Positions 1-64,000 of a DNA stretch of 64,000 nt are shown one piece after another. The notes beneath the pieces are model-generated. The model had not been told where the DNA came from and did not search any database. It saw only the letters and a program-made list of their open reading frames with translations. Source of the stretch: Candidatus Eiseniibacteriota bacterium (lineage in GTDB: Bacteria > Orphanbacterota > Orphanbacteria > Orphanbacterales > Orphanbacteraceae); assembly GCA_016867715.1 (NCBI GenBank), contig VGIW01000003.1:5251-69250 (forward strand). Direction: 5' to 3'. The translations under genes and the position numbers were made by a program. The stretch's first letter is position 1; the number at the start of each line of letters is the position of its first letter.

Positions 1-411
1 CTCGACCGGCTCGGGATACCTCACGAGATCGTCGTCGCTTCCGCGCACCGGAATCCTGATGAGGTGCGGCGCTGGGCGCGAAGCGCGGAGAAGCGCGGGA
101 TCCGGGTCGTGATCGCGGCGGCGGGGCTCGCGGCGGCTCTTCCGGGCGTGGTCGCGAGCCACACGACGCTTCCGGTCATCGGCGTGCCGGTCGCTGCGGG
201 GCCGCTTCGCGGCATGGACGCGCTCCTCTCGATGGTCCAGCTCCCTTCCGGAGTTCCGGTGGGGACGGTCGCGCTCGGCGAGACCGGCGGAAAGAACGGG
301 GCGCTCCTCGCGGCGCGGATTCTGGCTCTTCACGATCCGGGTCTCCGCGGACGATTGCTTCGCATGCGAACCTCTTCGATGAAGAGCGGCGCGAAGGAGC
401 GCACGCAGTGA
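1..411 (+). CDS. purE: N5-carboxyaminoimidazole ribonucleotide mutase PurE, 5'-truncated at the window edge
   Basis: Frame-1 translation from nucleotide 1 reads LDRLGIPHEIVVASAHRNPDEV...VIGVPV...GMDALLSMVQLPSGVPVGTVALG, which matches PurE SAHR(T)P and C-terminal motifs. It shares the frame of ORF 64..411. Confidence 0.85.
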   Translation, partial: LDRLGIPHEIVVASAHRNPDEVRRWARSAEKRGIRVVIAAAGLAAALPGVVASHTTLPVIGVPVAAGPLRGMDALLSMVQLPSGVPVGTVALGETGGKNGALLAARILALHDPGLRGRLLRMRTSSMKSGAKERTQ

Positions 412-1013
412 GCGCGCGCGAGATCGCGATCGAGGAGGCCTCTTCGGGCGAGGGCCTGGGTCTCGTGCTCGAGACGATTCGAGCGAAGGGGACTCTCGCG
501 TATCCCGCCGAGACGATGTACGGCATCGGGGGGGACGGCCTCGATCGGGAGGTCGCCGCTCGCATCGCCGCGGCGAAAGGGAGCCCGCCGGGGAAGCCGT
601 TTCTACTTCTTCTGGACGATGTCGACAGGTGGCGCCAGGTGGCGGCGTCGCTTCCGCCGAGCGCCGAAGAGGCGGCGAGAAAGCACTGGCCGGGCCCGCT
701 CACCCTTCTTCTTCCGGCGCGGGACGACTGCGCCGCCGCCTACGAGGGGAAGGTCGCAGTGCGCGTGCCGGACCTCGAGGTCGTCCGCGTGTGGGTGCGC
801 GAGGCGGGTCGCCCGCTCTTTTCCACGTCCGCGAACCGCGCGGGCCGCGCCCCCGTGCGTGGGCCGGAGGAGCTCCGCGCTCTCTTCGGCGAGCGTCTCG
901 ACCTCCTCGTCACCGGTCCCGTCTTCCCCTCGACCGGTCTCCCCTCCACGATCGTCGATGCCACCGCCGATCCTCCGCGCGTTCTGCGCCGCGGCGCCGC
1001 GCCGTTTCCGTAG
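408..1013 (+). CDS. tsaC: L-threonylcarbamoyladenylate synthase, Sua5/YrdC/YwlC family
   Basis: 201-aa ORF with YrdC-like motifs (TMYGIGGD, TSANRAG). The GTG start overlaps the purE stop (GTGA). Confidence 0.8.
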   Translation: MSAREIAIEEASSGEGLGLVLETIRAKGTLAYPAETMYGIGGDGLDREVAARIAAAKGSPPGKPFLLLLDDVDRWRQVAASLPPSAEEAARKHWPGPLTLLLPARDDCAAAYEGKVAVRVPDLEVVRVWVREAGRPLFSTSANRAGRAPVRGPEELRALFGERLDLLVTGPVFPSTGLPSTIVDATADPPRVLRRGAAPFP

Positions 1014-1368
1014 GGGGATGCGGGAGAGAAGTTCACGGCGTTGCAGGGAGGGGATACAAGCATACGAAAAGAACCGAGAGGGAGGTGTGGCAGTACCTCA
1101 TGAGGTTTCGGATCGTCAGCATTCCTCCATCACGAAGGCATCCTGTCGTTTCGCGTAGAAAGCTGTAATATGATGGGATTGATGAAGCGGTGCTTGAAGA
1201 GCCGGATCGTCGTGCGTGTTTGTGGAGAGCTGTGGGAGTTCTCAAGGTCGGAGCCTGAAGCGCCTATCGTCATCAGCAAGGGAAGACAGACGTCGCCTGC
1301 GGTTCGGGACCGGCGTCATGCTCGCTCCACCACCTACCGCCTGCGTGTCCAGCTGCAAGGAGGATGTC

Positions 1369-2769
1369 ATGGCCGGAGATGGAAGTTTTGACGAGGAAGT
1401 ATTCTTCAGCTACGCGAGCGAGGACCTGCACCACGTTCGCCAACTCGCACGAAGGCTCTGGGACGAGTACCGGATCTCGAGCTTCGTCGCTGACGACGCT
1501 CTGAAGGATCTCGCGAGAGGCGACAGATGGGAGCAGACCCTCCTCGAAAAGGTGACGAGGTGCCGGTTCTTCGCGCTCTATGCCTCCCGGTCGGTCATGG
1601 CTTCCGCGTGGGTCAATCGAGAGGTACAGCGGTTCTTTGAGGGAGCGTACTCACGGGACAACCGAAGGAAGATGTTTGTTCTCACGAGGACGGCGCAGCC
1701 GGGGGCGCATCTTCCGGCGATTCTGCGTGACTTTCTCTGGGACAAAGACGAGGATGAACTCGTCCGGGATATCGTTGCGGAACTTATAAGGTTCCTTAGT
1801 GCAGAAAAGACATCGGCTCGCGATGAGCGCGACAAGCTGGCTTCCCAGTTGGAGGCGGAGTGCGAATCAGCCGCCAAGAAAGTCCGGGAGGCGTTCGGGC
1901 ACTACGGGCAAACGAGATTCTGGAAGCCCTTTTCCCGTCACGGTCACCTGCACATCTTCACGTGCGGCCGTGATGTGCCCCCGGAGAAACACAGGGGTTC
2001 CGGAGGACGTACCAACATCGATCGCTGGGACTACCAGACGGTGCTTCAGATCACACACTTCTTCGCCGAGAACTTCCCAGGCACGAAGGTCACAATCGAG
2101 GATCCGGTGGCCAAGCTTGCTGCGGAGGACTTGACGGGAGCGAGATTGGGACACCGCGTCGCCGGCCTCATGCGGCAGCTGGAAGACAAAGACTGCGTGG
2201 TTATCGGTTCGCCGGATGTCAGCGATTTCGCCGAGATCGTCTTGGCTGAACTGCACGGGACGCAGTCGTTTGCCGAAGGCACGGACAAGTTGGGGAGGAG
2301 GGGGCGGGAAAAGCGAAGAGGTTTCGCCCTTATTAAAGCGGAGATGAAGGCACCGAGTTCGACCTACTGGCTCAAGACCGAAGATGAAGAGGTCGGCGTG
2401 AAGTGGATCGAAACCGACAAGCAGTTCAGCGTGATAGAAGAGGACGGTCTCGGCACGACCTATGGAGTCCTGGTCGTGTGCGACAATCCCTTTGTCCGGG
2501 CATCAAGGGAACACAAGGTGATCATCTTTTCGGGCTTTTCGGGTGTCGCAACGTATGGCATGTCTTGGTTGCTGACATCAATCGACGCCCTTAGTGAATT
2601 CTTCAAGATCGACCAACGATTCGGCTCGCTCGACACCGATTTCGAAGCCCTCGTTGAAGTGCAGTATGCTTACGAGCTTGAGGGGAGGGCCGCGGGTGAT
2701 CGTCGCAGGCTGATTGCGACGGAGCCGGTAAGGGTCGAAGCAATGGTGGAGATTCCGCGGCTCGTGTGA
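1369..2769 (+). CDS. TIR-domain protein with an unassigned ~320-aa C-terminal domain (466 aa from ATG 1369)
   Basis: ORF 1216..2769 carries AGGAGG 7 nt upstream of the internal ATG at 1369. The N-terminus reads EEVFFSYASEDLHHVRQLARRLWDEYRISSFVADD...GDRWEQTLLEKVTRCRFFALYASRSVMASAWVNREVQRF, a canonical bacterial TIR with the catalytic Glu in the SxWxxxE position. The C-terminal region (HGHLHIFTCGRD...VIIFSGFSGVATYGMSWLL...) has no motif I can assign. Local GC is lower than in the surrounding housekeeping genes. Confidence 0.8.
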   Translation: MAGDGSFDEEVFFSYASEDLHHVRQLARRLWDEYRISSFVADDALKDLARGDRWEQTLLEKVTRCRFFALYASRSVMASAWVNREVQRFFEGAYSRDNRRKMFVLTRTAQPGAHLPAILRDFLWDKDEDELVRDIVAELIRFLSAEKTSARDERDKLASQLEAECESAAKKVREAFGHYGQTRFWKPFSRHGHLHIFTCGRDVPPEKHRGSGGRTNIDRWDYQTVLQITHFFAENFPGTKVTIEDPVAKLAAEDLTGARLGHRVAGLMRQLEDKDCVVIGSPDVSDFAEIVLAELHGTQSFAEGTDKLGRRGREKRRGFALIKAEMKAPSSTYWLKTEDEEVGVKWIETDKQFSVIEEDGLGTTYGVLVVCDNPFVRASREHKVIIFSGFSGVATYGMSWLLTSIDALSEFFKIDQRFGSLDTDFEALVEVQYAYELEGRAAGDRRRLIATEPVRVEAMVEIPRLV

Positions 2770-3146
2770 TCTGACAAACGTGAAGGGTGGCGGGCGGGTG
2801 TTCGACCGAGAGGCAGCGGGGCCGCGAGAGCCGATGAGTCTCCGCGCTCTGGCCAGGGTGGTCCGAGAAGGCGATCTCGAGAACGGGCTTGGCGTTAGCG
2901 TCCGGATCATTCGGTGATGTATTAAGCATTCTTCCTTTTTGTGGCGCGGACATGCAGTCTATGACCGCGTCGCATCGATGCCTTCGCGTCGGGAAGGAGG
3001 TCATTGCATCACCGCGGCATACCGCGCCTTGGTGGCTCAGATGGCGAGGGGAGGGTGAGCGTGCGTCTCGTCGGACGCGGCAGCTGCGCACGAGCTGTCG
3101 GCGAGCCGCGGTCTTTCGGTCTCCGAGAAGATGCTAGGATGAAACC

Positions 3147-3335
3147 ATGATCGGTAAGGTCGTCCAAAGGCACGTGCTGGGTGATCCTGCCGCCGCGCGG
3201 CGAGATCTGGTGTATTGGGTGGGGCGATCGCCCGCGGAGCGCCTGGCGGCCGTCGAGATGCTCAGGCGATGGGTCCGTGGATGTTCAGCCAGACTTCAGA
3301 GAACTGATCGAGTTGTTCAACAGACACTGGATTGA
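3147..3335 (+). CDS. Small ORF (62 aa), possible remnant or partner of the downstream nucleotidyltransferase-like pseudogene
   Basis: ORF track only. The ...RDLVYWVGRSPAERLAAVEMLRR segment looks protein-like but I cannot place it in a family. It overlaps the start of the pseudogene fragments. Confidence 0.2.
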   Translation: MIGKVVQRHVLGDPAAARRDLVYWVGRSPAERLAAVEMLRRWVRGCSARLQRTDRVVQQTLD

Positions 3336-3500
3336 GTATTTGGTTGTGGGCCGGGTCCAGGGTTTGTGGAAGCTATGGCGAACGTCCCTGTGCACTTCAT
3401 TGGGCGGGATATGTTGATCGCGAACAAGCGCGCGGTCGGCAGGAGGAATGACCATGCAGACATCGAGGCTCTTGGCGAGGAGTGGCGCGTCAGCGCGGAC
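3270..3500 (+). pseudogene. Remnant of a small nucleotidyltransferase-like protein (family with ...ELIELLNKH.VEYLIVGG... and ...VPV.FIG..DLI.NK.A.GR..D..D.E.L): frameshift plus internal deletion
   Basis: The N-terminal fragment DFRELIELFNRHWIEYLVVG sits in the frame of ORF 3181..3417. The C-terminal fragment VPVHFIGRDMLIANKRAVGRRNDHADIEAL sits in the frame of ORF 3366..3614. About 70 codons of the middle are missing and the two pieces are in different frames. Confidence 0.6.
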
Positions 3501-3607
3501 CTCGCTGCGGCAGTCGAGCGCGCCCCTGGAACCTCTCTTCGGGAACACGTTGGTAGTGTTTCTTGCGCGATGCGGCTGCTGAGCGGCAGCAGCAAGTGGA
3601 GTGAGAG

Positions 3608-4081
3608 ATGTTGAGCGCAACCATCAAGCTTTTTCTCGTACACGGTGACGCAAAGCGCATGCGCGCTGCTGAGCTCGTGAACTGGATCGGCAAAGCGGTG
3701 GCCGGGCCGCGGAGCGAGTTAGCCTGGACTATGCACGCGTTTCCTACTGCGGCCGCGGATCTCCCTTCGCGCTTCCGCGCTCCGGGAGCTTCCTCGGCGA
3801 CCGGTCCCTCCGGGACGGGTGCCCGCCTCGGTCGCGCGAGAAGACGCCTACGAGGCCTCCCTTCCGTCGCCGCTTCCTCAACGTAGTGCCGAGACTACGT
3901 TTCCGGGAGCGGCTCGTCCAGGTCGGCCTCTCGGGCCCTAGCTCCGCATCCTCGCGACGAAAACGCGTGCATAGTCGAGGCTAGCGCTGCCGCGACCGTG
4001 ATTCACGGCGGCTCTGCCAATGGACTCGTTGCTTGGAAAACGAAAGACGGGAAGACCCTGAAGGAACTCGAGGCGGGATAA
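3608..4081 (+). pseudogene. Small ORF (about 69 aa when reconstituted) interrupted by a 264-bp inverted-repeat element
   Basis: The upstream part of ORF 3608 (MLSATIKLFLVHGDAKRMRAAELVNWIGKAVAGPRSE) and the downstream piece (AAATVIHGGSANGLVAWKTKDGKTLKELEAG*, stop 4079-4081) are in the same frame (3608 and 3977 are both 2 mod 3). Removing 3720-3983 joins them in frame. The family of the reconstituted protein is unknown. Confidence 0.35.
3720..3983. mobile_element. MITE-like element of 264 bp with 23-bp terminal inverted repeats
   Basis: The left repeat TAGCCTGGACTATGCACGCGTTT (3720-3742) matches the reverse complement of the right repeat AAACGCGTGCATAGTCGAGGCTA (3961-3983) at 22 of 23 positions. 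The element length is a multiple of 3. No clear target-site duplication. A structured RNA with a 23-bp closing stem is an alternative reading. Confidence 0.45.
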
Positions 4082-4179
4082 CTAATGGACGAGTGGCCAG
4101 GGCTGCGCGCCGCTTCTGAAGCAGAGCAGTGGGCCCGCCACCTCGCGGTGGCACCACGGGCAGCCGTTGGAGGCGAACC

Positions 4180-4647
4180 GTGAACCCGAAGTTTGCGAGA
4201 ACCGTGGAATGCTTGGAACTGAGCTTTCAGAAACTCATGCAGCAGACACCGGTTCGTCCGGACACACTGCCTTCCGCCTTGCCGAGGCGGGGGATGTACT
4301 TGTTTTCCGACGGCGGGAGTGATCTGTACGTTGGGCGCACGAACAACTTGAAGGGTCGCATTCAGAGCCAGTGCCGCAGAAGCAGTAGTCACAATCAGGC
4401 CACCTTGGCCTTCCGAATCGCTCGGAAAGAAACGGGACGCACTCAGGCCTCATACACGACTTCTGGGTCTCGAGACGATCTCGAGAGTGACCCCGGGTTT
4501 GGCCCTGTCTTCAGTAGGGCGAAAGACCGAATCAGGAAGATGGACTTGCGATTCGTAGAGGAAGAGGGCCCCACCCGGCAGGCTCTTCTCGAGATCTGTG
4601 TGGCGACGGTTTTGGAGACACCCTACAACGATTTCGAAAACCACTGA
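4180..4647 (+). CDS. Stand-alone GIY-YIG nuclease domain protein (UvrC-N-terminal-like), about 155 aa from GTG 4180
   Basis: Motifs GMYLFS(GIY)...DLYVGRTNNLKGRIQSQ (YIG-R-N)...ATLAFRIARKE...TRQALLEICVATVLETPYNDFE (E...PxYN). GGAGG lies at 4169-4173, 6 nt before the in-frame GTG at 4180. The ORF-track start at 4129 is probably a 5' over-extension. Confidence 0.75.
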   Translation: MNPKFARTVECLELSFQKLMQQTPVRPDTLPSALPRRGMYLFSDGGSDLYVGRTNNLKGRIQSQCRRSSSHNQATLAFRIARKETGRTQASYTTSGSRDDLESDPGFGPVFSRAKDRIRKMDLRFVEEEGPTRQALLEICVATVLETPYNDFENH

Positions 4648-4885
4648 GGGGGCAAATGCTGCCCAACAAGCCGCATCCGGACTCCTCCGGCAAGCGAAAA
4701 GTCTATCCGTCAGGGCGCCGGGGTTGCACTACGGCCGTAACTCAGACCCCTTGGAGCATACTCTCCGTACCGGGAGCCGCGACCGGTGAGGAGCTACGAA
4801 TCGATCACTATCTGACCGCCCGGCACCGAGCCCCGGCGCGTAATCTCGACAGAGGTCCCCGGGTCGAGCGAGCCCCGTCCCTTCC

Positions 4886-4914
4886 TTGACGAACCCCTCT
4901 CCATCCGATAGGCT
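4886..4914 (+). promoter_or_regulatory. Candidate sigma-70 promoter TTGACG-N17-TAGGCT immediately upstream of the LMW-PTP gene, probably giving a leaderless mRNA
   Basis: TTGACG at 4886-4891 and TAGGCT at 4909-4914 with a 17-nt spacer. The -10 ends 8 nt before the GTG at 4923. Confidence 0.4.
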
Positions 4915-4922
4915 CGGCGATC

Positions 4923-5456
4923 GTGGGTGAGACCGGCGAGAAGAGGCGCGTCCTTTTTGTTTGCACCGGCAACATGTGCCGGAGCCCTCTGGCGGAGGGG
5001 ATCTTTCGGGGCCTTCTCCCCCCGGAGCAGGCCGGCCGCATTGAGGTTCTCTCCGCGGGGACGAACACGATCGACGGGGAGAGGCCGACCGACCTCGCGG
5101 AGGAGGTCGCGTCGGAGAACGGGATCGACATCGGCGGCATCCGCTCGCGCCGGTTGACGACCGCGCTCGTCCGCGCGAGCGATCTCATCGTGGTCATGAC
5201 GCGCGCTCATCGCGCGAGCGTTCTCTCCCTCGCGCCCGAGGCGGACACGAAGATCCTTCTCCTTCGGGATCTCCTTCCCCCTTCGAATCCCCGCGCGGGG
5301 AAGGACCTCCCCGATCCGATCGGCGGCCCGATGGAGGCGTACCGAGAGACGGTTCGCGGCATCCGCGAGGCGCTCGCGAAGGGGTGGCTGGCGATTGAGC
5401 GGCGTCTCTTTGGGAAGGAAACGGCCGAACGGGATTCGACGTCGGCGGGGACTTGA
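4923..5456 (+). CDS. Low-molecular-weight protein tyrosine/arginine phosphatase (YwlE-like)
   Basis: VLFVCTGNMCRSPLAEGIF is the C(X)5R P-loop signature. It also carries the DPIGG/DPY-type Asp loop. 177 aa. Confidence 0.85.
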   Translation: MGETGEKRRVLFVCTGNMCRSPLAEGIFRGLLPPEQAGRIEVLSAGTNTIDGERPTDLAEEVASENGIDIGGIRSRRLTTALVRASDLIVVMTRAHRASVLSLAPEADTKILLLRDLLPPSNPRAGKDLPDPIGGPMEAYRETVRGIREALAKGWLAIERRLFGKETAERDSTSAGT

Positions 5457-5504
5457 AGAGGGTCGTCTCGGGGATCGGCCGAGGCGGCGAGAAGGAACGG
5501 AACG

Positions 5505-5523
5505 GTCGGCTCGCCGAGCCGAC
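5505..5523. repeat. Perfect 19-bp palindrome GTCGGCTCGCCGAGCCGAC in the intergenic region before rpiB-glyA
   Basis: Read directly. It ends 14 nt upstream of the ATG at 5538. Confidence 0.5.
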
Positions 5524-5537
5524 GGCTGGGTGACGGG

Positions 5538-7250
5538 ATGAAGATCGCGGTTGCGAGTGATCACGCCGGATTCGAGCGAAAGAAGAAAATCATTTCGTGG
5601 CTCAAGGAACTCGGACAGGACCCGGCCGATCTCGGCCCTCCGAACGCGGAGCCGTGCGACTATCCGAAGTACGCCTACGCCGTCGCGCGGAGCATCCGCG
5701 AGGGATCGGCGGAACGGGGCGTCCTCGTCTGCGGAAGCGGGATCGGCATGTCGATGGCGGCGAACCGCCTGACGGGGGTGCGCGCCGCGCTCTGCTCGGA
5801 CCGGGAGGCGGCGCGTCTTTCGCGCGCGCACAACGACGCGAACGTCCTCGTCCTCTCCGGGCGCGCGATGGACGACGGCGAGGCGCGCGCCGCGCTTGAG
5901 ACGTGGATCGCCGAGCCGTTCGAGGGGGGACGCCACGAGGCGCGCGTGCGCGGGATCGATCTCCCCTCCTACGGGGGAACCGAGGAGCCGGCCCCGCCGG
6001 GGGGCGGACGGCTTTCGTATCTTTTCCAGACCGATCCCGAGATCGCGGAGGCGATCCTCGGCGAGAGGCGTCGGCAGGAGACGAAGCTCGAGCTGATCGC
6101 GTCGGAGAACTTCGCGAGCGAGGCGGTTCTCGAGGCGCTCGCGACCCCGATGAACAACAAGTACGCCGAAGGGTACCCGGGGAAGCGTTACTACGGCGGC
6201 TGCGAGTTCGTGGACGTCGCCGAGCAGCTCGCGATCGACCGCTTGAAAATGATCTTCGGCGCGGATCACGCGAACGTGCAGCCCCATTCGGGCGCGTCGG
6301 CGAACATCGCCGCCTACTTCTCGCTCCTCGAGCACGGCGACACGATCCTCGGCATGAACCTCTCGCACGGTGGGCACCTCACGCACGGCCATCCGGTGAA
6401 CTTCTCCGGGCGCTTCTTCAAGGTTGCCCAGTACGGCGTGAGCCGGGAGACCGAGACGCTCGACTACGACGAGATCCGCAAGGTCGCGCGGGAAGCGAAG
6501 CCGCGCATGATCGTGAGCGGGTACTCCGCCTACCCGCGCACGATCGACTTCGCCGCCTTTCGATCGATCGCGGACGAGGTCGGTGCGTACCTCATGGTCG
6601 ACATCGCGCACATCGCCGGCCTCATTGCGGCGGGTCTCCATCCGAACCCGGTCCCGCACGCGGACATCGTAACGAGCACGACCCACAAGACCCTCCGGGG
6701 CCCGCGCGGCGGCTTCATCCTGTGCAAGAAGGAGCATCAGGAGGCGGTCGACAAGACGACCTTCCCGGGCATGCAAGGGGGGCCGCTCGAGCACTGCATC
6801 GCCGCCAAGGCGGTTTGCTTCCGCGAGGCGATGACGCCCGCCTTCCGCGAGTACCAGGGGCGGGTCGTCCGGAACGCCCGCGCGCTCGCCGCGGCGCTCG
6901 AGGCGAAGGGCTTCCGCCTCGTCTCGGGGGGGACGGACAATCACCTCATGCTCGTGAATTTGACCGACAAAGGATTGTCGGGGAAGAAGTCGGAGAAGGC
7001 GCTCGACCAGGCGGGGATCACGGTGAACAAGAACACGGTTCCCTTCGACGAGCGGTCGCCCTTCGTCACGAGCGGGATCAGGATCGGGACTCCGGCGGTG
7101 ACGACTCGCGGGATGGGGACGCGGGAGATGGAGCGCGTGGCGGAGCTCATCGGGCGCGTCCTCGCCGACCCGGCGAACGAGGGGAACCTCGAGGAAGTGC
7201 GGAAGGACGTCGAGGCTCTCTGCCGTCTGTTCCCGCTCTACCGCGGCTAG
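5538..7250 (+). CDS. glyA: In-frame fusion of ribose-5-phosphate isomerase B (aa 1-145) and serine hydroxymethyltransferase (aa ~160-570)
   Basis: The N-terminal part [16 protein letters not shown]...[18 protein letters not shown]...[12 protein letters not shown] is a complete RpiB/LacAB. A Pro/Gly-rich linker [17 protein letters not shown] follows. Then a complete SHMT: [17 protein letters not shown]...[18 protein letters not shown]...[14 protein letters not shown]...[13 protein letters not shown]. There is a single ORF with no stop and no frameshift. Confidence 0.85.
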
Positions 7251-7271
7251 GCCGCGACAGGAGGGGCCGCC

Positions 7272-7721
7272 GTGCGCTGTCCTTCGTGCGGAAAGGATCG
7301 CGACAAGGTCGTTGATTCCCGGAGCGTGCGCGCCGGGAGGGCGGTGCGGCGGCGGCGGCATTGCACGGAGTGCGGGCATCGCTTCACGACGTACGAGTAC
7401 GTCGACACCGCGGTGTTCGTCGTCGTCAAGAAGGACGGGAGGCGCGAGCCGTACAACCGGGAGAAGCTCGTCAGCGGGATCCTCACCGCGTGCGAGAAGC
7501 GGCCGGTCTCCCGCGACGCGATCGACGCCCTCGTGGATCGGGTCGAGACGGCGATCGGGGAACAGGGAGAGCGCGAGGTCCGGAGCCAGACGATCGGCGA
7601 GGCGGTGATGAAGGAGCTCCGCAAGCTGGACGAGGTCGCGTACGTTCGTTTTGCCTCGGTGTATCGACGCTTCAAGGATGTGGGCGAGTTCCTGGACGAA
7701 GTCCGCTCGCTCCTTGACTGA
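7272..7721 (+). CDS. nrdR: Transcriptional repressor NrdR
   Basis: MRCPSCGKDRDKVVDSRSV... zinc ribbon plus ATP-cone domain, 149 aa. Confidence 0.9.
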   Translation: MRCPSCGKDRDKVVDSRSVRAGRAVRRRRHCTECGHRFTTYEYVDTAVFVVVKKDGRREPYNREKLVSGILTACEKRPVSRDAIDALVDRVETAIGEQGEREVRSQTIGEAVMKELRKLDEVAYVRFASVYRRFKDVGEFLDEVRSLLD

Positions 7722-7724
7722 TCG

Positions 7725-8576
7725 ATGTCCGCGAGGCGAAGACCGGCCGGCCGCTCCGATCGCAAGGAGATGCCCTTCCTCGAACACCTCGAGGAGCTCC
7801 GCGGGGTTCTCCTCCAATCCGCAGCCCTCGTCGCCCTCTTCGCGTGCGGCGGATGGTTCCTTTCGAGCGAGGGGCTCGACCTCCTCATCCGTCCGGTCGG
7901 ATCGCTCGTCTTTCTAGGCCCGACCGAGGCGTTCACCCTCCGCCTCAAGATCGCCCTTCTCCTCGGCTTCCTCGCCTCGCTCCCCTTCGTTCTCTACAAG
8001 GTGTGGAGCTTCGTGGCGCCCGGTCTCTTCGAGCGTGAGAGACGCTTCGTCGTTCTCGTCGTCGGAGCCTCGACGGTTCTCTTCCTCGCGGGGGCCGCCT
8101 TCGGCCTCTTTGTGCTCGTGCCGATCGCGGTCGCCTTCCTCCTCGGCTTCGGCACGGAGAGCCTCCGCCCGATGATCGCGGCGGGGAACTACTTCGCGTT
8201 CGTGACGAAGCTTCTTCTTGCGTTCGGGGTCGTCTTCCAGCTCCCGCTCGCGGTCACGCTCCTCACACACGTCGGCCTGCTCCAGCCGGAGTGGCTTCTC
8301 CGGAAGTGGCGCTACGCGATCGTCGTGATCGCGGTGGTGTCGGCGGTCCTCACGCCCCCCGACGTCGCCTCGCAGATCCTGATGGGTGTCCCAGTCCTCG
8401 CGCTCTACTTCCTCTCGATCCTCATCTCGTTCGCCGTCCGAAAGAAACGACGGGAAGAGAACGAACGCGATCGGGAGAGCGAGGAGGGCGAGGGAGGCGA
8501 GGAAACCGGCGGAGAGAACGGAGACGAAATCGAAGAAGAAACCGAACGGGTGAGGCGAACGGAGGATCCGGAGTGA
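7725..8576 (+). CDS. tatC: Sec-independent protein translocase TatC
   Basis: Six transmembrane segments, the FLEHLEELR N-terminal motif, and an acidic C-terminal tail. Confidence 0.85.
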   Translation: MSARRRPAGRSDRKEMPFLEHLEELRGVLLQSAALVALFACGGWFLSSEGLDLLIRPVGSLVFLGPTEAFTLRLKIALLLGFLASLPFVLYKVWSFVAPGLFERERRFVVLVVGASTVLFLAGAAFGLFVLVPIAVAFLLGFGTESLRPMIAAGNYFAFVTKLLLAFGVVFQLPLAVTLLTHVGLLQPEWLLRKWRYAIVVIAVVSAVLTPPDVASQILMGVPVLALYFLSILISFAVRKKRREENERDRESEEGEGGEETGGENGDEIEEETERVRRTEDPE

Positions 8577-9391
8577 GAGGAGAAACGGCTCGGTTTGCGG
8601 AGAGCGCGGCGCGCGAGGCGGGTGCGCTTCTCCTTCGGCGCTTCCGCGGCGCCGGAGGGGATCGCGTGCGCTTCAAGGGTGCGAAGGACCTCGTGACCGA
8701 AGCGGACGAAGAAGCGGAGCGCCTGCTCCGAGCGCGGATCGGGAGTAGGTTTCCATCCGACCGGATCGTGGCCGAAGAAGGAGGGGGACGGGCCGAAGGG
8801 GCCGAGGCGGTCTGGTACGTCGACCCGCTCGACGGAACGACGAACTTCGTCCATCGCTTCCCTCTCTTCTCCGTGTCGGTCGCGCGCGAGGAGCGGGGAG
8901 AGCTCGCGGTCGGGGTCGTGCACGTTCCCGTGCTCGAGGAGACGTTCGTCGCGGAGAAGGGAGGCGGCGCATTCTTGAACGGTGAACGAATCCGCGTGAG
9001 CGGCGTGCGGGAGCCAATCGAGGCGCTCGTCGCCACCGGCTTCGCCTGCGTCCGCTCGAACCGGATTCCGAACGGCGTGCCGGTGTTCGATCGGGTGGTT
9101 CACGAGGTTCAAGGCGTGCGGAGGGGGGGCTCGGCGGCGATCGATCTCGCGTACACCGCGGCGGGGCGCTTCGACGGGTTCTGGGAGATGAACCTGAACG
9201 CGTGGGACATCGCCGCCGGGATCCTTCTCGTCCGCGAGGCGGGAGGGGTGGTGACCGATTTCCTCGGGGGGAACGAGATGGTCCGCCGGAAGGAGCTCGT
9301 GGCGGGGAACCGGGCGGTCCACGCGTACCTGATCGACCGGATCGCGCGCACTGCAGAGGAGGAAGGTTGGGATCTTCGGGCGGGGGACTAG
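8573..9391 (+). CDS. suhB: Inositol monophosphatase family protein (SuhB-like)
   Basis: Motifs WYVDPLDGTTNFVH and WDIAAG. GGAGGA lies 6 nt upstream of the GTG at 8573, which overlaps the tatC stop. The ORF-track start at 8291 is an upstream over-extension into tatC. Confidence 0.8.
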   Translation: MRGETARFAESAAREAGALLLRRFRGAGGDRVRFKGAKDLVTEADEEAERLLRARIGSRFPSDRIVAEEGGGRAEGAEAVWYVDPLDGTTNFVHRFPLFSVSVAREERGELAVGVVHVPVLEETFVAEKGGGAFLNGERIRVSGVREPIEALVATGFACVRSNRIPNGVPVFDRVVHEVQGVRRGGSAAIDLAYTAAGRFDGFWEMNLNAWDIAAGILLVREAGGVVTDFLGGNEMVRRKELVAGNRAVHAYLIDRIARTAEEEGWDLRAGD

Positions 9392-9465
9392 GGGAAGGTC
9401 GGAGGAAGCTGGCGCACGCCGGCGTTCTCGTCGCGGTCCCCATCTTCCGGCTTCTTCCTGTCGAC

Positions 9466-10659
9466 GTGCTCCTTCCGCTCTCCGCCGCCGCCCTCGGGGC
9501 GGTGTGGGCGCTGGGACCGTTTCTTCTTTCCCGGCTCGCCCGTCCGGGGGAAGGATGGGTCCGATTCTCCCTCGCGGTCTCCTCGTTTCCGCTCGCGGCG
9601 GGGCTTCTCCTCGCCGCGTTTCCCGAGAGGCCCGGAGTGGCCGCGTCGGCCGTCGCCCTTCTCGCGGCAGGGGACGCGGCGGCGAACACCGCGGGGAGGC
9701 AAATCGGCGGGCCTCGCCTCCCTTGGAACGCCCGGAAGACGGCCGTGGGGAGCGCGGCGTTTCTTGTCGCCGGCCTCGCGGCGGCAGGTCTCTCCTTTGC
9801 CCTCGTCGATGCGACCCCGATCGGGCGGGCGGTTCCCCTTCTCCTCGCCCCCGTCCTTCTCGGCGCGGCGATCGAGAGCCTTCCCACCCGGATCGGGGAC
9901 AACCTGCCGGTCGCCCTCTTCCCCGGTGTGCTTCTCGGGCATCTCGCGGGCGGTACCGAGATCCCGTGGGACGTCGCGCCGTCGCGGCTCCCCGCGGGGC
10001 TGCTCGTGTTCGTTCTTCTCGCCCTTCTCGGGCTCCGGACCCGTTCCCTCGACCGATCGGGGGCGGCGGCCGGCATCCTCCTCGGATCGCTCATCTTCAC
10101 CGCAGCAGGCCCTCCGGCATGCGCTCTTCTCGTCCTCTTCGTCCTCCTCGGAACTCTCTCCTCTCGGATCGCCAAGCGGGCGCACGCCCCGCGGGGAGCG
10201 CGGCATGCGATCGCGAACCTCGGGATCCCGGCCTTTCTCGCCGTTCTTCTGTGGATGGGAGGAGGGGCGGCGGTCCGGACCGCGTACGCGGCGGCTCTCG
10301 CGGCCGCCCTCGCCGACACGCTCTCCGGGGAAATCGGCATGCTCTCCCCCGTTCCCCCGCGCCTCATCCTCGGCTTTCGAGAGGTTCCTCCCGGGACGGA
10401 CGGGGGGGTGACGGTTCTCGGCACGCTCTCCGGCGCGGTCGGTTCAGCCCTTCTCGCCGCGCTGGGTCTCGGGCTCGGCTTCCTCGGAGGGAGAGAGGCG
10501 GCGGTCGCAGCGCTCGCGGGCTTCGCGGGGACGCTCGTCGACAGCCTCCTCGGCGCCTCGGCCGAGAGGGCGGGCCTCATCGGGAACGAGGAGGTGAACT
10601 TCCTCTCGATCCTCGGGGCCGCCCTCCTCGGGGGCCTTGTCGTCTCCTTCGGGGCGTAG
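9466..10659 (+). CDS. Fused membrane protein: CTP-dependent polyprenol (dolichol/phytol) kinase-like N-terminus plus DUF92/TMEM19-like C-terminus
   Basis: The N-terminal half has a CdsA/dolichol-kinase-type motif GDAAANTAGRQIGGPRLPWNARKTAVGSAAFLVAG. The C-terminal half is a multi-pass hydrophobic DUF92-like region. The start is uncertain: the first in-frame GTG is at 9466, and the ORF-track ATG at 9202 lies inside suhB. Confidence 0.55.
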   Translation: MLLPLSAAALGAVWALGPFLLSRLARPGEGWVRFSLAVSSFPLAAGLLLAAFPERPGVAASAVALLAAGDAAANTAGRQIGGPRLPWNARKTAVGSAAFLVAGLAAAGLSFALVDATPIGRAVPLLLAPVLLGAAIESLPTRIGDNLPVALFPGVLLGHLAGGTEIPWDVAPSRLPAGLLVFVLLALLGLRTRSLDRSGAAAGILLGSLIFTAAGPPACALLVLFVLLGTLSSRIAKRAHAPRGARHAIANLGIPAFLAVLLWMGGGAAVRTAYAAALAAALADTLSGEIGMLSPVPPRLILGFREVPPGTDGGVTVLGTLSGAVGSALLAALGLGLGFLGGREAAVAALAGFAGTLVDSLLGASAERAGLIGNEEVNFLSILGAALLGGLVVSFGA

Positions 10660-10691
10660 GCGGAACCGATTGAAAAATCAGTAGGTTTGGC

Positions 10692-10720
10692 TTGACAGGT
10701 TTCGCCGGATTTGCTTGAAT
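10692..10720 (+). promoter_or_regulatory. Candidate sigma-70 promoter TTGACA-N17-TTGAAT upstream of the HU gene
   Basis: TTGACA at 10692-10697. The -10 is weak. Confidence 0.3.
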
Positions 10721-10780
10721 GACCAAGGGACTCTTCTTCGCCCCCTTCTCGCGGGGCACCGAGAAAGGAGGCCGCCGGTC

Positions 10781-11065
10781 ATGACGAAAGCGGACCTTGT
10801 GGAGCAGATCGCGACGAGCACGGGATTGACGAAGAAGGACACGGCCGAGGCGGTCGACGAGTTCCTCGGCGCGATCAAGAAGGCTCTCCGGGAGGGGGAG
10901 CATATCGAGATTCGCGGGTTCGGAACGTTCAAGGTCAAGGAGCGAAAGGCGCGAACCGCGCGCAATCCTCGGACGGGCGATCCGGTTCCTCTCCCTTCGC
11001 GGCGGGTTCCGGTGTTCAAGGTCTCGAAGGAGCTGAAGGCCCGCATCAATCAGGGGCGGGAGTAG
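10781..11065 (+). CDS. hup: HU/IHF family DNA-binding protein
   Basis: MTKADLVEQIA...GFGTFKV...RNPRTG, 94 aa from the internal ATG with GAAAGGAGG upstream. Confidence 0.85.
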   Translation: MTKADLVEQIATSTGLTKKDTAEAVDEFLGAIKKALREGEHIEIRGFGTFKVKERKARTARNPRTGDPVPLPSRRVPVFKVSKELKARINQGRE

Positions 11066-11101
11066 TCCGGGCGATCCCTGCTTCTCGCGGATGGGACGAA
11101 G

Positions 11102-11842
11102 ATGGGGCTCTTCATCGCGTTCGAGGGGCTCGACGGCGCGGGAACGACCACGCAGGCGACGCTTCTCGCCGATCGCCTCGAGGCCGAGGGCGTTCCCGTC
11201 CATCTGACGAAGGAGCCTTCCGAGGGACCGGTCGGGAACCTGATCTCGCTCGTGCTCCGCAGGCGGCTCGTCTCGCCGACTGCGGGGAGGCCTCTCGATC
11301 CGTTTCCCGACGATCTCCTAGCGCTTCTCTTCGCCGCCGACCGGATCGATCATCTTCACGCCGAGATCCTCCCGAAGCTTCGGGAGGGGATCACCGTTGT
11401 GACCGACCGCTACATCCTGTCGTCCTATGCGTACCAGTCGCTCGGCTGCGACCTGAAGTGGATCCGCGAGGTGAACGCGCATGCGGTGATGCCCGATCTC
11501 ACGTTCCTCATCGATGTTCCGGCGCCCGTGTGTCTGCGCCGCATCGAGAAGGGCCGGTGGGAAACCGAGCTCTTCGAGGGGCTGGACAAGCTGGTCGTCG
11601 TGCGCAAGAACTACCTCCGCATCGCCGCGAGCCCGATCGGCGAGTCGATGAACGTGGTTCTTCTCGACGGCGAGAAGGAGGTCCGCGCCCTCCAGAAGGA
11701 GATCTGGGAACGGCTGCGCTCTTCCGTGCAACCGGGGGCGAAGGAAGGGGTTGAAGGGGAAGGCGACGATTCGCAGCTCGGCCTGAATCTCTGCCCGGCG
11801 GACGAACCGGGCCCCGCGACGGGAGGGGAAGAAGAGCGATGA
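11102..11842 (+). CDS. tmk: Thymidylate kinase
   Basis: FIAFEGLDGAGTTTQ P-loop and a DRY-like motif. Confidence 0.85.
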   Translation: MGLFIAFEGLDGAGTTTQATLLADRLEAEGVPVHLTKEPSEGPVGNLISLVLRRRLVSPTAGRPLDPFPDDLLALLFAADRIDHLHAEILPKLREGITVVTDRYILSSYAYQSLGCDLKWIREVNAHAVMPDLTFLIDVPAPVCLRRIEKGRWETELFEGLDKLVVVRKNYLRIAASPIGESMNVVLLDGEKEVRALQKEIWERLRSSVQPGAKEGVEGEGDDSQLGLNLCPADEPGPATGGEEER

Positions 11843-12090
11843 AGAGGGATCCTTCGGCCTCCTCTTTTGTGATACCGACCTCGAGCGACGCCGGCAACGT
11901 GTACGAGCTGGTCGTCGTGGCGGCTCTTCGCGCGCGCCAGCTCAACCGGTTCCCCCAGCTTCGCGATCGGGACGCGACGGGAACGATTGTCGATCAGGCG
12001 GTCCGCGAGGCGGCGACCAAGAAGCTCGCCTATGCGATCGCGGAGCGGGAGGAGGTTCCGGCCCAGGTGTCGCGCCCGATTGAAGGATGA
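11839..12090 (+). CDS. rpoZ: DNA-directed RNA polymerase omega subunit
   Basis: NVYELVVVAALRARQL is the RpoZ signature. 83 aa. Confidence 0.8.
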   Translation: MKRDPSASSFVIPTSSDAGNVYELVVVAALRARQLNRFPQLRDRDATGTIVDQAVREAATKKLAYAIAEREEVPAQVSRPIEG

Positions 12091-13031
12091 ACCGTTCGAC
12101 TGTGGGTTATCGATACGTAATTGGAGTGGATCTCGGCGCGACGACGGTTCGCGCCGCCCTGTTTTCGGTCGAGGGGCGGATCGGAAACCGCCTCGAGACC
12201 CGGTTCGCGCCGAGCGGGAGCGGCGAGGAGGACCGTGCGGCCTTCTTCCGCGTTCTCGAGGATCTTCTCGCCGGCGAAAAGCGCTCCGGCCTTCTCGCGG
12301 TCGGGATCGGCTCGTTCGGGCCGCTCGACCGGGAGAGGACGCGCATCGAGGAAGCGCCGAACCGACCGAGCTGGAAGCACTATCCCCTCCGCGAGGCGGT
12401 GGAAGAGAGGCTCGCCGCTCCGGTGATCGTCGAGAACGACGCGAACGCGGCGACGTTCGGCGAGTTTCGTCGCGGAGCCGGGAAGGGAGCGGAGAGCCTT
12501 CTCGGGCTCACGGTCGGCACCGGGATCGGAGGGGGCTTCGTGAGCGAGGGGAAGATCCTCGTGGGCGCATGGGGGAACGCGGGGGAGTTCGGGCACATGT
12601 ACGTCGGGGGCGAGGGAGTTCGATGCCGGTGCGGGGCCCTCGATTGCCTCGAGACCTACGCGTCCGCCGAGGGGATCAAGCGCGCGTACCGCTCGCGCGC
12701 GGCGGGCGATCCGTCGCTCTCTTGCCACGGCATCTTCCATCTCGCCAGAAGCGGGGACCGGATCGCGGTCGAGACGATCGAGACGGCGGCGCGCCTCCTC
12801 GGGCGCGCGATCGCCTCGCTTCAAAAAGCGTTCGACCCGGAGCGGATCGTGATCGGAGGAGGGCTCTCGCGGGAGCGAGACCTTCTCGTCGAGCCGGCGA
12901 TCCGGGAAGCGCGCGAGCAGGTCTTTCCTGCCCAGAGGGAGCGTTTCCAGGCGTTCCCAGCTGCCCTCGGACCCGACGCGGGCCTCGTCGGCGCGGCCGA
13001 GCTTGCGCTCGAAATCGCCGAGAACCGCTGA
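12087..13031 (+). CDS. ROK family sugar kinase (glucokinase-like)
   Basis: IGVDLGATTVRAAL..., the ROK Cys motif CRCGALDCLE, and GGGLS. Confidence 0.8.
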   Translation: MNRSTVGYRYVIGVDLGATTVRAALFSVEGRIGNRLETRFAPSGSGEEDRAAFFRVLEDLLAGEKRSGLLAVGIGSFGPLDRERTRIEEAPNRPSWKHYPLREAVEERLAAPVIVENDANAATFGEFRRGAGKGAESLLGLTVGTGIGGGFVSEGKILVGAWGNAGEFGHMYVGGEGVRCRCGALDCLETYASAEGIKRAYRSRAAGDPSLSCHGIFHLARSGDRIAVETIETAARLLGRAIASLQKAFDPERIVIGGGLSRERDLLVEPAIREAREQVFPAQRERFQAFPAALGPDAGLVGAAELALEIAENR

Positions 13032-13100
13032 GTCTTCTCGCGCCTTCCCATCCTCAATGTACGGTTCTTCCGGCCGATTCTTGGGTCGGAGGGTCTTCCC

Positions 13101-13610
13101 GTGCGCCCTGCGACACCCCATGTAAGAATCCTGGAGGATAGATTTCCCCACTTGGTCGTCAAGGACGAGGAGGGGGGACGGTCGTTCCGTTCCGCCGGAG
13201 GGGCGGAGATCTTCCGCCTCGAAGCGGACGGCCGGCGTCTCCGTCTCCCCGTTTCGCGCAAAGTCCTCGACGATCTCTTTGGAGGGCTCCCGTTCCCGGT
13301 GGAGTCCTCCGACCGCGCCTCGGTGGTGCCGCTTGCGGATGTCGGGGAACCCGAGCTGATCTTCGCGTTGATCGAAGCGCTCGAAGAGCAGGCGGGCGCT
13401 TCGCCCGGTCATGACGAACCGAAAGCCGCCGCGCCCGCTCGCCGTATCGCGCCGGAGGCGCCCTCGCGGATCCCGACGCGCCTCTTGCGAATCGCTCTCG
13501 CCGGGATCGCCCTTCTTCTCGCGCTCTTCCTCGGGTTCTCGTGGAAGCTCGCGCAGAAGAGCCTCGACCAAGACCGCGAGCAGTGGATCGAAACGCTCCT
13601 CCGCCGCTGA
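13101..13610 (+). CDS. Hypothetical protein with a C-terminal transmembrane helix
   Basis: GGAGGG lies 8 nt before a GTG start, it is co-oriented with its neighbours, and it fills an otherwise empty gap. No family assigned. Confidence 0.45.
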   Translation: MRPATPHVRILEDRFPHLVVKDEEGGRSFRSAGGAEIFRLEADGRRLRLPVSRKVLDDLFGGLPFPVESSDRASVVPLADVGEPELIFALIEALEEQAGASPGHDEPKAAAPARRIAPEAPSRIPTRLLRIALAGIALLLALFLGFSWKLAQKSLDQDREQWIETLLRR

Positions 13611-13641
13611 CGAACCGCGCCGGTCGGTCGGCCCGCGCCGG

Positions 13642-13670
13642 TTGACACGTCTCCGCGCTTCTCCTATTCT
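13642..13670 (+). promoter_or_regulatory. Candidate sigma-70 promoter TTGACA-N17-TATTCT upstream of meaB
   Basis: TTGACA at 13642-13647 and TATTCT at 13665-13670. It lies 25 nt upstream of the GTG at 13695. Confidence 0.45.
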
Positions 13671-13694
13671 CATCCATAGATCGGGCGTGTTTCG

Positions 13695-14725
13695 GTGCTT
13701 GTCGCTCGGGCGGAAGCGCCGCTTTCACCGAGAGTCCCTCCAACCCCGGGTGCTTTCTTGCGGTCGAACGGCGGAGACCTCGCTCGCAGGATTCTCGAGG
13801 GGGATCGGATCTCCCTCGCCCGCGCGATTTCCCTGGTCGAGAACGAGAGCGACGGAGCGGGGGCCCTTCTCGACGCGCTCTACCCGCGAACGGGTGCCGC
13901 GTATCGCCTGGGCGTGACCGGTCCGCCCGGTGCGGGGAAGAGCACGCTCGTCGGGCGCCTCGCGCGCGCCTACTGGGAAGCGGGAAAGCGCGTGGGCGTC
14001 GTCGCGGTCGACCCGTCGAGTCCGTTCACGCACGGGGCGCTCCTCGGCGACCGCATCCGCTTCCAAGATCTCCCGAATGATCCGCGCCTCTTCGTGCGAA
14101 GCATGGCCTCGCGCGGAAGCCCGGGCGGCCTCGCGTTCCGGACCGGAGAGGCGTGCGACCTTCTCGACGCGTTCGGCATGGAGATCGTTCTTGTCGAAAC
14201 GGTCGGCGTCGGCCAATCGGAGCTCGACGTCGCCCGCGCCGTTCACACGACGGTGGTTGTGCTCGTCCCGGAGTCGGGAGACGAGGTCCAGGCGATGAAG
14301 GCCGGCCTCATGGAGATCGGCCATGTCTTCGCCGTGAACAAGGCGGACCGCGAGGGGGCGGCGCGGATCACTCGAAACCTCAAGGATATGCTTCTCCTGC
14401 GCAGGCCGGCGCCAGACTCGTGGGTCCCTCCCGTGCAGCCGGTCTCCGCCCTTCGCGGCGATCATCTCGACGAGCTTCTCGATGCGATCGGGAAGCATCG
14501 GCGCCATCTCGAGGAGGCCGGCGCGCTCGGCCGCCTCAAGCGAGAGCGCGCGGAGCAGAGGATCCGCGAGATCGTGGAGTCGGAGCTCGCCTCGACGTTT
14601 TGGATGCGCGAGGGGATCCCGGCGCGGCTCAAGGACGCGCTCGCGCGTATCGAGGAAGGCCGCTCCTCCCCGTATCGGGAAGCGGCCGACCTTCTGCATG
14701 GTGCCGGGAAGGAGAAGGAGACCCG

Positions 14726-14729
<4 letters not shown>
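13695..14729 (+). CDS. meaB: Methylmalonyl-CoA mutase-associated GTPase MeaB/ArgK
   Basis: [14 protein letters not shown]-loop, VVAVDPSSP, and the ALRGD motif. The start may lie a few codons downstream. Confidence 0.85.
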
Positions 14730-16348
<1,619 letters not shown>

Positions 16349-16349
16349 C

Positions 16350-16401
16350 GTACCTGATACCCTATTTCTGACTGATACCCTTGAAACAGGGTATCAGGTA
16401 C
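16350..16401. repeat. Inverted repeat (19-nt arms, 1 mismatch, 14-nt loop) between the two mutase subunit genes; CTGATACCCT occurs three times
   Basis: Arms GTACCTGATACCCTATTTC (16350-16368) and GAAACAGGGTATCAGGTAC (16383-16401). The loop TGACTGATACCCTT carries a third copy of the motif. Confidence 0.55.
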
Positions 16402-16417
16402 CGAAGGAGAGAGAAGC

Positions 16418-16834
16418 ATGCAAGGACCGATTCGCGTCCTCGTAGCGAAGGTGGGGCTGGACGGTCACGACCGCGGCGTGAAGGTCGTGGCGAGCGCTCT
16501 TCGCGACGCGGGGATGGAGGTGATCTACACCGGTCTTCACCAAACGCCGGAGAAGGTCGCGCAGGCGGCGCTTGAAGAGGACGTGGACGTTGTCGCGATC
16601 AGCATCCTCTCGGGCGCGCACATGACCCTCTTCCCGCGCGTGCTGGAGCTGCTCCGAAAAGGGGGCGGCGGGCACGTCCTGGTTTGCGGAGGCGGGATCA
16701 TCCCGGAGAAGGACCAGGATGCTCTCGGCGCGCTCGGGGTCGGGCGCTTGTTCGGGCCGGGGACCGCGACCGGCGAGATCGTCGCCTATCTGGAAGAGGA
16801 GATCGCGCGCCGCCGCGCGTCGCGAAACGCCTGA
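16418..16834 (+). CDS. Methylmalonyl-CoA mutase B12-binding (small) subunit
   Basis: [33 protein letters not shown] is the DxHxxG cobalamin-binding signature. 138 aa. Confidence 0.9.
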
Positions 16835-16906
16835 GACCTCGCGCGGGCCCCGATTCGCGGCCGCAGCGGGAAACGCGTGCATGATCCAGGCGAGAAGGGA
16901 GGATCC

Positions 16907-18097
16907 ATGAACGCCGATCGTAGACCCGTCATCGTGAGCGCGGCGCGCACCGCCATCGGTGAGTACATGAAAGGGCTTGCGCCGATGGGAGCGCCCGCGC
17001 TCGGGGCGCTCGCCGTCCGCGAGGTCGTGCGAAGGGCCGGCATCGAACCGGATGTCGTGGACGAGGTGATCCTCGGAAACGTGGTCTCGAGCGGGCTCGG
17101 GCAAGCCCCCGCCCGGCAGGCGGCGATTCACGGCGGGATCCCGGCCTCGAAGGCCGCGATCACCATCAACAAGGTCTGCGGCTCCGGGTTGAAAGCGGTC
17201 GTTCTCGCCTCGCAGGCGATCCGCCTCGGAGACGCGGACGCGGTGATCGCGGGCGGCATGGAGAGCATGTCGAACGTTCCCTACTACCTCATGAAGGCGC
17301 GCGCCGGCTACCGAATGGGGAACGACTATCTCGTCGACGGGATGATCTTCGACGGCCTCTGGGACTCGTTTCACAACTTCCACATGGGGATGGCGGCGGA
17401 GAAGACCGCGGAGCTATCGATCATTTCGCGCGAGGAGCAGGACCGCTACGCGGCCGAAAGCCACCGGAAGGCTATCGCCGCCGCCGAGGCTGGAAAGTTC
17501 AAAGACGAAATCTTCCCTGTTGAAATCCCTAGCAAAAAAGGAAACCCGACGGTCTTCGACAAGGACGAGCGCCCGCGCGCCGACGCTTCCCTCGAGTCGC
17601 TCGCGAAGCTCCGCCCCGCTTTCAAGAAGGACGGAACGGTAACCGCGGGGAACGCGCCGGGACTGAACGACGGCGCCTCGGCGGTTCTTGTGATGGCGGA
17701 AGCCAGAGCGCGCGAGCTCGGGGTGAAGCCGATGGCGCGCATCGAGGCGTACGCGGTCGGCGGGGCCGAGCCGGAGATGGTCTTCTACGCCCCGATCGAC
17801 GCCGTGCGGAAGCTCCTCGCGAAGACCGGCCGGTCGATCGCCGACTACGACCTCATCGAGATCAACGAGGCGTTCGCCGTGCAGGCCCTCGCCGACGGGA
17901 AGGAGCTCGGTTGGGATTGGAATCGAGTCAACGTGAACGGAGGCGCGATCGCCCTCGGCCATCCGATCGGCGCGAGCGGCGCCCGCGTCCTGACGACGCT
18001 TCTCTACGCGATGAAGGACCGCGGGAAGTCGCTCGGGCTCGCCGCGATCTGTCTCGGGGGGGGAAACGCCGTGGCGCTCAGCGTCGAGGCGGTCTGA
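16907..18097 (+). CDS. Acetyl-CoA C-acetyltransferase (thiolase II)
   Basis: [22 protein letters not shown] and GGGNAVAL thiolase signatures. Confidence 0.9.
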
Positions 18098-18112
18098 GCG
18101 AAGGAGGAAAAC

Positions 18113-18967
18113 GTGGACCAGAAGCAACTCGCCGTCGTCGGCGGCGGAACGATGGGCGCGGGGATCGCCCAGGTGTTCGCCCAGTCCGGATATCGCGTCG
18201 ATCTCGTCGATCTGAACGAGGAGATCCTGAAGCGCTCGATCGGACGGATCGAGAAGAGCGTCCGCAAGCTCGCGGAGAAGGGAGTGCTCGACCCATCCAA
18301 GGTAGACCCGGTTCTCTCGAGCGTCCGCCCTGTTCCGTCGATCGGTAAGATGGCGCCTCCTGCTCTCGTCGTCGAAGCGGTGCCGGAACACTTTGAACTA
18401 AAAAAGAAGATCTTTCAAGAGCTCGACGCCGCGGCGCCGAAGGAAGCGATCCTCGCCTCGAACACCTCCTCGATCTCGATCACCGAGATCGCGGCGGCGA
18501 CGAAGCGTCCGGAGAAGGTGATCGGGATGCATTTCATGAACCCGGTCCCCCTCATGAAGCTCGTCGAGGTGATCCGCGGGATCGCCACCGCGGACGATAC
18601 GTACGAACGGGTCGAGGCGCTCACGAAGGAGCTCGGGAAGACGCCGGTCGAGGTGCAGGACTACCCGGGGTTCGTGTCGAACCGGATCCTGATGCCGATG
18701 ATCAACGAGGCGATCTACGCCCTCATGGAAGGGGTGGCCTCCGCCGAGGACATCGACACGGTGATGAAGCTCGGCATGAACCATCCGATGGGACCGCTCA
18801 CGCTCGCCGATTTCATCGGTCTCGACGTGTGTCTCGACATCATGGAGGTCCTCTACGGCGGGTTCTCCGATCCGAAGTACCGCCCTTGTCCCCTTCTCAA
18901 GAAGATGGTGCGGGCGGGCTATCTCGGGCGGAAGAGCGGCCGCGGGTTCTTCGAATACGGATCGTAG
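18113..18967 (+). CDS. hbd: 3-hydroxyacyl-CoA / 3-hydroxybutyryl-CoA dehydrogenase
   Basis: VVGGGTMGAGIAQV Rossmann fold and GFVSNRILMPMINEA. Confidence 0.9.
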   Translation: MDQKQLAVVGGGTMGAGIAQVFAQSGYRVDLVDLNEEILKRSIGRIEKSVRKLAEKGVLDPSKVDPVLSSVRPVPSIGKMAPPALVVEAVPEHFELKKKIFQELDAAAPKEAILASNTSSISITEIAAATKRPEKVIGMHFMNPVPLMKLVEVIRGIATADDTYERVEALTKELGKTPVEVQDYPGFVSNRILMPMINEAIYALMEGVASAEDIDTVMKLGMNHPMGPLTLADFIGLDVCLDIMEVLYGGFSDPKYRPCPLLKKMVRAGYLGRKSGRGFFEYGS

Positions 18968-18991
18968 TCCCCATACCTCGGAGGTGCGTGG

Positions 18992-20134
18992 ATGCATTTC
19001 GATCTGAACGACGAGCAGGCCTTGATCCGGAAGACCGTTCGTGAGTTCGCGGAGAAGACGCTCGGACCGACCGCGGGCGAGCGCGACCACCACGAGAAGC
19101 CGGCGATCGAGGAGGCGAAGGCGTTCGCCGATCTCGGCTTCCTCGGCATGACGATTCCGGAGGAGTACGGCGGAGCCTTGCTCGACGATATCTCGGAGGC
19201 GATCGTCATCGAGGAGCTCTCGCGGGTCGACGCCTCCTTCGGGGTTCTCGTGAGCGTGCACACGAGCCTCTCTGCGACGGTCGTCGTGACCCACGGAACG
19301 GACGCGCAGAAGAAGAAATACTTGCCGAGGCTCGCGACCGGCGAGATCCTCGCGGCGTACTCCCTCTCCGAGGCGGGAGCGGGATCGGATCCGACCGCTC
19401 TCTCCTGCGCCGCCGCGAAGAAGGGGGACAAGTACGTCCTCAACGGCGAGAAGATGTGGGTGACGAACGGGTCGATCGCGGACCTTTACATCCTCATGGC
19501 GAAGACCGACCCGTCCGCGCCGGGCGCGAAGGGGGTCTCCGCGTTTCTCATCGAGAAGGGCTTTCCCGGTTTCTCCGTCGGGAAGAAGGAGGAGAAGCTC
19601 GGCATCCGGTCGAGCGACACGGTGAGCCTCATCCTTCAGAACTGCGAGGTCCCCGCGGAAAACCTCCTCTGGGAGGAGGGGAAGGGGATGCGGATCGCGT
19701 TCGAGGCTCTCGACAAGAGCCGGATCGGCATCGCCGCGCAGGCGGTCGGGATCGCGCAGGGCGCCTTCGACGCCGCGCTCGCCTACTCGAAGCAAAGGGA
19801 GCAGTTCGGCCGGCCGATCATTCAACATCAAACCATCGGCAACTACCTCGCCGACATGGCGACCCGCATCGAGGCGGCCCGCCTTCTCACGTACAAGGCG
19901 GCCTACTTGAAGGAAAAGAAGGCGAAGCACACGATGGAGTCGGCCCAAGCGAAGCTGTTCGCGGGCGACATCGCGGTCTGGGTGGCGGATCGGGCCGTGC
20001 AGATCCTCGGCGGGTACGGCTACACGCGCGAGTTCCCGGTGGAGCGGTTCTACCGGGACGCGAAGATCACCCAGATCTACGAGGGGACCAACGAGATCCA
20101 GAGGCTCGTCATCGCGCGGGCGCTCGTCTCGTAG
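18992..20134 (+). CDS. Acyl-CoA dehydrogenase (short-chain/butyryl type)
   Basis: YSLSEAGAGSDP, QILGGYGYTREFPVERFYRDAKITQIYEGTNEIQ. Confidence 0.9.
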   Translation: MHFDLNDEQALIRKTVREFAEKTLGPTAGERDHHEKPAIEEAKAFADLGFLGMTIPEEYGGALLDDISEAIVIEELSRVDASFGVLVSVHTSLSATVVVTHGTDAQKKKYLPRLATGEILAAYSLSEAGAGSDPTALSCAAAKKGDKYVLNGEKMWVTNGSIADLYILMAKTDPSAPGAKGVSAFLIEKGFPGFSVGKKEEKLGIRSSDTVSLILQNCEVPAENLLWEEGKGMRIAFEALDKSRIGIAAQAVGIAQGAFDAALAYSKQREQFGRPIIQHQTIGNYLADMATRIEAARLLTYKAAYLKEKKAKHTMESAQAKLFAGDIAVWVADRAVQILGGYGYTREFPVERFYRDAKITQIYEGTNEIQRLVIARALVS

Positions 20135-20161
20135 ATCCGGAGGGAGGTCGGGGGCGTCGGC

Positions 20162-22985
<2,824 letters not shown>

Positions 22986-22996
<11 letters not shown>

Positions 22997-24110
22997 AGCG
23001 GGAGAGGCGAGGAGGACCGCTCTCTACGATCGCCACGTGCGCGAGGGAGCGAAGATGGTTCCGTTCGCCGGATGGGAAATGCCGATTCAATACACGTCGA
23101 TCCTCGAGGAACACGCCGCGGTGCGGGAGCGGGCGGGTCTTTTCGACGTCTCCCACATGGGGGAGATCGTGCTCACCGGGCCCCGCAGGGAGGAGGAGGC
23201 GGACCGTCTGACGACGGCGCGCATCTCCGACCGGGAGCCGGGAGAAGTTCAGTACGCGGTCCTTCCGAATGACCGGGGCGGGATCGTGGACGACATCCTC
23301 GTCTACAAGCTCGAGGATGAGGTTCTCCTCGTCGTGAACGCGTCGAACCGCGAGAAGGATCTTCGATGGATCCTCGAGCGGTGCGGAGGCCGGGCGACGG
23401 TGACCGACCGGAGCCTCGAGACGAGCCAAGTCGCCGTGCAGGGGAAGCGTGCGCGGGCGATCTTCGCGCAGGTCGCGGAGCCGGATCTTCTCCGTCTTTC
23501 CTACTACCACGCGGCGCGGGGGAAGGTGGCGGGGGTTCCGGCGATCGTCTCGCGCACCGGATACACCGGCGAGTACGGATACGAAGTCTACGTTCCGTGG
23601 GCGGAGGGGCCGCGCGTCTGGGACGCGCTCCTCGATGCGGGGCGGAGCGAGGGGATCGCGCCCGTCGGTCTCGGCGCGCGCGACTCTCTTCGTCTCGAGA
23701 TGCGGTATTGTCTCTACGGAAACGACATCGACGAGACGACGAACCCCTTCGAGGCGGGAATCGGCTGGGTCGTGCGAAAGAAAGAGACCGATTTCGTCGG
23801 GAAGGAAGCGCTCGCCGCCGCCCGAAAGAGCGGAGCGCGAAGGAAGCTCGCGGCGTTTCGCCTCGGGCCGCGCGACATCCCGAGACCGGGATACGAGATC
23901 CTTCACAAGGGAAGGAAGGTGGGGGTCGTGACGAGCGGCGGATTCTCGCCGACCCTCCGCGCGGGGATCGCTCTCGGATATCTGGAGGACGCGGCGGACG
24001 AGGAGGAGGGATTCGCCGTTCGCATTCGGGATCGCGAAGCGCCAGCGCGTCGCCAGAAAGGCGCGTTCGTCGCCTCGTCGGTCAAAGAGGAAGGGGAGGA
24101 AGAATCGTGA
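22986..24110 (+). CDS. gcvT: Glycine cleavage system T protein (aminomethyltransferase)
   Basis: [26 protein letters not shown]. The in-frame GTG at 22986 overlaps the uvrA 3' end by 11 nt. The ORF-track start at 22836 lies inside uvrA. Confidence 0.85.
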
Positions 24111-24496
24111 ACGTTCCGGAAGACCTCAAATACACCAGGGAGCACGAGTGGGTTCTCGTTGAGGGGAAGATCGCGACGGTCGGCATTACCGACTACGCGC
24201 AATCCGAGCTGGGCGACATCGTCTATCTCGAGTTTCCCGCGGTCGGGGACCGCGTGCGGTTGAGCGAGTCCGCCGGCACGATCGAAGCGGTGAAGACGGT
24301 CGCCGACCTCTTCGCTCCCCTTTCCGGCGAGGTGCTCGAGGTGAACGAAACGCTCCCCGAGGAGCCGGAGCGGGTGAACCGGGACCCGTACGGGGAAGGT
24401 TGGATGTTCAAGTTGTCGATCGAGGATCCGTCGGAGCTCGAGGAGCTTCTCGGCGCCGCGGACTACAAGAGGCTGGTCGAGGAATCGAGACGTTAG
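24107..24496 (+). CDS. gcvH: Glycine cleavage system H protein
   Basis: YTREHEWV...GITDYAQSELGDIVYLE...ESAGTIEAVKTV carries the lipoyl-lysine motif. The GTG overlaps the gcvT stop. Confidence 0.85.
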   Translation: MNVPEDLKYTREHEWVLVEGKIATVGITDYAQSELGDIVYLEFPAVGDRVRLSESAGTIEAVKTVADLFAPLSGEVLEVNETLPEEPERVNRDPYGEGWMFKLSIEDPSELEELLGAADYKRLVEESRR

Positions 24497-24527
24497 CCCG
24501 GATCATGCACACGTTTCGGGGGGTTCG

Positions 24528-25910
24528 ATGAGCTACATACCGCACAACGTGGAAGACCGCGAGAAGATGCTCCGGTCGATCGGCGTCTCGAGCGTGGAAG
24601 ATCTCCTCCGCGAGATCCCCCGGTCTCTCCGTTTCGAGGGAACGCTTCCTCTCCCGCCGCCGCTCTCCCAGATGGAGACGGAAAGGGAGCTCGCAGGAAT
24701 CGCCGCCGAGAACGGCGCGGCGCTCGCCTGCGACTCCTTCCTCGGCGGGGGCGTCTACGATCACTACGTTCCCGCTCTCGTCGGGGCGACGGCCGCGCGT
24801 CCCGAGTTCTACAGCGCCTACACGCCGTATCAGGCCGAGGTGAGCCAGGGGACTCTTCAGGTCATCTTCGAGTTCCAATCGCTCATCTCGCGCCTCACAG
24901 GGATGCCGCTCGTGAACGCGTCCCTCTACGACGGGGCGACCGCATTGGTCGAGGCGATCTGGATGGCGTCCGGAGAGCGCTCTGGGCGCAGCGAAATCCT
25001 GATCGCGCGCGCTCTCCGCCCGAGCTACCGGGGGGTCCTCTGCTCGCACCTCGCGGTCTCCGGGCTTCGGCTTCGCGAGTTCCCGTTCGGGAAGGAGGGG
25101 ACGACCGATCTTTCCCGTCTCAAGCAAATGGTCTCGAGCGAAACCGCGGCGGTCGTCGTGGAGAGCCCGAACGTGTTCGGGCTTCTCGAGGAGACCGAGG
25201 AGGCGGGTCGGATCGCCCACGAGGCGGGCGCCCTCTTCATCCAGGTGTTCGACCCGGTGAGCCTCGCGATCGTTCGGACGCCGGCGGAGGCGGGGGCGGA
25301 CATCGCGGTCGGCGAGGGGCAGAGCCTCGGCTCGCCGCCGAACTTCGGCGGGCCGCTCCTCGGGCTCTTCGCGGCGCGCGCGGAGTTTCTCCGGCGGATG
25401 CCGGGGAGGCTCTCCGGGATGACCGAGGACGCGAAGGGCGCCCGCGCGTTCACCCTCACGCTCCAGACGCGCGAGCAACACATCCGCCGGGAGAAGGCGA
25501 CCTCGAACATCTGCACGAACCAGGGGCTCGTCGCTCTCGCCGCCGCGGTTCACCTCTCGTCGCTCGGACCCGTGGGGCTCCGGCGCGCCGCGCTCCTCAG
25601 CCAGGAGCGGGCTCTCGAGCTCAGGAAGCTTCTTCGCGAGTCGGGGGCCGCGTTCCCCTTCGACGGTCCCTTCTTCCGCGAGTTCGTCGTCCGCTTCCCC
25701 GAGGAGTCGCTGGAGCGCGGTCTCGTCCGGCACCTTCTCGACCATCGCGTCATCCCGGGGATCCCGCTCGAAAAGGCGTATCCGGAAATGAGAGGATGCC
25801 TGCTCGTCGCGGTCACCGAGAAGAGGAGCCGGGAGTCGATCCGGCGCTACGCGGATCTCGTACGCGACTTCGCCGATGCAAGGGGGAAAGGAGCGCCGCC
25901 CGATGCTTGA
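24528..25910 (+). CDS. gcvPA: Glycine dehydrogenase (decarboxylating) subunit 1
   Basis: MSYIPHNVEDREKML... is the P-protein N-terminal half. 460 aa. Confidence 0.9.
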   Translation: MSYIPHNVEDREKMLRSIGVSSVEDLLREIPRSLRFEGTLPLPPPLSQMETERELAGIAAENGAALACDSFLGGGVYDHYVPALVGATAARPEFYSAYTPYQAEVSQGTLQVIFEFQSLISRLTGMPLVNASLYDGATALVEAIWMASGERSGRSEILIARALRPSYRGVLCSHLAVSGLRLREFPFGKEGTTDLSRLKQMVSSETAAVVVESPNVFGLLEETEEAGRIAHEAGALFIQVFDPVSLAIVRTPAEAGADIAVGEGQSLGSPPNFGGPLLGLFAARAEFLRRMPGRLSGMTEDAKGARAFTLTLQTREQHIRREKATSNICTNQGLVALAAAVHLSSLGPVGLRRAALLSQERALELRKLLRESGAAFPFDGPFFREFVVRFPEESLERGLVRHLLDHRVIPGIPLEKAYPEMRGCLLVAVTEKRSRESIRRYADLVRDFADARGKGAPPDA

Positions 25911-27384
25911 TCCGGTGATCTTCGAACTGCATAAGACCGGGCGCGCGGCGGAGCACTTGCCGGCTCCGGAGACTCCGGAGGAGGAGATCCTCGCGTCGAT
26001 CCCGGAACGGATGAGACGCCGTCTTCCGCTCCGGCTCGCCGAGGTGCCGGAGCTCGAGCTCGCGCGCCACTACGAGCGGCTCGCGCGGCGAAACCACCAC
26101 GTCGAGAAGGACTTCTATCCTCTCGGCTCCTGCACGATGAAGTACAACCCGAAGGTGCACGAAAGGATCGCCTCGCTTCCGGAGTTCGCCGCGCTCCACC
26201 CGATGCTCCCCGAGACGCTCGCGCAAGGGGCGATCCGCCTTCTCGGCTCGATGGAGGAGGCGCTCGCAGCGGTCACCGGCATGGATGCCTTCACGCTTCA
26301 GCCGGCCGCCGGCGCGCACGGGGAGTTCACCGGTCTTTCGCTCGTCGAGGCGTACTTCCGGAAGAAGGGCGAGGACCGCCGCAAGGTGATCCTCCCCGAT
26401 TCCGCGCACGGAACGAACCCGGCCTCGGTCCGGCGTCTCAGCCTCGAGCCGGTCGAGGTGCGGAGCGACGAACGGGGCGAGGTGTCGATCGACGCGCTCG
26501 CGGCTCTCGTGGACGAAGGGACCGCCGCCCTCATGCTCACGCTTCCGAACACGCTCGGGCTCTTCGAGTCGCATCTTCCGCGCATTGTGGAGATCGTGCA
26601 CGGAGCGGGGGCGCAGTTGTATCTCGACGGGGCGAACCTGAACGCGCTCCTCGGCATCGTGCGCCCCGGAGACATCGGCTTCGACGTCATGCACGCGAAC
26701 GTGCACAAGACGTTCTCCACGCCGCACGGGGGGGGCGGCCCGGGAGCCGGGCCGGTCGGCGTGAAGGAGCACCTCCGCCCGTTCCTCCCGACCCCACGGC
26801 CGGTTCGCGAGGGGGATCGCTGGACGTGGAAGCACGACTTCCCCGACTCGATCGGTCCGGTCCACTCGTACTACGGGAACTTCGCGGTGCTCGTCCGCGC
26901 GTACGCGTATATCCGCCATCTCGGCGCCCCCGGTCTTCGCGAGGTGACCGAGCACGCGATTTTGGGCGCGAACTACCTTCGATCGCTTGTCGAGAAGTCG
27001 TATCCGGTCCCTTACCGGCGCGCCGCGATGCACGAGTTCGTCGCCTCCGCGGCCCGCTTCTTTCAAGCAGCGAACATTCGCGCGATGGACATCGGAAAGC
27101 GGCTTCTCGATTTCGGGTTCTACGCGCCGACGATCTCCTTCCCGCTCATCGTGAAGGAAGCGCTCATGATCGAGCCGACCGAGACGGAGAGCCGCGAGAC
27201 GATCGAGCGGTTCGCCGAGGCGATGCTCGCGATCGCGAAGGAGATCGAGGAGGATCCGGAGCGCGTCCGCGGCGCCCCGTACCATACCCCGGTCCGCCGC
27301 GTGAACGAGAGCCTCGCCTCGCGGCGTCCGCAGCTCGTCTGGGAGGATGGGGCCGATGGGGAAGGAGCCCCTTCTCGAGGTTGA
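25903..27384 (+). CDS. gcvPB: Glycine dehydrogenase (decarboxylating) subunit 2
   Basis: [10 protein letters not shown]...[18 protein letters not shown] carries the PLP-lysine motif. The ATG at 25903 overlaps the gcvPA end. Confidence 0.9.
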
Positions 27385-28324
27385 GGACCTCCGCGTCTTC
27401 TTCGCGACCGACGGGGAGATCGCGCGCGTGGTCGACGCGGTCTCCCTCTCCGTTCGGAAGGGTGAGGTCCTCGGCCTGGTCGGGGAGTCCGGCTGCGGGA
27501 AGAGCGTCACCGCCCTGTCGATTCTCCGCCTGATCCCCGAACCCCCGGGGAGGATTGCCGGGGGATGCATCCGTTTCCTCGGGCGCGATCTCCTCCGGCT
27601 CTCCGAGTCGGAGATGCGGAGGATCCGAGGGAACGCGATCGCGATGGTCTTCCAAGAGCCGACGGCCTCCCTGAACCCGGTGCTCACGTGCGGATTCCAG
27701 GTCGAGGAGGCGTTCCGGCTCCACCGGCGTCTTCGTGGATCCGCCGCGCGCGAGGCGGCGGTCGAGGCGCTTCGCCTCGTCGGCATTCCGGACCCGGAGG
27801 CGCGTGCGGGCGACTACCCCCACCGGCTTTCCGGAGGCATGAGGCAGAGGGTGCTCCTGGCGATCGCGCTCGCGTGCCGTCCGGCGCTCCTCATCGCGGA
27901 CGAGCCGACCACGGCGCTCGATGTCACGATCCAGGCCCAGATCCTGCGCGTTCTTTTAGACCTAAAAGAACAGCTCGGCATGTCGGTCCTCCTCATCACG
28001 CACGACCTCGGGGTCGTTGCGGAGGCGGCCGACCGCGTCGCGGTCATGTACGCGGGGGAGATCGTCGAGGAGGGGGACGCCGCCTCGGTTCTCGAGAGCC
28101 CGCGCCATCCGTACACGCAGGCTCTCCTCCGCGCCGCGCCCCGCGCGGACGGCGCGGCCGAGGCGCTCCGCCCGATCGAGGGGAGTGTCCCGGACCCGCG
28201 CGATCACCCGTCCGGGTGCCGCTTTCACCCGCGGTGCCCGATCGCCGAAAGCGGATGCCGCGAGGCGCATCCTCGCCTCGTGGGCTCGGTTCGCTGCTTT
28301 CTCGCAGAGGGAGGGGGATCGTGA
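27347..28324 (+). CDS. Opp/Dpp-type ABC transporter ATP-binding protein (OppD/DppD-like)
   Basis: Walker [18 protein letters not shown], a C-terminal RHPYTQALL and a Cys-rich HPRCP tail. Confidence 0.85.
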
Positions 28325-29358
28325 CGGCCGGATCGGTTCTCCTTTCGGTTCGCGGGCTCCGCAAGGAGTACACGCTTCGCGGCGGGCTTCTCGGCCGAAG
28401 GGGAGGTATCGTCCGAGCGGTCGGCGGGGTCTCGTTCGGTGTCGAAGAAGGGAGCACGCTCGGCCTCGTCGGCGAGAGCGGGGCGGGAAAGAGCACGATC
28501 GGCCGCACGCTTCTTCGGTTGGAGGAGCCGACGGAAGGGGAGATCCTGTTTCGAGGGCGCGATCTTTCCCGGCTCTCGGTCCGCGAGCTCCGGCCGCTCC
28601 GCCGCGAGATGCAGATCGTCTTTCAGGATCCGTTCGGCTCGCTGAACCCGCGGGTTCCGGTGGGGCGTGCGATCCGCGAGGTGCTGGAGGTGCATCGGAT
28701 CGCGAAGGGGAAGAGCGCGAGCGACCAGGCCCGAGGTCTCCTCGAGCTTGTGGGGCTCCAACGCGGGGATGGAGATCGCTACCCGCATGAGTTCAGCGCA
28801 GGCCAGCGCCAGAGGATCTGCATCGCGCGCGCCCTCTCCGTCTCCCCGAGGTTCATCGTGGCGGACGAGCCGGTCTCGGCGCTCGACATGTCCAATCAAG
28901 CGCAGATCGTGAACCTCCTCCTCGGCCTGCAGCAGAAGCTCGGGATCTCGTATCTTCTTATAACGCACAATCTTGCGGTCGTTCGACAGATCGCCGGTCG
29001 CCTCGCCGTCCTCTACCTCGGGAAGATCGTCGAGGAGGGGCCGACGCCCGATCTGTTCCTGGGTCCGCTCCATCCTTACACCGGGGCGCTTCTCGCGGCC
29101 TCTCCCTCGAGAAACCCGCGCGAGCGCGGGCGGTCGCTCCTCCTCTCGGGGGAGATCCCCTCTCCCATGCGTATCCCGGCCGGTTGCCCCTTCCATCCGC
29201 GCTGCCCGCACGCGGGGGAGAGGTGCCGCGCCGAGGTTCCCCGCGAGATCTCCCCCGGGCTCTCCCGGCGGGTGTCGTGCCACCTTCACGATGGCGGAAC
29301 CGGACCTCCGCTCGCGATTGGGAAAAGCCCGGCGCCCCGCGGACCGATCGCGAGCTAG
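28321..29358 (+). CDS. Opp/Dpp-type ABC transporter ATP-binding protein (OppF/DppF-like)
   Basis: [25 protein letters not shown] and a CPFHPRCP tail. The GTG overlaps the previous stop. Confidence 0.85.
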
Positions 29359-29384
29359 CATCAAGATTCGTCGGAGGTTAGGGC

Positions 29385-29413
29385 TTGACACCGGGAGGGG
29401 CCTTGGGTACATT
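29385..29413 (+). promoter_or_regulatory. Candidate sigma-70 promoter TTGACA-N17-TACATT upstream of the TonB-dependent receptor gene
   Basis: TTGACA at 29385-29390 and TACATT at 29408-29413. AAGGAGAGAGG sits before the ATG at 29478. Confidence 0.45.
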
Positions 29414-29477
29414 GGCTTCGGCGTTTATGCAGGTCGTTGAACGGTGTCCGGCGTCGCCGCATATAAGGAGAGAGGTC

Positions 29478-32186
29478 ATGGCTTCGCAGAGGAATTCCGG
29501 TCCTCGCGCATCCGTCCTTCTCGCGCTCGCCTTGCTCTTCGTTCTTGGGACGGCCTTCGCACAGGACGGTCAAACGGGAACGCTGTCGGGCCAAGTCCGC
29601 GAAGCGGAAACAGGCAAGCCGATCGCTTGGGCGGATGTGCTCATTCAGGGAACGACCATCGGAGGCATCAGCCAGCAGAACGGGACGTTCACGATCTACA
29701 AGATTCCGGCGGGAACGTACACGGTGACCGTTCAGATGATGGGCTACACGCCTCGGAAGTTCGAGGGGGTCGCGGTCGTCCCGGGCCAGGTGACGAACCT
29801 GATCGCCGAGCTCTCCGAGACCGCCGTGCAGATGGAGACGATCCGCATCGGTGCGGACGAGAAGATGGACGTCACCGAGCAGACGAGGACAGAGTACAAG
29901 ATCGACAAGGAAGAGTTCAAGATTCGCGCTATCAACACGGTGACCGACGCCCTCGCGAAGCAGCCCGGCGTGACGATCGACGGCCAAGGGCGCCTTCACG
30001 TGCGCGGCGGCCGCGCGGACGAGGTGAAGTACTTCGTCGATGGGATGCCCGTGACCGACCCGTTCGTGGGCCAGAACACGCTCGATGTCTCGTTTGCGTC
30101 TCTCGAGAACATCCAACTCCTCTCGGGCGGTTTCGATGCCGAGTTCGGCAACGCTCAGTCAGGGATCGTGAACATCCAGACCGCGGAGGGGGGCAGGAAG
30201 TTCTCGGGGCTCGTGAAGTACATGACGGACGACTACGGGGCGCCGGACAAGACTTACTGGAACGCGGACGACATCGCCTTCGCGGTAGGAGGACCGCTCG
30301 TCTCCAAGGACCTGCGATTCCACCTGTCGGCGGAAGCGAACTTCAGCGACACATATATCAAACCTCGAAAGGAATACACGAAGCGGGAGGTCTACGGGAT
30401 CACGCTTCAGGATCGCATCTACAACCAGTACCGAGGCCAGGGGAAGCTGACTTACTACTTCTCGCCGGAGATGAAGCTGTCCACGGAAGCGCTCTACACG
30501 CGCTCCTTGCAGGATCAGTACCATCACCCGTACAGCCGAGTCGGGTGGTGGTCGGCCGAGGCGAAGCGCTGGTGGTATGAACCTCTCGACACGACCTACG
30601 TCTTCTATTCCGGCCCGGAGCACCTGCCCCGCTTCATCACCGAGGACAGCCAGGCGAAGGCGTCGTGGACCCATACCCTCTCTCCCGAGACGTTTTATAC
30701 GCTCAAGGTCAGCCGCTTCACGACCAGCTATCTGGAGCGGGTGGGGCACAAGGAGCCCCGGGAGTACATTCCGACGTACAGGAGCGACGAGTACGTCGAT
30801 CCGGCGAACCGCTACTTCGTCGTGCAGGGGGACTACCCGCACTACCAAGACTATCGGACGAGGCGCTACACGGTGCGATCCGACCTCACGAGCCAGGTGA
30901 CGGAGCGGCACCGGATGAAGACCGGCCTCGAGCTCGATTACTACGATCTTTCCATGTTCGAGGCGACCTATCCCGACTCGAACCGCCCCGAGGGACCGTG
31001 GCCGGACCGCTACAACGTCTTCTCCTGGGGGGGCGCGGCGTACATCCAGGACAAGCTCCAGTACGAGGGGATGGTCCTGAGCGCGGGTCTGCGGCTCGAC
31101 TTCTTCGATCCGGGGGCGCGTGCCGCGCGGATCGGGAACGAGTTCCTTGCCTCGACGTTCCAGACGCCGCAGGACATCTCGCTCTGGTCCCGCCTCAAGA
31201 AGCAGGTGAGCCCTCGTCTCGGCATGGCCTATCCGATCTCCGACCGGGACGTGCTCCACTTCCACTACGGCCGGTTCTACCAGCTCCCCGTCTTCGAGCG
31301 GATGTACAAGGGGATCGGTCAGCAGATCGAGCAGGACGGGGGCACCTACGGGAATATCTTCCTCGATCCGGAGAAGAATATCAGCTACGAGCTCGGCGTC
31401 GACCATCAGCTGACGAAGACCTTGAACCTCGACATGACCGTCTTCTTCAAGGACATCTTCGGTTGGATCGATACGGACGAGATCGTGAACGGGAGCCTCG
31501 CGAGCTTCGGCAACTCCGCCCCGATCGGATACGTGAACCAGGCCTACGGGACGGTGAAAGGTTTGGAGTTCAAGCTGAACCGAAGGCTCGCGAACAAGTT
31601 CGGGGGGAGCATCGTCTACACGCTGGCCCGGGCGACCGGGACTTTCTCGGACGACAACTCGCAAGCCCTCGTGGGGACCGGCGTGCTCAATCGGAAGCCG
31701 CTCACGGAGAACCCGCTCAACTGGGACCGGACGCACGCGGTCGTGGGGAACCTCATTCTCACCGACCCGGGCGTCTGGGAGTTCTCGATGGACTACATGT
31801 ACGAAACCGGCTCTCCGTTCACCCCGCGGCGGTACCAGCAGAGGAGCATCGACGCGGAGGACATGAACTCGGCACGCCTCCCTGACGAGTCCCGGCTCGA
31901 CGTGCGGGCAAACAAGCTCTACAGCATCTACGGTCAGGAGTTCCGCCTCTTTGTGGAGGCGAACAACGTGCTGAACCGCGAGAACATCCGGGATCTCAGT
32001 CCCGGCGAGTGGCCGAGCAATAGCGGGCTCTACACGGTCTACTACACCGAGACGGGACAGCTCGGCGGAGCGTACAACCTGAACGACGTGAACGCGTCCG
32101 CCGGGAACCAGTACGTCTCCCTGGGCGACCCGCGCGTGCTCGATCCGATGCGGCGGGTGAAGGTCGGGATCATGTTCGACTGGTAG
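29478..32186 (+). CDS. TonB-dependent outer-membrane receptor with an N-terminal carboxypeptidase-regulatory-like domain
   Basis: Signal peptide MASQRNSGPRASVLLALALLFVLGTAFAQ, a CarbopepD_reg-like segment GTLSGQVRE...TYTVTV, a plug TVTDALAKQPGV, and a long barrel ending in ...GIMFDW with an aromatic C-terminus. Confidence 0.8.
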   Translation: MASQRNSGPRASVLLALALLFVLGTAFAQDGQTGTLSGQVREAETGKPIAWADVLIQGTTIGGISQQNGTFTIYKIPAGTYTVTVQMMGYTPRKFEGVAVVPGQVTNLIAELSETAVQMETIRIGADEKMDVTEQTRTEYKIDKEEFKIRAINTVTDALAKQPGVTIDGQGRLHVRGGRADEVKYFVDGMPVTDPFVGQNTLDVSFASLENIQLLSGGFDAEFGNAQSGIVNIQTAEGGRKFSGLVKYMTDDYGAPDKTYWNADDIAFAVGGPLVSKDLRFHLSAEANFSDTYIKPRKEYTKREVYGITLQDRIYNQYRGQGKLTYYFSPEMKLSTEALYTRSLQDQYHHPYSRVGWWSAEAKRWWYEPLDTTYVFYSGPEHLPRFITEDSQAKASWTHTLSPETFYTLKVSRFTTSYLERVGHKEPREYIPTYRSDEYVDPANRYFVVQGDYPHYQDYRTRRYTVRSDLTSQVTERHRMKTGLELDYYDLSMFEATYPDSNRPEGPWPDRYNVFSWGGAAYIQDKLQYEGMVLSAGLRLDFFDPGARAARIGNEFLASTFQTPQDISLWSRLKKQVSPRLGMAYPISDRDVLHFHYGRFYQLPVFERMYKGIGQQIEQDGGTYGNIFLDPEKNISYELGVDHQLTKTLNLDMTVFFKDIFGWIDTDEIVNGSLASFGNSAPIGYVNQAYGTVKGLEFKLNRRLANKFGGSIVYTLARATGTFSDDNSQALVGTGVLNRKPLTENPLNWDRTHAVVGNLILTDPGVWEFSMDYMYETGSPFTPRRYQQRSIDAEDMNSARLPDESRLDVRANKLYSIYGQEFRLFVEANNVLNRENIRDLSPGEWPSNSGLYTVYYTETGQLGGAYNLNDVNASAGNQYVSLGDPRVLDPMRRVKVGIMFDW

Positions 32187-32198
32187 TCGTCCCATCGC

Positions 32199-34439
32199 GT
32201 GAACCGGGGGAATGAAACCATGACGGGGGTTCGTGGAAAAACTCGAGAGGGACGCGTCGCGGGTTCGAGGAAGCTCCCGGCGGCCGTCCGAAGCGCGGCG
32301 GTCGTGCTTTTGTTCGCGGCTCTTGCGGGAAGCGCGCTCGCGCGCCCGGCGCCCGGCCAAGAGGATCTGATCGATCGGACGGCGCCGCCGGTCCACCAGG
32401 TCCCGAACTTCGGGGCGACCTATCACAACGTCGGGAAGCTCGTCCTTCATGTGTCGAACTTTGGGATCTTCGGGACCTCGGGCCAGTTCTCGTACAACCA
32501 GGCCCCGTCGGGCCAGTGGCCTCCGGGGAGCGGACACGAGTACCTGTGGGCCGCGGGTCTCTGGGTCGGCGGGGTGGTCCCGCGGCTGGACAACCCGAGC
32601 ACAGAAGATACGCTCGTTTCCTCGGCCGTGTACGAGTGGGAGTACCGGCCGGACATCTTCGATCCGGTCGCGACGATCTACCAGACGTGGGAAGGGAGGC
32701 CGGGAGGGGCGCGCAACGTCGACGACGACGGCGACGGGGAGATCGACGAGGACCCCCTCGACGGGATCAACAACGATCCTTGGAACGACACCCGGGTCGA
32801 CGAGGATCACTACGCGATCGGGCAGCAGATGTACCGGTGCGTCTTCTACGACACTTCCACGGTCCGGAACCAGTTCATCGCGGACCCGAATTGGCTTCAC
32901 TTTCCGCTCGGATTGAAGGTGACGCAGGAGAGCTACCAGTGGGTAGGGCGGAACTGGGACGACTTCGTGGGGATCCAATTCGAGATCGAGAACATTACGC
33001 TGCGCACCTTCAAGGACGTGTACGTCGGCTTCATGGTCGACTCGGACATCGGGAACGCTCGGATCACGGAGAACATCTACCTGGACGACCTGTCCAACTT
33101 CATCTCGCAGGACACCACGATCATCGTGCCGGGGCGCGATCCGGAGAAGCTGGACCTCAGCATCGGCTACATGCGCGACGTGGAGGGAGGGGACGACGGC
33201 GATAACGCGAACGCCCTCTTCGGGGTGATGTTCCTCGGACATACGGTCGACTCGACGGGGGTGAACGCCCCCGAGAAGGTCGAGATCCATGCGTATCGCT
33301 CATGGTCGGGAGGGGACGAGGACCCGGAGCACGACCGCGAGCGCTATCGCTATCTCCGCGGCGAGAACCGGGTCGGCAACCGATGGCTCCAGCACATCGA
33401 CCCGCCGGAGAGCCGTCCGGACGACTATCGAATGCTCGTCTCGGCGGGTCCCTTCCGGGAGCTTCGCCCGGGGGGCAAGCTGACGTTCCAGTCCGCGTTC
33501 GTGGTGCTCGACCCCTTGAACTATGATCGCAACGACCCGGAGCAGGTGCGCCTCTACATGCTCGGCAACGCGATCGCGGCGCAGCGGATCTTCAATCGGA
33601 ACTGGACCGCCGCCGCCGCGCCGCCGCCGCCGAACCAGGACGTGATCCCGGGCGACCGCCGGGTGACAATCGAGTGGGACGACTTCTCCGAGCTCACCCC
33701 CGACCCGCTCAGCCAGAAGTACGACTTCCAGGGATACCAGGTCTGGAAGGCGGTCGGTTGGCGTCGCGAGGCGGCCGAGCCGCGCGACGAAGACTGGTTC
33801 CTCCTGGCAGAAATCGACAAGAAGGATCTCTCCAACTTCGACACGGGGGCGCAGGGGGTCGGGAAGTACCGCTATCTCGACACGCGCGACGTGAAGAACG
33901 GGTTCGCCTACTGGTACGCGGTGACCGCGTACGATCACGGCGATCCCTCCGAAGGGATTCAGCCGGAATACGGCAAGTACTCCCAATCGCGGATGCTGGT
34001 CTATCCGCGCTTTAACCCGACGCGATCTCTCGACGACGCGGTCGATGTGTACGACGTCGATCCGACCACCGGCGAGGTTCTCTCGAAGACGACGCGGACG
34101 GACGTCAAGAACGTCCATGTCGTCCCGAACCCTTACAAGGAAGGCGCCGATTGGGACGAGGCGAGCTGGACGGATCCAACCCATCCCCTCGGCGGGAACG
34201 CCACCGGGCGGAAGATCTACTTCGTGAACCTTCCGGAGCGCGCGACGATCCGTATCTACACGCTCGGCGGAGACCTTGTGCAGACGATCGAGCACCGTTA
34301 TGATCTCAGCCCGAGCAACGACATGACGTACTGGAACCTCGTGTCTCGAAACAACCAGGAAGTGGTGAGCGGCGTCTACATCTTCCATATCGAATCCCCG
34401 GTCGGCGAGAAAGTCGGGCGCTTCGTCGTGATTCGCTAG
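32199..34439 (+). CDS. Secreted protein with a T9SS-type C-terminal sorting domain and an Asp-rich Ca-binding-like segment; function unknown
   Basis: Signal peptide. DDDGDGEIDEDPLDGINNDPWND resembles a DxDxDG-type Ca-binding repeat. The C-terminal ~80 aa, VHVVPNPYKEG...RIYTLGGDLVQTIEH...SGVYIFHIES...FVVIR, matches a T9SS CTD (PNP start, G.Y pattern). Confidence 0.7.
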   Translation: MNRGNETMTGVRGKTREGRVAGSRKLPAAVRSAAVVLLFAALAGSALARPAPGQEDLIDRTAPPVHQVPNFGATYHNVGKLVLHVSNFGIFGTSGQFSYNQAPSGQWPPGSGHEYLWAAGLWVGGVVPRLDNPSTEDTLVSSAVYEWEYRPDIFDPVATIYQTWEGRPGGARNVDDDGDGEIDEDPLDGINNDPWNDTRVDEDHYAIGQQMYRCVFYDTSTVRNQFIADPNWLHFPLGLKVTQESYQWVGRNWDDFVGIQFEIENITLRTFKDVYVGFMVDSDIGNARITENIYLDDLSNFISQDTTIIVPGRDPEKLDLSIGYMRDVEGGDDGDNANALFGVMFLGHTVDSTGVNAPEKVEIHAYRSWSGGDEDPEHDRERYRYLRGENRVGNRWLQHIDPPESRPDDYRMLVSAGPFRELRPGGKLTFQSAFVVLDPLNYDRNDPEQVRLYMLGNAIAAQRIFNRNWTAAAAPPPPNQDVIPGDRRVTIEWDDFSELTPDPLSQKYDFQGYQVWKAVGWRREAAEPRDEDWFLLAEIDKKDLSNFDTGAQGVGKYRYLDTRDVKNGFAYWYAVTAYDHGDPSEGIQPEYGKYSQSRMLVYPRFNPTRSLDDAVDVYDVDPTTGEVLSKTTRTDVKNVHVVPNPYKEGADWDEASWTDPTHPLGGNATGRKIYFVNLPERATIRIYTLGGDLVQTIEHRYDLSPSNDMTYWNLVSRNNQEVVSGVYIFHIESPVGEKVGRFVVIR

Positions 34440-34505
34440 CGAGCGGGGAGGACGGATTCCATGCGCGACGGTACTCATGAAGATAGAAGAAAGGAGCGAT
34501 TGCTG

Positions 34506-35480
34506 ATGCGGAACCGACTCGCAGCCGCGTTCGTTGGTCTCCTCCTCGTGCACGGCGCGGCCCACGGCACGGAGATCTTCGCGAAGGTGGGAACCATCGG
34601 CGCTCAGTTCCTCAAGATCGGTGTGGGGGGAAGAGGGGTCGCGATGGGCGAGTCGTTCGTCGCGATCGCCGACGACGCCTCGGCGCTTTATTGGAACCCC
34701 GCGGGAATCGCGAGGCTCGAGGGGCAGAGCCACGTGTTCTTCTCGCATTCCGCGTGGCCGGCGGACATCGGCCACGAGTTCGCCGGGTATGTCTTCACGT
34801 ACGGAGGGATCCCCGGGGTGATGGGTGTGAGCCTCAACGTGCTTCAAATGGACCCGATGATCCGCACGACCGAGTATCACCCCGATGGACGGAACCTCGC
34901 CGGCTCGCAGGAGCTCGAGCAGTTCGACGCGGGCGACATGGCGATCGGCGTCTCCTATGCGCGCTTCCTCACCGACAAGTTCGCGTTCGGAGGCACGCTG
35001 AAGTGGATTCACCAGGGCCTCGAGGACGAGTTCGCCGAGGGGCTGAACTTCGACTTCGGAACGCTCTACAACACCGGCTTCCGAACGGTCACGATCGGCA
35101 TGACCGTGCAGAACATCGGCCCGACGATGAAGTTCATCGATCAAGAGTTTTCTCCGCCGACGACGTTCAAGCTCGGCGTCGCGATGGACGCGTTTCGGTC
35201 GGCGCAACACGCGGTCCTGACGTCCGCCGAGTTCAACCATCCGAGCGACAACAAAGAGCGCGCGAATCTCGGCCTCGAGTACGAATACATCCCGCTGGAG
35301 AGGTTCTCCGTCGCTCTCAGGGGCGGCTACATGACCAACCGCGACATCCAGGATTACGCGCTCGGATTCGGCGTGGGATTCCCCACAAGCGCGACCGCGA
35401 CGGCCGACGTGAACTACTCCTTCATGAACATGAAGGAGTTGGGCGCCACGCATCAGGTCAGCGTCATCCTCAGCTACTAG
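34506..35480 (+). CDS. porV: PorV/PorQ-family outer-membrane beta-barrel (T9SS-associated porin)
   Basis: Signal peptide, then GGRGVAMGESFVAIADDASALYWNPAGIARLEG, the hallmark of the PorV/UPF0164 family. Confidence 0.65.
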   Translation: MRNRLAAAFVGLLLVHGAAHGTEIFAKVGTIGAQFLKIGVGGRGVAMGESFVAIADDASALYWNPAGIARLEGQSHVFFSHSAWPADIGHEFAGYVFTYGGIPGVMGVSLNVLQMDPMIRTTEYHPDGRNLAGSQELEQFDAGDMAIGVSYARFLTDKFAFGGTLKWIHQGLEDEFAEGLNFDFGTLYNTGFRTVTIGMTVQNIGPTMKFIDQEFSPPTTFKLGVAMDAFRSAQHAVLTSAEFNHPSDNKERANLGLEYEYIPLERFSVALRGGYMTNRDIQDYALGFGVGFPTSATATADVNYSFMNMKELGATHQVSVILSY

Positions 35481-35561
35481 CCGCGACCCGCGCCGGCGGT
35501 CGGACGGGTCGCGTCTTCCTGCGGGAGACCGTCCGGAAGAGGGCGGCGCTGGAGGTGCGGC

Positions 35562-37106
35562 GTGAGGAAGACGGGAAGACTCGGGCCGGCCACCGGAAGA
35601 CTCCTTCTCCTGCTCGGGATGGCGCTGTCCGCCGCGTCCGGTGCGAGCGCGGATTCCGACGGCGAGCCGGTGGGTTCCGCGGGGCGCATCCGCTTCGTGG
35701 TCGACGCGGTCAGCTTTCCCCGATCGGCCGGAAACACGACCGAGGAGGTCTACCTCCTCCTCTCGAGCAAGGATCTCCGCTTCGAGGACCGCGGGAACGG
35801 GACAGCCGATGCCGAGATCCGCGTCCGATTCCACTTCCGGGCCTGGCCGACCGGGGAGACGATCCTTCGCAAAGCGATGACCGCCGTTCTCCCGAAGGAA
35901 CCGAGCGCGGAGGGGGGGGGCGGTCTCCAGCTTCTCCAACATGCGTTCTCGCTGCCGGAAGGTCCGTATCAGCTCGTGGTGGAAGTGGAGGACCTACGGA
36001 CGCGCGGCTTCGGTTTCTTCCGGCTCTTCGGGAGGCGTCCAAACATGGGGAAGGCGCTCGCGTACTTCGAGGCCAAGGGGTTTCGCCCGCAAGCTCTCGC
36101 GATCTCGGACATCCAGCTCGCGCGAAGCTTGGCGCCGGATGCCGCGAGCGAGTTCGCGAAAGGGAACCTCGAGGTGATCCCGCAGCCGAACCGTCTCTAC
36201 GGCGCCCTCATGCCCGTCCTCTCGTTCTACTATGAGATCTACGATCTCGGCGACGGGCAGGATCCGGCGGGAGAACCGTACCGCGTGACGCACCGTGTGA
36301 CCGGCTCGGATGGGGCGGTCGTGCTCGAGGAGAAGGTGGCGCTTCAAGCGGCGCCCGGGGTTTCGCGCTTCCGGCGGAGCGGCACGTTCAACCTTGCAGA
36401 CCTCGATCCCGGATCGTACGATCTCCAGGTTTCCATCGAGAGCCCTTCACGCGATCTCGTAACGGAAGACGAGCGCCGCTTCCGCGTGATCTGGAAGAGC
36501 GAGGACACGGCCGGATGGGAGGCCGAGACGAGCGGCGGGCAGGCATGGAGCTACCGGGGAAGGACCTCCGAGGAGAGCGTGATCGAGGAGATGCGCCCGA
36601 TTCTCGGGCAGGGAGATCTTCAGAGGTTGGAGGGGATGGCACCCGAGGAGAGGAGGGCGTGGATCGAGCAGTACTGGAAGGCGAGGGATCCGACGCCCGG
36701 CACGGAACTGAACGAGCTCCGGGAGGAACACTATCAGCGGATTCGGACGGCGAACGTGCGATACGGAGCTCTTCTTCTCAAGGGGATGGAAACGGATCGA
36801 GGCCGCATCTACATTCGTTACGGCGAACCGGACGAGATCCGAATCGGGTTCGCCGATCAATCGTTCGTTCCCGGATCGTCCACGAGACCCGGATCGATGG
36901 GTCAGATCGGCGAGGTCGGGCGGTCGCGCGGGGGCTACAATGTAGAAGAAAAAGAGTACGAGGTCTGGACGTACAACGAAAGAGGGCGCATCCTTGGAGA
37001 TCGTGGGAAGGTGGCCGGCGGGCTCGGCCTCCGGTTTGTCTTCGCCGACCTGGAGGGCTACGGGAACTACCGTCTGGTGGAAAGCTCGGAAGAGGGGGAA
37101 TACTGA
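35562..37106 (+). CDS. GWxTD domain-containing secreted protein
   Basis: Signal peptide; the C-terminal KGMETDRGRIYIRYGEPDEI fits the GWxTD domain core. Confidence 0.65.
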   Translation: MRKTGRLGPATGRLLLLLGMALSAASGASADSDGEPVGSAGRIRFVVDAVSFPRSAGNTTEEVYLLLSSKDLRFEDRGNGTADAEIRVRFHFRAWPTGETILRKAMTAVLPKEPSAEGGGGLQLLQHAFSLPEGPYQLVVEVEDLRTRGFGFFRLFGRRPNMGKALAYFEAKGFRPQALAISDIQLARSLAPDAASEFAKGNLEVIPQPNRLYGALMPVLSFYYEIYDLGDGQDPAGEPYRVTHRVTGSDGAVVLEEKVALQAAPGVSRFRRSGTFNLADLDPGSYDLQVSIESPSRDLVTEDERRFRVIWKSEDTAGWEAETSGGQAWSYRGRTSEESVIEEMRPILGQGDLQRLEGMAPEERRAWIEQYWKARDPTPGTELNELREEHYQRIRTANVRYGALLLKGMETDRGRIYIRYGEPDEIRIGFADQSFVPGSSTRPGSMGQIGEVGRSRGGYNVEEKEYEVWTYNERGRILGDRGKVAGGLGLRFVFADLEGYGNYRLVESSEEGEY

Positions 37107-37114
37107 CAAAACGG

Positions 37115-37143
37115 TTGACAAGGCGCATGGACGTGGGTAGAGT
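37115..37143 (+). promoter_or_regulatory. Near-consensus sigma-70 promoter TTGACA-N17-TAGAGT upstream of exbB
   Basis: TTGACA at 37115-37120 and TAGAGT at 37138-37143. Confidence 0.5.
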
Positions 37144-37260
37144 CTAACTCTTGAATTTGAGCGAGGTTGTCAACCGGAGCGGGATTCCGCCCCGCGCCGG
37201 TTCCCTCTCGAGCTTCGCATCGAGAAGAGATCAAGGACCGGAAATCGGAGGAGTGCTTCG

Positions 37261-38121
37261 ATGACATCGATCGGCAGGAAGACGGGTGTTTGGGCTCTGA
37301 TGGGAGCGCTTCTCGGGGTTCTCCTCATCGCGGCGCCTCTCAGCGCGCAGGAGGATCTCGGGGCGGCGGAGGAGGAGCCGGGCGTCGCAAGCGAGGCGGA
37401 AACGGCGGTCGAGGAACCGGCCGCTTCAACGGAGGAGCTCGCGAGCGGCGCGGGCTTCGCGGACGTCGAGGAAGAGACCGGCTTCTTCGGGCGCCTCGCG
37501 AAGAGCGGGCTCGTGCAGCTCTTTGATCAGGGCGGAAACTTCATGTGGCCGCTTCTCGCCTGCTCGATCATCGGTCTGGCGGTTCTCATCGAGAGGCTCG
37601 TCACCCTCTTCCGCGCGAAGGTGAACGTGCGAAACCTGATCGGCCGAGTGGTCGAGGCGCTCAACAAGGACGGGATCGAGGGAGCGATGCGCGTGTGCGA
37701 GGAGACGCGGGGGCCGATCGCCGCGATTCTCCACGCCGGGCTTCTGAGAGCCCGGCAGGGGCGCGTGGAGATCGAGAAAGCGATCGAGACGGCGGGCGCC
37801 ATCGAGATGAGCTTCTTGGAGCGCGGGCTGATCGTGCTCTCCTCGATCGTGACGATCGCCCCGCTGCTCGGCTTCCTCGGGACGGTGTCCGGGATGATCC
37901 GCGCGTTCAACGACATCGCGGCGGCGGAGCAGGTGAACGCGAAGATCGTCGCGAGCGGTATCTCCGAGGCGCTGATCACGACGGCTGCGGGGCTCATCAT
38001 CGCGATCCCGTGCCAGGCGGCGTACAACTTCTTCGTCGCCCAAATCGATCGTTTCGTGATCGAGATGGAAGAAGCCGCCTCGGAGGTCATGGAGAGCCTG
38101 GGCACGCTGGAAGGCAAGTAA
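37261..38121 (+). CDS. exbB: MotA/TolQ/ExbB proton-channel protein with an N-terminal signal peptide and acidic extension
   Basis: The C-terminal 200 aa carry three transmembrane segments and the GTVSGMIRAF motif. The N-terminal ~90-aa extension is the Bacteroidetes/FCB style. Confidence 0.85.
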   Translation: MTSIGRKTGVWALMGALLGVLLIAAPLSAQEDLGAAEEEPGVASEAETAVEEPAASTEELASGAGFADVEEETGFFGRLAKSGLVQLFDQGGNFMWPLLACSIIGLAVLIERLVTLFRAKVNVRNLIGRVVEALNKDGIEGAMRVCEETRGPIAAILHAGLLRARQGRVEIEKAIETAGAIEMSFLERGLIVLSSIVTIAPLLGFLGTVSGMIRAFNDIAAAEQVNAKIVASGISEALITTAAGLIIAIPCQAAYNFFVAQIDRFVIEMEEAASEVMESLGTLEGK

Positions 38122-38122
38122 C

Positions 38123-38530
38123 ATGAAGATTCGGAAGAGGGCAAAAGGGGAGCCGGAAATCCCGAACGCGTCGATGTCCGACGTGGCCTTTCTCCTGCTG
38201 ATCTTCTTCCTCGTCACGACGATCTTCAACGTGGAGAAGGGCCTCGACATCGTGCTCCCGAACCTCGGGACGAGCCCGAAGCGGATCGCGAAGCAGAACC
38301 TGTGCGAGATCAGGATCGCCGCTTCCGGACGGGTGACGGTCGACGGGGTCGAGACGGCGGTGCGGGGGCTCGAGGACGTGATTCGGAGGAGGCTGATCGA
38401 AAACGACAAGACGATCTGCGTGATCGAGACCCACCCCGGATCCTACTACGGGATCATGGTGGACGTGCTCGACGAGCTGAAGCTCGCCGAGGCGACGAAG
38501 ATCACGCTTCGCACGGGCGGAGGCGGATAG
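38123..38530 (+). CDS. exbD: ExbD/TolR biopolymer transport protein
   Basis: MSDVAFLLLIFFLVT... Confidence 0.85.
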   Translation: MKIRKRAKGEPEIPNASMSDVAFLLLIFFLVTTIFNVEKGLDIVLPNLGTSPKRIAKQNLCEIRIAASGRVTVDGVETAVRGLEDVIRRRLIENDKTICVIETHPGSYYGIMVDVLDELKLAEATKITLRTGGGG

Positions 38531-38533
38531 ACG

Positions 38534-38956
38534 ATGGCGAGGAAAGAGAAGTTCAAGAGAGGCGCAAGGAAGACCGCCCCCATTCCGACGGCCTCGATGG
38601 CGGACATCGCGTTTCTTCTTCTCGTCTTCTTCATGACGACGACGATCTTCCGCATGGAGGACGGCCTTCCGGTCGAGCTTCCGAAGGCGGCCGCGACGGA
38701 GCAGTTTCCACGCGAGAAGCTCGCCCACATTTGGGTCGACGCGAGGGGACAGATCTCGATCAACGACAAGCTGGTGGACGTTCGCTCCATCCAGTCGCTC
38801 ATCTTGAGAAGGCTCCAGCTGAACCCGGCGCTCGTCGTCGCGTTCAACGCCGACAAGAGGGTCTCCTACAAGATCATGTCGGACGTGATGGAGGAGCTGA
38901 AGCAGGTGAACGCAACCAAGGTGAGCTTCAACGCCGACTACGAGCCGAGGAGGTAG
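38534..38956 (+). CDS. exbD: ExbD/TolR biopolymer transport protein (second copy)
   Basis: MADIAFLLLVFFMTTT... Confidence 0.85.
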   Translation: MARKEKFKRGARKTAPIPTASMADIAFLLLVFFMTTTIFRMEDGLPVELPKAAATEQFPREKLAHIWVDARGQISINDKLVDVRSIQSLILRRLQLNPALVVAFNADKRVSYKIMSDVMEELKQVNATKVSFNADYEPRR

Positions 38957-38959
38957 GCG

Positions 38960-39631
38960 ATGGCGCGCCTTGTCGCCACGGAAAACGTCAAGTTCAAGCT
39001 CGGCTTTCGGAAGTACTTCGACCTTGCGCTCATCGCCGCCGTGCTTCTTCACATGATCGGGTTCGTGTGGACGCCCGAGGTCAACGTGGAGGCGTACGTG
39101 ACCGAGAAGGAGGAGGAGATCGTCGTCCTTGAGGTTCCCGAGGAGGTCGAGGTTCCTCTTCCCCCGGTGGAAGCGATCCGTCCCTCGATCCCGCTCGCGG
39201 CCGAGCTCACCGAGGTCCTTGCGTCGGACGAGGCGGACCCGGAAGAGACGATCCAGGACACCGAAGTGAACGTCAAGAACCCGACCGCGGCGCGCCTGAA
39301 CTACGTCGATCCGGGCGAGATGGGCGGTGGAGACGCGGAGTTCCTCACGTACAGCGACCCGCCGATGGAAAAGCGAATTTTCCGCCCGGACTACCCGGCG
39401 CTCGCGCGCCAAGCCGGAATCGAGGGGACCGTCGTTGCGAAGGTCTACATCGACGAGAAGGGGCGCGTGATCCGGGTGGAGATCGTGCAGTCGCCGGCGG
39501 AGATCTTCAACGAGCCGGTGAAGCAGGCCTTGTTCAAGAGCGAGTTCTATCCGGCGAAGCAGCGGGACATCCCGGTGAAGAGCCGGATCCTCGTTCCGTT
39601 CGAGTTCTACATCCGGTCCGGCCAGCGCTGA
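38960..39631 (+). CDS. tonB: Energy transducer TonB
   Basis: N-terminal transmembrane segment, a Pro/Glu-rich spacer, and a C-terminal TonB_C (YPALARQAGIEGTVVAKVYIDEKGRV). Confidence 0.8.
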   Translation: MARLVATENVKFKLGFRKYFDLALIAAVLLHMIGFVWTPEVNVEAYVTEKEEEIVVLEVPEEVEVPLPPVEAIRPSIPLAAELTEVLASDEADPEETIQDTEVNVKNPTAARLNYVDPGEMGGGDAEFLTYSDPPMEKRIFRPDYPALARQAGIEGTVVAKVYIDEKGRVIRVEIVQSPAEIFNEPVKQALFKSEFYPAKQRDIPVKSRILVPFEFYIRSGQR

Positions 39632-39686
39632 TCCGGAGTCGCGTCCGTCGAGGGGAAGCGCGCCGGCCGGGTACCGGCGGAGCTCC

Positions 39687-40403
39687 GTGACGATGAGCGG
39701 AAGCAGCGAGGTCGAGCGGCCCTCACCCGACGGGCGCCCCGGCTTCTGGAACGATTGCCTGGCCCTCTGGTTCTCGCCGGCGGGCCTCTTTTCTTCGATC
39801 GCGGAAAGGCCGCGGTGGCGCGCGGCGCTCGTCCTTCTTCTCGTCCTCGTCACGCTCTCCACGTTCGTCACGCTCGACCCCCTCCTGGAGACGATGCAGA
39901 GCCGGGGGGCGGCGGAGATCCGCGAGCGGGGCGGAAGCGCCGAGGCGCTGGAGATCCTCCGCGGCCGGACGGTGCGCCTCGGTCTCGTTGTCACGGCACC
40001 GCTCCTCTTCCTTCTCGCCCTCGCCGCTCACGCGGGGGGCGCGTATCTCGTGCTCGCGGCGACGGGGGGGTTGGGCGTTGAACGGCCGTTCACGCGGCTC
40101 TTCCAGGTCGCGACATGGGGGAGGATGGTGCAGGTTCCTCGGCTGCTTCTCTGGGTGCCGCTCGTCCTGGCGAAAGGGAGCGGGGAGGTCTACTTCGGGC
40201 CGGCCGCGCTCGCCGCCGGTGAAGGCCGCTCGGCGCTCTTCGCGGTACTCGTCGCGCTCGACCTCTTCTCGATCTGGTTTCTCGTGCTCTACGCTCTCGG
40301 GATCAAGATCGTTCTCCGCGTCTCGGGGCTCCGCGCAGCCGTCGCCGCGGTTCTCCCGTGGGCGATCGGGCAGGCGATCCAGATCGCGACCGCGCATCTC
40401 TGA
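39687..40403 (+). CDS. Yip1-domain-like polytopic membrane protein
   Basis: Five hydrophobic segments; no catalytic motif. Confidence 0.5.
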   Translation: MTMSGSSEVERPSPDGRPGFWNDCLALWFSPAGLFSSIAERPRWRAALVLLLVLVTLSTFVTLDPLLETMQSRGAAEIRERGGSAEALEILRGRTVRLGLVVTAPLLFLLALAAHAGGAYLVLAATGGLGVERPFTRLFQVATWGRMVQVPRLLLWVPLVLAKGSGEVYFGPAALAAGEGRSALFAVLVALDLFSIWFLVLYALGIKIVLRVSGLRAAVAAVLPWAIGQAIQIATAHL

Positions 40404-40525
40404 CCTAGTGCCCTCGGCCTGGACTCAGGGAACGAAAGCGCCTACTCTCGCGTAGGGTGAATCGTAGGTCGGCGGCGCTTCGCCGGAGCGCCGCGGGAAG
40501 ACGCCCCCTCGACAAGGAGTCTCGC

Positions 40526-41860
40526 ATGAAGCGTGGTGTCGTTCTCCTCGCCGCATCGGCCGTGTTCGTTCTCGCGGTCTCCGTCCCGAGCGCCGACGGA
40601 ACCCCCTCCACCGCCGAGCGCGCGGCCGAGGCAATCCGAGGCGGAGTTCCGCTCGGCGTGGATCGATGCGTTGAGATCGCGCTCGACCTGAACCCGTCCC
40701 TTCGTTCGAGCCGGGAGAGCACCCGAGCGACGGAGCGGGCCGTCCTCGAGGCCTATGCCGCCTTCTTTCCTCGGGTGGACGGAGGTTACGACGGATCACG
40801 GACGAAGATCGGCTACTCCGAGTTTCAGCTCGCGGGAACGCGGGAGTTCGACAACCATGCCCTAGGGATCTACTTGAACCAAACCCTCTTCTCCTTCTCG
40901 GGCGTGAAATCGATCCATCGCGCGCGGAACAGCCGGGAAGCGGGCCGTGCGGGCTTCGATGCGGACCGTCAAGGGCTCATCTACGAGGTCCGGGCGGCAT
41001 GCCACGGGCTTCTCATGACGGTCGATCTCCTCGAGGTGGCGCGCGAGAACCTTCGGGTGGGGGAGGAGCAGCTCAAGCTCGCGGAGAAGCGGAAGGAGGT
41101 GGGAGCGGGCGTCACCGCCGACGTGCTCAAGGCGAGCGCGCAGGTGGAAGCGAACCGGCTGGACGTGATCACCGCGGAGAAGAACCTTGCGACGGCGCGC
41201 GCGGAGCTTCTCGCTTTTCTCGGCATGGATGTCACCCTTCCGATCGAGGTCGAGCCTCCGAAGGAGATCCGCACAGAGGTTCCGCGATTCGACGAGAGCA
41301 TGCGCGCGGCGGAGGAGAACCGGCCCGACCTTCGCGAGATGAAGTACGCGGCGCGCGCGAGCGAGGACGGCGCCGGAGCGGCGTGGGGCGAGTATGTCCC
41401 GTCTCTCGGGGGGAGCTTCTCCTACGGTTGGAGGGACACGATGCTGAGCGGGGACATCTTCGACGAAACGCGGAACACGTGGACCGCGAGGATCAGCCTG
41501 GACGTCCCTCTCTTCAACGTTGGGGCCGCCTCGCGCGTGCGTCAAGAGAAGGCGCGGGCGGCGGCGGCCCGCCACGGCCTTGAGGCGACCCGGAAAGGGA
41601 TCGAGCTCGAGATCCAAGAGGCGATCCTCTCGATCGAGGAGGGACTGAAGAAGATGGAAGCCGCGGCGCGCACGGTCGCGGCCGCCGAAGAGGACCTCCG
41701 CGTGTCGCGGGGGAAGTACGAGCACGGTCTCGTTCCGATTCTGGATCTCATCGAGGCGCAGGCCGCTCTTCGGGAAGCGCGCGCCGCAGAGGTCGAGGCG
41801 ACCTACGACCACATGACCGCGCGCGCGGCGTGGGAGAAAGCAGTGGGGGCGATTCGCTGA
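40526..41860 (+). CDS. TolC-family outer-membrane efflux protein
   Basis: Signal peptide; two repeats of the coiled-coil/beta pattern ([10 protein letters not shown]...; the [27 protein letters not shown]-terminus). Confidence 0.8.
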
Positions 41861-41861
41861 G

Positions 41862-42557
41862 ATGCCGAGCGCCAACGGATACTTGATCGAGACGCAGGAT
41901 CTCTCGAAGACCTACCGGCTCGGGAAGCTCGATGTCCCCGCGCTTCGCGGCGTCACCTTCCAGGTCCGGCGCAACGCATACATCGCGATCATGGGTCCCT
42001 CCGGTTCGGGGAAATCGACGCTCCTGAACCTTCTCGGGTGCCTCGACACGCCCACCGCGGGCGAGTACCGGTTGGATGGGGTCGAGGTCTCCGGGTTCTC
42101 CGAAGAGGAGCTCGCGGCGATCCGCAACCGGAAGATCGGGTTCGTCTTTCAAACCTTCAACCTTCTTCCGCGCGCGAACGCGTTCCAGAACGTGGAGCTC
42201 CCCCTGATCTACGCCGGGGTCGGCAAGCAGGAACGCCGCGCCAGGGCCGGCGAAGCGATCCGAGCAGTGGGCCTCCTCGATCGGGCGCGCCACCGGCCGA
42301 ACGAGCTCTCCGGGGGCGAGCGGCAACGCGTCGCGATCGCGCGCGCTCTCGTGAACCGGCCGTCCCTCATCCTTGCCGACGAGCCGACCGGAAACCTGGA
42401 CAGCGCGACCGGCGAGGAGATCCTCGCGATCTTCGATTCGATCCGAAAGGCGGGGAACACGATCCTCCTCGTGACGCACGAAGAGGAGATCGCGCGTAGG
42501 ACGGATCGGATCATCCGCTTGCTCGACGGCAGGATCGCCGACGACCGTTCGCCCTAG
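41862..42557 (+). CDS. MacB/LolD/FtsE-type ABC transporter ATP-binding protein
   Basis: [37 protein letters not shown]. Confidence 0.85.
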
Positions 42558-42581
42558 CGCCGGCCGCAATCGGAGGAGCCC

Positions 42582-43658
42582 TTGAACGAGAACGAGCTTC
42601 TTCTTCGTGTGCGCGAGCGCCTCCGCGAGGCGGCCGCCGCGGCGGACCGCCGGTACGACCGGATGGAGCTTTCCGCGCGGGCGGAGGGGGGCGCGGTCGT
42701 CCTCGAGGGGTACGCGACCTCCGAGAACCTCGTCTGGAGCCTTCGAAACCTTCTCGAGAAAGAAGGGATTCTGGCCGACGATCGCGCGGTCGAGCGCCTC
42801 GATCGCTCCTCCGCGGTCCGGGTGCTCATCGCGATCTCGGCCGTCGCTCATCTTCGCGACGAGCCGGATCCGCGCTCGGGACTCTTGACGCAAGTCGTGC
42901 TCGGCGAGGAAGTGGACGGGCTCTTGGAGAAGGGGAAGTGGGTGCTCGTCCGCACCCGGGACGGGTACCTCGGCTGGTGCAGCCGGAACACGCTCGCCGC
43001 GCCGTGCGAGGAGGTGCGGGCTCTCCGCGCGAGCCGTCCGGTTCTCCGCGTGACCGCGCGCGAGTCGCTCCTCCGCGAGTCGCCTCGCGAGGACGCTTCC
43101 CCGGCGCGCGAGGCGGTGTTCGATTCGCGTCTTATCAGTTTAACCATGAATGATAAGTGGGTCGAGACGCTTCTCGCCGACGGCGCGAGGGGATGGCTTC
43201 CCGCGGAAGCGGTCGTTCGGGAGGACGCGATCCCGAGCGCCCCGTCCCCCGCGACCGTCGTGGAGGCCGCGCGGCGGATGATCGGCGCCCCCTATCTCTG
43301 GGGGGGCACCTCGCCCAAGGGCTTCGACTGCTCGGGGCTCGTGCATCGTGTGTTCGGGCACTTCGGCGTGTCGCTGCCGCGGGACGTGGATCGGATGATG
43401 GCCTCGCTCGGGGAGACGTGGGTCGGGCGAGACCCGGCGGAAGGCGATCTCCTCTTTTTCGGGGAGGACCGTCCCACGCACGTGGCGATCTCGCTCGGCG
43501 GCAAGGACTTCTTGCATGCGTCCGGCTGGGTGCGAATCGAGTCGCTGGAACGCGCCTCTCTGGCCTACCGGGCGGATCTGGACGCCGCGTGGATCGGGGC
43601 GGGGCGCGTTCTCGGGAGGAGGGAGCGAGCGCCGACCCTCCGCCGGGGGGAGTCCTGA
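42582..43658 (+). CDS. NlpC/P60 (C40) family peptidase with N-terminal SH3-like domains
   Basis: C-terminal YLWGGTSPKGFDCSGLVHRVF...THVAIS...H carries the Cys-His catalytic core. Confidence 0.8.
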   Translation: MNENELLLRVRERLREAAAAADRRYDRMELSARAEGGAVVLEGYATSENLVWSLRNLLEKEGILADDRAVERLDRSSAVRVLIAISAVAHLRDEPDPRSGLLTQVVLGEEVDGLLEKGKWVLVRTRDGYLGWCSRNTLAAPCEEVRALRASRPVLRVTARESLLRESPREDASPAREAVFDSRLISLTMNDKWVETLLADGARGWLPAEAVVREDAIPSAPSPATVVEAARRMIGAPYLWGGTSPKGFDCSGLVHRVFGHFGVSLPRDVDRMMASLGETWVGRDPAEGDLLFFGEDRPTHVAISLGGKDFLHASGWVRIESLERASLAYRADLDAAWIGAGRVLGRRERAPTLRRGES

Positions 43659-43712
43659 CCGCCGCTGGATCGCGGGCGGTCTGGGGCGGGCTTTCCGCTC
43701 GAGGGAGGTATC

Positions 43713-43895
43713 GTGGGAGCCCTTCTCCGCTTTCTCTTCTATCTCTTCCTCTTCTATGGGGCGGCGCGGCTCCTCGGGGCCCTCTTCCGCCCGAAGCCCC
43801 CGGAGAGGGGCGCGGAGAGGGCCGGGACTCGTTCTCCGAACCCGCTCAACGGGGAGCAGATCGAGGATGCCGAATGGGAGGAGATCGACAAGTAG
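43713..43895 (+). CDS. Small membrane protein (DUF4834-like; C-terminal EDAEWEEIDK)
   Basis: GGGAGG lies 6 nt before a GTG start. There is one transmembrane helix and an acidic C-terminal tail. Confidence 0.5.
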   Translation: MGALLRFLFYLFLFYGAARLLGALFRPKPPERGAERAGTRSPNPLNGEQIEDAEWEEIDK

Positions 43896-43908
43896 GAAGG
43901 GATTCCTG

Positions 43909-43938
43909 TTGACGCCCCTCGCGGATCGAGACTATAGT
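43909..43938 (+). promoter_or_regulatory. Candidate sigma-70 promoter TTGACG-N18-TATAGT
   Basis: It lies 25 nt upstream of the ATG at 43963. Confidence 0.4.
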
Positions 43939-43962
43939 GGGATCCCGAATCGGGGGAATCGT

Positions 43963-44331
43963 ATGCGCCATCGAAAGAGAAGCTCACGCGGGATCGTTCT
44001 GCTCGACCTGGCCGTCGTGGCCGCCCTTCTCGTTCTCGTCGTGTTCATTCAGGTCGCCGTCTACCACCGGAACGCGGAGATCCGACGGGAGCAGGACTCC
44101 CGAAAACGGATGAAGTGGATCGCGAAGGCGCAGGAACTCTACTTCACGGAGAACGCGCGCTACGCGTCGCGGTTCCGCCAGCTCACGCCTTACGTGCGGG
44201 ACGTGGACACGTTCGTTTGCCCGGTCACCGGCGAGCTCTTCTCCCTCTGGATCGACGATCTCGGCCGATACCAGCTGGAGAGCCCCGCCGGACACGGGTC
44301 GATCCTCTCCGGCGAGCCGGACTGGGAGTAG
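43963..44331 (+). CDS. Pilin/pseudopilin-like protein (prepilin-type N-terminal helix)
   Basis: MRHRKRSSRGIVLLDLAVVAALLVLVV resembles the G-[FI]-[TSV]-L-[IL]-[ED] prepilin leader and hydrophobic helix. It has its own promoter-like motif. 122 aa. Confidence 0.5.
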   Translation: MRHRKRSSRGIVLLDLAVVAALLVLVVFIQVAVYHRNAEIRREQDSRKRMKWIAKAQELYFTENARYASRFRQLTPYVRDVDTFVCPVTGELFSLWIDDLGRYQLESPAGHGSILSGEPDWE

Positions 44332-44346
44332 GGAAAGCCCGGGCGG

Positions 44347-44790
44347 CTACTTCTTTCCCTTCCAATGTTTGAGCTCGATCTCTCTCAGGATTTGGTCGAT
44401 CTGCTCGCGCACCTTCGTCTCGGCGCTCGGCTCGAACAGGACCTTCTGAATCCGGCCGTGGGTGTCCTTCTTGGCGTAGCGGATCGCCTTGAGAACCTCG
44501 ATCGGAGCCAGGATATCCCGCGAGACCCGAACCTCGATCGATTCGCCGTCCACGTTCTTCTCGGGGCTGTTGAAGGGGGACATGCCGAGGGCCCAGCCGT
44601 GGGCAAGCATCCCGCAAAGGGCGATGCGGAGGCGGTTCCAGCCCTCTTCGGTGGAGAGGTCCAGGTTCCCCTTCAACCGCTGGAGGAGCCCATCTACGAC
44701 CGGCGCCATCCGATCCACGATCTCCGGTTCCAGTCGAAGTTTGGCGAGGTTGACGAACATCTGATGAATGATGTCGTTGGTGGCCGTCAT
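44347..44790 (-). CDS. Hypothetical protein (147 aa); the only convincing minus-strand gene
   Basis: Distinctly lower GC (about 58%) than its surroundings, protein-like composition (MTATNDIIHQMFVNLAKLRLEPEIVDRMAPVVDGLLQRLKGNLD...). On the − strand, GAAGGAG lies 9 nt before the ATG and a TTAACC-N17-GATAAT motif lies upstream. No family assigned. Confidence 0.6.
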   Translation of the reverse strand: MTATNDIIHQMFVNLAKLRLEPEIVDRMAPVVDGLLQRLKGNLDLSTEEGWNRLRIALCGMLAHGWALGMSPFNSPEKNVDGESIEVRVSRDILAPIEVLKAIRYAKKDTHGRIQKVLFEPSAETKVREQIDQILREIELKHWKGKK

Positions 44791-44823
44791 TGATTGTCTC
44801 CTTCGCTCGAGGCGCTCAGGCTG

Positions 44824-44852
44824 ATTATCGGACGAAACCCCCTCCCGGTTAA
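44824..44852 (-). promoter_or_regulatory. Candidate sigma-70 promoter (TTAACC-N17-GATAAT on the − strand) for the 44347-44790 gene
   Basis: Read from the reverse complement of the divergent intergenic region. Confidence 0.4.
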
Positions 44853-44863
44853 CGCCTTTTCTG

Positions 44864-44893
44864 TTGACCTGATCTCGGCGGCCCGCCTACAGT
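44864..44893 (+). promoter_or_regulatory. Candidate sigma-70 promoter TTGACC-N18-TACAGT for the 44919 gene
   Basis: Divergent from the − strand promoter. Confidence 0.35.
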
Positions 44894-44918
44894 TAGGCGC
44901 CGAGCGGGAGGGCGCGAC

Positions 44919-46061
44919 TTGGGCTTGGTCAACATGAGGTGCGTGTCTCGGATGTCCCCATCGTGCCGTCTCGCCCCAGGGGCTCTTCCCGTCCTGCTTT
45001 CTCTCCTTCTTCTGGGCGCGCGCCCGTGCGCGGGCGGGCCTCCTGAATCGTCGTATCTCACGAACGTGGAGCTTATGCAGCTTGTCGCGCGAGGCGCGGT
45101 CGCGAAGGCGCTCGACGGTTTCGTGTATGCGGAGAACGAGGCGCTCCGCATTCAAGGGGGCGACCCGACCGAAGCCGACTGGATCGTCGAGAACGAGATC
45201 GTATCGGCCCTCTCCGCCGCCGGAGTGCGCGTCCGTGTCGGCGAGCTGAGGAAGCCGCCGGCCTTGGCGGCCGCGGCGGGCAAACCGGGCCAGGAATCGA
45301 AGAAACTGGACCTGTCGTTCCCCGTGGACGTCCCTCCCGTTCTCCTATCGGGGGAAGGAGTCGCGTACCCGGGCGAAGCGTGCGAGAGAGGCCTCGAGGG
45401 GGAGGTGACCCTGGGCCTCATCTTGAACGAGCAGGGCTCCGTTGCGAATGTGGTCGTGGAGGAGAGCACGGGAGAGCCTTTCGAGAGCGCGGCGACGAGC
45501 GCGGTCCAGGGCTACCGGTTCAAACCGGGGGAGCGCGCGGGGGCAGCCGCCCCATCCAAGGCGGTGCTCCGCTTCCGATTCCCGGCGCTCGAAGAAGGGT
45601 GCGAGAGCGCGCGTGTCGTGGGAGAGCCTCCATCGTCGGGCGAGGCGACGGCCTCGAAGGGCGCGGCGCCGAGCGAGGGGGAGGAGGAGACCGCTCCTCG
45701 GCCCACGGTCCCCGAGGGGGCGACGGTGCTCACGTTTCGCGTCTCCGAGATGGAGATGCGCTATCCGGACGTGGGCAGGCGCTTCTGGATAGGCCCGAAA
45801 AGGGTGGAGCGCTTCGCGCGCATGCGCCTCGATCTCCGGCTCCAAAAAGGGAGCGACGTGATCTGGTCGGATTCCGCCGAGCACTACGCGGCCGACCGCG
45901 TTCCCTACGGCGCGCTCCGCTACCTCGAGAGCGCTCAATACTCCTTCGCGAAACCGGAGATCGCTCCCGGCGGAGCCTCCCGACTCGTCGAGCCCCTGGT
46001 CGTTGCCGGCGTGATCGGCGGCCTCGTTCTGCTCTTCTACGCGAACCAGACAGGCAACTGA
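44919..46061 (+). CDS. Secreted/membrane protein with an internal TonB_C-like domain
   Basis: Signal peptide. GEACERGLEGEVTLGLILNEQGSVANVVVEESTGEPFESAATSAVQGYRFKP has the TonB C-terminal fold pattern. There is a C-terminal transmembrane helix. Confidence 0.55.
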   Translation: MGLVNMRCVSRMSPSCRLAPGALPVLLSLLLLGARPCAGGPPESSYLTNVELMQLVARGAVAKALDGFVYAENEALRIQGGDPTEADWIVENEIVSALSAAGVRVRVGELRKPPALAAAAGKPGQESKKLDLSFPVDVPPVLLSGEGVAYPGEACERGLEGEVTLGLILNEQGSVANVVVEESTGEPFESAATSAVQGYRFKPGERAGAAAPSKAVLRFRFPALEEGCESARVVGEPPSSGEATASKGAAPSEGEEETAPRPTVPEGATVLTFRVSEMEMRYPDVGRRFWIGPKRVERFARMRLDLRLQKGSDVIWSDSAEHYAADRVPYGALRYLESAQYSFAKPEIAPGGASRLVEPLVVAGVIGGLVLLFYANQTGN

Positions 46062-46087
46062 CCGAACCTCGGTGGAAAGGCACGGCC

Positions 46088-46852
46088 GTGCCGCGAGCGT
46101 TCCTTCGATCGGTTCTCGTCTACGCGCTCCTTTGCTCGGCGTGCGGGACGGGCGAGCTGCTTCCCGAGGGCTCGCCGGAAGAGCGCTTCGCGCGCGCCGA
46201 CGGCTATCTCGCACGGGGGAAAGAACAGAAGTCGCTCGAGGCGTATCGGGAGCTCGGCCGGATCTACACCGGGACCGAGTGGGAGGAACGGGCGCGCCTC
46301 GGAATCGCCCGATCCTACCGTTCGATGAAGGAGCATCCGGCCGCGATTCAGGAATACGAAGCCTTCATCCGCCGGTACCCTCGCTCGCAGTGGGTCGACG
46401 ACGCCGACTTCGAGATCGGTCTTTGCTACGCGGACCAGAGGAAGAAGCCGGAGCTCGATCAGGAGATGAACCTGAAGGCGCTGGCGCAGTTCAACGACTT
46501 TCTGGCCGAGCACCCGACGAGCGAGCTCGTGCCGCGCGCGCGGGACGAGGTGAAGATGGCGCGGACGAACCTCGCGCGGAAGGCGCTGGAGAACGGCGCG
46601 ACCTACGTCAAGATCCGCCGCTACGAGGCGGCGCGCTTCTACTTCCGTCTCGTGGCCGGCGAGTACGCGGACACCGACCTCGCGCCCGAGGCTCTCTACG
46701 AGATCGCGCGCACGTACGAACGCGAGAAGATGCCGGAGGAGGCGGCCGAGGCGTTCGAGGAGCTTCGAACCCGATATCCCGACTCCCCCTGGTGCGCCCG
46801 CCTCGAGCGGTCGTTCGGAGGAACCGGCGCGAAGGGGGACGGAGGGACGTGA
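46088..46852 (+). CDS. bamD: Outer-membrane protein assembly factor BamD (TPR lipoprotein)
   Basis: Lipobox LLCSAC, then TPR repeats. The frame matches the tail of ORF 45380..46852. Confidence 0.75.
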   Translation: MPRAFLRSVLVYALLCSACGTGELLPEGSPEERFARADGYLARGKEQKSLEAYRELGRIYTGTEWEERARLGIARSYRSMKEHPAAIQEYEAFIRRYPRSQWVDDADFEIGLCYADQRKKPELDQEMNLKALAQFNDFLAEHPTSELVPRARDEVKMARTNLARKALENGATYVKIRRYEAARFYFRLVAGEYADTDLAPEALYEIARTYEREKMPEEAAEAFEELRTRYPDSPWCARLERSFGGTGAKGDGGT

Positions 46853-47445
46853 GCGGAGACGTGGTGATCTTCGGGGGAACCTTCGATCCGATCCACGTCG
46901 GACATCTGATCCTCGCCGAGTGCGCGGCGGACGCGCTCGGGGCGCGGGATGTGCTCTTCGTACCGGCAGGCCGCCCGCCCCACAAGGGGGCCGAGGCCCT
47001 TTCGAGCGCGCGCGACCGCGAGGAGATGGTGCGGCTCGCTCTCGAGGGGAACGATCGCTTCGCCCTCTCTCGGACGGAGATCGAGCGGGAGGGGCGCTCC
47101 TTCGCGATCGACACGATCCGCGAGATCGCGCGCGCGAAAGGTGGCCGGCGGCCGTACTACTTCATCGGCGCGGACAGCCTCGTGGATCTCCCCGGATGGA
47201 GGAGCCCGGAGGCGATCCTCGAGGAGGCGGAGGTCGTGGTCGCCCCGCGGCCCGGCTTCGATCTTCGCTCGGTTTCCGGGCTCGTCGATCGCGTGCGGAT
47301 CCTCGAGGCGCCGCGGATCGAGATCTCGTCCACTCTCATCCGCCGGCGCGTGCGCGCGGGGGAGTCGATCCGCTACCTGGTGCCTGAGAGCGTGCGGGCC
47401 TATATTCTCCGCGGGAACCTTTATCGGGACGCGGAGGCGGGCTGA
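46849..47445 (+). CDS. nadD: Nicotinate-nucleotide adenylyltransferase
   Basis: VIFGGTFDPIHVGHL is the (H/T)xGH motif, and ISSTLIRRR is present. Confidence 0.85.
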   Translation: MSGDVVIFGGTFDPIHVGHLILAECAADALGARDVLFVPAGRPPHKGAEALSSARDREEMVRLALEGNDRFALSRTEIEREGRSFAIDTIREIARAKGGRRPYYFIGADSLVDLPGWRSPEAILEEAEVVVAPRPGFDLRSVSGLVDRVRILEAPRIEISSTLIRRRVRAGESIRYLVPESVRAYILRGNLYRDAEAG

Positions 47446-47449
47446 GACG

Positions 47450-49006
47450 ATGGCGCGCAACAAGTCGATCTTCACGGAGATCATCGTGAACGCGAGCCCG
47501 GGCGAGACGCGGGTCGCGATCCTCGAGAACCACTCGCTGGTCGAGTTTCTCGCGGAGCGAGCGGACGCCGCGCGCCAAGTCGGGGACATCTTCAAGGGGC
47601 GCGTCAACGCCGTTCTTCCCGGCATGCAGGCGGCGTTCATCGACATCGGGCTCGAGAAGACCGCGTTCCTTCACGTCTCGGACATGGTGATGCCCGATGC
47701 CGAGATTATGGAGGGGATCGACGAGGAGAGCGAGCGCGCGGGGCCGGCCGCGAGGAAGGTCCCGCGCGGCGTCTCGATCGAGGGCCTCCTCAAGAAGGGC
47801 CAGGAGATCATGGTGCAGGTGACGAAGGAACCGATCGGGACGAAGGGCCCGCGCGTCACCACGCAGCTTTCGATCGCCGGCCGCTTCCTCGTCCTCATGC
47901 CCGGCATCCCCCAGGTCGGGGTGTCGCGCAAGATCGAGAATCGCGAGGATCGCGCGCGTCTCCGCGAGACTGTGCAAGGGGTTCTCCCGGCCGGAATGGG
48001 GGCGATCGTGAGGACCGTGGCGGAGGGGAAGCAGAAGCGCCATTTCGCCTCGGACGTCCGCTATCTCACGCGGCTCTGGAAGCAGATTCAGGAGTCTTTC
48101 GAGCGGATGCCGTGCCCTTCGCTTCTCCACAAGGAGGTCGGGCTCACGATCGGACTCCTTCGGGATCTCTTCAGCGAGGACGTGGACCGGCTCATCATCG
48201 ACTCGAAGAAGGAACACAAGCAGATCCTCACGTATCTGCAATCGACCGCGCCCGAACTCCGGGATCGCGTTCACCTCTATAAGGAAGACACTCCGATTTT
48301 CGATGCCTATGAGATCGAGAACGAAATCGAAAAGACGCTCTCGTCGAAGATCTGGCTGAAGCAGGGGGGATACATCGTTCTCGAGCAGGCGGAGGCTCTG
48401 GTCGCGATCGACGTGAACACCGGCCGTTACACGGGCGAGAAGGATCAGGAGGAGACGATCGTCCGCACGAACCTGGAGGCGGCGAAGGAGATCGCCCGGC
48501 AGCTGCGGCTCCGGGACATCGGCGGCATCCTCGTGATCGACTTCATCGACATGGAGAAGGAAGCGAACCGGGACAAGGTGCTCGAAACGCTCCGGGAGGC
48601 CCTGAAACGGGACCGCTCGCGGACGAAGACGTTCCGCGTGAGCGAGCTCGGGCTCGTCGAGATGACCCGGCAGCGCGTGCGGCCGAGCCTGCTCCACTAC
48701 TTCAGCGCCCCCTGCCCTCACTGCGGGGGGACGGGGAAGCGCCTCTCCCTGGCGACGCTCGCCGGAAAGGTCGAGAGGCTCCTCAGGCGCGTCTCGAGCT
48801 ACTGCGACGAGAAGAAGGTCGTGGTCAAGCTGAACCCGGAGCTCGCCGTGACCTTCTTGGAGGGGGGCGGGGGACGGCTCGAGGAGATCGAAAAGCGCTA
48901 CCGCTTGAGCGTCGAGGTGGAGGACGATTCCAGCCTCTCGCGCGAGGAGGTCCGGATCTTCGGGAAGCGCTCGGGGAAGGAGCTGACCGACCAGGTCGTC
49001 TTCTGA
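47450..49006 (+). CDS. rng: Ribonuclease G/E family protein
   Basis: S1 domain (GDIFKGRVNAVLPGMQAAFIDIG), the catalytic domain, and a CPHCGGTG Zn-link. Confidence 0.85.
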   Translation: MARNKSIFTEIIVNASPGETRVAILENHSLVEFLAERADAARQVGDIFKGRVNAVLPGMQAAFIDIGLEKTAFLHVSDMVMPDAEIMEGIDEESERAGPAARKVPRGVSIEGLLKKGQEIMVQVTKEPIGTKGPRVTTQLSIAGRFLVLMPGIPQVGVSRKIENREDRARLRETVQGVLPAGMGAIVRTVAEGKQKRHFASDVRYLTRLWKQIQESFERMPCPSLLHKEVGLTIGLLRDLFSEDVDRLIIDSKKEHKQILTYLQSTAPELRDRVHLYKEDTPIFDAYEIENEIEKTLSSKIWLKQGGYIVLEQAEALVAIDVNTGRYTGEKDQEETIVRTNLEAAKEIARQLRLRDIGGILVIDFIDMEKEANRDKVLETLREALKRDRSRTKTFRVSELGLVEMTRQRVRPSLLHYFSAPCPHCGGTGKRLSLATLAGKVERLLRRVSSYCDEKKVVVKLNPELAVTFLEGGGGRLEEIEKRYRLSVEVEDDSSLSREEVRIFGKRSGKELTDQVVF

Positions 49007-49068
49007 TCGCGGGGCGGGGCGGGCGCAGCGGGGGAGACCCTCGTTGTTTTTTTGTGTCCTTCCCGCGC

Positions 49069-49098
49069 TTGACAAGATGCGCGCGGGGGTGATATGAA
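49069..49098 (+). promoter_or_regulatory. Candidate sigma-70 promoter (TTGACA-N18-TATGAA) for rplU-rpmA, preceded by a T-tract
   Basis: TTGACA at 49069-49074. TTGTTTTTTT at 49044-49053 follows a GC-rich segment and is a weak terminator candidate for rng. Confidence 0.35.
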
Positions 49099-49182
49099 TC
49101 AACAGGTCATTTTCCGCCCGATCCGGACGGGAAGCCCCTCGTGGGCTCCCCGGCCGAGAAGGGAACGAGAGGGGAAGAGGTT

Positions 49183-49497
49183 TTGTTCGCAATCGTCGAA
49201 AGCGGGGGATGTCAGTTTCGTGTGGAGCCGGGGAGCGTGATCGAGGTTCCCCTTCTTCAGGCCGAGCCGGGGGAGAAGGTGCGGCTCGGACGAGTCCTTC
49301 TCCTGGAGGTCGAGGACGGGTCGCGCACCGTGGGGAACCCGGTCGTCGAGAACGCCTCGGCGGAGGCCGAGGTCCTCGGCCACGGCCGCGGGGAGAAGGT
49401 CCTCGCGCAGAAGTTCAAACGCCGCAAGGGGTATCGTAAGCTCCTCGGGCAGCGGGCCCGGCACACGAAGCTCCGGGTCCTTTCGATCGAGAGGTAG
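49183..49497 (+). CDS. rplU: 50S ribosomal protein L21
   Basis: [22 protein letters not shown]... The start (TTG 49183 or GTG 49141) is uncertain. Confidence 0.85.
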
Positions 49498-49571
49498 AGA
49501 GAAAACAAGCGCCGCCGGCATCGGTCCGCGCGTTCGGGCGGCCGGCCGGAGCGGAGGCAGAGGATCGTTCG

Positions 49572-49838
49572 ATGGCTCATAAGAAAGGCGTGGGAAGCTC
49601 CCGAAACGGGCGCGACAGCCAGGCGAAACGGCTCGGCGTGAAGCGCTTCAGCGGAGAGCGCGTCCTCGGGGGCGAGATTCTGGTTCGGCAGCGCGGGACG
49701 TGCATCTACCCGGGCCGCAACGTCGGTTGCGGGGGAGACCACACGCTGTTCGCGAAGGTCGGCGGCATCGTGGAATACGTCCGGAAGGGACGCGACCGGA
49801 AGATCGTGAACGTTCTCGTCCCGGAGCCGGCCGAGTAG
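49572..49838 (+). CDS. rpmA: 50S ribosomal protein L27
   Basis: [24 protein letters not shown]... Confidence 0.95.
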
Positions 49839-49889
49839 GGGGGGGATGTTCCGACCGCCCGGTGTTCGGCCCGCTGCGGCTCGTTCTTG

Positions 49890-49921
49890 GAGAGGGGATC
49901 CGTATCCCCTCTCTCTCTTTT
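49890..49921 (+). terminator. Rho-independent terminator after rpmA: 10-bp stem GAGAGGGGAT/ATCCCCTCTC, loop CCGT, then TCTCTTTT
   Basis: Read directly. It lies inside the 5' end of six-frame ORF 49887..50720. Confidence 0.65.
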
Positions 49922-49934
49922 GGGGGTGAGCGGC

Positions 49935-53180
<3,246 letters not shown>

Positions 53181-53184
<4 letters not shown>

Positions 53185-54206
53185 CCGGGGACGAGGGGCG
53201 CTTCGCGATCGAGCGCGCGCGGTCCGTCTTCCGAAGGGAAGCCGAGGCGATCCGCGAGCTCGAGGGAACAATCGGGCCGTCGTTCGCGCGCGCGGTCGAG
53301 AGAATCCGGCGGGCGATCGTCCGCCGCGAGGATCCGGCGGGGACGCGGCTCGGGAAGATCGTGGTCACCGGCGTCGGAAAGTCGGGTCTCGTGGCGCGCA
53401 AGATCGCGGCGACCTTCAACTCCACCGGTGCGACCGCGTTCTTCCTCCATCCGGTCGAGGCGGTCCACGGGGACCTCGGCGTGATCGAGCGCGAGGACGT
53501 CGTCCTCATGGTCTCCCGCTCGGGAGCGAACGAGGAGCTGAAGCGGCTCGTCCCGTCGCTTCGCGTGCTCGGGGTCGGCCTCATCCTCATCACCGCCAAG
53601 CCGGACTCGGAGCTCGCGGGCGCGGCCGACGAGGTGCTTCTCATCGGCGACGGGCCGGAAGCGTGCAGCCTGAACCTCGCGCCGACGGCGAGCGCCGTGG
53701 CGAGCATCGCGATGGGGGACGCGCTCGCGCTCACGCTCTTCGATCTTCGAGGTCTCAAGAGCGAGGACTTCGCGCGCTTTCATCCGAGCGGGGCGCTGGG
53801 GAAGAGGCTTCTTCTTCGCGTGCGCGACATCATGCACACGGGGGACGCGATGCCGCTCGTTCGCGAGGACGCGAACATGAAGGACGCGCTTCTCGAGATC
53901 GTGGGGAAGCGCCTCGGTGCGACCGGCGTCGTGGATGCCGCGGGGCTCGTTTCGGGGATCGTGACCGACGGCGATCTCAAGCGAATCTTGCTGAAGAAGC
54001 CGGACATCTTCTCGCTCGCGGTCGGGGAGGTGATGACGCGGAGCCCGAAGACGATCGGACCGGATGCTCTCGTCGCCGACGCCCTACGGATCATGCACGC
54101 CAACCCGCGAGGGATCATCTCCTGTCTACTGGTCGTGGACGCCCTTTCGAAACCCTTGGGTTTCCTGCACATGTACGATTGCCTCCGGAGCGGCGTGGCC
54201 TCGTAA
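53181..54206 (+). CDS. kdsD: Arabinose-5-phosphate isomerase (SIS plus tandem CBS)
   Basis: VVTGVGKSGLVARKIAATFNSTG, VSRSGANEEL, and two CBS domains. Confidence 0.85.
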
Positions 54207-54213
54207 CCCGCAT

Positions 54214-54228
54214 TGGCACAACCCTTGC
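54214..54228 (+). promoter_or_regulatory. Sigma-54 promoter consensus TGGCAC-AACCC-TTGCT (GG-N10-GC)
   Basis: A precise −24/−12 match lies 8 nt after the kdsD stop and about 90 nt before the lpxL-like start. Confidence 0.5.
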
Positions 54229-54257
54229 TTGACAGACGCGCTTCGCTCGTCTATGGT
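54229..54257 (+). promoter_or_regulatory. Sigma-70 promoter TTGACA-N17-TATGGT, abutting the sigma-54 motif
   Basis: TTGACA at 54229-54234 and TATGGT at 54252-54257. Confidence 0.45.
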
Positions 54258-54314
54258 GACCGCGGGGAGCGGGATCGACCGCGTGAGGAGCAGCCGAGCA
54301 GCGATTGAGGTGGG

Positions 54315-55205
54315 ATGCCGGCGATGCGGTTGAAGGAAGCGATCGCGTTCCAGGGGGTGCGCGCGGCGATCGGCGCCGGGTCGATCCTCCCGCGGTCGGT
54401 CGGCGCGCGTCTTTTCGAAGCGGGCGGGGAGCTCGTGCATCTCTTGGAGCGAAACGGTAGGGAGCGGGCGCGGCGAAACCTGGCGCTCGTCTACGGGAAC
54501 GCAGCGGGAGCGGAGCGAACGGCGCGCCGAGTCTATCGGGATCTTGGGCGAAACGCATACGACCTCGTTCGTCTGGAGAAGCTCGAGGGTGCGGATCTCG
54601 AAGCGCTCGTCGAACCTTCGGGTATGAACCATCTGGAGGGAGCGCTCTCCTCGGGACTCGGGGTGATCGGAGTCGCCGGGCATCTCGGAAATTGGGAGCT
54701 GATGGCGGCGTACCTCGGACGAAGGGGAGTTCGGCTCACCGCGCTCGCGGCGCGTCTCTTCGATCCGCGGCTCGACGCGTGGCTCGTGCGGATGCGCGCG
54801 CGGCACGGGGTGGCGTCGCTCCTCCGTTCGGAGCCCGCGTGTCTCCGGCGCGCGATCCGGGTTCTCAAGGGCGGGGAGATGCTCGGGGTCTTGATGGACC
54901 TTCGTTGCCGGCGGGAGGGGATCGTCACCGAATTCCTCGGGCGGCCGGCCCGAACGGAGATCGGGCCGGTGCGCCTGGCGGCGCGAACGGGTTCCCTCCT
55001 CGTTCCGATGGGCTGTTGGAGGATCGAGGGAGGGCGGTACCGGGTCGCGATCGAGCGACCGATCGAGCCCCCGTCGTCCCGCGCATCGCGGACGGTTCTG
55101 GAGGAGACCGCGACGCAGTGTCTCCGCGTTCTGGAAGGCTTCATTCACGGGGCCCCGACCCAATGGGTCTGGATGCACGACCGATGGACGCTCGAAACAT
55201 CTTGA
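54315..55205 (+). CDS. Lipid A biosynthesis (Kdo)2-lipid IVA acyltransferase family protein (LpxL/HtrB-like)
   Basis: AGHLGNWE is the HX4D-type box; the rest fits the lysophospholipid acyltransferase fold. Confidence 0.7.
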   Translation: MPAMRLKEAIAFQGVRAAIGAGSILPRSVGARLFEAGGELVHLLERNGRERARRNLALVYGNAAGAERTARRVYRDLGRNAYDLVRLEKLEGADLEALVEPSGMNHLEGALSSGLGVIGVAGHLGNWELMAAYLGRRGVRLTALAARLFDPRLDAWLVRMRARHGVASLLRSEPACLRRAIRVLKGGEMLGVLMDLRCRREGIVTEFLGRPARTEIGPVRLAARTGSLLVPMGCWRIEGGRYRVAIERPIEPPSSRASRTVLEETATQCLRVLEGFIHGAPTQWVWMHDRWTLETS

Positions 55206-55738
55206 CCGCGCTTCTCGGGGCGGCGCTTCTCCTCGTTTTTGCGGGGTGCGGGGAGAAGAGCGTCGATCGGCCCGAGGGGACCGAACCCGCTCCTCTCGCG
55301 ACCCAAGAGACGCGCGTCCGAAATTGGGTCGAATACCGGGAAAACCGGAAAAGCTGGGTCTTTCGAGGCGATGTCGTTCGGCTCTTCGAGGAGCCGAAAA
55401 GGGTTGAGTCCGAGGGAGTTGTGGTCGATTTCTATGATAGGGAAGAGATGTACCTCTCCACCCTGACCGCGGAGCGCGGGAGAATCGACCGGAAGACGAC
55501 CGACATGGAGGTCGAGGGGAACGTCATCGTGACGAACCGGGACGGGGCTCGCCTCGAAACCGAGTGGATCCGCTGGGACAACAAAGAAGAGATCATCTAC
55601 ACGGACGCGTTCGTGACGCTCTCCGAAGGAAGGAAGAGGATCACGGGGTACGGGCTCCGAACCGATCCCGGCCTCCAGAACGCCGAGGTCAAGCGCGACG
55701 TCGTCGCGTTCACCGTGGAGGCGCCCGATGAGCGCTGA
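55184..55738 (+). CDS. lptC: LPS export system protein LptC-like (lipoprotein signal, OstA-like beta-jellyroll)
   Basis: LLLVFAGCG lipobox, then about 160 aa with the LptC-like pattern (DMEVEGNVIVTNRDGARLETEW). It lies directly upstream of lptB. Confidence 0.6.
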   Translation: MDARNILTALLGAALLLVFAGCGEKSVDRPEGTEPAPLATQETRVRNWVEYRENRKSWVFRGDVVRLFEEPKRVESEGVVVDFYDREEMYLSTLTAERGRIDRKTTDMEVEGNVIVTNRDGARLETEWIRWDNKEEIIYTDAFVTLSEGRKRITGYGLRTDPGLQNAEVKRDVVAFTVEAPDER

Positions 55739-56480
55739 TCCGCGCGGCCCGAAGGGGTGGAGAAGTCTTCGAACGGACGGGCTCGTCAAGGAGTACAAAG
55801 GGCGGCGCGTGGTCGGAGGCGTCTCGATCGAGGTCGGCCGCGGCGAGGTCGTCGGCCTTCTCGGTCCGAACGGCGCCGGAAAGACCACGACGTTCTACAT
55901 GATCGTCGGCATGATCCGGCCGAACGCCGGGAGGATCTATCTCGACGCGGAGGACGTGACGGCGCGGCCGATGTACCAGCGCGCGCGCATGGGGATCGGT
56001 TACCTTTCGCAGGAGTCGTCCATCTTCCGGAAGCTGACGGTCGAGGAGAACCTGCTCGCGATCCTCGAAACCCTTCCGCTTTCGAAAGCGGAAAGGCGGC
56101 GGAAGGCGGAAGGGCTGATGGAGGAGCTCGGGATCGCGTCGCTCGCGCGCTCGAGGGCGTACACGCTCTCCGGAGGGGAGAGGAGGCGGGCGGAGATCAG
56201 CCGGGCGCTGACGACTGATCCGGCCTTCCTCCTTCTGGACGAGCCGTTCGCGGGGATCGACCCGATCGCGGTTCAGGACGTGCAGGAGATCGTCGCGAGC
56301 CTGAGGGATCGCGGAATCGGCGTCTTGATCACCGATCACAACGTGCGGGAGACCCTCTCGATCACGAATCGCGCATACATTCTCTATGAGGGGAAGGTCC
56401 TCCTTTCGGGGAGCGCGAAGGAGCTTGCGGACAACCCTGAGGCGCGCGAGATCTACCTCGGGGAGAGGTTCCGTCTGTAG
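55728..56480 (+). CDS. lptB: LPS export ABC transporter ATP-binding protein
   Basis: GPNGAGKTTTFYMIVG, LSGGERRRAEI. It immediately precedes rpoN. Confidence 0.9.
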   Translation: MSADPRGPKGWRSLRTDGLVKEYKGRRVVGGVSIEVGRGEVVGLLGPNGAGKTTTFYMIVGMIRPNAGRIYLDAEDVTARPMYQRARMGIGYLSQESSIFRKLTVEENLLAILETLPLSKAERRRKAEGLMEELGIASLARSRAYTLSGGERRRAEISRALTTDPAFLLLDEPFAGIDPIAVQDVQEIVASLRDRGIGVLITDHNVRETLSITNRAYILYEGKVLLSGSAKELADNPEAREIYLGERFRL

Positions 56481-56516
56481 GCCCGTCCCGACGGGGGCGA
56501 AGAAGGAAGACGTGCC

Positions 56517-57974
56517 ATGGAGATGAAAGCGGGTCTCCAGCTTCGAATGCTGCAGACGCAGAAGCTCGTGATGACCCCCCAGCTCCAGCAGGCGCTGCGG
56601 CTTCTGCAGATGCCCACGCTCGAGCTCCAGCTCGTTCTCAAGCAGGAGCTTCTCCAGAACCCGCTGCTCGAGGAGATCGAAGATCTCGTCGAGGAGGAGG
56701 AGGAGTCGCTCGAGCGGGAGGCGGACGCGCGCGACGAGGAGGGGAAGGCTCCGGAGCCCGAGGCGGGGACGGCGCCGGACGGGGACGGGCGCGCCGAGAT
56801 CGACTGGGACGAGTACTTCCACAATCCGCAGGAGTACAGCTACTTTCGGCGGAACGAGGGGGAGTCGAGCGAGGATTACTACGAGCGGGTCCCCTCGACG
56901 ACCGTTCGCCTCTCCGAGCATCTCTTGTCGCAGCTTCGGATCGCGACCGGCGACGACGATCTTCTCCGCATCGGGGAGTTCCTCGTCGGGAGTCTCGACG
57001 AGCGGGGCTACCTCACGATGACCGCGGAGCAGGTGGCGGAGAGCGTGGGCGCCCCGCGGGAGCGCGTGGAGGAAGCCGTCCGTCTCCTTCAGACGCTGGA
57101 TCCCTCGGGCGTGGGAGCGCGCGACCTCCGCGAGTGCCTGCTTCTCCAGCTCCGGCAGAACGGGAAGGAAGGGACGAACGCGTACCGGATCGTCGACGAG
57201 CACTTCGATGCGTTCGTGCAGAACAAGTACCTCGATCTCGCCAAGAGGCTGAAGACTACGCCGCGCGAGATCCAGAACGCGTCCGCCGAGATCGGGAAGC
57301 TGAACCCGCGTCCGGGGATCCTCTACTCGGACGAGGAGCCGCGCTACATCGTGCCGGACCTAGTCGTCGATCGGGTGGATGACGAATACGTGGTCTACCT
57401 GAACGACGTCCACGTGCCGCGCCTCCGCATCTCGAAGGCGTACGAAAACATGCTCGTCTCGCAGGGAGACGCGGCGGAGGGAGAGGCGCGCGAGTTCATT
57501 CGAGAGAAGCTGACCGCGGCCAACCAACTGATCAACACGATCGAGCGTCGCCGCCGCACGATGATCAAGGTGATGAAGGCGATCGTCGAGCACCAGCGCG
57601 AGTTCTTCGACCGCGGCATCCGCTTCCTGAAGCCTCTCACGCTCCAGCAGGTCGCGGAGCAGATCAGCGTGCACGAATCGACGGTGAGCCGCGTCACCTC
57701 GAGCAAGTATGTCCAAACGCCTCGGGGAGTGTACGAGCTCAAGTTCTTCTTCTCCTCGAGCATCCGGTCGGAGTCGGGCGAGGACGCGTCCGCGAAGCGC
57801 GTGAAGGACCGCGTGCGCGAGCTCGTCGAGACCGAGGACCGGAAGAGGCCGCTCAGCGATCAGAAGATCGTCGAGATCCTCAAGAAGGAGGGTCTTCTCA
57901 TCGCGCGCCGAACGGTCGCGAAGTACCGAGAGCAGATGGGGATTCTGGCCGCCCGCTACCGAAAAGAATTCTGA
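56517..57974 (+). CDS. rpoN: RNA polymerase sigma-54 factor
   Basis: Gln/Leu-rich region I (LQQALRLLQMP), and RpoN box ARRTVAKYRE. Confidence 0.95.
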   Translation: MEMKAGLQLRMLQTQKLVMTPQLQQALRLLQMPTLELQLVLKQELLQNPLLEEIEDLVEEEEESLEREADARDEEGKAPEPEAGTAPDGDGRAEIDWDEYFHNPQEYSYFRRNEGESSEDYYERVPSTTVRLSEHLLSQLRIATGDDDLLRIGEFLVGSLDERGYLTMTAEQVAESVGAPRERVEEAVRLLQTLDPSGVGARDLRECLLLQLRQNGKEGTNAYRIVDEHFDAFVQNKYLDLAKRLKTTPREIQNASAEIGKLNPRPGILYSDEEPRYIVPDLVVDRVDDEYVVYLNDVHVPRLRISKAYENMLVSQGDAAEGEAREFIREKLTAANQLINTIERRRRTMIKVMKAIVEHQREFFDRGIRFLKPLTLQQVAEQISVHESTVSRVTSSKYVQTPRGVYELKFFFSSSIRSESGEDASAKRVKDRVRELVETEDRKRPLSDQKIVEILKKEGLLIARRTVAKYREQMGILAARYRKEF

Positions 57975-58004
57975 TCGGGGGATCGTGAGAGGGAAAGGAG
58001 AGCA

Positions 58005-58541
58005 GTGATGCAGGTCTCGATCACGGCCCGCCACTTCGATCTGACGGAAGGGCTTCGGAAGCACGCCGAGGAGAAGCTCGAGCGTCTCTCCAAGTACGGG
58101 CTCCCGCTGCAGGAAGCCCATGTCGTGCTCGCCGTCGAGAAGCACCGGCACAAGGCCGAGGTGACCGTTCACGGGAACGGGTTCCGCCTGACCGGCGCTT
58201 CGGAATCGGACGACATGTACGCGTCCGTCGATCAAGCGGCAGAGAAGCTGGAGACGCAAGTCCAGCGGCGCAAGGGGAAGGTGCTCAGTCGGAAGCAGAA
58301 GGGCCATCGCGGGCCGGCCCCTCGCGTTCAGGTCGTGAGCTCGGAACGATCCGAGGAGGACCAGAGCCTGCGCGTTCTCCGCTCGGATGAGGAGACCGCC
58401 CCTTCCCTCACGGTCGAGGAGGCGATCCGCCGTCTCCGGGAGGCCGAGGAGGATTACGTCCTCTTCACGAATCCGGTGTCCGAGCGGCTGACGGTCGTTC
58501 TTAGGCGGAAGGACGGCGACTACGGCGTGATCGAGGTCTAG
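58005..58541 (+). CDS. hpf: Ribosome hibernation promoting factor (long form)
   Basis: MQVSITARHFDLTEGLRKHAEEKLERL... Confidence 0.9.
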   Translation: MMQVSITARHFDLTEGLRKHAEEKLERLSKYGLPLQEAHVVLAVEKHRHKAEVTVHGNGFRLTGASESDDMYASVDQAAEKLETQVQRRKGKVLSRKQKGHRGPAPRVQVVSSERSEEDQSLRVLRSDEETAPSLTVEEAIRRLREAEEDYVLFTNPVSERLTVVLRRKDGDYGVIEV

Positions 58542-58547
58542 CGGCGG

Positions 58548-59492
58548 ATGCGGGGCATATCCGTTCAACGCTTCTTCGACGAGAAGAAGGACGAGTTCCA
58601 GCTCGAGGCGCTTACCGAGAGCCTCGCGGCGGCGCGCCCGATCACGGTGAGCGATGTCAACCGGCCCGGACTCGCCCTCGCCGGCTTCACGGCGAACTTC
58701 CTCGCCGATCGGATCCAGATCCTGGGTGAGACGGAGATGCTCCTTCTCGAGACGTTCGAGGAGAGAGAGCGAATTCGGGCGATTGATCGTCTGTTCGATC
58801 ACGATCTTCCGTGCGTCATCGTGGCGAAGGGTCTCGTGTTCCCCTCGTATCTCGTCGAGCGAGGGACGCGGGCGGGCGTTCCGATTCTCCGGACCCCGTT
58901 TTCCACCACTCCCTTTATTCATCAACTGACGGAGTACCTCGAGCACCTGTTCGCGCCGCTCACGCACATCCACGGGAGTCTCGTCGATGTCTACGGCGTG
59001 GGTCTCCTCCTCACTGGGGAGAGCGGGATCGGGAAGAGCGAGTGCGCGCTCGATCTCGTCGAGCGGGGGCACCGGCTGGTCGCGGACGATCTCGTGATCG
59101 TGACGCGGCGAAGAAGCGAGCTCGTCGGCGAGGCGAGCGAGCGCCTCCGGGACCACATGGAGATCCGCGGGATCGGGATCATCGATGTCGGCCGGATGTT
59201 CGGGATCCGCGCGGTCGCGCGGCGGAAGGAGATCTCCGTGGAGGTCCGGCTGAAGGAGTGGGCGGGAGACGTCGACTACGACCGTCTGGGCCTCGAGGAG
59301 AAGATGACGACCATTCTCGGGGTGAAGATCCCGGTCGTGACCATTCCCATCATCCCGGGGAAGAACATCACGGTGCTGGTGGAGGTCGTCGCGATGAACC
59401 ACCTGCTGCGCGTGCACGGGATCCGTCCGGCGGAGCTCCTGAACGACAGCCTGATCCACGCGATGAAGCGGCCGGAAGAGGGCCGGCCGTAG
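58548..59492 (+). CDS. hprK: HPr kinase/phosphorylase
   Basis: GVGLLLTGESGIGKSECALDLVERGHRLVADD plus MEIRGIGIIDV. Confidence 0.9.
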   Translation: MRGISVQRFFDEKKDEFQLEALTESLAAARPITVSDVNRPGLALAGFTANFLADRIQILGETEMLLLETFEERERIRAIDRLFDHDLPCVIVAKGLVFPSYLVERGTRAGVPILRTPFSTTPFIHQLTEYLEHLFAPLTHIHGSLVDVYGVGLLLTGESGIGKSECALDLVERGHRLVADDLVIVTRRRSELVGEASERLRDHMEIRGIGIIDVGRMFGIRAVARRKEISVEVRLKEWAGDVDYDRLGLEEKMTTILGVKIPVVTIPIIPGKNITVLVEVVAMNHLLRVHGIRPAELLNDSLIHAMKRPEEGRP

Positions 59493-59524
59493 GCCCGGTG
59501 CGGTTCGCCGAGAGGATGCGCGCG

Positions 59525-59803
59525 ATGACCGAGCAGACGGTGCTCGTCCGGAACAAGCTCGGGATCCACGTGCGGCCGGCGGAGCGGATCGCCCAGACGG
59601 CGAATCGGTTTCTCTCGAAGATCGGGCTAAAGAACGGCGAGTGCCGCGTGAACGCGAAGAGCATCCTCGGGATTCTCGCCCTCGAGGCGGGACTCGGAAC
59701 GGAGATCACGATCGCCGCGGACGGTCCCGATGAGCGAGACGCGGCGGCTGCGATCGCGGCGCTCTTCGAGGCGGGGTTCGGGGAGGAGCTCGGAGAGACG
59801 TGA
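59525..59803 (+). CDS. ptsH: Phosphocarrier protein HPr
   Basis: NKLGIHVRPAERI carries the His15 region and NAKSILGILAL carries the Ser46 region. The start is 59516 or 59525. Confidence 0.85.
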   Translation: MTEQTVLVRNKLGIHVRPAERIAQTANRFLSKIGLKNGECRVNAKSILGILALEAGLGTEITIAADGPDERDAAAAIAALFEAGFGEELGET

Positions 59804-61596
59804 AAGGACGAAGCTCGGCGGGAAGACGGAAGGCGCGGAAGGGCCAGGTGCAGATGCGCGGGCTTCCGGTCTCGCCGGGGATTGCCGTTGGAGAGGTCTT
59901 CGTCCTCGACGCGCGCGACCTTGACATCGAGGAGGTTCGGATCGCCCCCGAGGAGATCGAGAGGGAGGAGAAACGGCTTCTCGAAGCGATCGCGGAGACG
60001 CGCGATGAAGTCCTCAAGATACGGACCCGCTATCGCTCGATCGTCGGCGAGGATCTCGTCCGCGTCTTCGACGCTCAGATTCTGCTCCTCGAGGACGAGG
60101 CCGTTCTCGACGCCGCCCTCGCCGAGATCCGGGAGGAGAGGCGAAGCGCGGCGGCGGCGGCGCACCATGCGTTCGCGCGCGCGATCGAGACCCTGACCCG
60201 CACGGAGAACGAATACCTCCGCGACCGCGCCGAGGACGTGAAGGACGTCCGGCGGCGTCTTCTCCATCATCTCCACGGAGGCCGGCGCCGCTCGTTCGCT
60301 CACATCGACAAGAACGTGATCCTCGTCGCCGACGATCTCACCCCGTCGGAAACCGTGCAGCTTCCGCGCAGCAAGGTGAAAGGGTTCGCGACGCGGCAGG
60401 GGGGACGCACCTCGCATACCGCGATCATGGCCCGATCCCTGCAGATTCCCGCGGTCGTCGGGGTCGAGGAGATACTCGAGGAAGCGGAGCACCGGGATCG
60501 GATCATCGTGGACGGGAGCGAAGGGATCGTCGTTCTCCGTCCCGAAGCCGATCTCCTTCGCGGCGCGAGAAGCCGCCAGCGCCGCTACATGGAAGTCTCG
60601 CGCGAGCGCCTTCGCCTCCGCGATCTCCCTTCGGTCACTCGGGACGGGGTGGAGATCCGCCTCTTCGCCAACGTGGACGTCCCGGAGGAGGTCCCGCTCG
60701 CGATCGAGAACCGCGCGCGCGGGATCGGGCTCTTCCGAACCGAGTTCCTTTACTTTCGCGACGTCGAGATCGCGCGCGAGGAGGCGCAGACCACCGTCTA
60801 TCGCAAGATCCTACGGCGCGTCTCCCCGGATCCGGTCGTCTTCCGAACGCTCGACGTGGGAGGGGACAAGGTCCTCGATCCTCTTTCCGCGCCGATGGAG
60901 CCGAACCCGATGCTCGGCTGGCGCGGGATCCGCATCTCGCTCGAGCTTCGCGATCTCTTCCGGGTGCAGGTGCGCTCCCTTCTGCGCGCCTCGACCGTGG
61001 GGAACCTCTCGATTCTCCTTCCGATGATCTCGACGCTCGACGAGGTGCTCGAGGCGAAGCGTCTGATCGCCGATGCGCGCGAGGAGGTGCGCCTCGAGGG
61101 TGTGCGGCTTCCTGAGAAGATCCGCGTCGGCGCGATGATCGAGACTCCAGGGGCGGTCTTCCTCGCCCCGCACATCGCGCGCGAGGTGGACTTCTTCAGC
61201 ATCGGAACCAACGACCTGATCCAGTACAGCCTTGCGGTCGATCGAGACAACGTGAAGGTGGCCCATTTGTTCGATCCGTTCCATCCGGCGGTGAGCGCTA
61301 TGGTCAAGCTTGTGCTCGATGCGGCGCGCGACGCGGAGATCCCCGTGTCGATCTGCGGGGAGATGGCGGGAGAGCCGCTCTGCGCGATTCTCCTCATCGG
61401 TCTCGGGGCGCGCGAGCTCTCGGTCCACCCGTATCTCATCCTGGAGCTGAAGCGGATCTTCTCTCTGATGGAAACCGGCGAGGCGCGCGCGCTCGCGGAG
61501 GAAGCGCTCCGGATGCCATCGGCCGGGCGCGTGCGGGAGGCGGTGGAACAGTTCCTTCACGACCTGGAGGTTCGAGGCGAAAGGGAGAAGGGATGA
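59800..61596 (+). CDS. ptsI: Phosphoenolpyruvate-protein phosphotransferase (Enzyme I)
   Basis: GGRTSHTAIMARSL and FFSIGTNDLIQY. Confidence 0.9.
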   Translation: MKGRSSAGRRKARKGQVQMRGLPVSPGIAVGEVFVLDARDLDIEEVRIAPEEIEREEKRLLEAIAETRDEVLKIRTRYRSIVGEDLVRVFDAQILLLEDEAVLDAALAEIREERRSAAAAAHHAFARAIETLTRTENEYLRDRAEDVKDVRRRLLHHLHGGRRRSFAHIDKNVILVADDLTPSETVQLPRSKVKGFATRQGGRTSHTAIMARSLQIPAVVGVEEILEEAEHRDRIIVDGSEGIVVLRPEADLLRGARSRQRRYMEVSRERLRLRDLPSVTRDGVEIRLFANVDVPEEVPLAIENRARGIGLFRTEFLYFRDVEIAREEAQTTVYRKILRRVSPDPVVFRTLDVGGDKVLDPLSAPMEPNPMLGWRGIRISLELRDLFRVQVRSLLRASTVGNLSILLPMISTLDEVLEAKRLIADAREEVRLEGVRLPEKIRVGAMIETPGAVFLAPHIAREVDFFSIGTNDLIQYSLAVDRDNVKVAHLFDPFHPAVSAMVKLVLDAARDAEIPVSICGEMAGEPLCAILLIGLGARELSVHPYLILELKRIFSLMETGEARALAEEALRMPSAGRVREAVEQFLHDLEVRGEREKG

Positions 61597-62693
61597 AGGA
61601 TTGGCGGGCTCTCCGAGAGCGCCACGACCGCGCGGACATGTTCGATCGGATCCGCGGTCTTCCGGAACAGATCGAGGACGCGGTCGCGCGGTTCCGCGTG
61701 GAAGGCGCGGAGCCGGAGGGGTCGGACCTCCGCAATGTTCTCCTCCTCGGGATGGGGGGTTCGGCGATCGGCGGCGAGATCGCGGCGGCGCTCCTTCGGC
61801 CGACGGCCGGAATCCCCGTGTGCGTCGTGCGAGGCCCCGAGGTCCCCGCATGGTGCGGTCCCGACACGCTCGCCCTGGCGGCGAGCTACTCCGGAGAGAC
61901 CGAAGAGACGGCGGCGGCGGCGGCGCGCGCGCTCGAGCGGGGAGCGCGGCTCGCGGTCGTCGCGTCGGGGGGGGAACTTCTCGCGCGCGCAGAGGCGCGG
62001 GGCCTGCCGCGCGTTTCGATCCCGTCCGGTTTCCCGCCGCGCGCGGCGATCGGCTACCTCGCCGCTTCGGTCCTCCTCCTTCTCGAGAGGGCGGGGGTCG
62101 GGTCGGAGGATGGGCGCGCGCTCCGGGACGCTGCCAGGCTCCTCGGCGCACAGCGCGACGAATGGAAGCTCGGCGGCGCGCCTTGCGAGAGCGCTCCCGC
62201 CGAGGCCGCGCGCTCTCTCTTCGGGCTTGTTCCGTACGTGTACTACGCGGAGGGGGAGATGGCCCCGGTCGCGGCGCGCTGGTGCGGCCAACTCGCCGAG
62301 AACGCGAAGACGCTCGCGCATCGCGCGGCGTTTCCGGAGGCGAACCACAACGAGATCGTCGGGTGGGAAAGGGCGGACGGGATCCCGCCGATCGGGCTCG
62401 TCCTTCTCACGAGCGAGGCGGATCCGCCGAGCGTCCGGCGGGGAATGGAGGGGGCGCTCCGCATGATGAAGGAAAGCGCGCGGATCGTTCTTTGCCACGT
62501 CCCTCGCGGAGACCGGCCGCTCGCGCGCATCCTCTCCGGAATCTACTTCGGTGATTTCGTGAGCTACTTCCTCGCTCTTCTTCACGGAGTCGATCCCACA
62601 CCGGTTCTCTCGATCGACCGCTTGAAGCTGGAACTCGCGGCGGAGCGCGGAGGGAAACGCGCCGACGGGCGAGACGGGAGGGAGCGGCTGTGA
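61593..62693 (+). CDS. Bifunctional phosphoglucose/phosphomannose isomerase (archaeal-type SIS)
   Basis: Two SIS-like halves, LLLGMGGSAIGG; it fits the PGI/PMI family. Confidence 0.6.
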   Translation: MKDWRALRERHDRADMFDRIRGLPEQIEDAVARFRVEGAEPEGSDLRNVLLLGMGGSAIGGEIAAALLRPTAGIPVCVVRGPEVPAWCGPDTLALAASYSGETEETAAAAARALERGARLAVVASGGELLARAEARGLPRVSIPSGFPPRAAIGYLAASVLLLLERAGVGSEDGRALRDAARLLGAQRDEWKLGGAPCESAPAEAARSLFGLVPYVYYAEGEMAPVAARWCGQLAENAKTLAHRAAFPEANHNEIVGWERADGIPPIGLVLLTSEADPPSVRRGMEGALRMMKESARIVLCHVPRGDRPLARILSGIYFGDFVSYFLALLHGVDPTPVLSIDRLKLELAAERGGKRADGRDGRERL

Positions 62694-63667
62694 AAGCGAT
62701 CATCCCGTTGGCGGGGGCGGGTCGCCGCCTCAAGCCGCAGACGCACACGATGCCGCAGGCTCTCCTCAACGTGGCCGGCAAGCCGATCCTCGGGCACATT
62801 CTGGACGAGCTCCTCGAGGCGGGGGTCGATCACGCGATTCTGGTGGTGGGAAGGCTCGGGGATCCGATCCGGTCGTATGTTACCTCGCGGTATCGCATCC
62901 CGTTCGACTTCGTGGAGCAGAAGGAGAGGAAGGGGATCGGGCACGCGATCTACCTCGCGCGGAACTACGTCGATCCGGACGAACCGGTCCTCATCGTGCT
63001 CGGCGACACGATCTTCAAGGCGGACTTCGAGTCGGTGATCGGCGGCCCGATGAACGCGATCGGCGTGCGCGCGGTCGAGGACCCTTCCCGTTTCGGCGTC
63101 GTCCAACTGAGAGATCAGAGGATCGCGCGGCTCGTCGAGAAGCCCGAATCTCCTGTCTCGAACCTCGCGATCGTCGGGATCTACTACTTCGTCCGATCCG
63201 GAAGGCTCTTCGAAGCGCTCGCCGAGATCGTCGAGGGGGAACGCGAGCCGCGCGGGGAAATCTACTTGACGGAGGCGATCGAGAGGATGATCGAGAAGGG
63301 CGAGCCGATCCGCGCCGTGACCGTGAACGGCTGGTTCGATTGCGGCGAACCCGACTCGCTCCTCCAGACCAATCGGTTTCTTCTCGAGGAAGAAGCCGCG
63401 CGCGTCGAGGTCGAGGGCTCGATCATCATCCCGCCGGTGTACCTCGCATCGTCCGCGAGCGTCGTCCGATCCGTGATCGGCCCCTACGTCACCGTCGGAG
63501 AGGAAGCCGCGATCACCGACTCGATCGTGCGGGACTCGATTGTGAACGAGCACGCGGTGATCGAGAACTGCCTCCTGGATCGGTCGCTCGTCGGTCTCTA
63601 CGCGGTCGTTCGGGGAAAGTTCCAGCGCCTGAACGTCGGCGACTCCTCCGAGGTCGATTCTCGATAG
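62690..63667 (+). CDS. Sugar-phosphate nucleotidyltransferase (NDP-sugar pyrophosphorylase) with a C-terminal left-handed beta-helix
   Basis: [16 protein letters not shown]..., [33 protein letters not shown]. Confidence 0.8.
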
Positions 63668-63809
63668 CAGCTTCCGAGCGCGTGCCCGCCGCCGGTTTGC
63701 GCCGTTTCGCCCGAACCGCCGGCGCGTGGTACACTCCCCGGGAGCGCTTCCACCCGAATCGTGGATCCGAAGAGGCGCTTCAGAGATGCCGTCCGAGAGG
63801 AGACGCGGA

Positions 63810-64000
63810 ATGCGAACGGAAACCGATGGAAAGTTCAAGGTGAAAGATCTTTCGCTCGCGGGCGATGGGATGAAGAAGATCGAGTGGGCCGAGTCGCGGA
63901 TGCCGGTTCTCATGCATCTCAGGCGCCGCTACGAAAAGGAGAAGCCGCTGAAGGGGGCCCGCATCGCGGGGTGTCTTCACGTGACGAAGGAGACGGCGGT
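63810..64000 (+). CDS. ahcY: Adenosylhomocysteinase, 3'-truncated at the window edge
   Basis: [63 protein letters not shown] is the canonical AhcY N-terminus. The start coordinate is approximate. Confidence 0.75.

Follow-up and report, generated by a model that had tools for sequence, protein, structure and literature searches.

Variable or defence hotspots which lie between core genes have been described in bacteria. Those of Pseudomonas aeruginosa include cDHS1 and cDHS2 (PMC10250203), and the defence-island hotspots of E. coli serve as a second comparison system (PMC10121019). Among single-protein systems, SpbK of Bacillus subtilis ICEBs1 is an abortive-infection TIR NADase which a phage protein activates by binding to it directly (PMC12847820). 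In the 64,000-nt stretch of DNA analysed here (the window), which comes from a Candidatus Eisenbacteria lineage, the junction between tsaC and ywlE is a hotspot, and it holds a 3.6-kb foreign island which is in itself ordinary. Our overall reading, to which we give a probability of about 0.75, is that accessory DNA is gained, swapped and eroded at this junction, with a single-gene TIR abortive-infection protein as the active cargo. The features of the locus are as follows.

408..1013, + strand: tsaC (Sua5/YciO/YrdC family), left core flank; PF01300, E 2e-41
1041..1368: non-coding leader in front of the TIR gene, at the left end of the variable DNA
1369..2769, + strand: intact TIR-plus-C-domain protein, 466 aa
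2770..3146: non-coding stretch, coding content unrecognisable
3147..3335, + strand: intact 62-aa ORF, conserved upstream partner of the nucleotidyltransferase
3274..3345, + strand: nucleotidyltransferase relic, N-terminal piece (MDVQPDFRELIELFNRHWIEYLVVG), matching the N-termini of P0223 and P0224
3378..3482, + strand: nucleotidyltransferase relic, C-terminal piece in a different frame (ANVPVHFIGRDMLIANKRAVGRRNDHADIEALGEE), matching the C-termini of P0223 and P0224
3608..3719, + strand: N-terminal 37 codons of a PDC-S14-type (DUF4357) gene; PADLOC PDC-S14, E 2.9e-10, profile positions 24-60 of 320
3720..3983: 264-bp MITE with 23-nt terminal inverted repeats (TAGCCTGGACTATGCACGCGTTT), 96% complementary
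3983..4081, + strand: C-terminal 32 codons of the same DUF4357 gene; PF14267, E 2.7e-10
4180..4647, + strand: stand-alone 155-aa GIY-YIG-family ORF, frame intact, start GTG 4180
4688..4922, + strand: conserved ywlE leader, right boundary of the variable segment
4923..5456, + strand: ywlE-type LMW phosphatase, right core flank; PF01451, E 3e-29

The site was compared in one sister genome (L011) and one distant genome (L012). In the distant one, an Eisenbacteria MAG with 47% identical TsaC and 50% identical YwlE, purE, tsaC and ywlE are contiguous, that is, the site is empty. In the sister MAG (TsaC 94%, YwlE 88%) a quinol NO reductase (qNOR) and a hemerythrin occupy the same site between flanks which are 93% and 86% identical to those of this locus. 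Nucleotide homology with the sister breaks on the left at about 1040-1050 and is back on the right at about 4670-4688, and the 46-nt block preceding the ywlE start is identical in both. The same core-gene junction therefore carries different cargo in one relative and none in the other. An earlier note on this DNA had proposed a lower-GC insertion at 1014-4922, between the end of tsaC at 1013 and the start of ywlE at 4923, and had set the relatives beforehand as a possible refutation. The insertion withstood this comparison; its extent did not, as the variable part runs from about 1041 to 4687 and 4688-4922 is a ywlE leader common to the sister.

The fixed core-gene site with varying cargo is shared with cDHS1, cDHS2 and the E. 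coli islands, as are the conflict-type genes, the deviant composition and the fact that an integrase is not obligatory. Unlike those hotspots, this island is very small at 3.6 kb, has no complete PADLOC system and was compared in two genomes. Recognised defence systems do not cluster at it: PADLOC models gave zero complete systems, and the matches in the island were limited to the candidate PDC-S14 relic and weak ones to the TIR region. The cargo of the sister at this site is respiratory, unlike that of defence hotspots, and we therefore regard the junction as a general variable hotspot and not as a dedicated defence locus. Thus, of the "defence island" in the earlier note, the conflict-type genes stand but the name is too narrow, and "defence" is a label which we infer for the island genes.

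The base composition is matched with a foreign segment. The interval 1014-4922 has a GC content of 60.1% vs 66.4% in the rest of the window, the lowest among all 3.9-kb windows, in agreement with the earlier note. Its even-profile objection does not apply, because in 300-bp steps GC is 0.54-0.62 inside the tsaC-ywlE interval and 0.65-0.73 outside. GC3 is 0.71 in the TIR gene and 0.68 in the GIY-YIG gene vs 0.82-0.90 in six flanking genes. However, a GC near 61-62% is also seen in a TonB-dependent receptor gene of ordinary kind in another part of the window, so composition alone is not decisive for the insertion, and it is the comparative evidence which decides. The other lower-GC kilobases of the window, looked at as possible further islands, hold this receptor gene and a MotA/ExbB gene; three long opposite-strand ORFs in them had no Pfam match.

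Differential loss, in which the segment is ancestral and the relatives lost it, is very improbable. The comparison is limited to two relatives, and the island content is the same in all nine near-identical strains (an identical TsaC protein occurs in 9 Logan samples; exact-protein searches with the ywlE and nrdR products found the same strain only), which would fit with an old segment. Against it, the sister has a similar length of unrelated cargo between precisely these breakpoints, GC and GC3 deviate from the flanks, and homologues of the TIR and GIY-YIG genes are found in unrelated contexts and phyla.

Marks of an integrated element were searched for around the segment. No integrase was present among the ORFs, no tRNA gene within 12 kb, and the only flanking direct or inverted repeats above short, chance-like pairs were the ends of the MITE. 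Rfam, at E up to 1, gave zero RNA families in 900-5100, and a scan for promoters and terminators gave nothing exceeding the shuffled expectation. The leader 1041..1368 had similarity to none of the other loci compared, beyond the point where homology with the sister breaks. Since integrase, tRNA gene and flanking repeat are all absent, homologous recombination through the conserved flanks would be the most likely route of turnover.

Another reading takes the segment for the remnant of a larger mobile element (prophage, satellite or integrative element) whose integrase and ends were deleted, and we consider this rather improbable. It is true that one TIR homologue lies in a phage beside terminase genes, that homologues of the GIY-YIG gene are present in an element with primase and terminase and, close to an integrase, on conjugative plasmids, and that relics and a MITE speak for continuing erosion. 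But no structural gene and no att-like direct repeat accompany the missing integrase and tRNA gene, and the four gene modules of the island are never linked elsewhere, which favours piecemeal accretion.

Under the hotspot reading, tsaC would in the ancestral state have been followed directly by ywlE, and about 3.65 kb (1041-4687) of lower-GC foreign DNA would have come in, probably in more than one event. Its cargo would comprise a functional single-gene TIR protein, a small ORF with a nucleotidyltransferase now without its core, a PDC-S14-type DUF4357 gene which lost its middle and was hit by the MITE, and a mobilome-type 155-aa GIY-YIG gene whose frame is open but in which Gln replaces an otherwise invariant His.

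The two inner modules are decayed. The nucleotidyltransferase references P0223 and P0224 have 150-154 aa, and the C-terminal piece of the relic is 77-78% identical to their C-termini. About 90 central residues are missing, including the GG...D.D core, so that no single frame holds this core; P0224 itself has weak, sub-threshold Pfam matches to DUF6036, AbiEii and aminoglycoside nucleotidyltransferases. Scans of the 62-aa ORF upstream with Pfam, PADLOC, NCBIfam and PHROGs gave no match. Over its full length it aligns with an uncalled ORF of another contig (L048), which likewise lies upstream of the nucleotidyltransferase gene and overlaps it. The ORF and the enzyme are a toxin-antitoxin-like pair, of which the enzyme has lost its catalytic core. 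In the preceding stretch 2770-3146, ORFs had no Pfam, PADLOC or NCBIfam match, Rfam gave no match, and tblastx gave chance-level matches only.

PADLOC candidate PDC-S14 consists of proteins of about 300 aa which end in DUF4357, and here both the N-terminal and the C-terminal ends are matched. The C-terminal piece scored 40.5 bits with PF14267 (cut-off 38.4; profile positions 28-54 of 54) and matched phrog_12629 (E 1.8e-10). Unlike PDC-S14 proteins, the profile is not covered end to end: about 230 central codons are gone, and the MITE at the junction contains a stop codon. Judged from its sequence, the DUF4357 gene is a dead relic.

The 264-bp repeat has the character of a MITE: it is short and non-coding, has terminal inverted repeats and is multi-copy at unrelated sites. 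At least seven more copies of 182-327 bp were found in unrelated contexts on JGI metagenome contigs, and a 162-bp copy in the sister MAG. TA...TA bounds every copy with both ends readable, though the TA may belong to the repeat. The length range (162-327 bp), the lack of coding content, the conserved terminal inverted repeats and the TA bounds resemble the TA-inserting MITEs of IS630/Tc1-mariner, a likeness seen in the MITE copies, with no autonomous parent element identified. Every Logan contig breaks inside this repeat, exactly 30 nt (k-1) from its edge, which might suggest an artefact of assembly or binning, with TIR and GIY-YIG sides that are not contiguous. This can hardly be the case, as an independent JGI contig (L042) matches the whole of 3432-4562 with 100% identity and spans both MITE ends, the two sides encode the N- and C-terminal ends of one gene family, and the TIR and GIY-YIG genes are both reported on one 110,536-bp contig.

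The GIY-YIG protein belongs to a large family with more than 1200 homologues, nearly all of 155 aa and many with PF01541. It reaches 18.1 bits with PF01541, below the cut-off of 22.6, while many of its 55-69% identical homologues carry the domain. Of the conserved residues of the catalytic motif, Y40, Y50, R60, E138 and N150 are kept, but five departures occur at columns conserved in at least 90%, and one of them is H64Q at a position where 27/27 homologues have His. From I-TevI, we take this position to be the His of the GIY-YIG catalytic motif, four residues after the Arg. The change His64 to Gln may impair this copy.

For the gene content, the earlier note has held up in most points. Its word "decaying" is right, since of the five genes two survive as relics with internal deletions, one of them bearing the MITE; the nucleotidyltransferase-like gene is frameshifted with its pieces in different frames, 2770-3146 has no recognisable coding content, and the TIR gene is intact with its own Shine-Dalgarno sequence. 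The small ORF which it described as cut by a MITE needs rewording: the MITE is there, but the interrupted ORF is the N-terminal end of the PDC-S14/DUF4357-type gene, and the 62-aa ORF (3147-3335) stands apart from it as an intact gene of its own. The GIY-YIG gene is intact in frame, with the reservation about His64. Of the intact survivors as a functioning system, the TIR gene is left as the candidate. A two-gene TIR/GIY-YIG system was rejected because neither family neighbours the other in the contexts examined.

The TIR gene starts at ATG 1369 with AGGAGG 6 nt upstream. Its protein has a TIR domain at about residues 8-125, a long helix at 128-179 and a conserved C-domain at about 180-466. 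PF13676 (TIR_2) matched residues 62-170 of the long ORF with 48.5 bits (cut-off 28), the domain has a flavodoxin-like TIR fold, and the structure models of the protein are confident (pLDDT 85.7 and 88). PADLOC matches of the region were weak (PDC-S66, E 0.003; ThsB, E 0.012). PDB relatives of the TIR domain came from a profile search, the single-sequence search having returned nothing. E85 is invariant across 68 family members and aligns with the Glu of W-x-x-x-E in AbTir (WTNYE), RUN1 (WCLDE) and Roq1 (WCLEE), which is the catalytic residue in these proteins. The protein has no departures at 60 conserved columns, and dN/dS is 0.047, indicating purifying selection. It is the sole component of the island that looks fully active.

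The TIR family is patchy across bacterial phyla and occurs in at least one archaeal MAG. In the contexts examined the homologues are lone genes between unrelated housekeeping genes, with one in a phage: 85% and 75% identical homologues stand alone, after rpoD and adjoining recA, a 40% identical one lies between isocitrate lyase and malate synthase, and the phage-borne one (53%) immediately precedes terminase genes. No non-coding flanks common to this and the other TIR loci were found that would indicate a mobile unit, and tblastn of the protein against GenBank phages and PLSDB plasmids gave zero matches. When housekeeping genes of the host of the 85% homologue were compared with this window, none had a counterpart in it, and RpoZ was the only comparable protein (23 residues aligned only, 39% identical, via L010). 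On this distribution the TIR gene is evidently of foreign origin; with a dS of 1.8 to its nearest homologue, it was not transferred recently.

The TIR gene is thus a plausible candidate for single-gene abortive infection and probably acts in phage conflict. In the mechanism which we infer as a whole, from sensing through clustering to NAD+ loss, the C-terminal domain would sense a cue that derives from the phage, self-association would be driven by the long helix together with this domain, and the clustered TIR domains would hydrolyse NAD+ through Glu85, by which the infected cell would be stopped without need of a partner gene. Like SpbK, this is a lone TIR protein without partner on horizontally moving DNA, with a Glu aligned with those of TIR NADases and with TIR clustering as the proposed activation. 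Unlike SpbK, which serves as a precedent, it has an N-terminal TIR, a 50-residue helix and then a 285-aa domain without described relative; neither the order of the domains nor the part outside the TIR is related to that of SpbK. It differs from Thoeris, as neither the window nor any of six homologue contexts has a ThsA-type effector (SIR2/SLOG or Macro) beside the TIR gene, and from the TIR-SAVED effectors of CBASS, as the SAVED sensor domain and an adjacent CD-NTase are lacking.

The C-domain (285 aa) had no match in Pfam, PADLOC, NCBIfam and PHROGs and is rare, with 160 clusters among 1.84 billion. Elsewhere it is fused to Mrr_cat with pentapeptide repeats, or else to N-termini which are NDT/TIR-like or, in one form, HTH-like. 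We tentatively suggest, at somewhat less than even odds, that it may be an undescribed sensor carried on interchangeable killing domains (TIR, Mrr, NDT/TIR-like), and that these proteins may form a new single-protein abortive-infection family, which would spread as lone genes set between housekeeping genes and would also be carried by phages.

A role outside anti-phage defence seems unlikely, but has some arguments. The protein might be a toxin of another conflict, serve phage counter-defence or superinfection exclusion, or generate a NAD-derived signal for an unlinked effector. One homologue is phage-encoded, PADLOC has no model for the TIR-plus-C-domain family, the C-domain has no assigned function, and some TIR proteins make signals instead of depleting NAD+, as do those of the Thoeris ThsB type. 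On the other hand, none of the six TIR contexts has a conserved neighbour fit as an effector or immunity partner, and the swapping of effector domains (TIR, Mrr, NDT-like) on one C-domain is a pattern of defence sensors.

Taken alone, the island contributes little beyond a small, well-resolved case of cargo turnover from a candidate phylum that has been little studied; empty site, alternative cargo and decayed cargo form a clean series at one core-gene junction. Its useful product is the TIR-plus-C-domain family, which is rare, strongly conserved and has a C-domain absent from curated libraries. The rarity, conservation, purifying selection, spread and novel fused domain make it a concrete single-gene candidate for a new anti-phage system as well as for a new domain that senses a trigger.

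In the window, tsaC and ywlE are separated by a gap of 3.9 kb. The GC content between the two genes is 60.1%, against 66.4% in the remaining window, and is the minimum among 3.9-kb windows of the 64 kb. In 300-bp steps, GC values of 0.70-0.73 in tsaC give way to 0.54-0.62 within the gap, and 0.65-0.75 is regained past about position 4700. Third-position GC is 0.71 in the TIR gene and 0.68 in the GIY-YIG gene, compared with 0.82-0.90 in purE, tsaC, ywlE, rpiB-glyA, nrdR and tatC. These values confirm the claim of the earlier note that a lower-GC stretch parts tsaC from ywlE. GC by itself would not settle the matter: values near 61-62% are also seen in a TonB-dependent receptor gene at another place in the window. 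The features are as follows.

408-1013, tsaC (PF01300, E 2e-41)
1369-2769, gene for a TIR protein of 466 aa, with ATG at 1369, 6 nt after AGGAGG
3147-3335, 62-aa ORF, aligned over its full length with an ORF that was not called as a gene (about 2889-3077) in L048, a metagenome contig with a nucleotidyltransferase (NTase) gene
3274-3482, NTase relic, whose N-terminal 24 and C-terminal 35 residues match P0223 and P0224, two proteins of 150-154 aa
3608-3719, N-terminal piece of a DUF4357 relic (PADLOC PDC-S14, E 2.9e-10, over positions 24-60 of the 320 in the profile)
3720-3983, MITE of 264 bp with 23-nt inverted ends, lying between the two ends of the DUF4357 relic
3983-4081, C-terminal piece of the same relic, matching the end of DUF4357 above the Pfam cut-off (E 2.7e-10)
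4180-4647, GIY-YIG-family ORF of 155 aa
4923-5456, ywlE, LMW phosphatase (PF01451, E 3e-29)

Further lower-GC kilobases (0.61-0.62) are present at 30001-32000 and 38001-39000. They hold the TonB-dependent receptor (29385-32186), and a MotA/ExbB gene (37261-38121) is nearby. Three long opposite-strand ORFs (30159-33290, 33300-35942 and 38087-39994) had no Pfam match.

Going by the NCBI name given to an identical TIR protein, the source is a Candidatus Eisenbacteria MAG. The TIR gene follows tsaC in all nine Logan assemblies with identical TsaC, and the GIY-YIG, ywlE and rpiB-glyA side is visible in one of them; at strain or species level the segment content is fixed. In L012, a distant Eisenbacteria MAG (TsaC 47% and RpiB-GlyA 67% identical), the gene order is purE, tsaC, ywlE, a 311-aa ORF, rpiB::glyA, nrdR and tatC. 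There tsaC and ywlE are adjacent, with ORFs 36 nt apart and tblastn matches 136 nt apart. In the window rpiB and glyA are likewise fused into a single 570-aa ORF (5538-7250; LacAB_rpiB at residues 3-139, SHMT at residues 164-538). Since L012 shares the fusion (12136-13851), it is an old lineage feature and not a sequencing error.

The sister MAG L011 ("Gemmatimonadetes bacterium DeMMO4_6"; TsaC 94% and YwlE 88% identical) aligns with the window in both flanks, at 93% over 1-1040 and at 86% over 4670-5810, and the intervening DNA is unrelated. Its cargo (2630-5444) encodes a 745-aa quinol-type NO reductase (COX1 and NorB cytochrome c-like domain) and a hemerythrin-domain protein, which means that a respiratory or NO-detoxification trait varies between close relatives at this site. 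A short MITE copy (L011 5694-5855) follows this cargo and abuts the conserved right flank, marking the right edge of the variable segment. Fine alignment with L011 places the breakpoints at about 1040-1050 and 4687/4688. Thus the insertion stands, but not the extent of 1014-4922 given to it earlier: the variable part is 1041-4687, and 4688-4922 is the conserved ywlE leader, which includes a 46-nt block identical in L011 and the window.

The strain, L012 and L011 comparisons show the tsaC/ywlE site to be a hotspot that was empty ancestrally and is occupied by alternative cargos, and we give the overall account of hotspot, island and decay a probability of roughly three in four. No tRNA gene was found within 12 kb of the site, no integrase among the ORFs, and no flanking repeats at the segment except the MITE ends. 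Cargo turnover would proceed by recombination through the conserved flanks, as documented for core-gene-flanked hotspots (PMC10250203). The island is of the same kind as these and adds a small new example. The reading of the segment as a decaying defence island is supported, with four corrections needed. The variable island holds, but it occupies a general hotspot, not a locus dedicated to defence, given the respiratory cargo of L011. A defence island in the strict sense consists of clustered recognised systems; here PADLOC finds no complete system, and the cargo of the sister MAG is respiratory.

No recognisable content was found in 2770-3146. The NTase-like gene is frameshifted and internally deleted as described earlier, with its pieces in different frames and about 90 residues lost, including the GG...D.D core. 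Pfam matches of P0224 were weak and sub-threshold (DUF6036, AbiEii and aminoglycoside nucleotidyltransferases). The L048 counterpart of the 62-aa ORF overlaps the NTase gene start in that unrelated contig. By this alignment, the 62-aa ORF is the intact upstream partner of the NTase gene; the DUF6036-like NTase family probably has in it a small, antitoxin-like partner that has gone unannotated.

The pieces at 3608-3719 and 3983-4081 are the opposite ends of a single gene, about 300 aa long, that has lost its middle. The MITE reported in a small ORF is real, but what was taken for a small ORF is one end of a larger gene, now dead, as the PDC-S14 and DUF4357 matches indicate. The MITE ends are TAGCCTGGACTATGCACGCGTTT...AAACGCGTGCATAGTCCAGGCTA, and length variants range from 162 to 327 bp, with the family represented in the window, in L011 and in contigs L039-L047. 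A pattern scan found the element in ten JGI metagenome contigs, of which one is the present locus (L042) and at least seven represent separate insertions, 182-327 bp long and unrelated in their flanks. TA borders each copy for which both ends could be read. The MITE is a real multi-copy repeat; its autonomous parent element was not found. The Logan contigs all stop exactly 30 nt (k-1) inside it. An assembly artefact at the MITE join is ruled out by L042, which covers 3432-4562 at 100% identity. A solitary MITE end is also present in an intergenic spacer of the window (16856-16893).

The GIY-YIG ORF has more than 1200 homologues, nearly all of 155 aa. They stand alone at diverse sites: next to DUF2059 and groES, within an element that has a D5-type primase and a terminase, and on rhizobial conjugative plasmids. 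At five columns with at least 90% conservation the window copy deviates, the highest number in a sample of 28 sequences. Codon 64 (4369-4371), four residues after a conserved Arg, is Gln, compared with His in 27 of 27 sampled homologues, a hint that the protein may be catalytically impaired. With the other departures (P14L, I39M, D130G and Y140C), it may reflect early decay of a gene still reading as intact.

The 466-aa protein belongs to the TIR family by sequence, fold and aligned glutamate. Gene callers gave the same 466-aa product in nine samples, and its TIR domain scores 48.5 bits on PF13676. The AlphaFold model is confident (pLDDT 85.7); in it a TIR fold leads into a helix of ~50 residues, which is followed by an alpha/beta and beta-rich domain. 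In a profile search against PDB sequences, the invariant E85 aligned with the Glu of AbTir "WTNYE", RUN1 "WCLDE" and Roq1 "WCLEE", which are catalytic glutamates of TIR NADases. The family comprises some 100 detectable proteins, about 450 aa long, which share the TIR domain and the conserved C-terminal domain of ~285 aa (C-domain, about residues 180-466). The post-TIR region is better conserved than TIR, with motifs HIFTCGRD, RGxGGRTNIDKWDY, GSPDVSDFAE and GFSGVAT. The window copy has no departures at 60 columns conserved at 90% or more, and dN/dS is 0.047 against an 85% identical homologue; judged by these measures, the gene is functional. Homologues occur in the following contexts.

P0004 (L019 10001-11404), 85% to the window TIR, after dnaG-rpoD and before carbonic anhydrase, locus GC 55%
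P0015 (L023 10001-11404), 75%, between DUF1398 and recA, locus GC 62.5%
P0018 (L033 6001-7377), 53%, phage-borne, with ParB/Lar/Exo_endo_phos genes on one side and the terminase-portal-capsid block on the other, locus GC 49%
KSB1 homologue (L054 8001-9326), 40%, between isocitrate lyase and malate synthase
Prosthecobacter homologue, 35%, no recurring partner
Homologue in a 5.4-Mb genome, 32%, no recurring partner

Wherever its context was examined, the TIR homologue is a lone insert with no neighbour in common, and neither common flanking sequence nor a mobility gene was found at the L019, L023, L054 and L033 loci. TIR and GIY-YIG are two intact, mutually independent genes and not one system. 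RpoZ of the organism with the 85% homologue is 39% identical to that of the present organism over 23 aligned residues. The two organisms are only remotely related, and the TIR gene has thus undergone horizontal transfer. A phage-side role is an alternative for the protein; P0018 lies in a phage, and the homologues in L019, L023 and L054 lie between housekeeping genes.

When the C-domain alone was used for an exhaustive HMMER search, no more than 160 clusters matched out of 1.84 billion representatives. The C-domain also follows other N-terminal modules in proteins of 426-965 aa: Mrr_cat with pentapeptide repeats (P0251), nucleoside-deoxyribosyltransferase/TIR-like domains (P0298, P0303, P0330, P0349 and others) and, judged by eye only, an HTH-like N-terminus (P0100). 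One conserved domain on apparently interchangeable cell-killing domains is an architecture typical of defence sensors. The C-domain is without description in the libraries searched, and the family may be named in other catalogues.

An anti-phage abortive-infection role for the TIR gene seems slightly better than an even guess. The C-domain would detect an infection cue, the cue would drive self-association of the protein, and the clustered TIR domains would degrade NAD+ and abort infection. The proposed mechanism is modelled on SpbK, a TIR NADase that works as a single protein and whose TIR domains are clustered and activated by a phage portal protein (PMC12847820). Its observed basis is the TIR fold, the aligned glutamate, purifying selection, single-gene mobility and domain swapping. 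The protein is not Thoeris, because ThsA is absent here, and not CBASS TIR-SAVED, because there is neither a SAVED domain nor a CD-NTase. Alternatively, the TIR protein may produce a signal for an unlinked effector. The island is of moderate to low interest, and the TIR-plus-C-domain gene is its one concrete lead.

Follow-up and report, generated by a model that had tools for sequence, protein, structure and literature searches.

A TIR Protein with an Undescribed C-Terminal Domain, a Candidate Single-Gene NADase Effector

Introduction

TIR NADases play a central part in bacterial, plant and animal immunity, and the way in which they sense infection differs between TIR systems and is usually unexplained. 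Positions 1369-2769 (plus strand) of the 64,000-nucleotide stretch of DNA analyzed here, referred to below as the window, encode a TIR domain that is followed by a long helix and an uncharacterised C-terminal domain (C-domain). This arrangement raises the question of what the second half of the protein does and whether the gene works alone or with a partner.

The Gene and Its Surroundings

The coding sequence is complete, with 466 amino acids plus a stop; it starts with the ATG at 1369, and its stop codon ends at 2769. Direct reading of the sequence places a ribosome-binding site, AGGAGG (1359-1364, plus strand), 4-5 nt before the ATG. A mechanical list of open reading frames opened the gene at GTG 1216 instead. 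However, the N-termini of homologues line up with the ATG at 1369, and so the start chosen in the initial annotation is the correct one. The protein is 100% identical to P0001 (NCBI MBM3319263.1, from a metagenome-assembled genome of Candidatus Eisenbacteria) and is present on 17 contigs; its 101 homologues, mostly full length, have 30-87% identity. Thus, this is a genuine, intact gene. No signal peptide or membrane segment is visible in the protein by eye.

The gene lies in an insert of lower GC and GC3 (1014-4922, no strand assigned, boundaries approximate), which also contains gene remnants and a GIY-YIG-like ORF. The insert is flanked by the housekeeping genes for Sua5 (408-1013) and a low molecular weight (LMW) phosphatase (4923-5456). 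The TIR coding sequence has a GC of 0.58 and a GC3 of 0.70, versus 0.66 for the window and 0.83-0.90 for the flanking genes. The genes on either side are Sua5, LMW phosphatase, RpiB-SHMT, NrdR and TatC, and the remainder of the window is housekeeping-like; as first annotated, the gene has no ThsA, CD-NTase or cyclase partner next to it. There is no tRNA and there are no flanking direct repeats at the insert edges, no promoter or terminator consensus at the insert rises above chance, and no Rfam match at E<=1 occurs in 900-5000. A look-up of the empty site, in which metagenomes were scanned with the Sua5 protein, returned short contigs only.

Related genes were found at 20 loci among 185,579 species genomes, and these are spread across more than 10 phyla. 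Their surroundings display no common pattern. When the ORFs of about 23 loci (called crudely, as the longest non-overlapping ORFs) were clustered and 132 neighbours were scanned against Pfam and PADLOC, no neighbour family was present in more than two to three of the loci. The recurrences were generic ABC and histidine-kinase genes alone, and so a conserved neighbour was rejected. Most neighbours are housekeeping or metabolic, and no CD-NTase or cyclase is adjacent at the homologue loci examined. Relatives with 75-85% identity are in four unrelated genomic contexts. In a KSB1 genome, the gene is alone between isocitrate lyase and malate synthase. The absence of a recurring neighbour together with these four contexts implies that the unit is the single gene.

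Some copies do have more suggestive surroundings. A 53%-identical copy is in a prophage and adjoins a terminase, a 78%-identical copy (L036) is located between TIR-NUDIX, RelA/SpoT-LSDAT and TIR-STAND genes, and further copies are near NACHT, HEPN_Apea and patatin genes. The low GC and GC3, the scattered loci, the prophage copy and the conflict-gene neighbours are signs of mobility and of an association with conflict, and the gene was acquired horizontally. Phage carriage amounts to the one prophage case: no relative of the protein was present in the 2.9 million viral contigs of IMG/VR, and BFVD gave no fold match (best E 0.02).

The TIR Domain and the Linker Helix

The TIR domain consists of residues 9-125 (1393-1743, plus strand), and several lines of evidence agree with the original assignment to the bacterial TIRs. 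Residues 11-119 are a hit to Pfam TIR_2 (PF13676), with E=1.1e-12 and a score of 48.9 bits, where the cutoff is 28. The AF2 model of the whole protein has a pLDDT of 88, which is about 90 over the TIR residues, and its secondary structure there is that of a TIR. Foldseek gives a probability of 1.0 to the TIRs of MyD88, SARM1, RUN1, AbTir, SPARTA and ThsB, and the flavodoxin-like TIR fold is superposable on MyD88, MAL, AbTir, SARM1 and RUN1 with target TM values of 0.6-0.74. A family profile matches AbTir with E=6e-10. The domain had been drawn to about residue 150; it ends near residue 125.

The putative catalytic residue is Glu85 (codon GAG, 1621-1623, plus strand) in the motif S79-x-W81-V-x-x-E85. 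The Glu had been proposed from the unaligned sequence, and proper alignment bears this out: Glu85 is conserved in 58 of 58 homologous sequences, the S-x-W-V-x-x-E helix is invariant or nearly so, and in profile-to-PDB alignments Glu85 pairs with the Glu of AbTir 'WTNYE' and RUN1 'WCLDE', that is, with the WxxxE motif in the helix after betaC. In both AbTir and RUN1 this Glu is catalytic. On the basis of alignment and model, the TIR domain appears to be catalytically competent.

Residues 128-179 (1750-1905, plus strand) are predicted by AF2 to form one long alpha-helix. These 52 residues are the least conserved segment of the protein (22.6% mean pairwise identity), and a conserved YxxxRFW motif marks the C-terminal end. 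A coiled coil was considered and rejected. No convincing heptad pattern was found (the best a/d hydrophobic fraction is 0.53), and so coiled-coil oligomerisation is unsupported and we refer to the segment as a helical linker.

The C-Terminal Domain

The C-domain comprises residues 180-466 (1906-2766, plus strand), and AF2 models it as an alpha/beta domain with a pLDDT of 85 and a pTM of 0.87. It is about 290 amino acids in length rather than the roughly 320 first estimated. The description of this part as having no recognisable family has held up. The C-domain family has no match in Pfam, NCBIfam, PADLOC or PHROGs, where the PADLOC models gave weak matches to the TIR only, and its profile has 0 matches at E<=10 among PDB sequences. 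A full-text literature search found no description of the domain or the family, although one could have been overlooked. Known partners of TIR domains were checked as well, and there is no confident match to SAVED, SLOG, STING or NACHT. The SAVED, STING or cNMP-binding sensor domains of CBASS and Pycsar TIR effectors were not found in the protein; neither sequence nor fold matches the SLOG superfamily (ThsA SLOG, TPALS and LSDAT); and there is no Pfam match to, or Walker A motif of, the P-loop NTPases (NACHT/AAA_16) that occur in STAND/NLR-type TIR proteins, Avs and TIR-NLR. The fold search gave partial matches alone, to the BcsB flavodoxin-like domain and to the N-terminal domains of GH115, GH20 and GH84. 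These represent a resemblance in fold and not membership, as they cover less than half of the C-domain at 6-17% identity and have no motifs in common with it. Furthermore, those proteins are periplasmic or secreted and handle carbohydrates, whereas the TIR protein, as noted above, has no visible export signal. Judged from these searches, the C-domain would define a new family that matches none described.

The C-domain is also the best conserved part of the protein, with a mean pairwise identity of 47.3% versus 31% for the TIR domain, and 26 of the 29 invariant positions in the full-length alignment are located in it. Seventeen C-domain positions are conserved across both the TIR class and a second class of proteins (NDT class, see below) that have the same C-domain. 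Four motifs, all on the plus strand, are invariant or nearly so. HIFTCGRD (1951-1974) is at the end of beta1, and its C199 and R201 are invariant in the TIR class. GGRTNIDRWDY (2002-2034; GGRTNIDxWDY in the family) contains R214, W220 and D221, and GSPDVSDFAE (2206-2235; GSPDVSDxAE in the family), after beta3, contains S281, D283, V284 and E289; these residues are conserved in both classes. The glycine-rich SGFSGVAT (2530-2553) is at the N-terminus of a helix; G389, G392 and T395 are conserved in both classes, and the motif is a candidate phosphate- or anion-binding loop. The protein studied here, which is the first (reference) sequence in the two alignments (A1 and A2) with its homologues, has all four motifs and full-length profile coverage. 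The alignment and the AF2 model together place the polar and glycine residues conserved across classes in the loops that follow beta1, beta3 and beta4 in a Rossmann-like sheet, a pattern that would fit a small-molecule pocket.

The C-domain is not restricted to TIR proteins. The N-terminus is a TIR in 121 of the 240 family proteins examined, and in 77 it is a region of about 330 amino acids with a domain like DNPH1 and nucleoside 2-deoxyribosyltransferase (NDT), i.e., an N-glycosidase. Pfam PF05014 is above the cutoff in two proteins of this NDT class (P0199 and P0201), and the class profile matches Rcl/DNPH1 with E=3e-4, with the invariant Glu of 'YELG' aligned. In one family protein, pentapeptide repeats are combined with Mrr_cat, and another has a non-TIR N-terminus that is unassigned; each of these architectures is known from one cluster representative. 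The N-terminus of P0100 looks HTH-like by eye; Pfam does not confirm an HTH, and so we treat that N-terminus as unassigned. In these architectures, the C-domain is the constant module beneath swapped effector-type N-termini, which is how known effector-sensor immune proteins are laid out.

Proposed Function

The explanation that we favour, and only tentatively, is that the protein is a self-contained NADase effector that would be gated by a new ligand-sensing domain and would most likely act against phages. The initial annotation had offered either a single-protein factor with a novel sensor or signalling to a GIY-YIG gene downstream. The lone gene, its varied contexts and the swapped N-termini favour the former; the latter is discussed below and did not survive.

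We infer NADase activity, ligand gating, oligomerisation and a defence phenotype, which might be connected as follows. The N-terminal TIR would be the effector, an NAD+ glycohydrolase using Glu85, and the C-domain would be a regulatory or sensor module that is coupled to it by the long helix. In the resting state, the TIRs would be kept apart. A small, probably phosphate-bearing ligand would bind to the C-domain, presumably in a pocket that the loops following beta1, beta3 and beta4 would form (R214, D221, S281, D283, E289, N373 and G389-x-x-G392-x-x-T395), and shift the oligomeric state. The TIRs would then pack into composite active sites, NAD+ would be depleted, and the cell and the phage replicating in it would be arrested. 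No partner gene would be necessary.

A more specific and more speculative version is that the C-domain might be an immune sensor module that has so far gone unrecognised, one that has a specific small molecule as its ligand and switches interchangeable killing domains on. It is possible, but doubtful at present, that the ligand is a metabolite with which the host signals alarm, a nucleotide made by the phage or a messenger produced in trans. Likewise, the killing domains could conceivably be the TIR, the DNPH1-like N-glycosidase and the Mrr nuclease. The higher conservation of the C-domain relative to the effector suggests a conserved small ligand rather than a sensor of a fast-evolving phage protein.

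Alternative Explanations

The alternative that survives best, although we consider it unlikely, is that the C-domain is itself an enzyme, e.g., a phosphoesterase or transferase with a nucleotide, or the product of the TIR or NDT domain, as its substrate. The protein would then be a bifunctional enzyme that processes nucleotides or NAD, whether as a toxin, as a maker and processor of signals or in metabolism, and not an effector with a sensor. The invariant positions described above, concentrated as they are in the C-domain, would also fit an active site. However, neither sequence nor fold places the domain in a catalytic family, just the 17 positions are conserved across classes, and the NDT class lacks C199, R201, D218 and K249, all of which are invariant in the TIR class. 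The presence of an Mrr nuclease and of a non-glycosidase N-terminus on the same C-domain is also harder to square with coupled nucleotide chemistry.

It is less probable still that the TIR is a Thoeris-like signal generator, one that senses infection via the C-domain and makes a cADPR-type or ADPR-derived messenger for an effector encoded elsewhere. ThsB-type TIRs do make signals, the Glu is conserved, one of the PADLOC matches is to ThsB1 (weak, E=0.013), and the TIR, NUDIX and SLOG-family (LSDAT) genes around the L036 relative could use such molecules. Defence systems almost always travel as operons, yet an effector-type gene is conserved beside none of the approximately 23 loci. Moreover, the nuclease and DNPH1-like hydrolases that carry the same C-domain are killing-type effectors and not signal makers, and a systematic Thoeris survey puts stand-alone TIRs outside Thoeris (bioRxiv 10.64898/2025.12.03.692087).

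That the TIR is non-enzymatic, either a protein-protein adaptor or scaffold or a regulator of physiology unrelated to conflict, we regard as very improbable. Many of the neighbourhoods are housekeeping, as would suit such a role, and some TIRs are adaptors. However, a patchy, mobile distribution is atypical for housekeeping regulators, and Glu85 and its helix are invariant or nearly so. In addition, the DNPH1-like hydrolase that replaces the TIR keeps its own catalytic Glu, which argues that catalysis is the selected trait.

Finally, a two-gene system with the GIY-YIG-like ORF (4129-4647) as the nuclease effector, suggested by its weak Pfam match (GIY-YIG, E=0.0039, 17.9 bits, below the 22.6 gathering threshold) and its position in the same low-GC/GC3 insert, is effectively refuted by the comparative data, because the ORF has no homologue at any other locus with the TIR gene, including those of the 85%-, 78%- and 75%-identical relatives, and is 1.36 kb downstream. 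Two stretches of degraded gene remnants intervene, among them a DUF4357 gene that is truncated and contains an in-frame stop.

Why the Family Matters

The family offers a TIR protein that is compact and partner-free. The half that would sense or regulate corresponds to no described domain, and this half is reused with at least one further type of hydrolytic effector (DNPH1/NDT-like) and, once, with an Mrr nuclease. Since stand-alone TIRs were left out of the latest systematic TIR survey, the class is unexplored. If the immune-sensor reading is true, this would be a new, widely scattered one-protein defence family, possibly with a new immune signalling ligand. Finding out what binds to or triggers the C-domain could bring to light a new cue of infection or a new messenger, and it could yield a small ligand-gated NADase as a tool. 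If the C-domain is an enzyme instead, it would be a new catalytic family coupled to nucleotide N-glycosidases.

Comparison with Known Systems

AbTir and the bacterial coiled-coil TIR NADases provide the best match to the TIR at the sequence level, with the Glu aligned. However, AbTir has its coiled coil at the N-terminus and its TIR at the C-terminus, and it has no equivalent of the 290-amino-acid C-domain. The resemblance to SPARTA (TIR-APAZ plus a short pAgo) is a Foldseek match of about 145 columns that covers the TIR only, and no pAgo gene is present among the neighbours of the TIR-gene loci.

In Thoeris ThsB, too, a bacterial TIR_2-type domain carries a conserved Glu, and it is ThsB that the weak PADLOC and Foldseek matches recall. 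Thoeris, however, has a ThsA-type or other effector gene in the operon, which is not found beside the TIR gene at the approximately 23 loci, and ThsB lacks the large conserved C-terminal domain of the 466-amino-acid protein. The survey cited above (2025) explicitly excluded stand-alone TIRs (bioRxiv 10.64898/2025.12.03.692087).

The DSR2/SIR2-type single-protein NADase defences are similar in layout, in that one gene encodes both the domain that consumes NAD+, at the N-terminus, and the sensing region, at the C-terminus, and its distribution is patchy and mobile. They differ in the effector, which is SIR2 rather than TIR, and in the C-domain; in the present family, the effector is the less conserved of the two parts. 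The DNPH1/Rcl and nucleoside 2-deoxyribosyltransferase-like effectors bear on effector swapping only: the sister class replaces the TIR with an N-glycosidase fold and keeps a catalytic Glu, and this domain is absent from the TIR protein itself.

The TIR-SAVED and TIR-STING proteins of CBASS also combine, in one polypeptide, an N-terminal TIR with a catalytic Glu and a C-terminal alpha/beta domain that does not look catalytic. The logic expected to be common to them and to the protein described here is that a ligand would trigger TIR assembly, which would in turn deplete NAD+. One TIR-SAVED protein that stands alone is reported to sense host c-di-AMP and thereby to provide defence in the absence of its cyclase (bioRxiv 10.1101/2025.06.19.660554), and so there is a precedent for a TIR-sensor protein that works without an adjacent cyclase.

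The TIR gene and its protein

The TIR gene runs on the forward strand from an ATG at 1369 to a stop that ends at 2769 and encodes 466 amino acids. A mechanical ORF list places the start further upstream, at a GTG at 1216. The sequence AGGAGG can be read ahead of the ATG (1359-1364, +) and the N-termini of 57 homologues align at 1369, so that with its open frame the gene proposed in the initial annotation is real. An identical protein, MBM3319263.1, is in NCBI from a Candidatus Eisenbacteria MAG, and its sole annotation is 'toll/interleukin-1 receptor domain-containing protein'. Seventeen metagenomic contigs also encode the protein, flanked as it is in the window.

Residues 11-119 match Pfam TIR_2 with E=1.1e-12 and score 48.9 bits, where the cutoff is 28. 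In an AlphaFold2 model of the full protein, built from a 58-sequence alignment (mean pLDDT 88), residues 9-125 form the beta-alpha TIR fold, and Foldseek against the PDB matched, with probability 1.0, the TIR domains of MyD88, MAL, SARM1, RUN1, AbTir, SPARTA TIR-APAZ, ThsB and PdTIR. The family profile matches the TIR domains of AbTir (E=6e-10) and RUN1 (6e-9), and these alignments pair the Glu of the family 'WVxxE' motif with those of AbTir 'WTNYE' and RUN1 'WCLDE', which are the catalytic residues according to the literature. The TIR part has only three invariant positions in the 58-sequence alignment, F12, Glu85 and F89. Thus, the catalytic Glu claimed from the sequence holds on proper alignment, and the protein belongs to the TIR_2 family and carries the Glu that characterises enzymatic TIRs.

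In the model, residues 128-179 form a single 52-residue helix, the least conserved segment of the protein (22.6% mean pairwise identity). A coiled coil was considered and dropped because no convincing heptad periodicity was found, and we refer to this segment as a helical linker.

The C-domain

The rest of the protein (residues 180-466, the C-domain) was modelled alone as an alpha/beta domain (pLDDT 85, pTM 0.87) with the topology beta1-alpha1-beta2-alpha2-beta3-alpha3, a beta-rich insertion (~319-372) and beta4-alpha4-alpha5-beta5-beta6. Neither the window protein nor any of the 20 members of the alignment that it leads had a match to the C-domain in Pfam-A, NCBIfam, PADLOC or PHROGs. The C-domain profile had zero matches at E<=10 to every PDB sequence, and a search of the BFVD viral structures gave nothing. 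SAVED, CARF, STING, SLOG/LOG, NACHT, SIR2, macro and APAZ were all absent from its structure matches, and for an LSDAT protein of the SLOG family encoded at a related locus, hhalign gave a probability of 0.3%. Since none of these searches mapped it confidently to a known TIR partner domain, the initial view that it has no recognisable family stands. We also found no description of this C-domain in the literature, which is no proof that none exists.

The C-domain is better conserved than the TIR domain (47.3% vs 31.5% mean pairwise identity), and 26 of the 29 invariant positions fall in it. The invariant positions cluster in four motifs: HIFTCGRD at the end of beta1, GGRTNIDxWDY, GSPDVSDxAE after beta3 and SGFSGVAT after beta4, at the N-terminus of a helix. 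Seventeen positions are conserved in both major classes of the family described below: W185, R214, W220, D221, P246, S281, D283, V284, E289, L292, N373, P374, G389, G392, A394, T395 and L402. The model would place them in the loops that follow the parallel strands at their C-terminal edge, which is where Rossmann-like folds bind ligands. We infer that these loop residues are a candidate ligand site; they look like a phosphate/ribose-type pocket.

One C-domain with several N-termini

A word-indexed search found 101 homologues of the window protein, mostly full length (30-87% identity), in Eisenbacteria, KSB1, Anaerolineae, Verrucomicrobiota, Polyangia, Actinomycetota and even one Hodarchaeota MAG. 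Exhaustive HMMER with the C-domain profile gave 334 clusters at E<=1e-3 among 1.84 billion cluster representatives, and 20 loci in >10 phyla came from a pattern scan in which each of 185,579 species was represented by one genome. The family is rare and environmental.

We sorted 240 family proteins by their N-termini. TIR is present in 121 and a non-TIR region of ~330 aa in 77, and another 40 are either fragmentary or short at the N-terminus. An 'NVxYELG' motif is invariant in the ~330-aa region. In two members this region passes the Pfam threshold for Nuc_deoxyrib_tr; as a profile it matches Rcl/DNPH1 structures (E=3e-4, catalytic Glu aligned), and it weakly matches the PADLOC CBASS 'Effector TIR' model. 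The other two architectures are known from one cluster representative each. One protein (P0120) has pentapeptide repeats and an Mrr_cat restriction-endonuclease domain before the same C-domain; the other (P0100) has a non-TIR N-terminus without Pfam assignment that is HTH-like by eye, for which Pfam gives no confirmation. P0120, a 588-aa protein from the representative search, has a hydrophobic N-terminal stretch resembling a membrane helix by eye, and its beta1 motif is partly degenerate (RILTSALC instead of HIFTCGRD).

The insert around the TIR gene

The TIR gene lies within a ~3.9 kb stretch between the Sua5/YrdC (408-1013) and low-molecular-weight phosphatase (4923-5456) genes. This stretch is lower in GC and GC3 than its surroundings: the TIR gene has a GC content of 0.58, versus 0.66 for the window and ~0.70 for the flanks, and its GC3 is 0.70 versus 0.83-0.90 for the flanks. 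Neither a tRNA nor flanking repeats were present around the stretch.

Outside the TIR gene the stretch is decayed. Three short ORFs overlap in two frames at 3147-3614 (+): 3147-3335, 3181-3417 and 3366-3614. Inspected by eye, the translated ORFs look like a small antitoxin-like protein and both ends of a nucleotidyltransferase-type protein ('...EYLVVG', 'VPVHFIGRDMLIANKRAVGRRNDHADIEAL'), which would fit a gene pair that has been frameshifted and has lost internal sequence; Pfam had no significant match to these ORFs. A DUF4357-type remnant follows in one frame (3608-4081, +), consisting of an N-terminal piece MLSATIKLFLVHGDAKRMRAAELVNWIGKAVAGPRSEL, an in-frame stop (3884-3886) and a C-terminal piece that ends in GGSANGLVAWKTKDGKTLKELEAG and a stop. 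The C-terminal piece matches Pfam DUF4357 at profile positions 28-54 only (E=2e-10, 40.7 bits; cutoff 38.4), and the central part seems to have been lost or replaced. Within the remnant is a 23-nt inverted repeat (3720-3742 and 3961-3983, 96% complementary, arms 218 nt apart) that might be the trace of a small inserted element or of a deletion; Rfam had no match over this region. The last ORF (4129-4647, +; 172 aa, or 155 aa by gene callers elsewhere) is GIY-YIG-like, scoring 17.9 bits against the Pfam threshold of 22.6 over the first half of the profile only. Its GC3 of 0.68 is low like that of the TIR gene.

The rest of the 64-kb window, where scanned, has housekeeping-like genes. A single 570-aa ORF at 5538-7250 (+) fuses ribose-5-phosphate isomerase B (LacAB_rpiB) to serine hydroxymethyltransferase (SHMT), and the fusion is called likewise on matching metagenomic contigs. 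A 1007-aa antisense ORF over the phosphatase and fusion genes (4794-7817, -) is almost certainly a high-GC artefact and not a gene.

The loci of relatives

The genes around the relatives differ from locus to locus. For example, an 85%-identical copy has rpoD on one side and carbonic anhydrase on the other, a 75%-identical copy lies between DUF1398 and recA, and in a KSB1 relative the gene stands alone, inserted between the isocitrate lyase and malate synthase genes. A 53%-identical copy from an Anaerolineales MAG (L004 / L014) is in a prophage or phage. On one side it has an Exo_endo_phos gene; directly downstream are the terminase genes, small and large, with those for portal, protease and capsid. 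Lar (restriction alleviation) and ParB-like genes are located upstream. A 78%-identical copy (L036 1-7487, contig SRR28520290_385363) lies between conflict-type genes. They encode a 286-aa TIR_2-NUDIX fusion, an 854-aa RelA_SpoT-LSDAT_prok-RyR protein and a 386-aa TIR-AAA_16/NPHP3_N STAND protein, and this locus is clearly a dense nucleotide-centred conflict island. Further copies are near NACHT, HEPN_Apea or patatin genes.

A 676-aa member with the DNPH1/NDT-like N-terminus, from a Chitinispirillaceae MAG (L032 1-7446), is flanked by two conflict-type genes, one encoding a TIR followed by a ~230-aa helical region, TPR-like by eye, and the other a second DNPH1/NDT-like protein whose C-terminus is unrelated. 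This is a cluster of three putative N-glycosidase-type conflict proteins.

Clustering the ORFs from ~23 loci, which are crude calls, and comparing 132 neighbours within 4 kb with Pfam and PADLOC gave no recurring neighbour beyond generic ABC and histidine-kinase genes. Therefore, the TIR gene moves, and presumably works, alone.

A possible mechanism

We tentatively favor, at a little under even odds, an NAD+-depleting TIR effector regulated by the C-domain; the NADase activity, ligand gating, oligomerisation and role in defence are all inferred. The TIR would be the effector and the C-domain the regulator because a constant, conserved C-domain is found under interchangeable hydrolytic N-termini (TIR, DNPH1-like and Mrr). 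Slower evolution of the C-domain than of the effector, and a putative pocket that looks to be of the phosphate/ribose type, would make a variable phage protein a less likely trigger than a small molecule or host component that is conserved.

The main rival, to which we give perhaps one chance in five, is that the conserved C-domain is an enzyme itself, coupled to the N-glycosidase. Still less probable is a Thoeris-like producer of a signal for an effector in trans, as an operon partner is absent at all loci examined. The initial annotation had also considered signalling to the downstream GIY-YIG gene, and this pairing is effectively refuted, since no GIY-YIG counterpart adjoins any TIR homologue and the Pfam score of the ORF is sub-threshold.

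Comparison with known systems

TIR fusions of unknown function are common. The conserved new C-domain and the effector swapping make this family a concrete candidate for a new sensing module, and the window protein would be a TIR effector of the single-protein kind whose partner domain is undescribed and reusable. The features that define Thoeris, CBASS/Pycsar effectors, SPARTA, STAND-TIRs and SLOG fusions are absent from it. The latest systematic survey of TIR systems in bacteria explicitly left out 'TIRs found in standalone proteins' (bioRxiv 10.64898/2025.12.03.692087). The constant C-domain with swapped hydrolytic N-termini is like the effector-sensor layout of TIR-SAVED, TIR-STING and Cap4. 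For such a protein without a partner there is a published precedent, a stand-alone TIR-SAVED, which defends by sensing host-made c-di-AMP without its cyclase (bioRxiv 10.1101/2025.06.19.660554).
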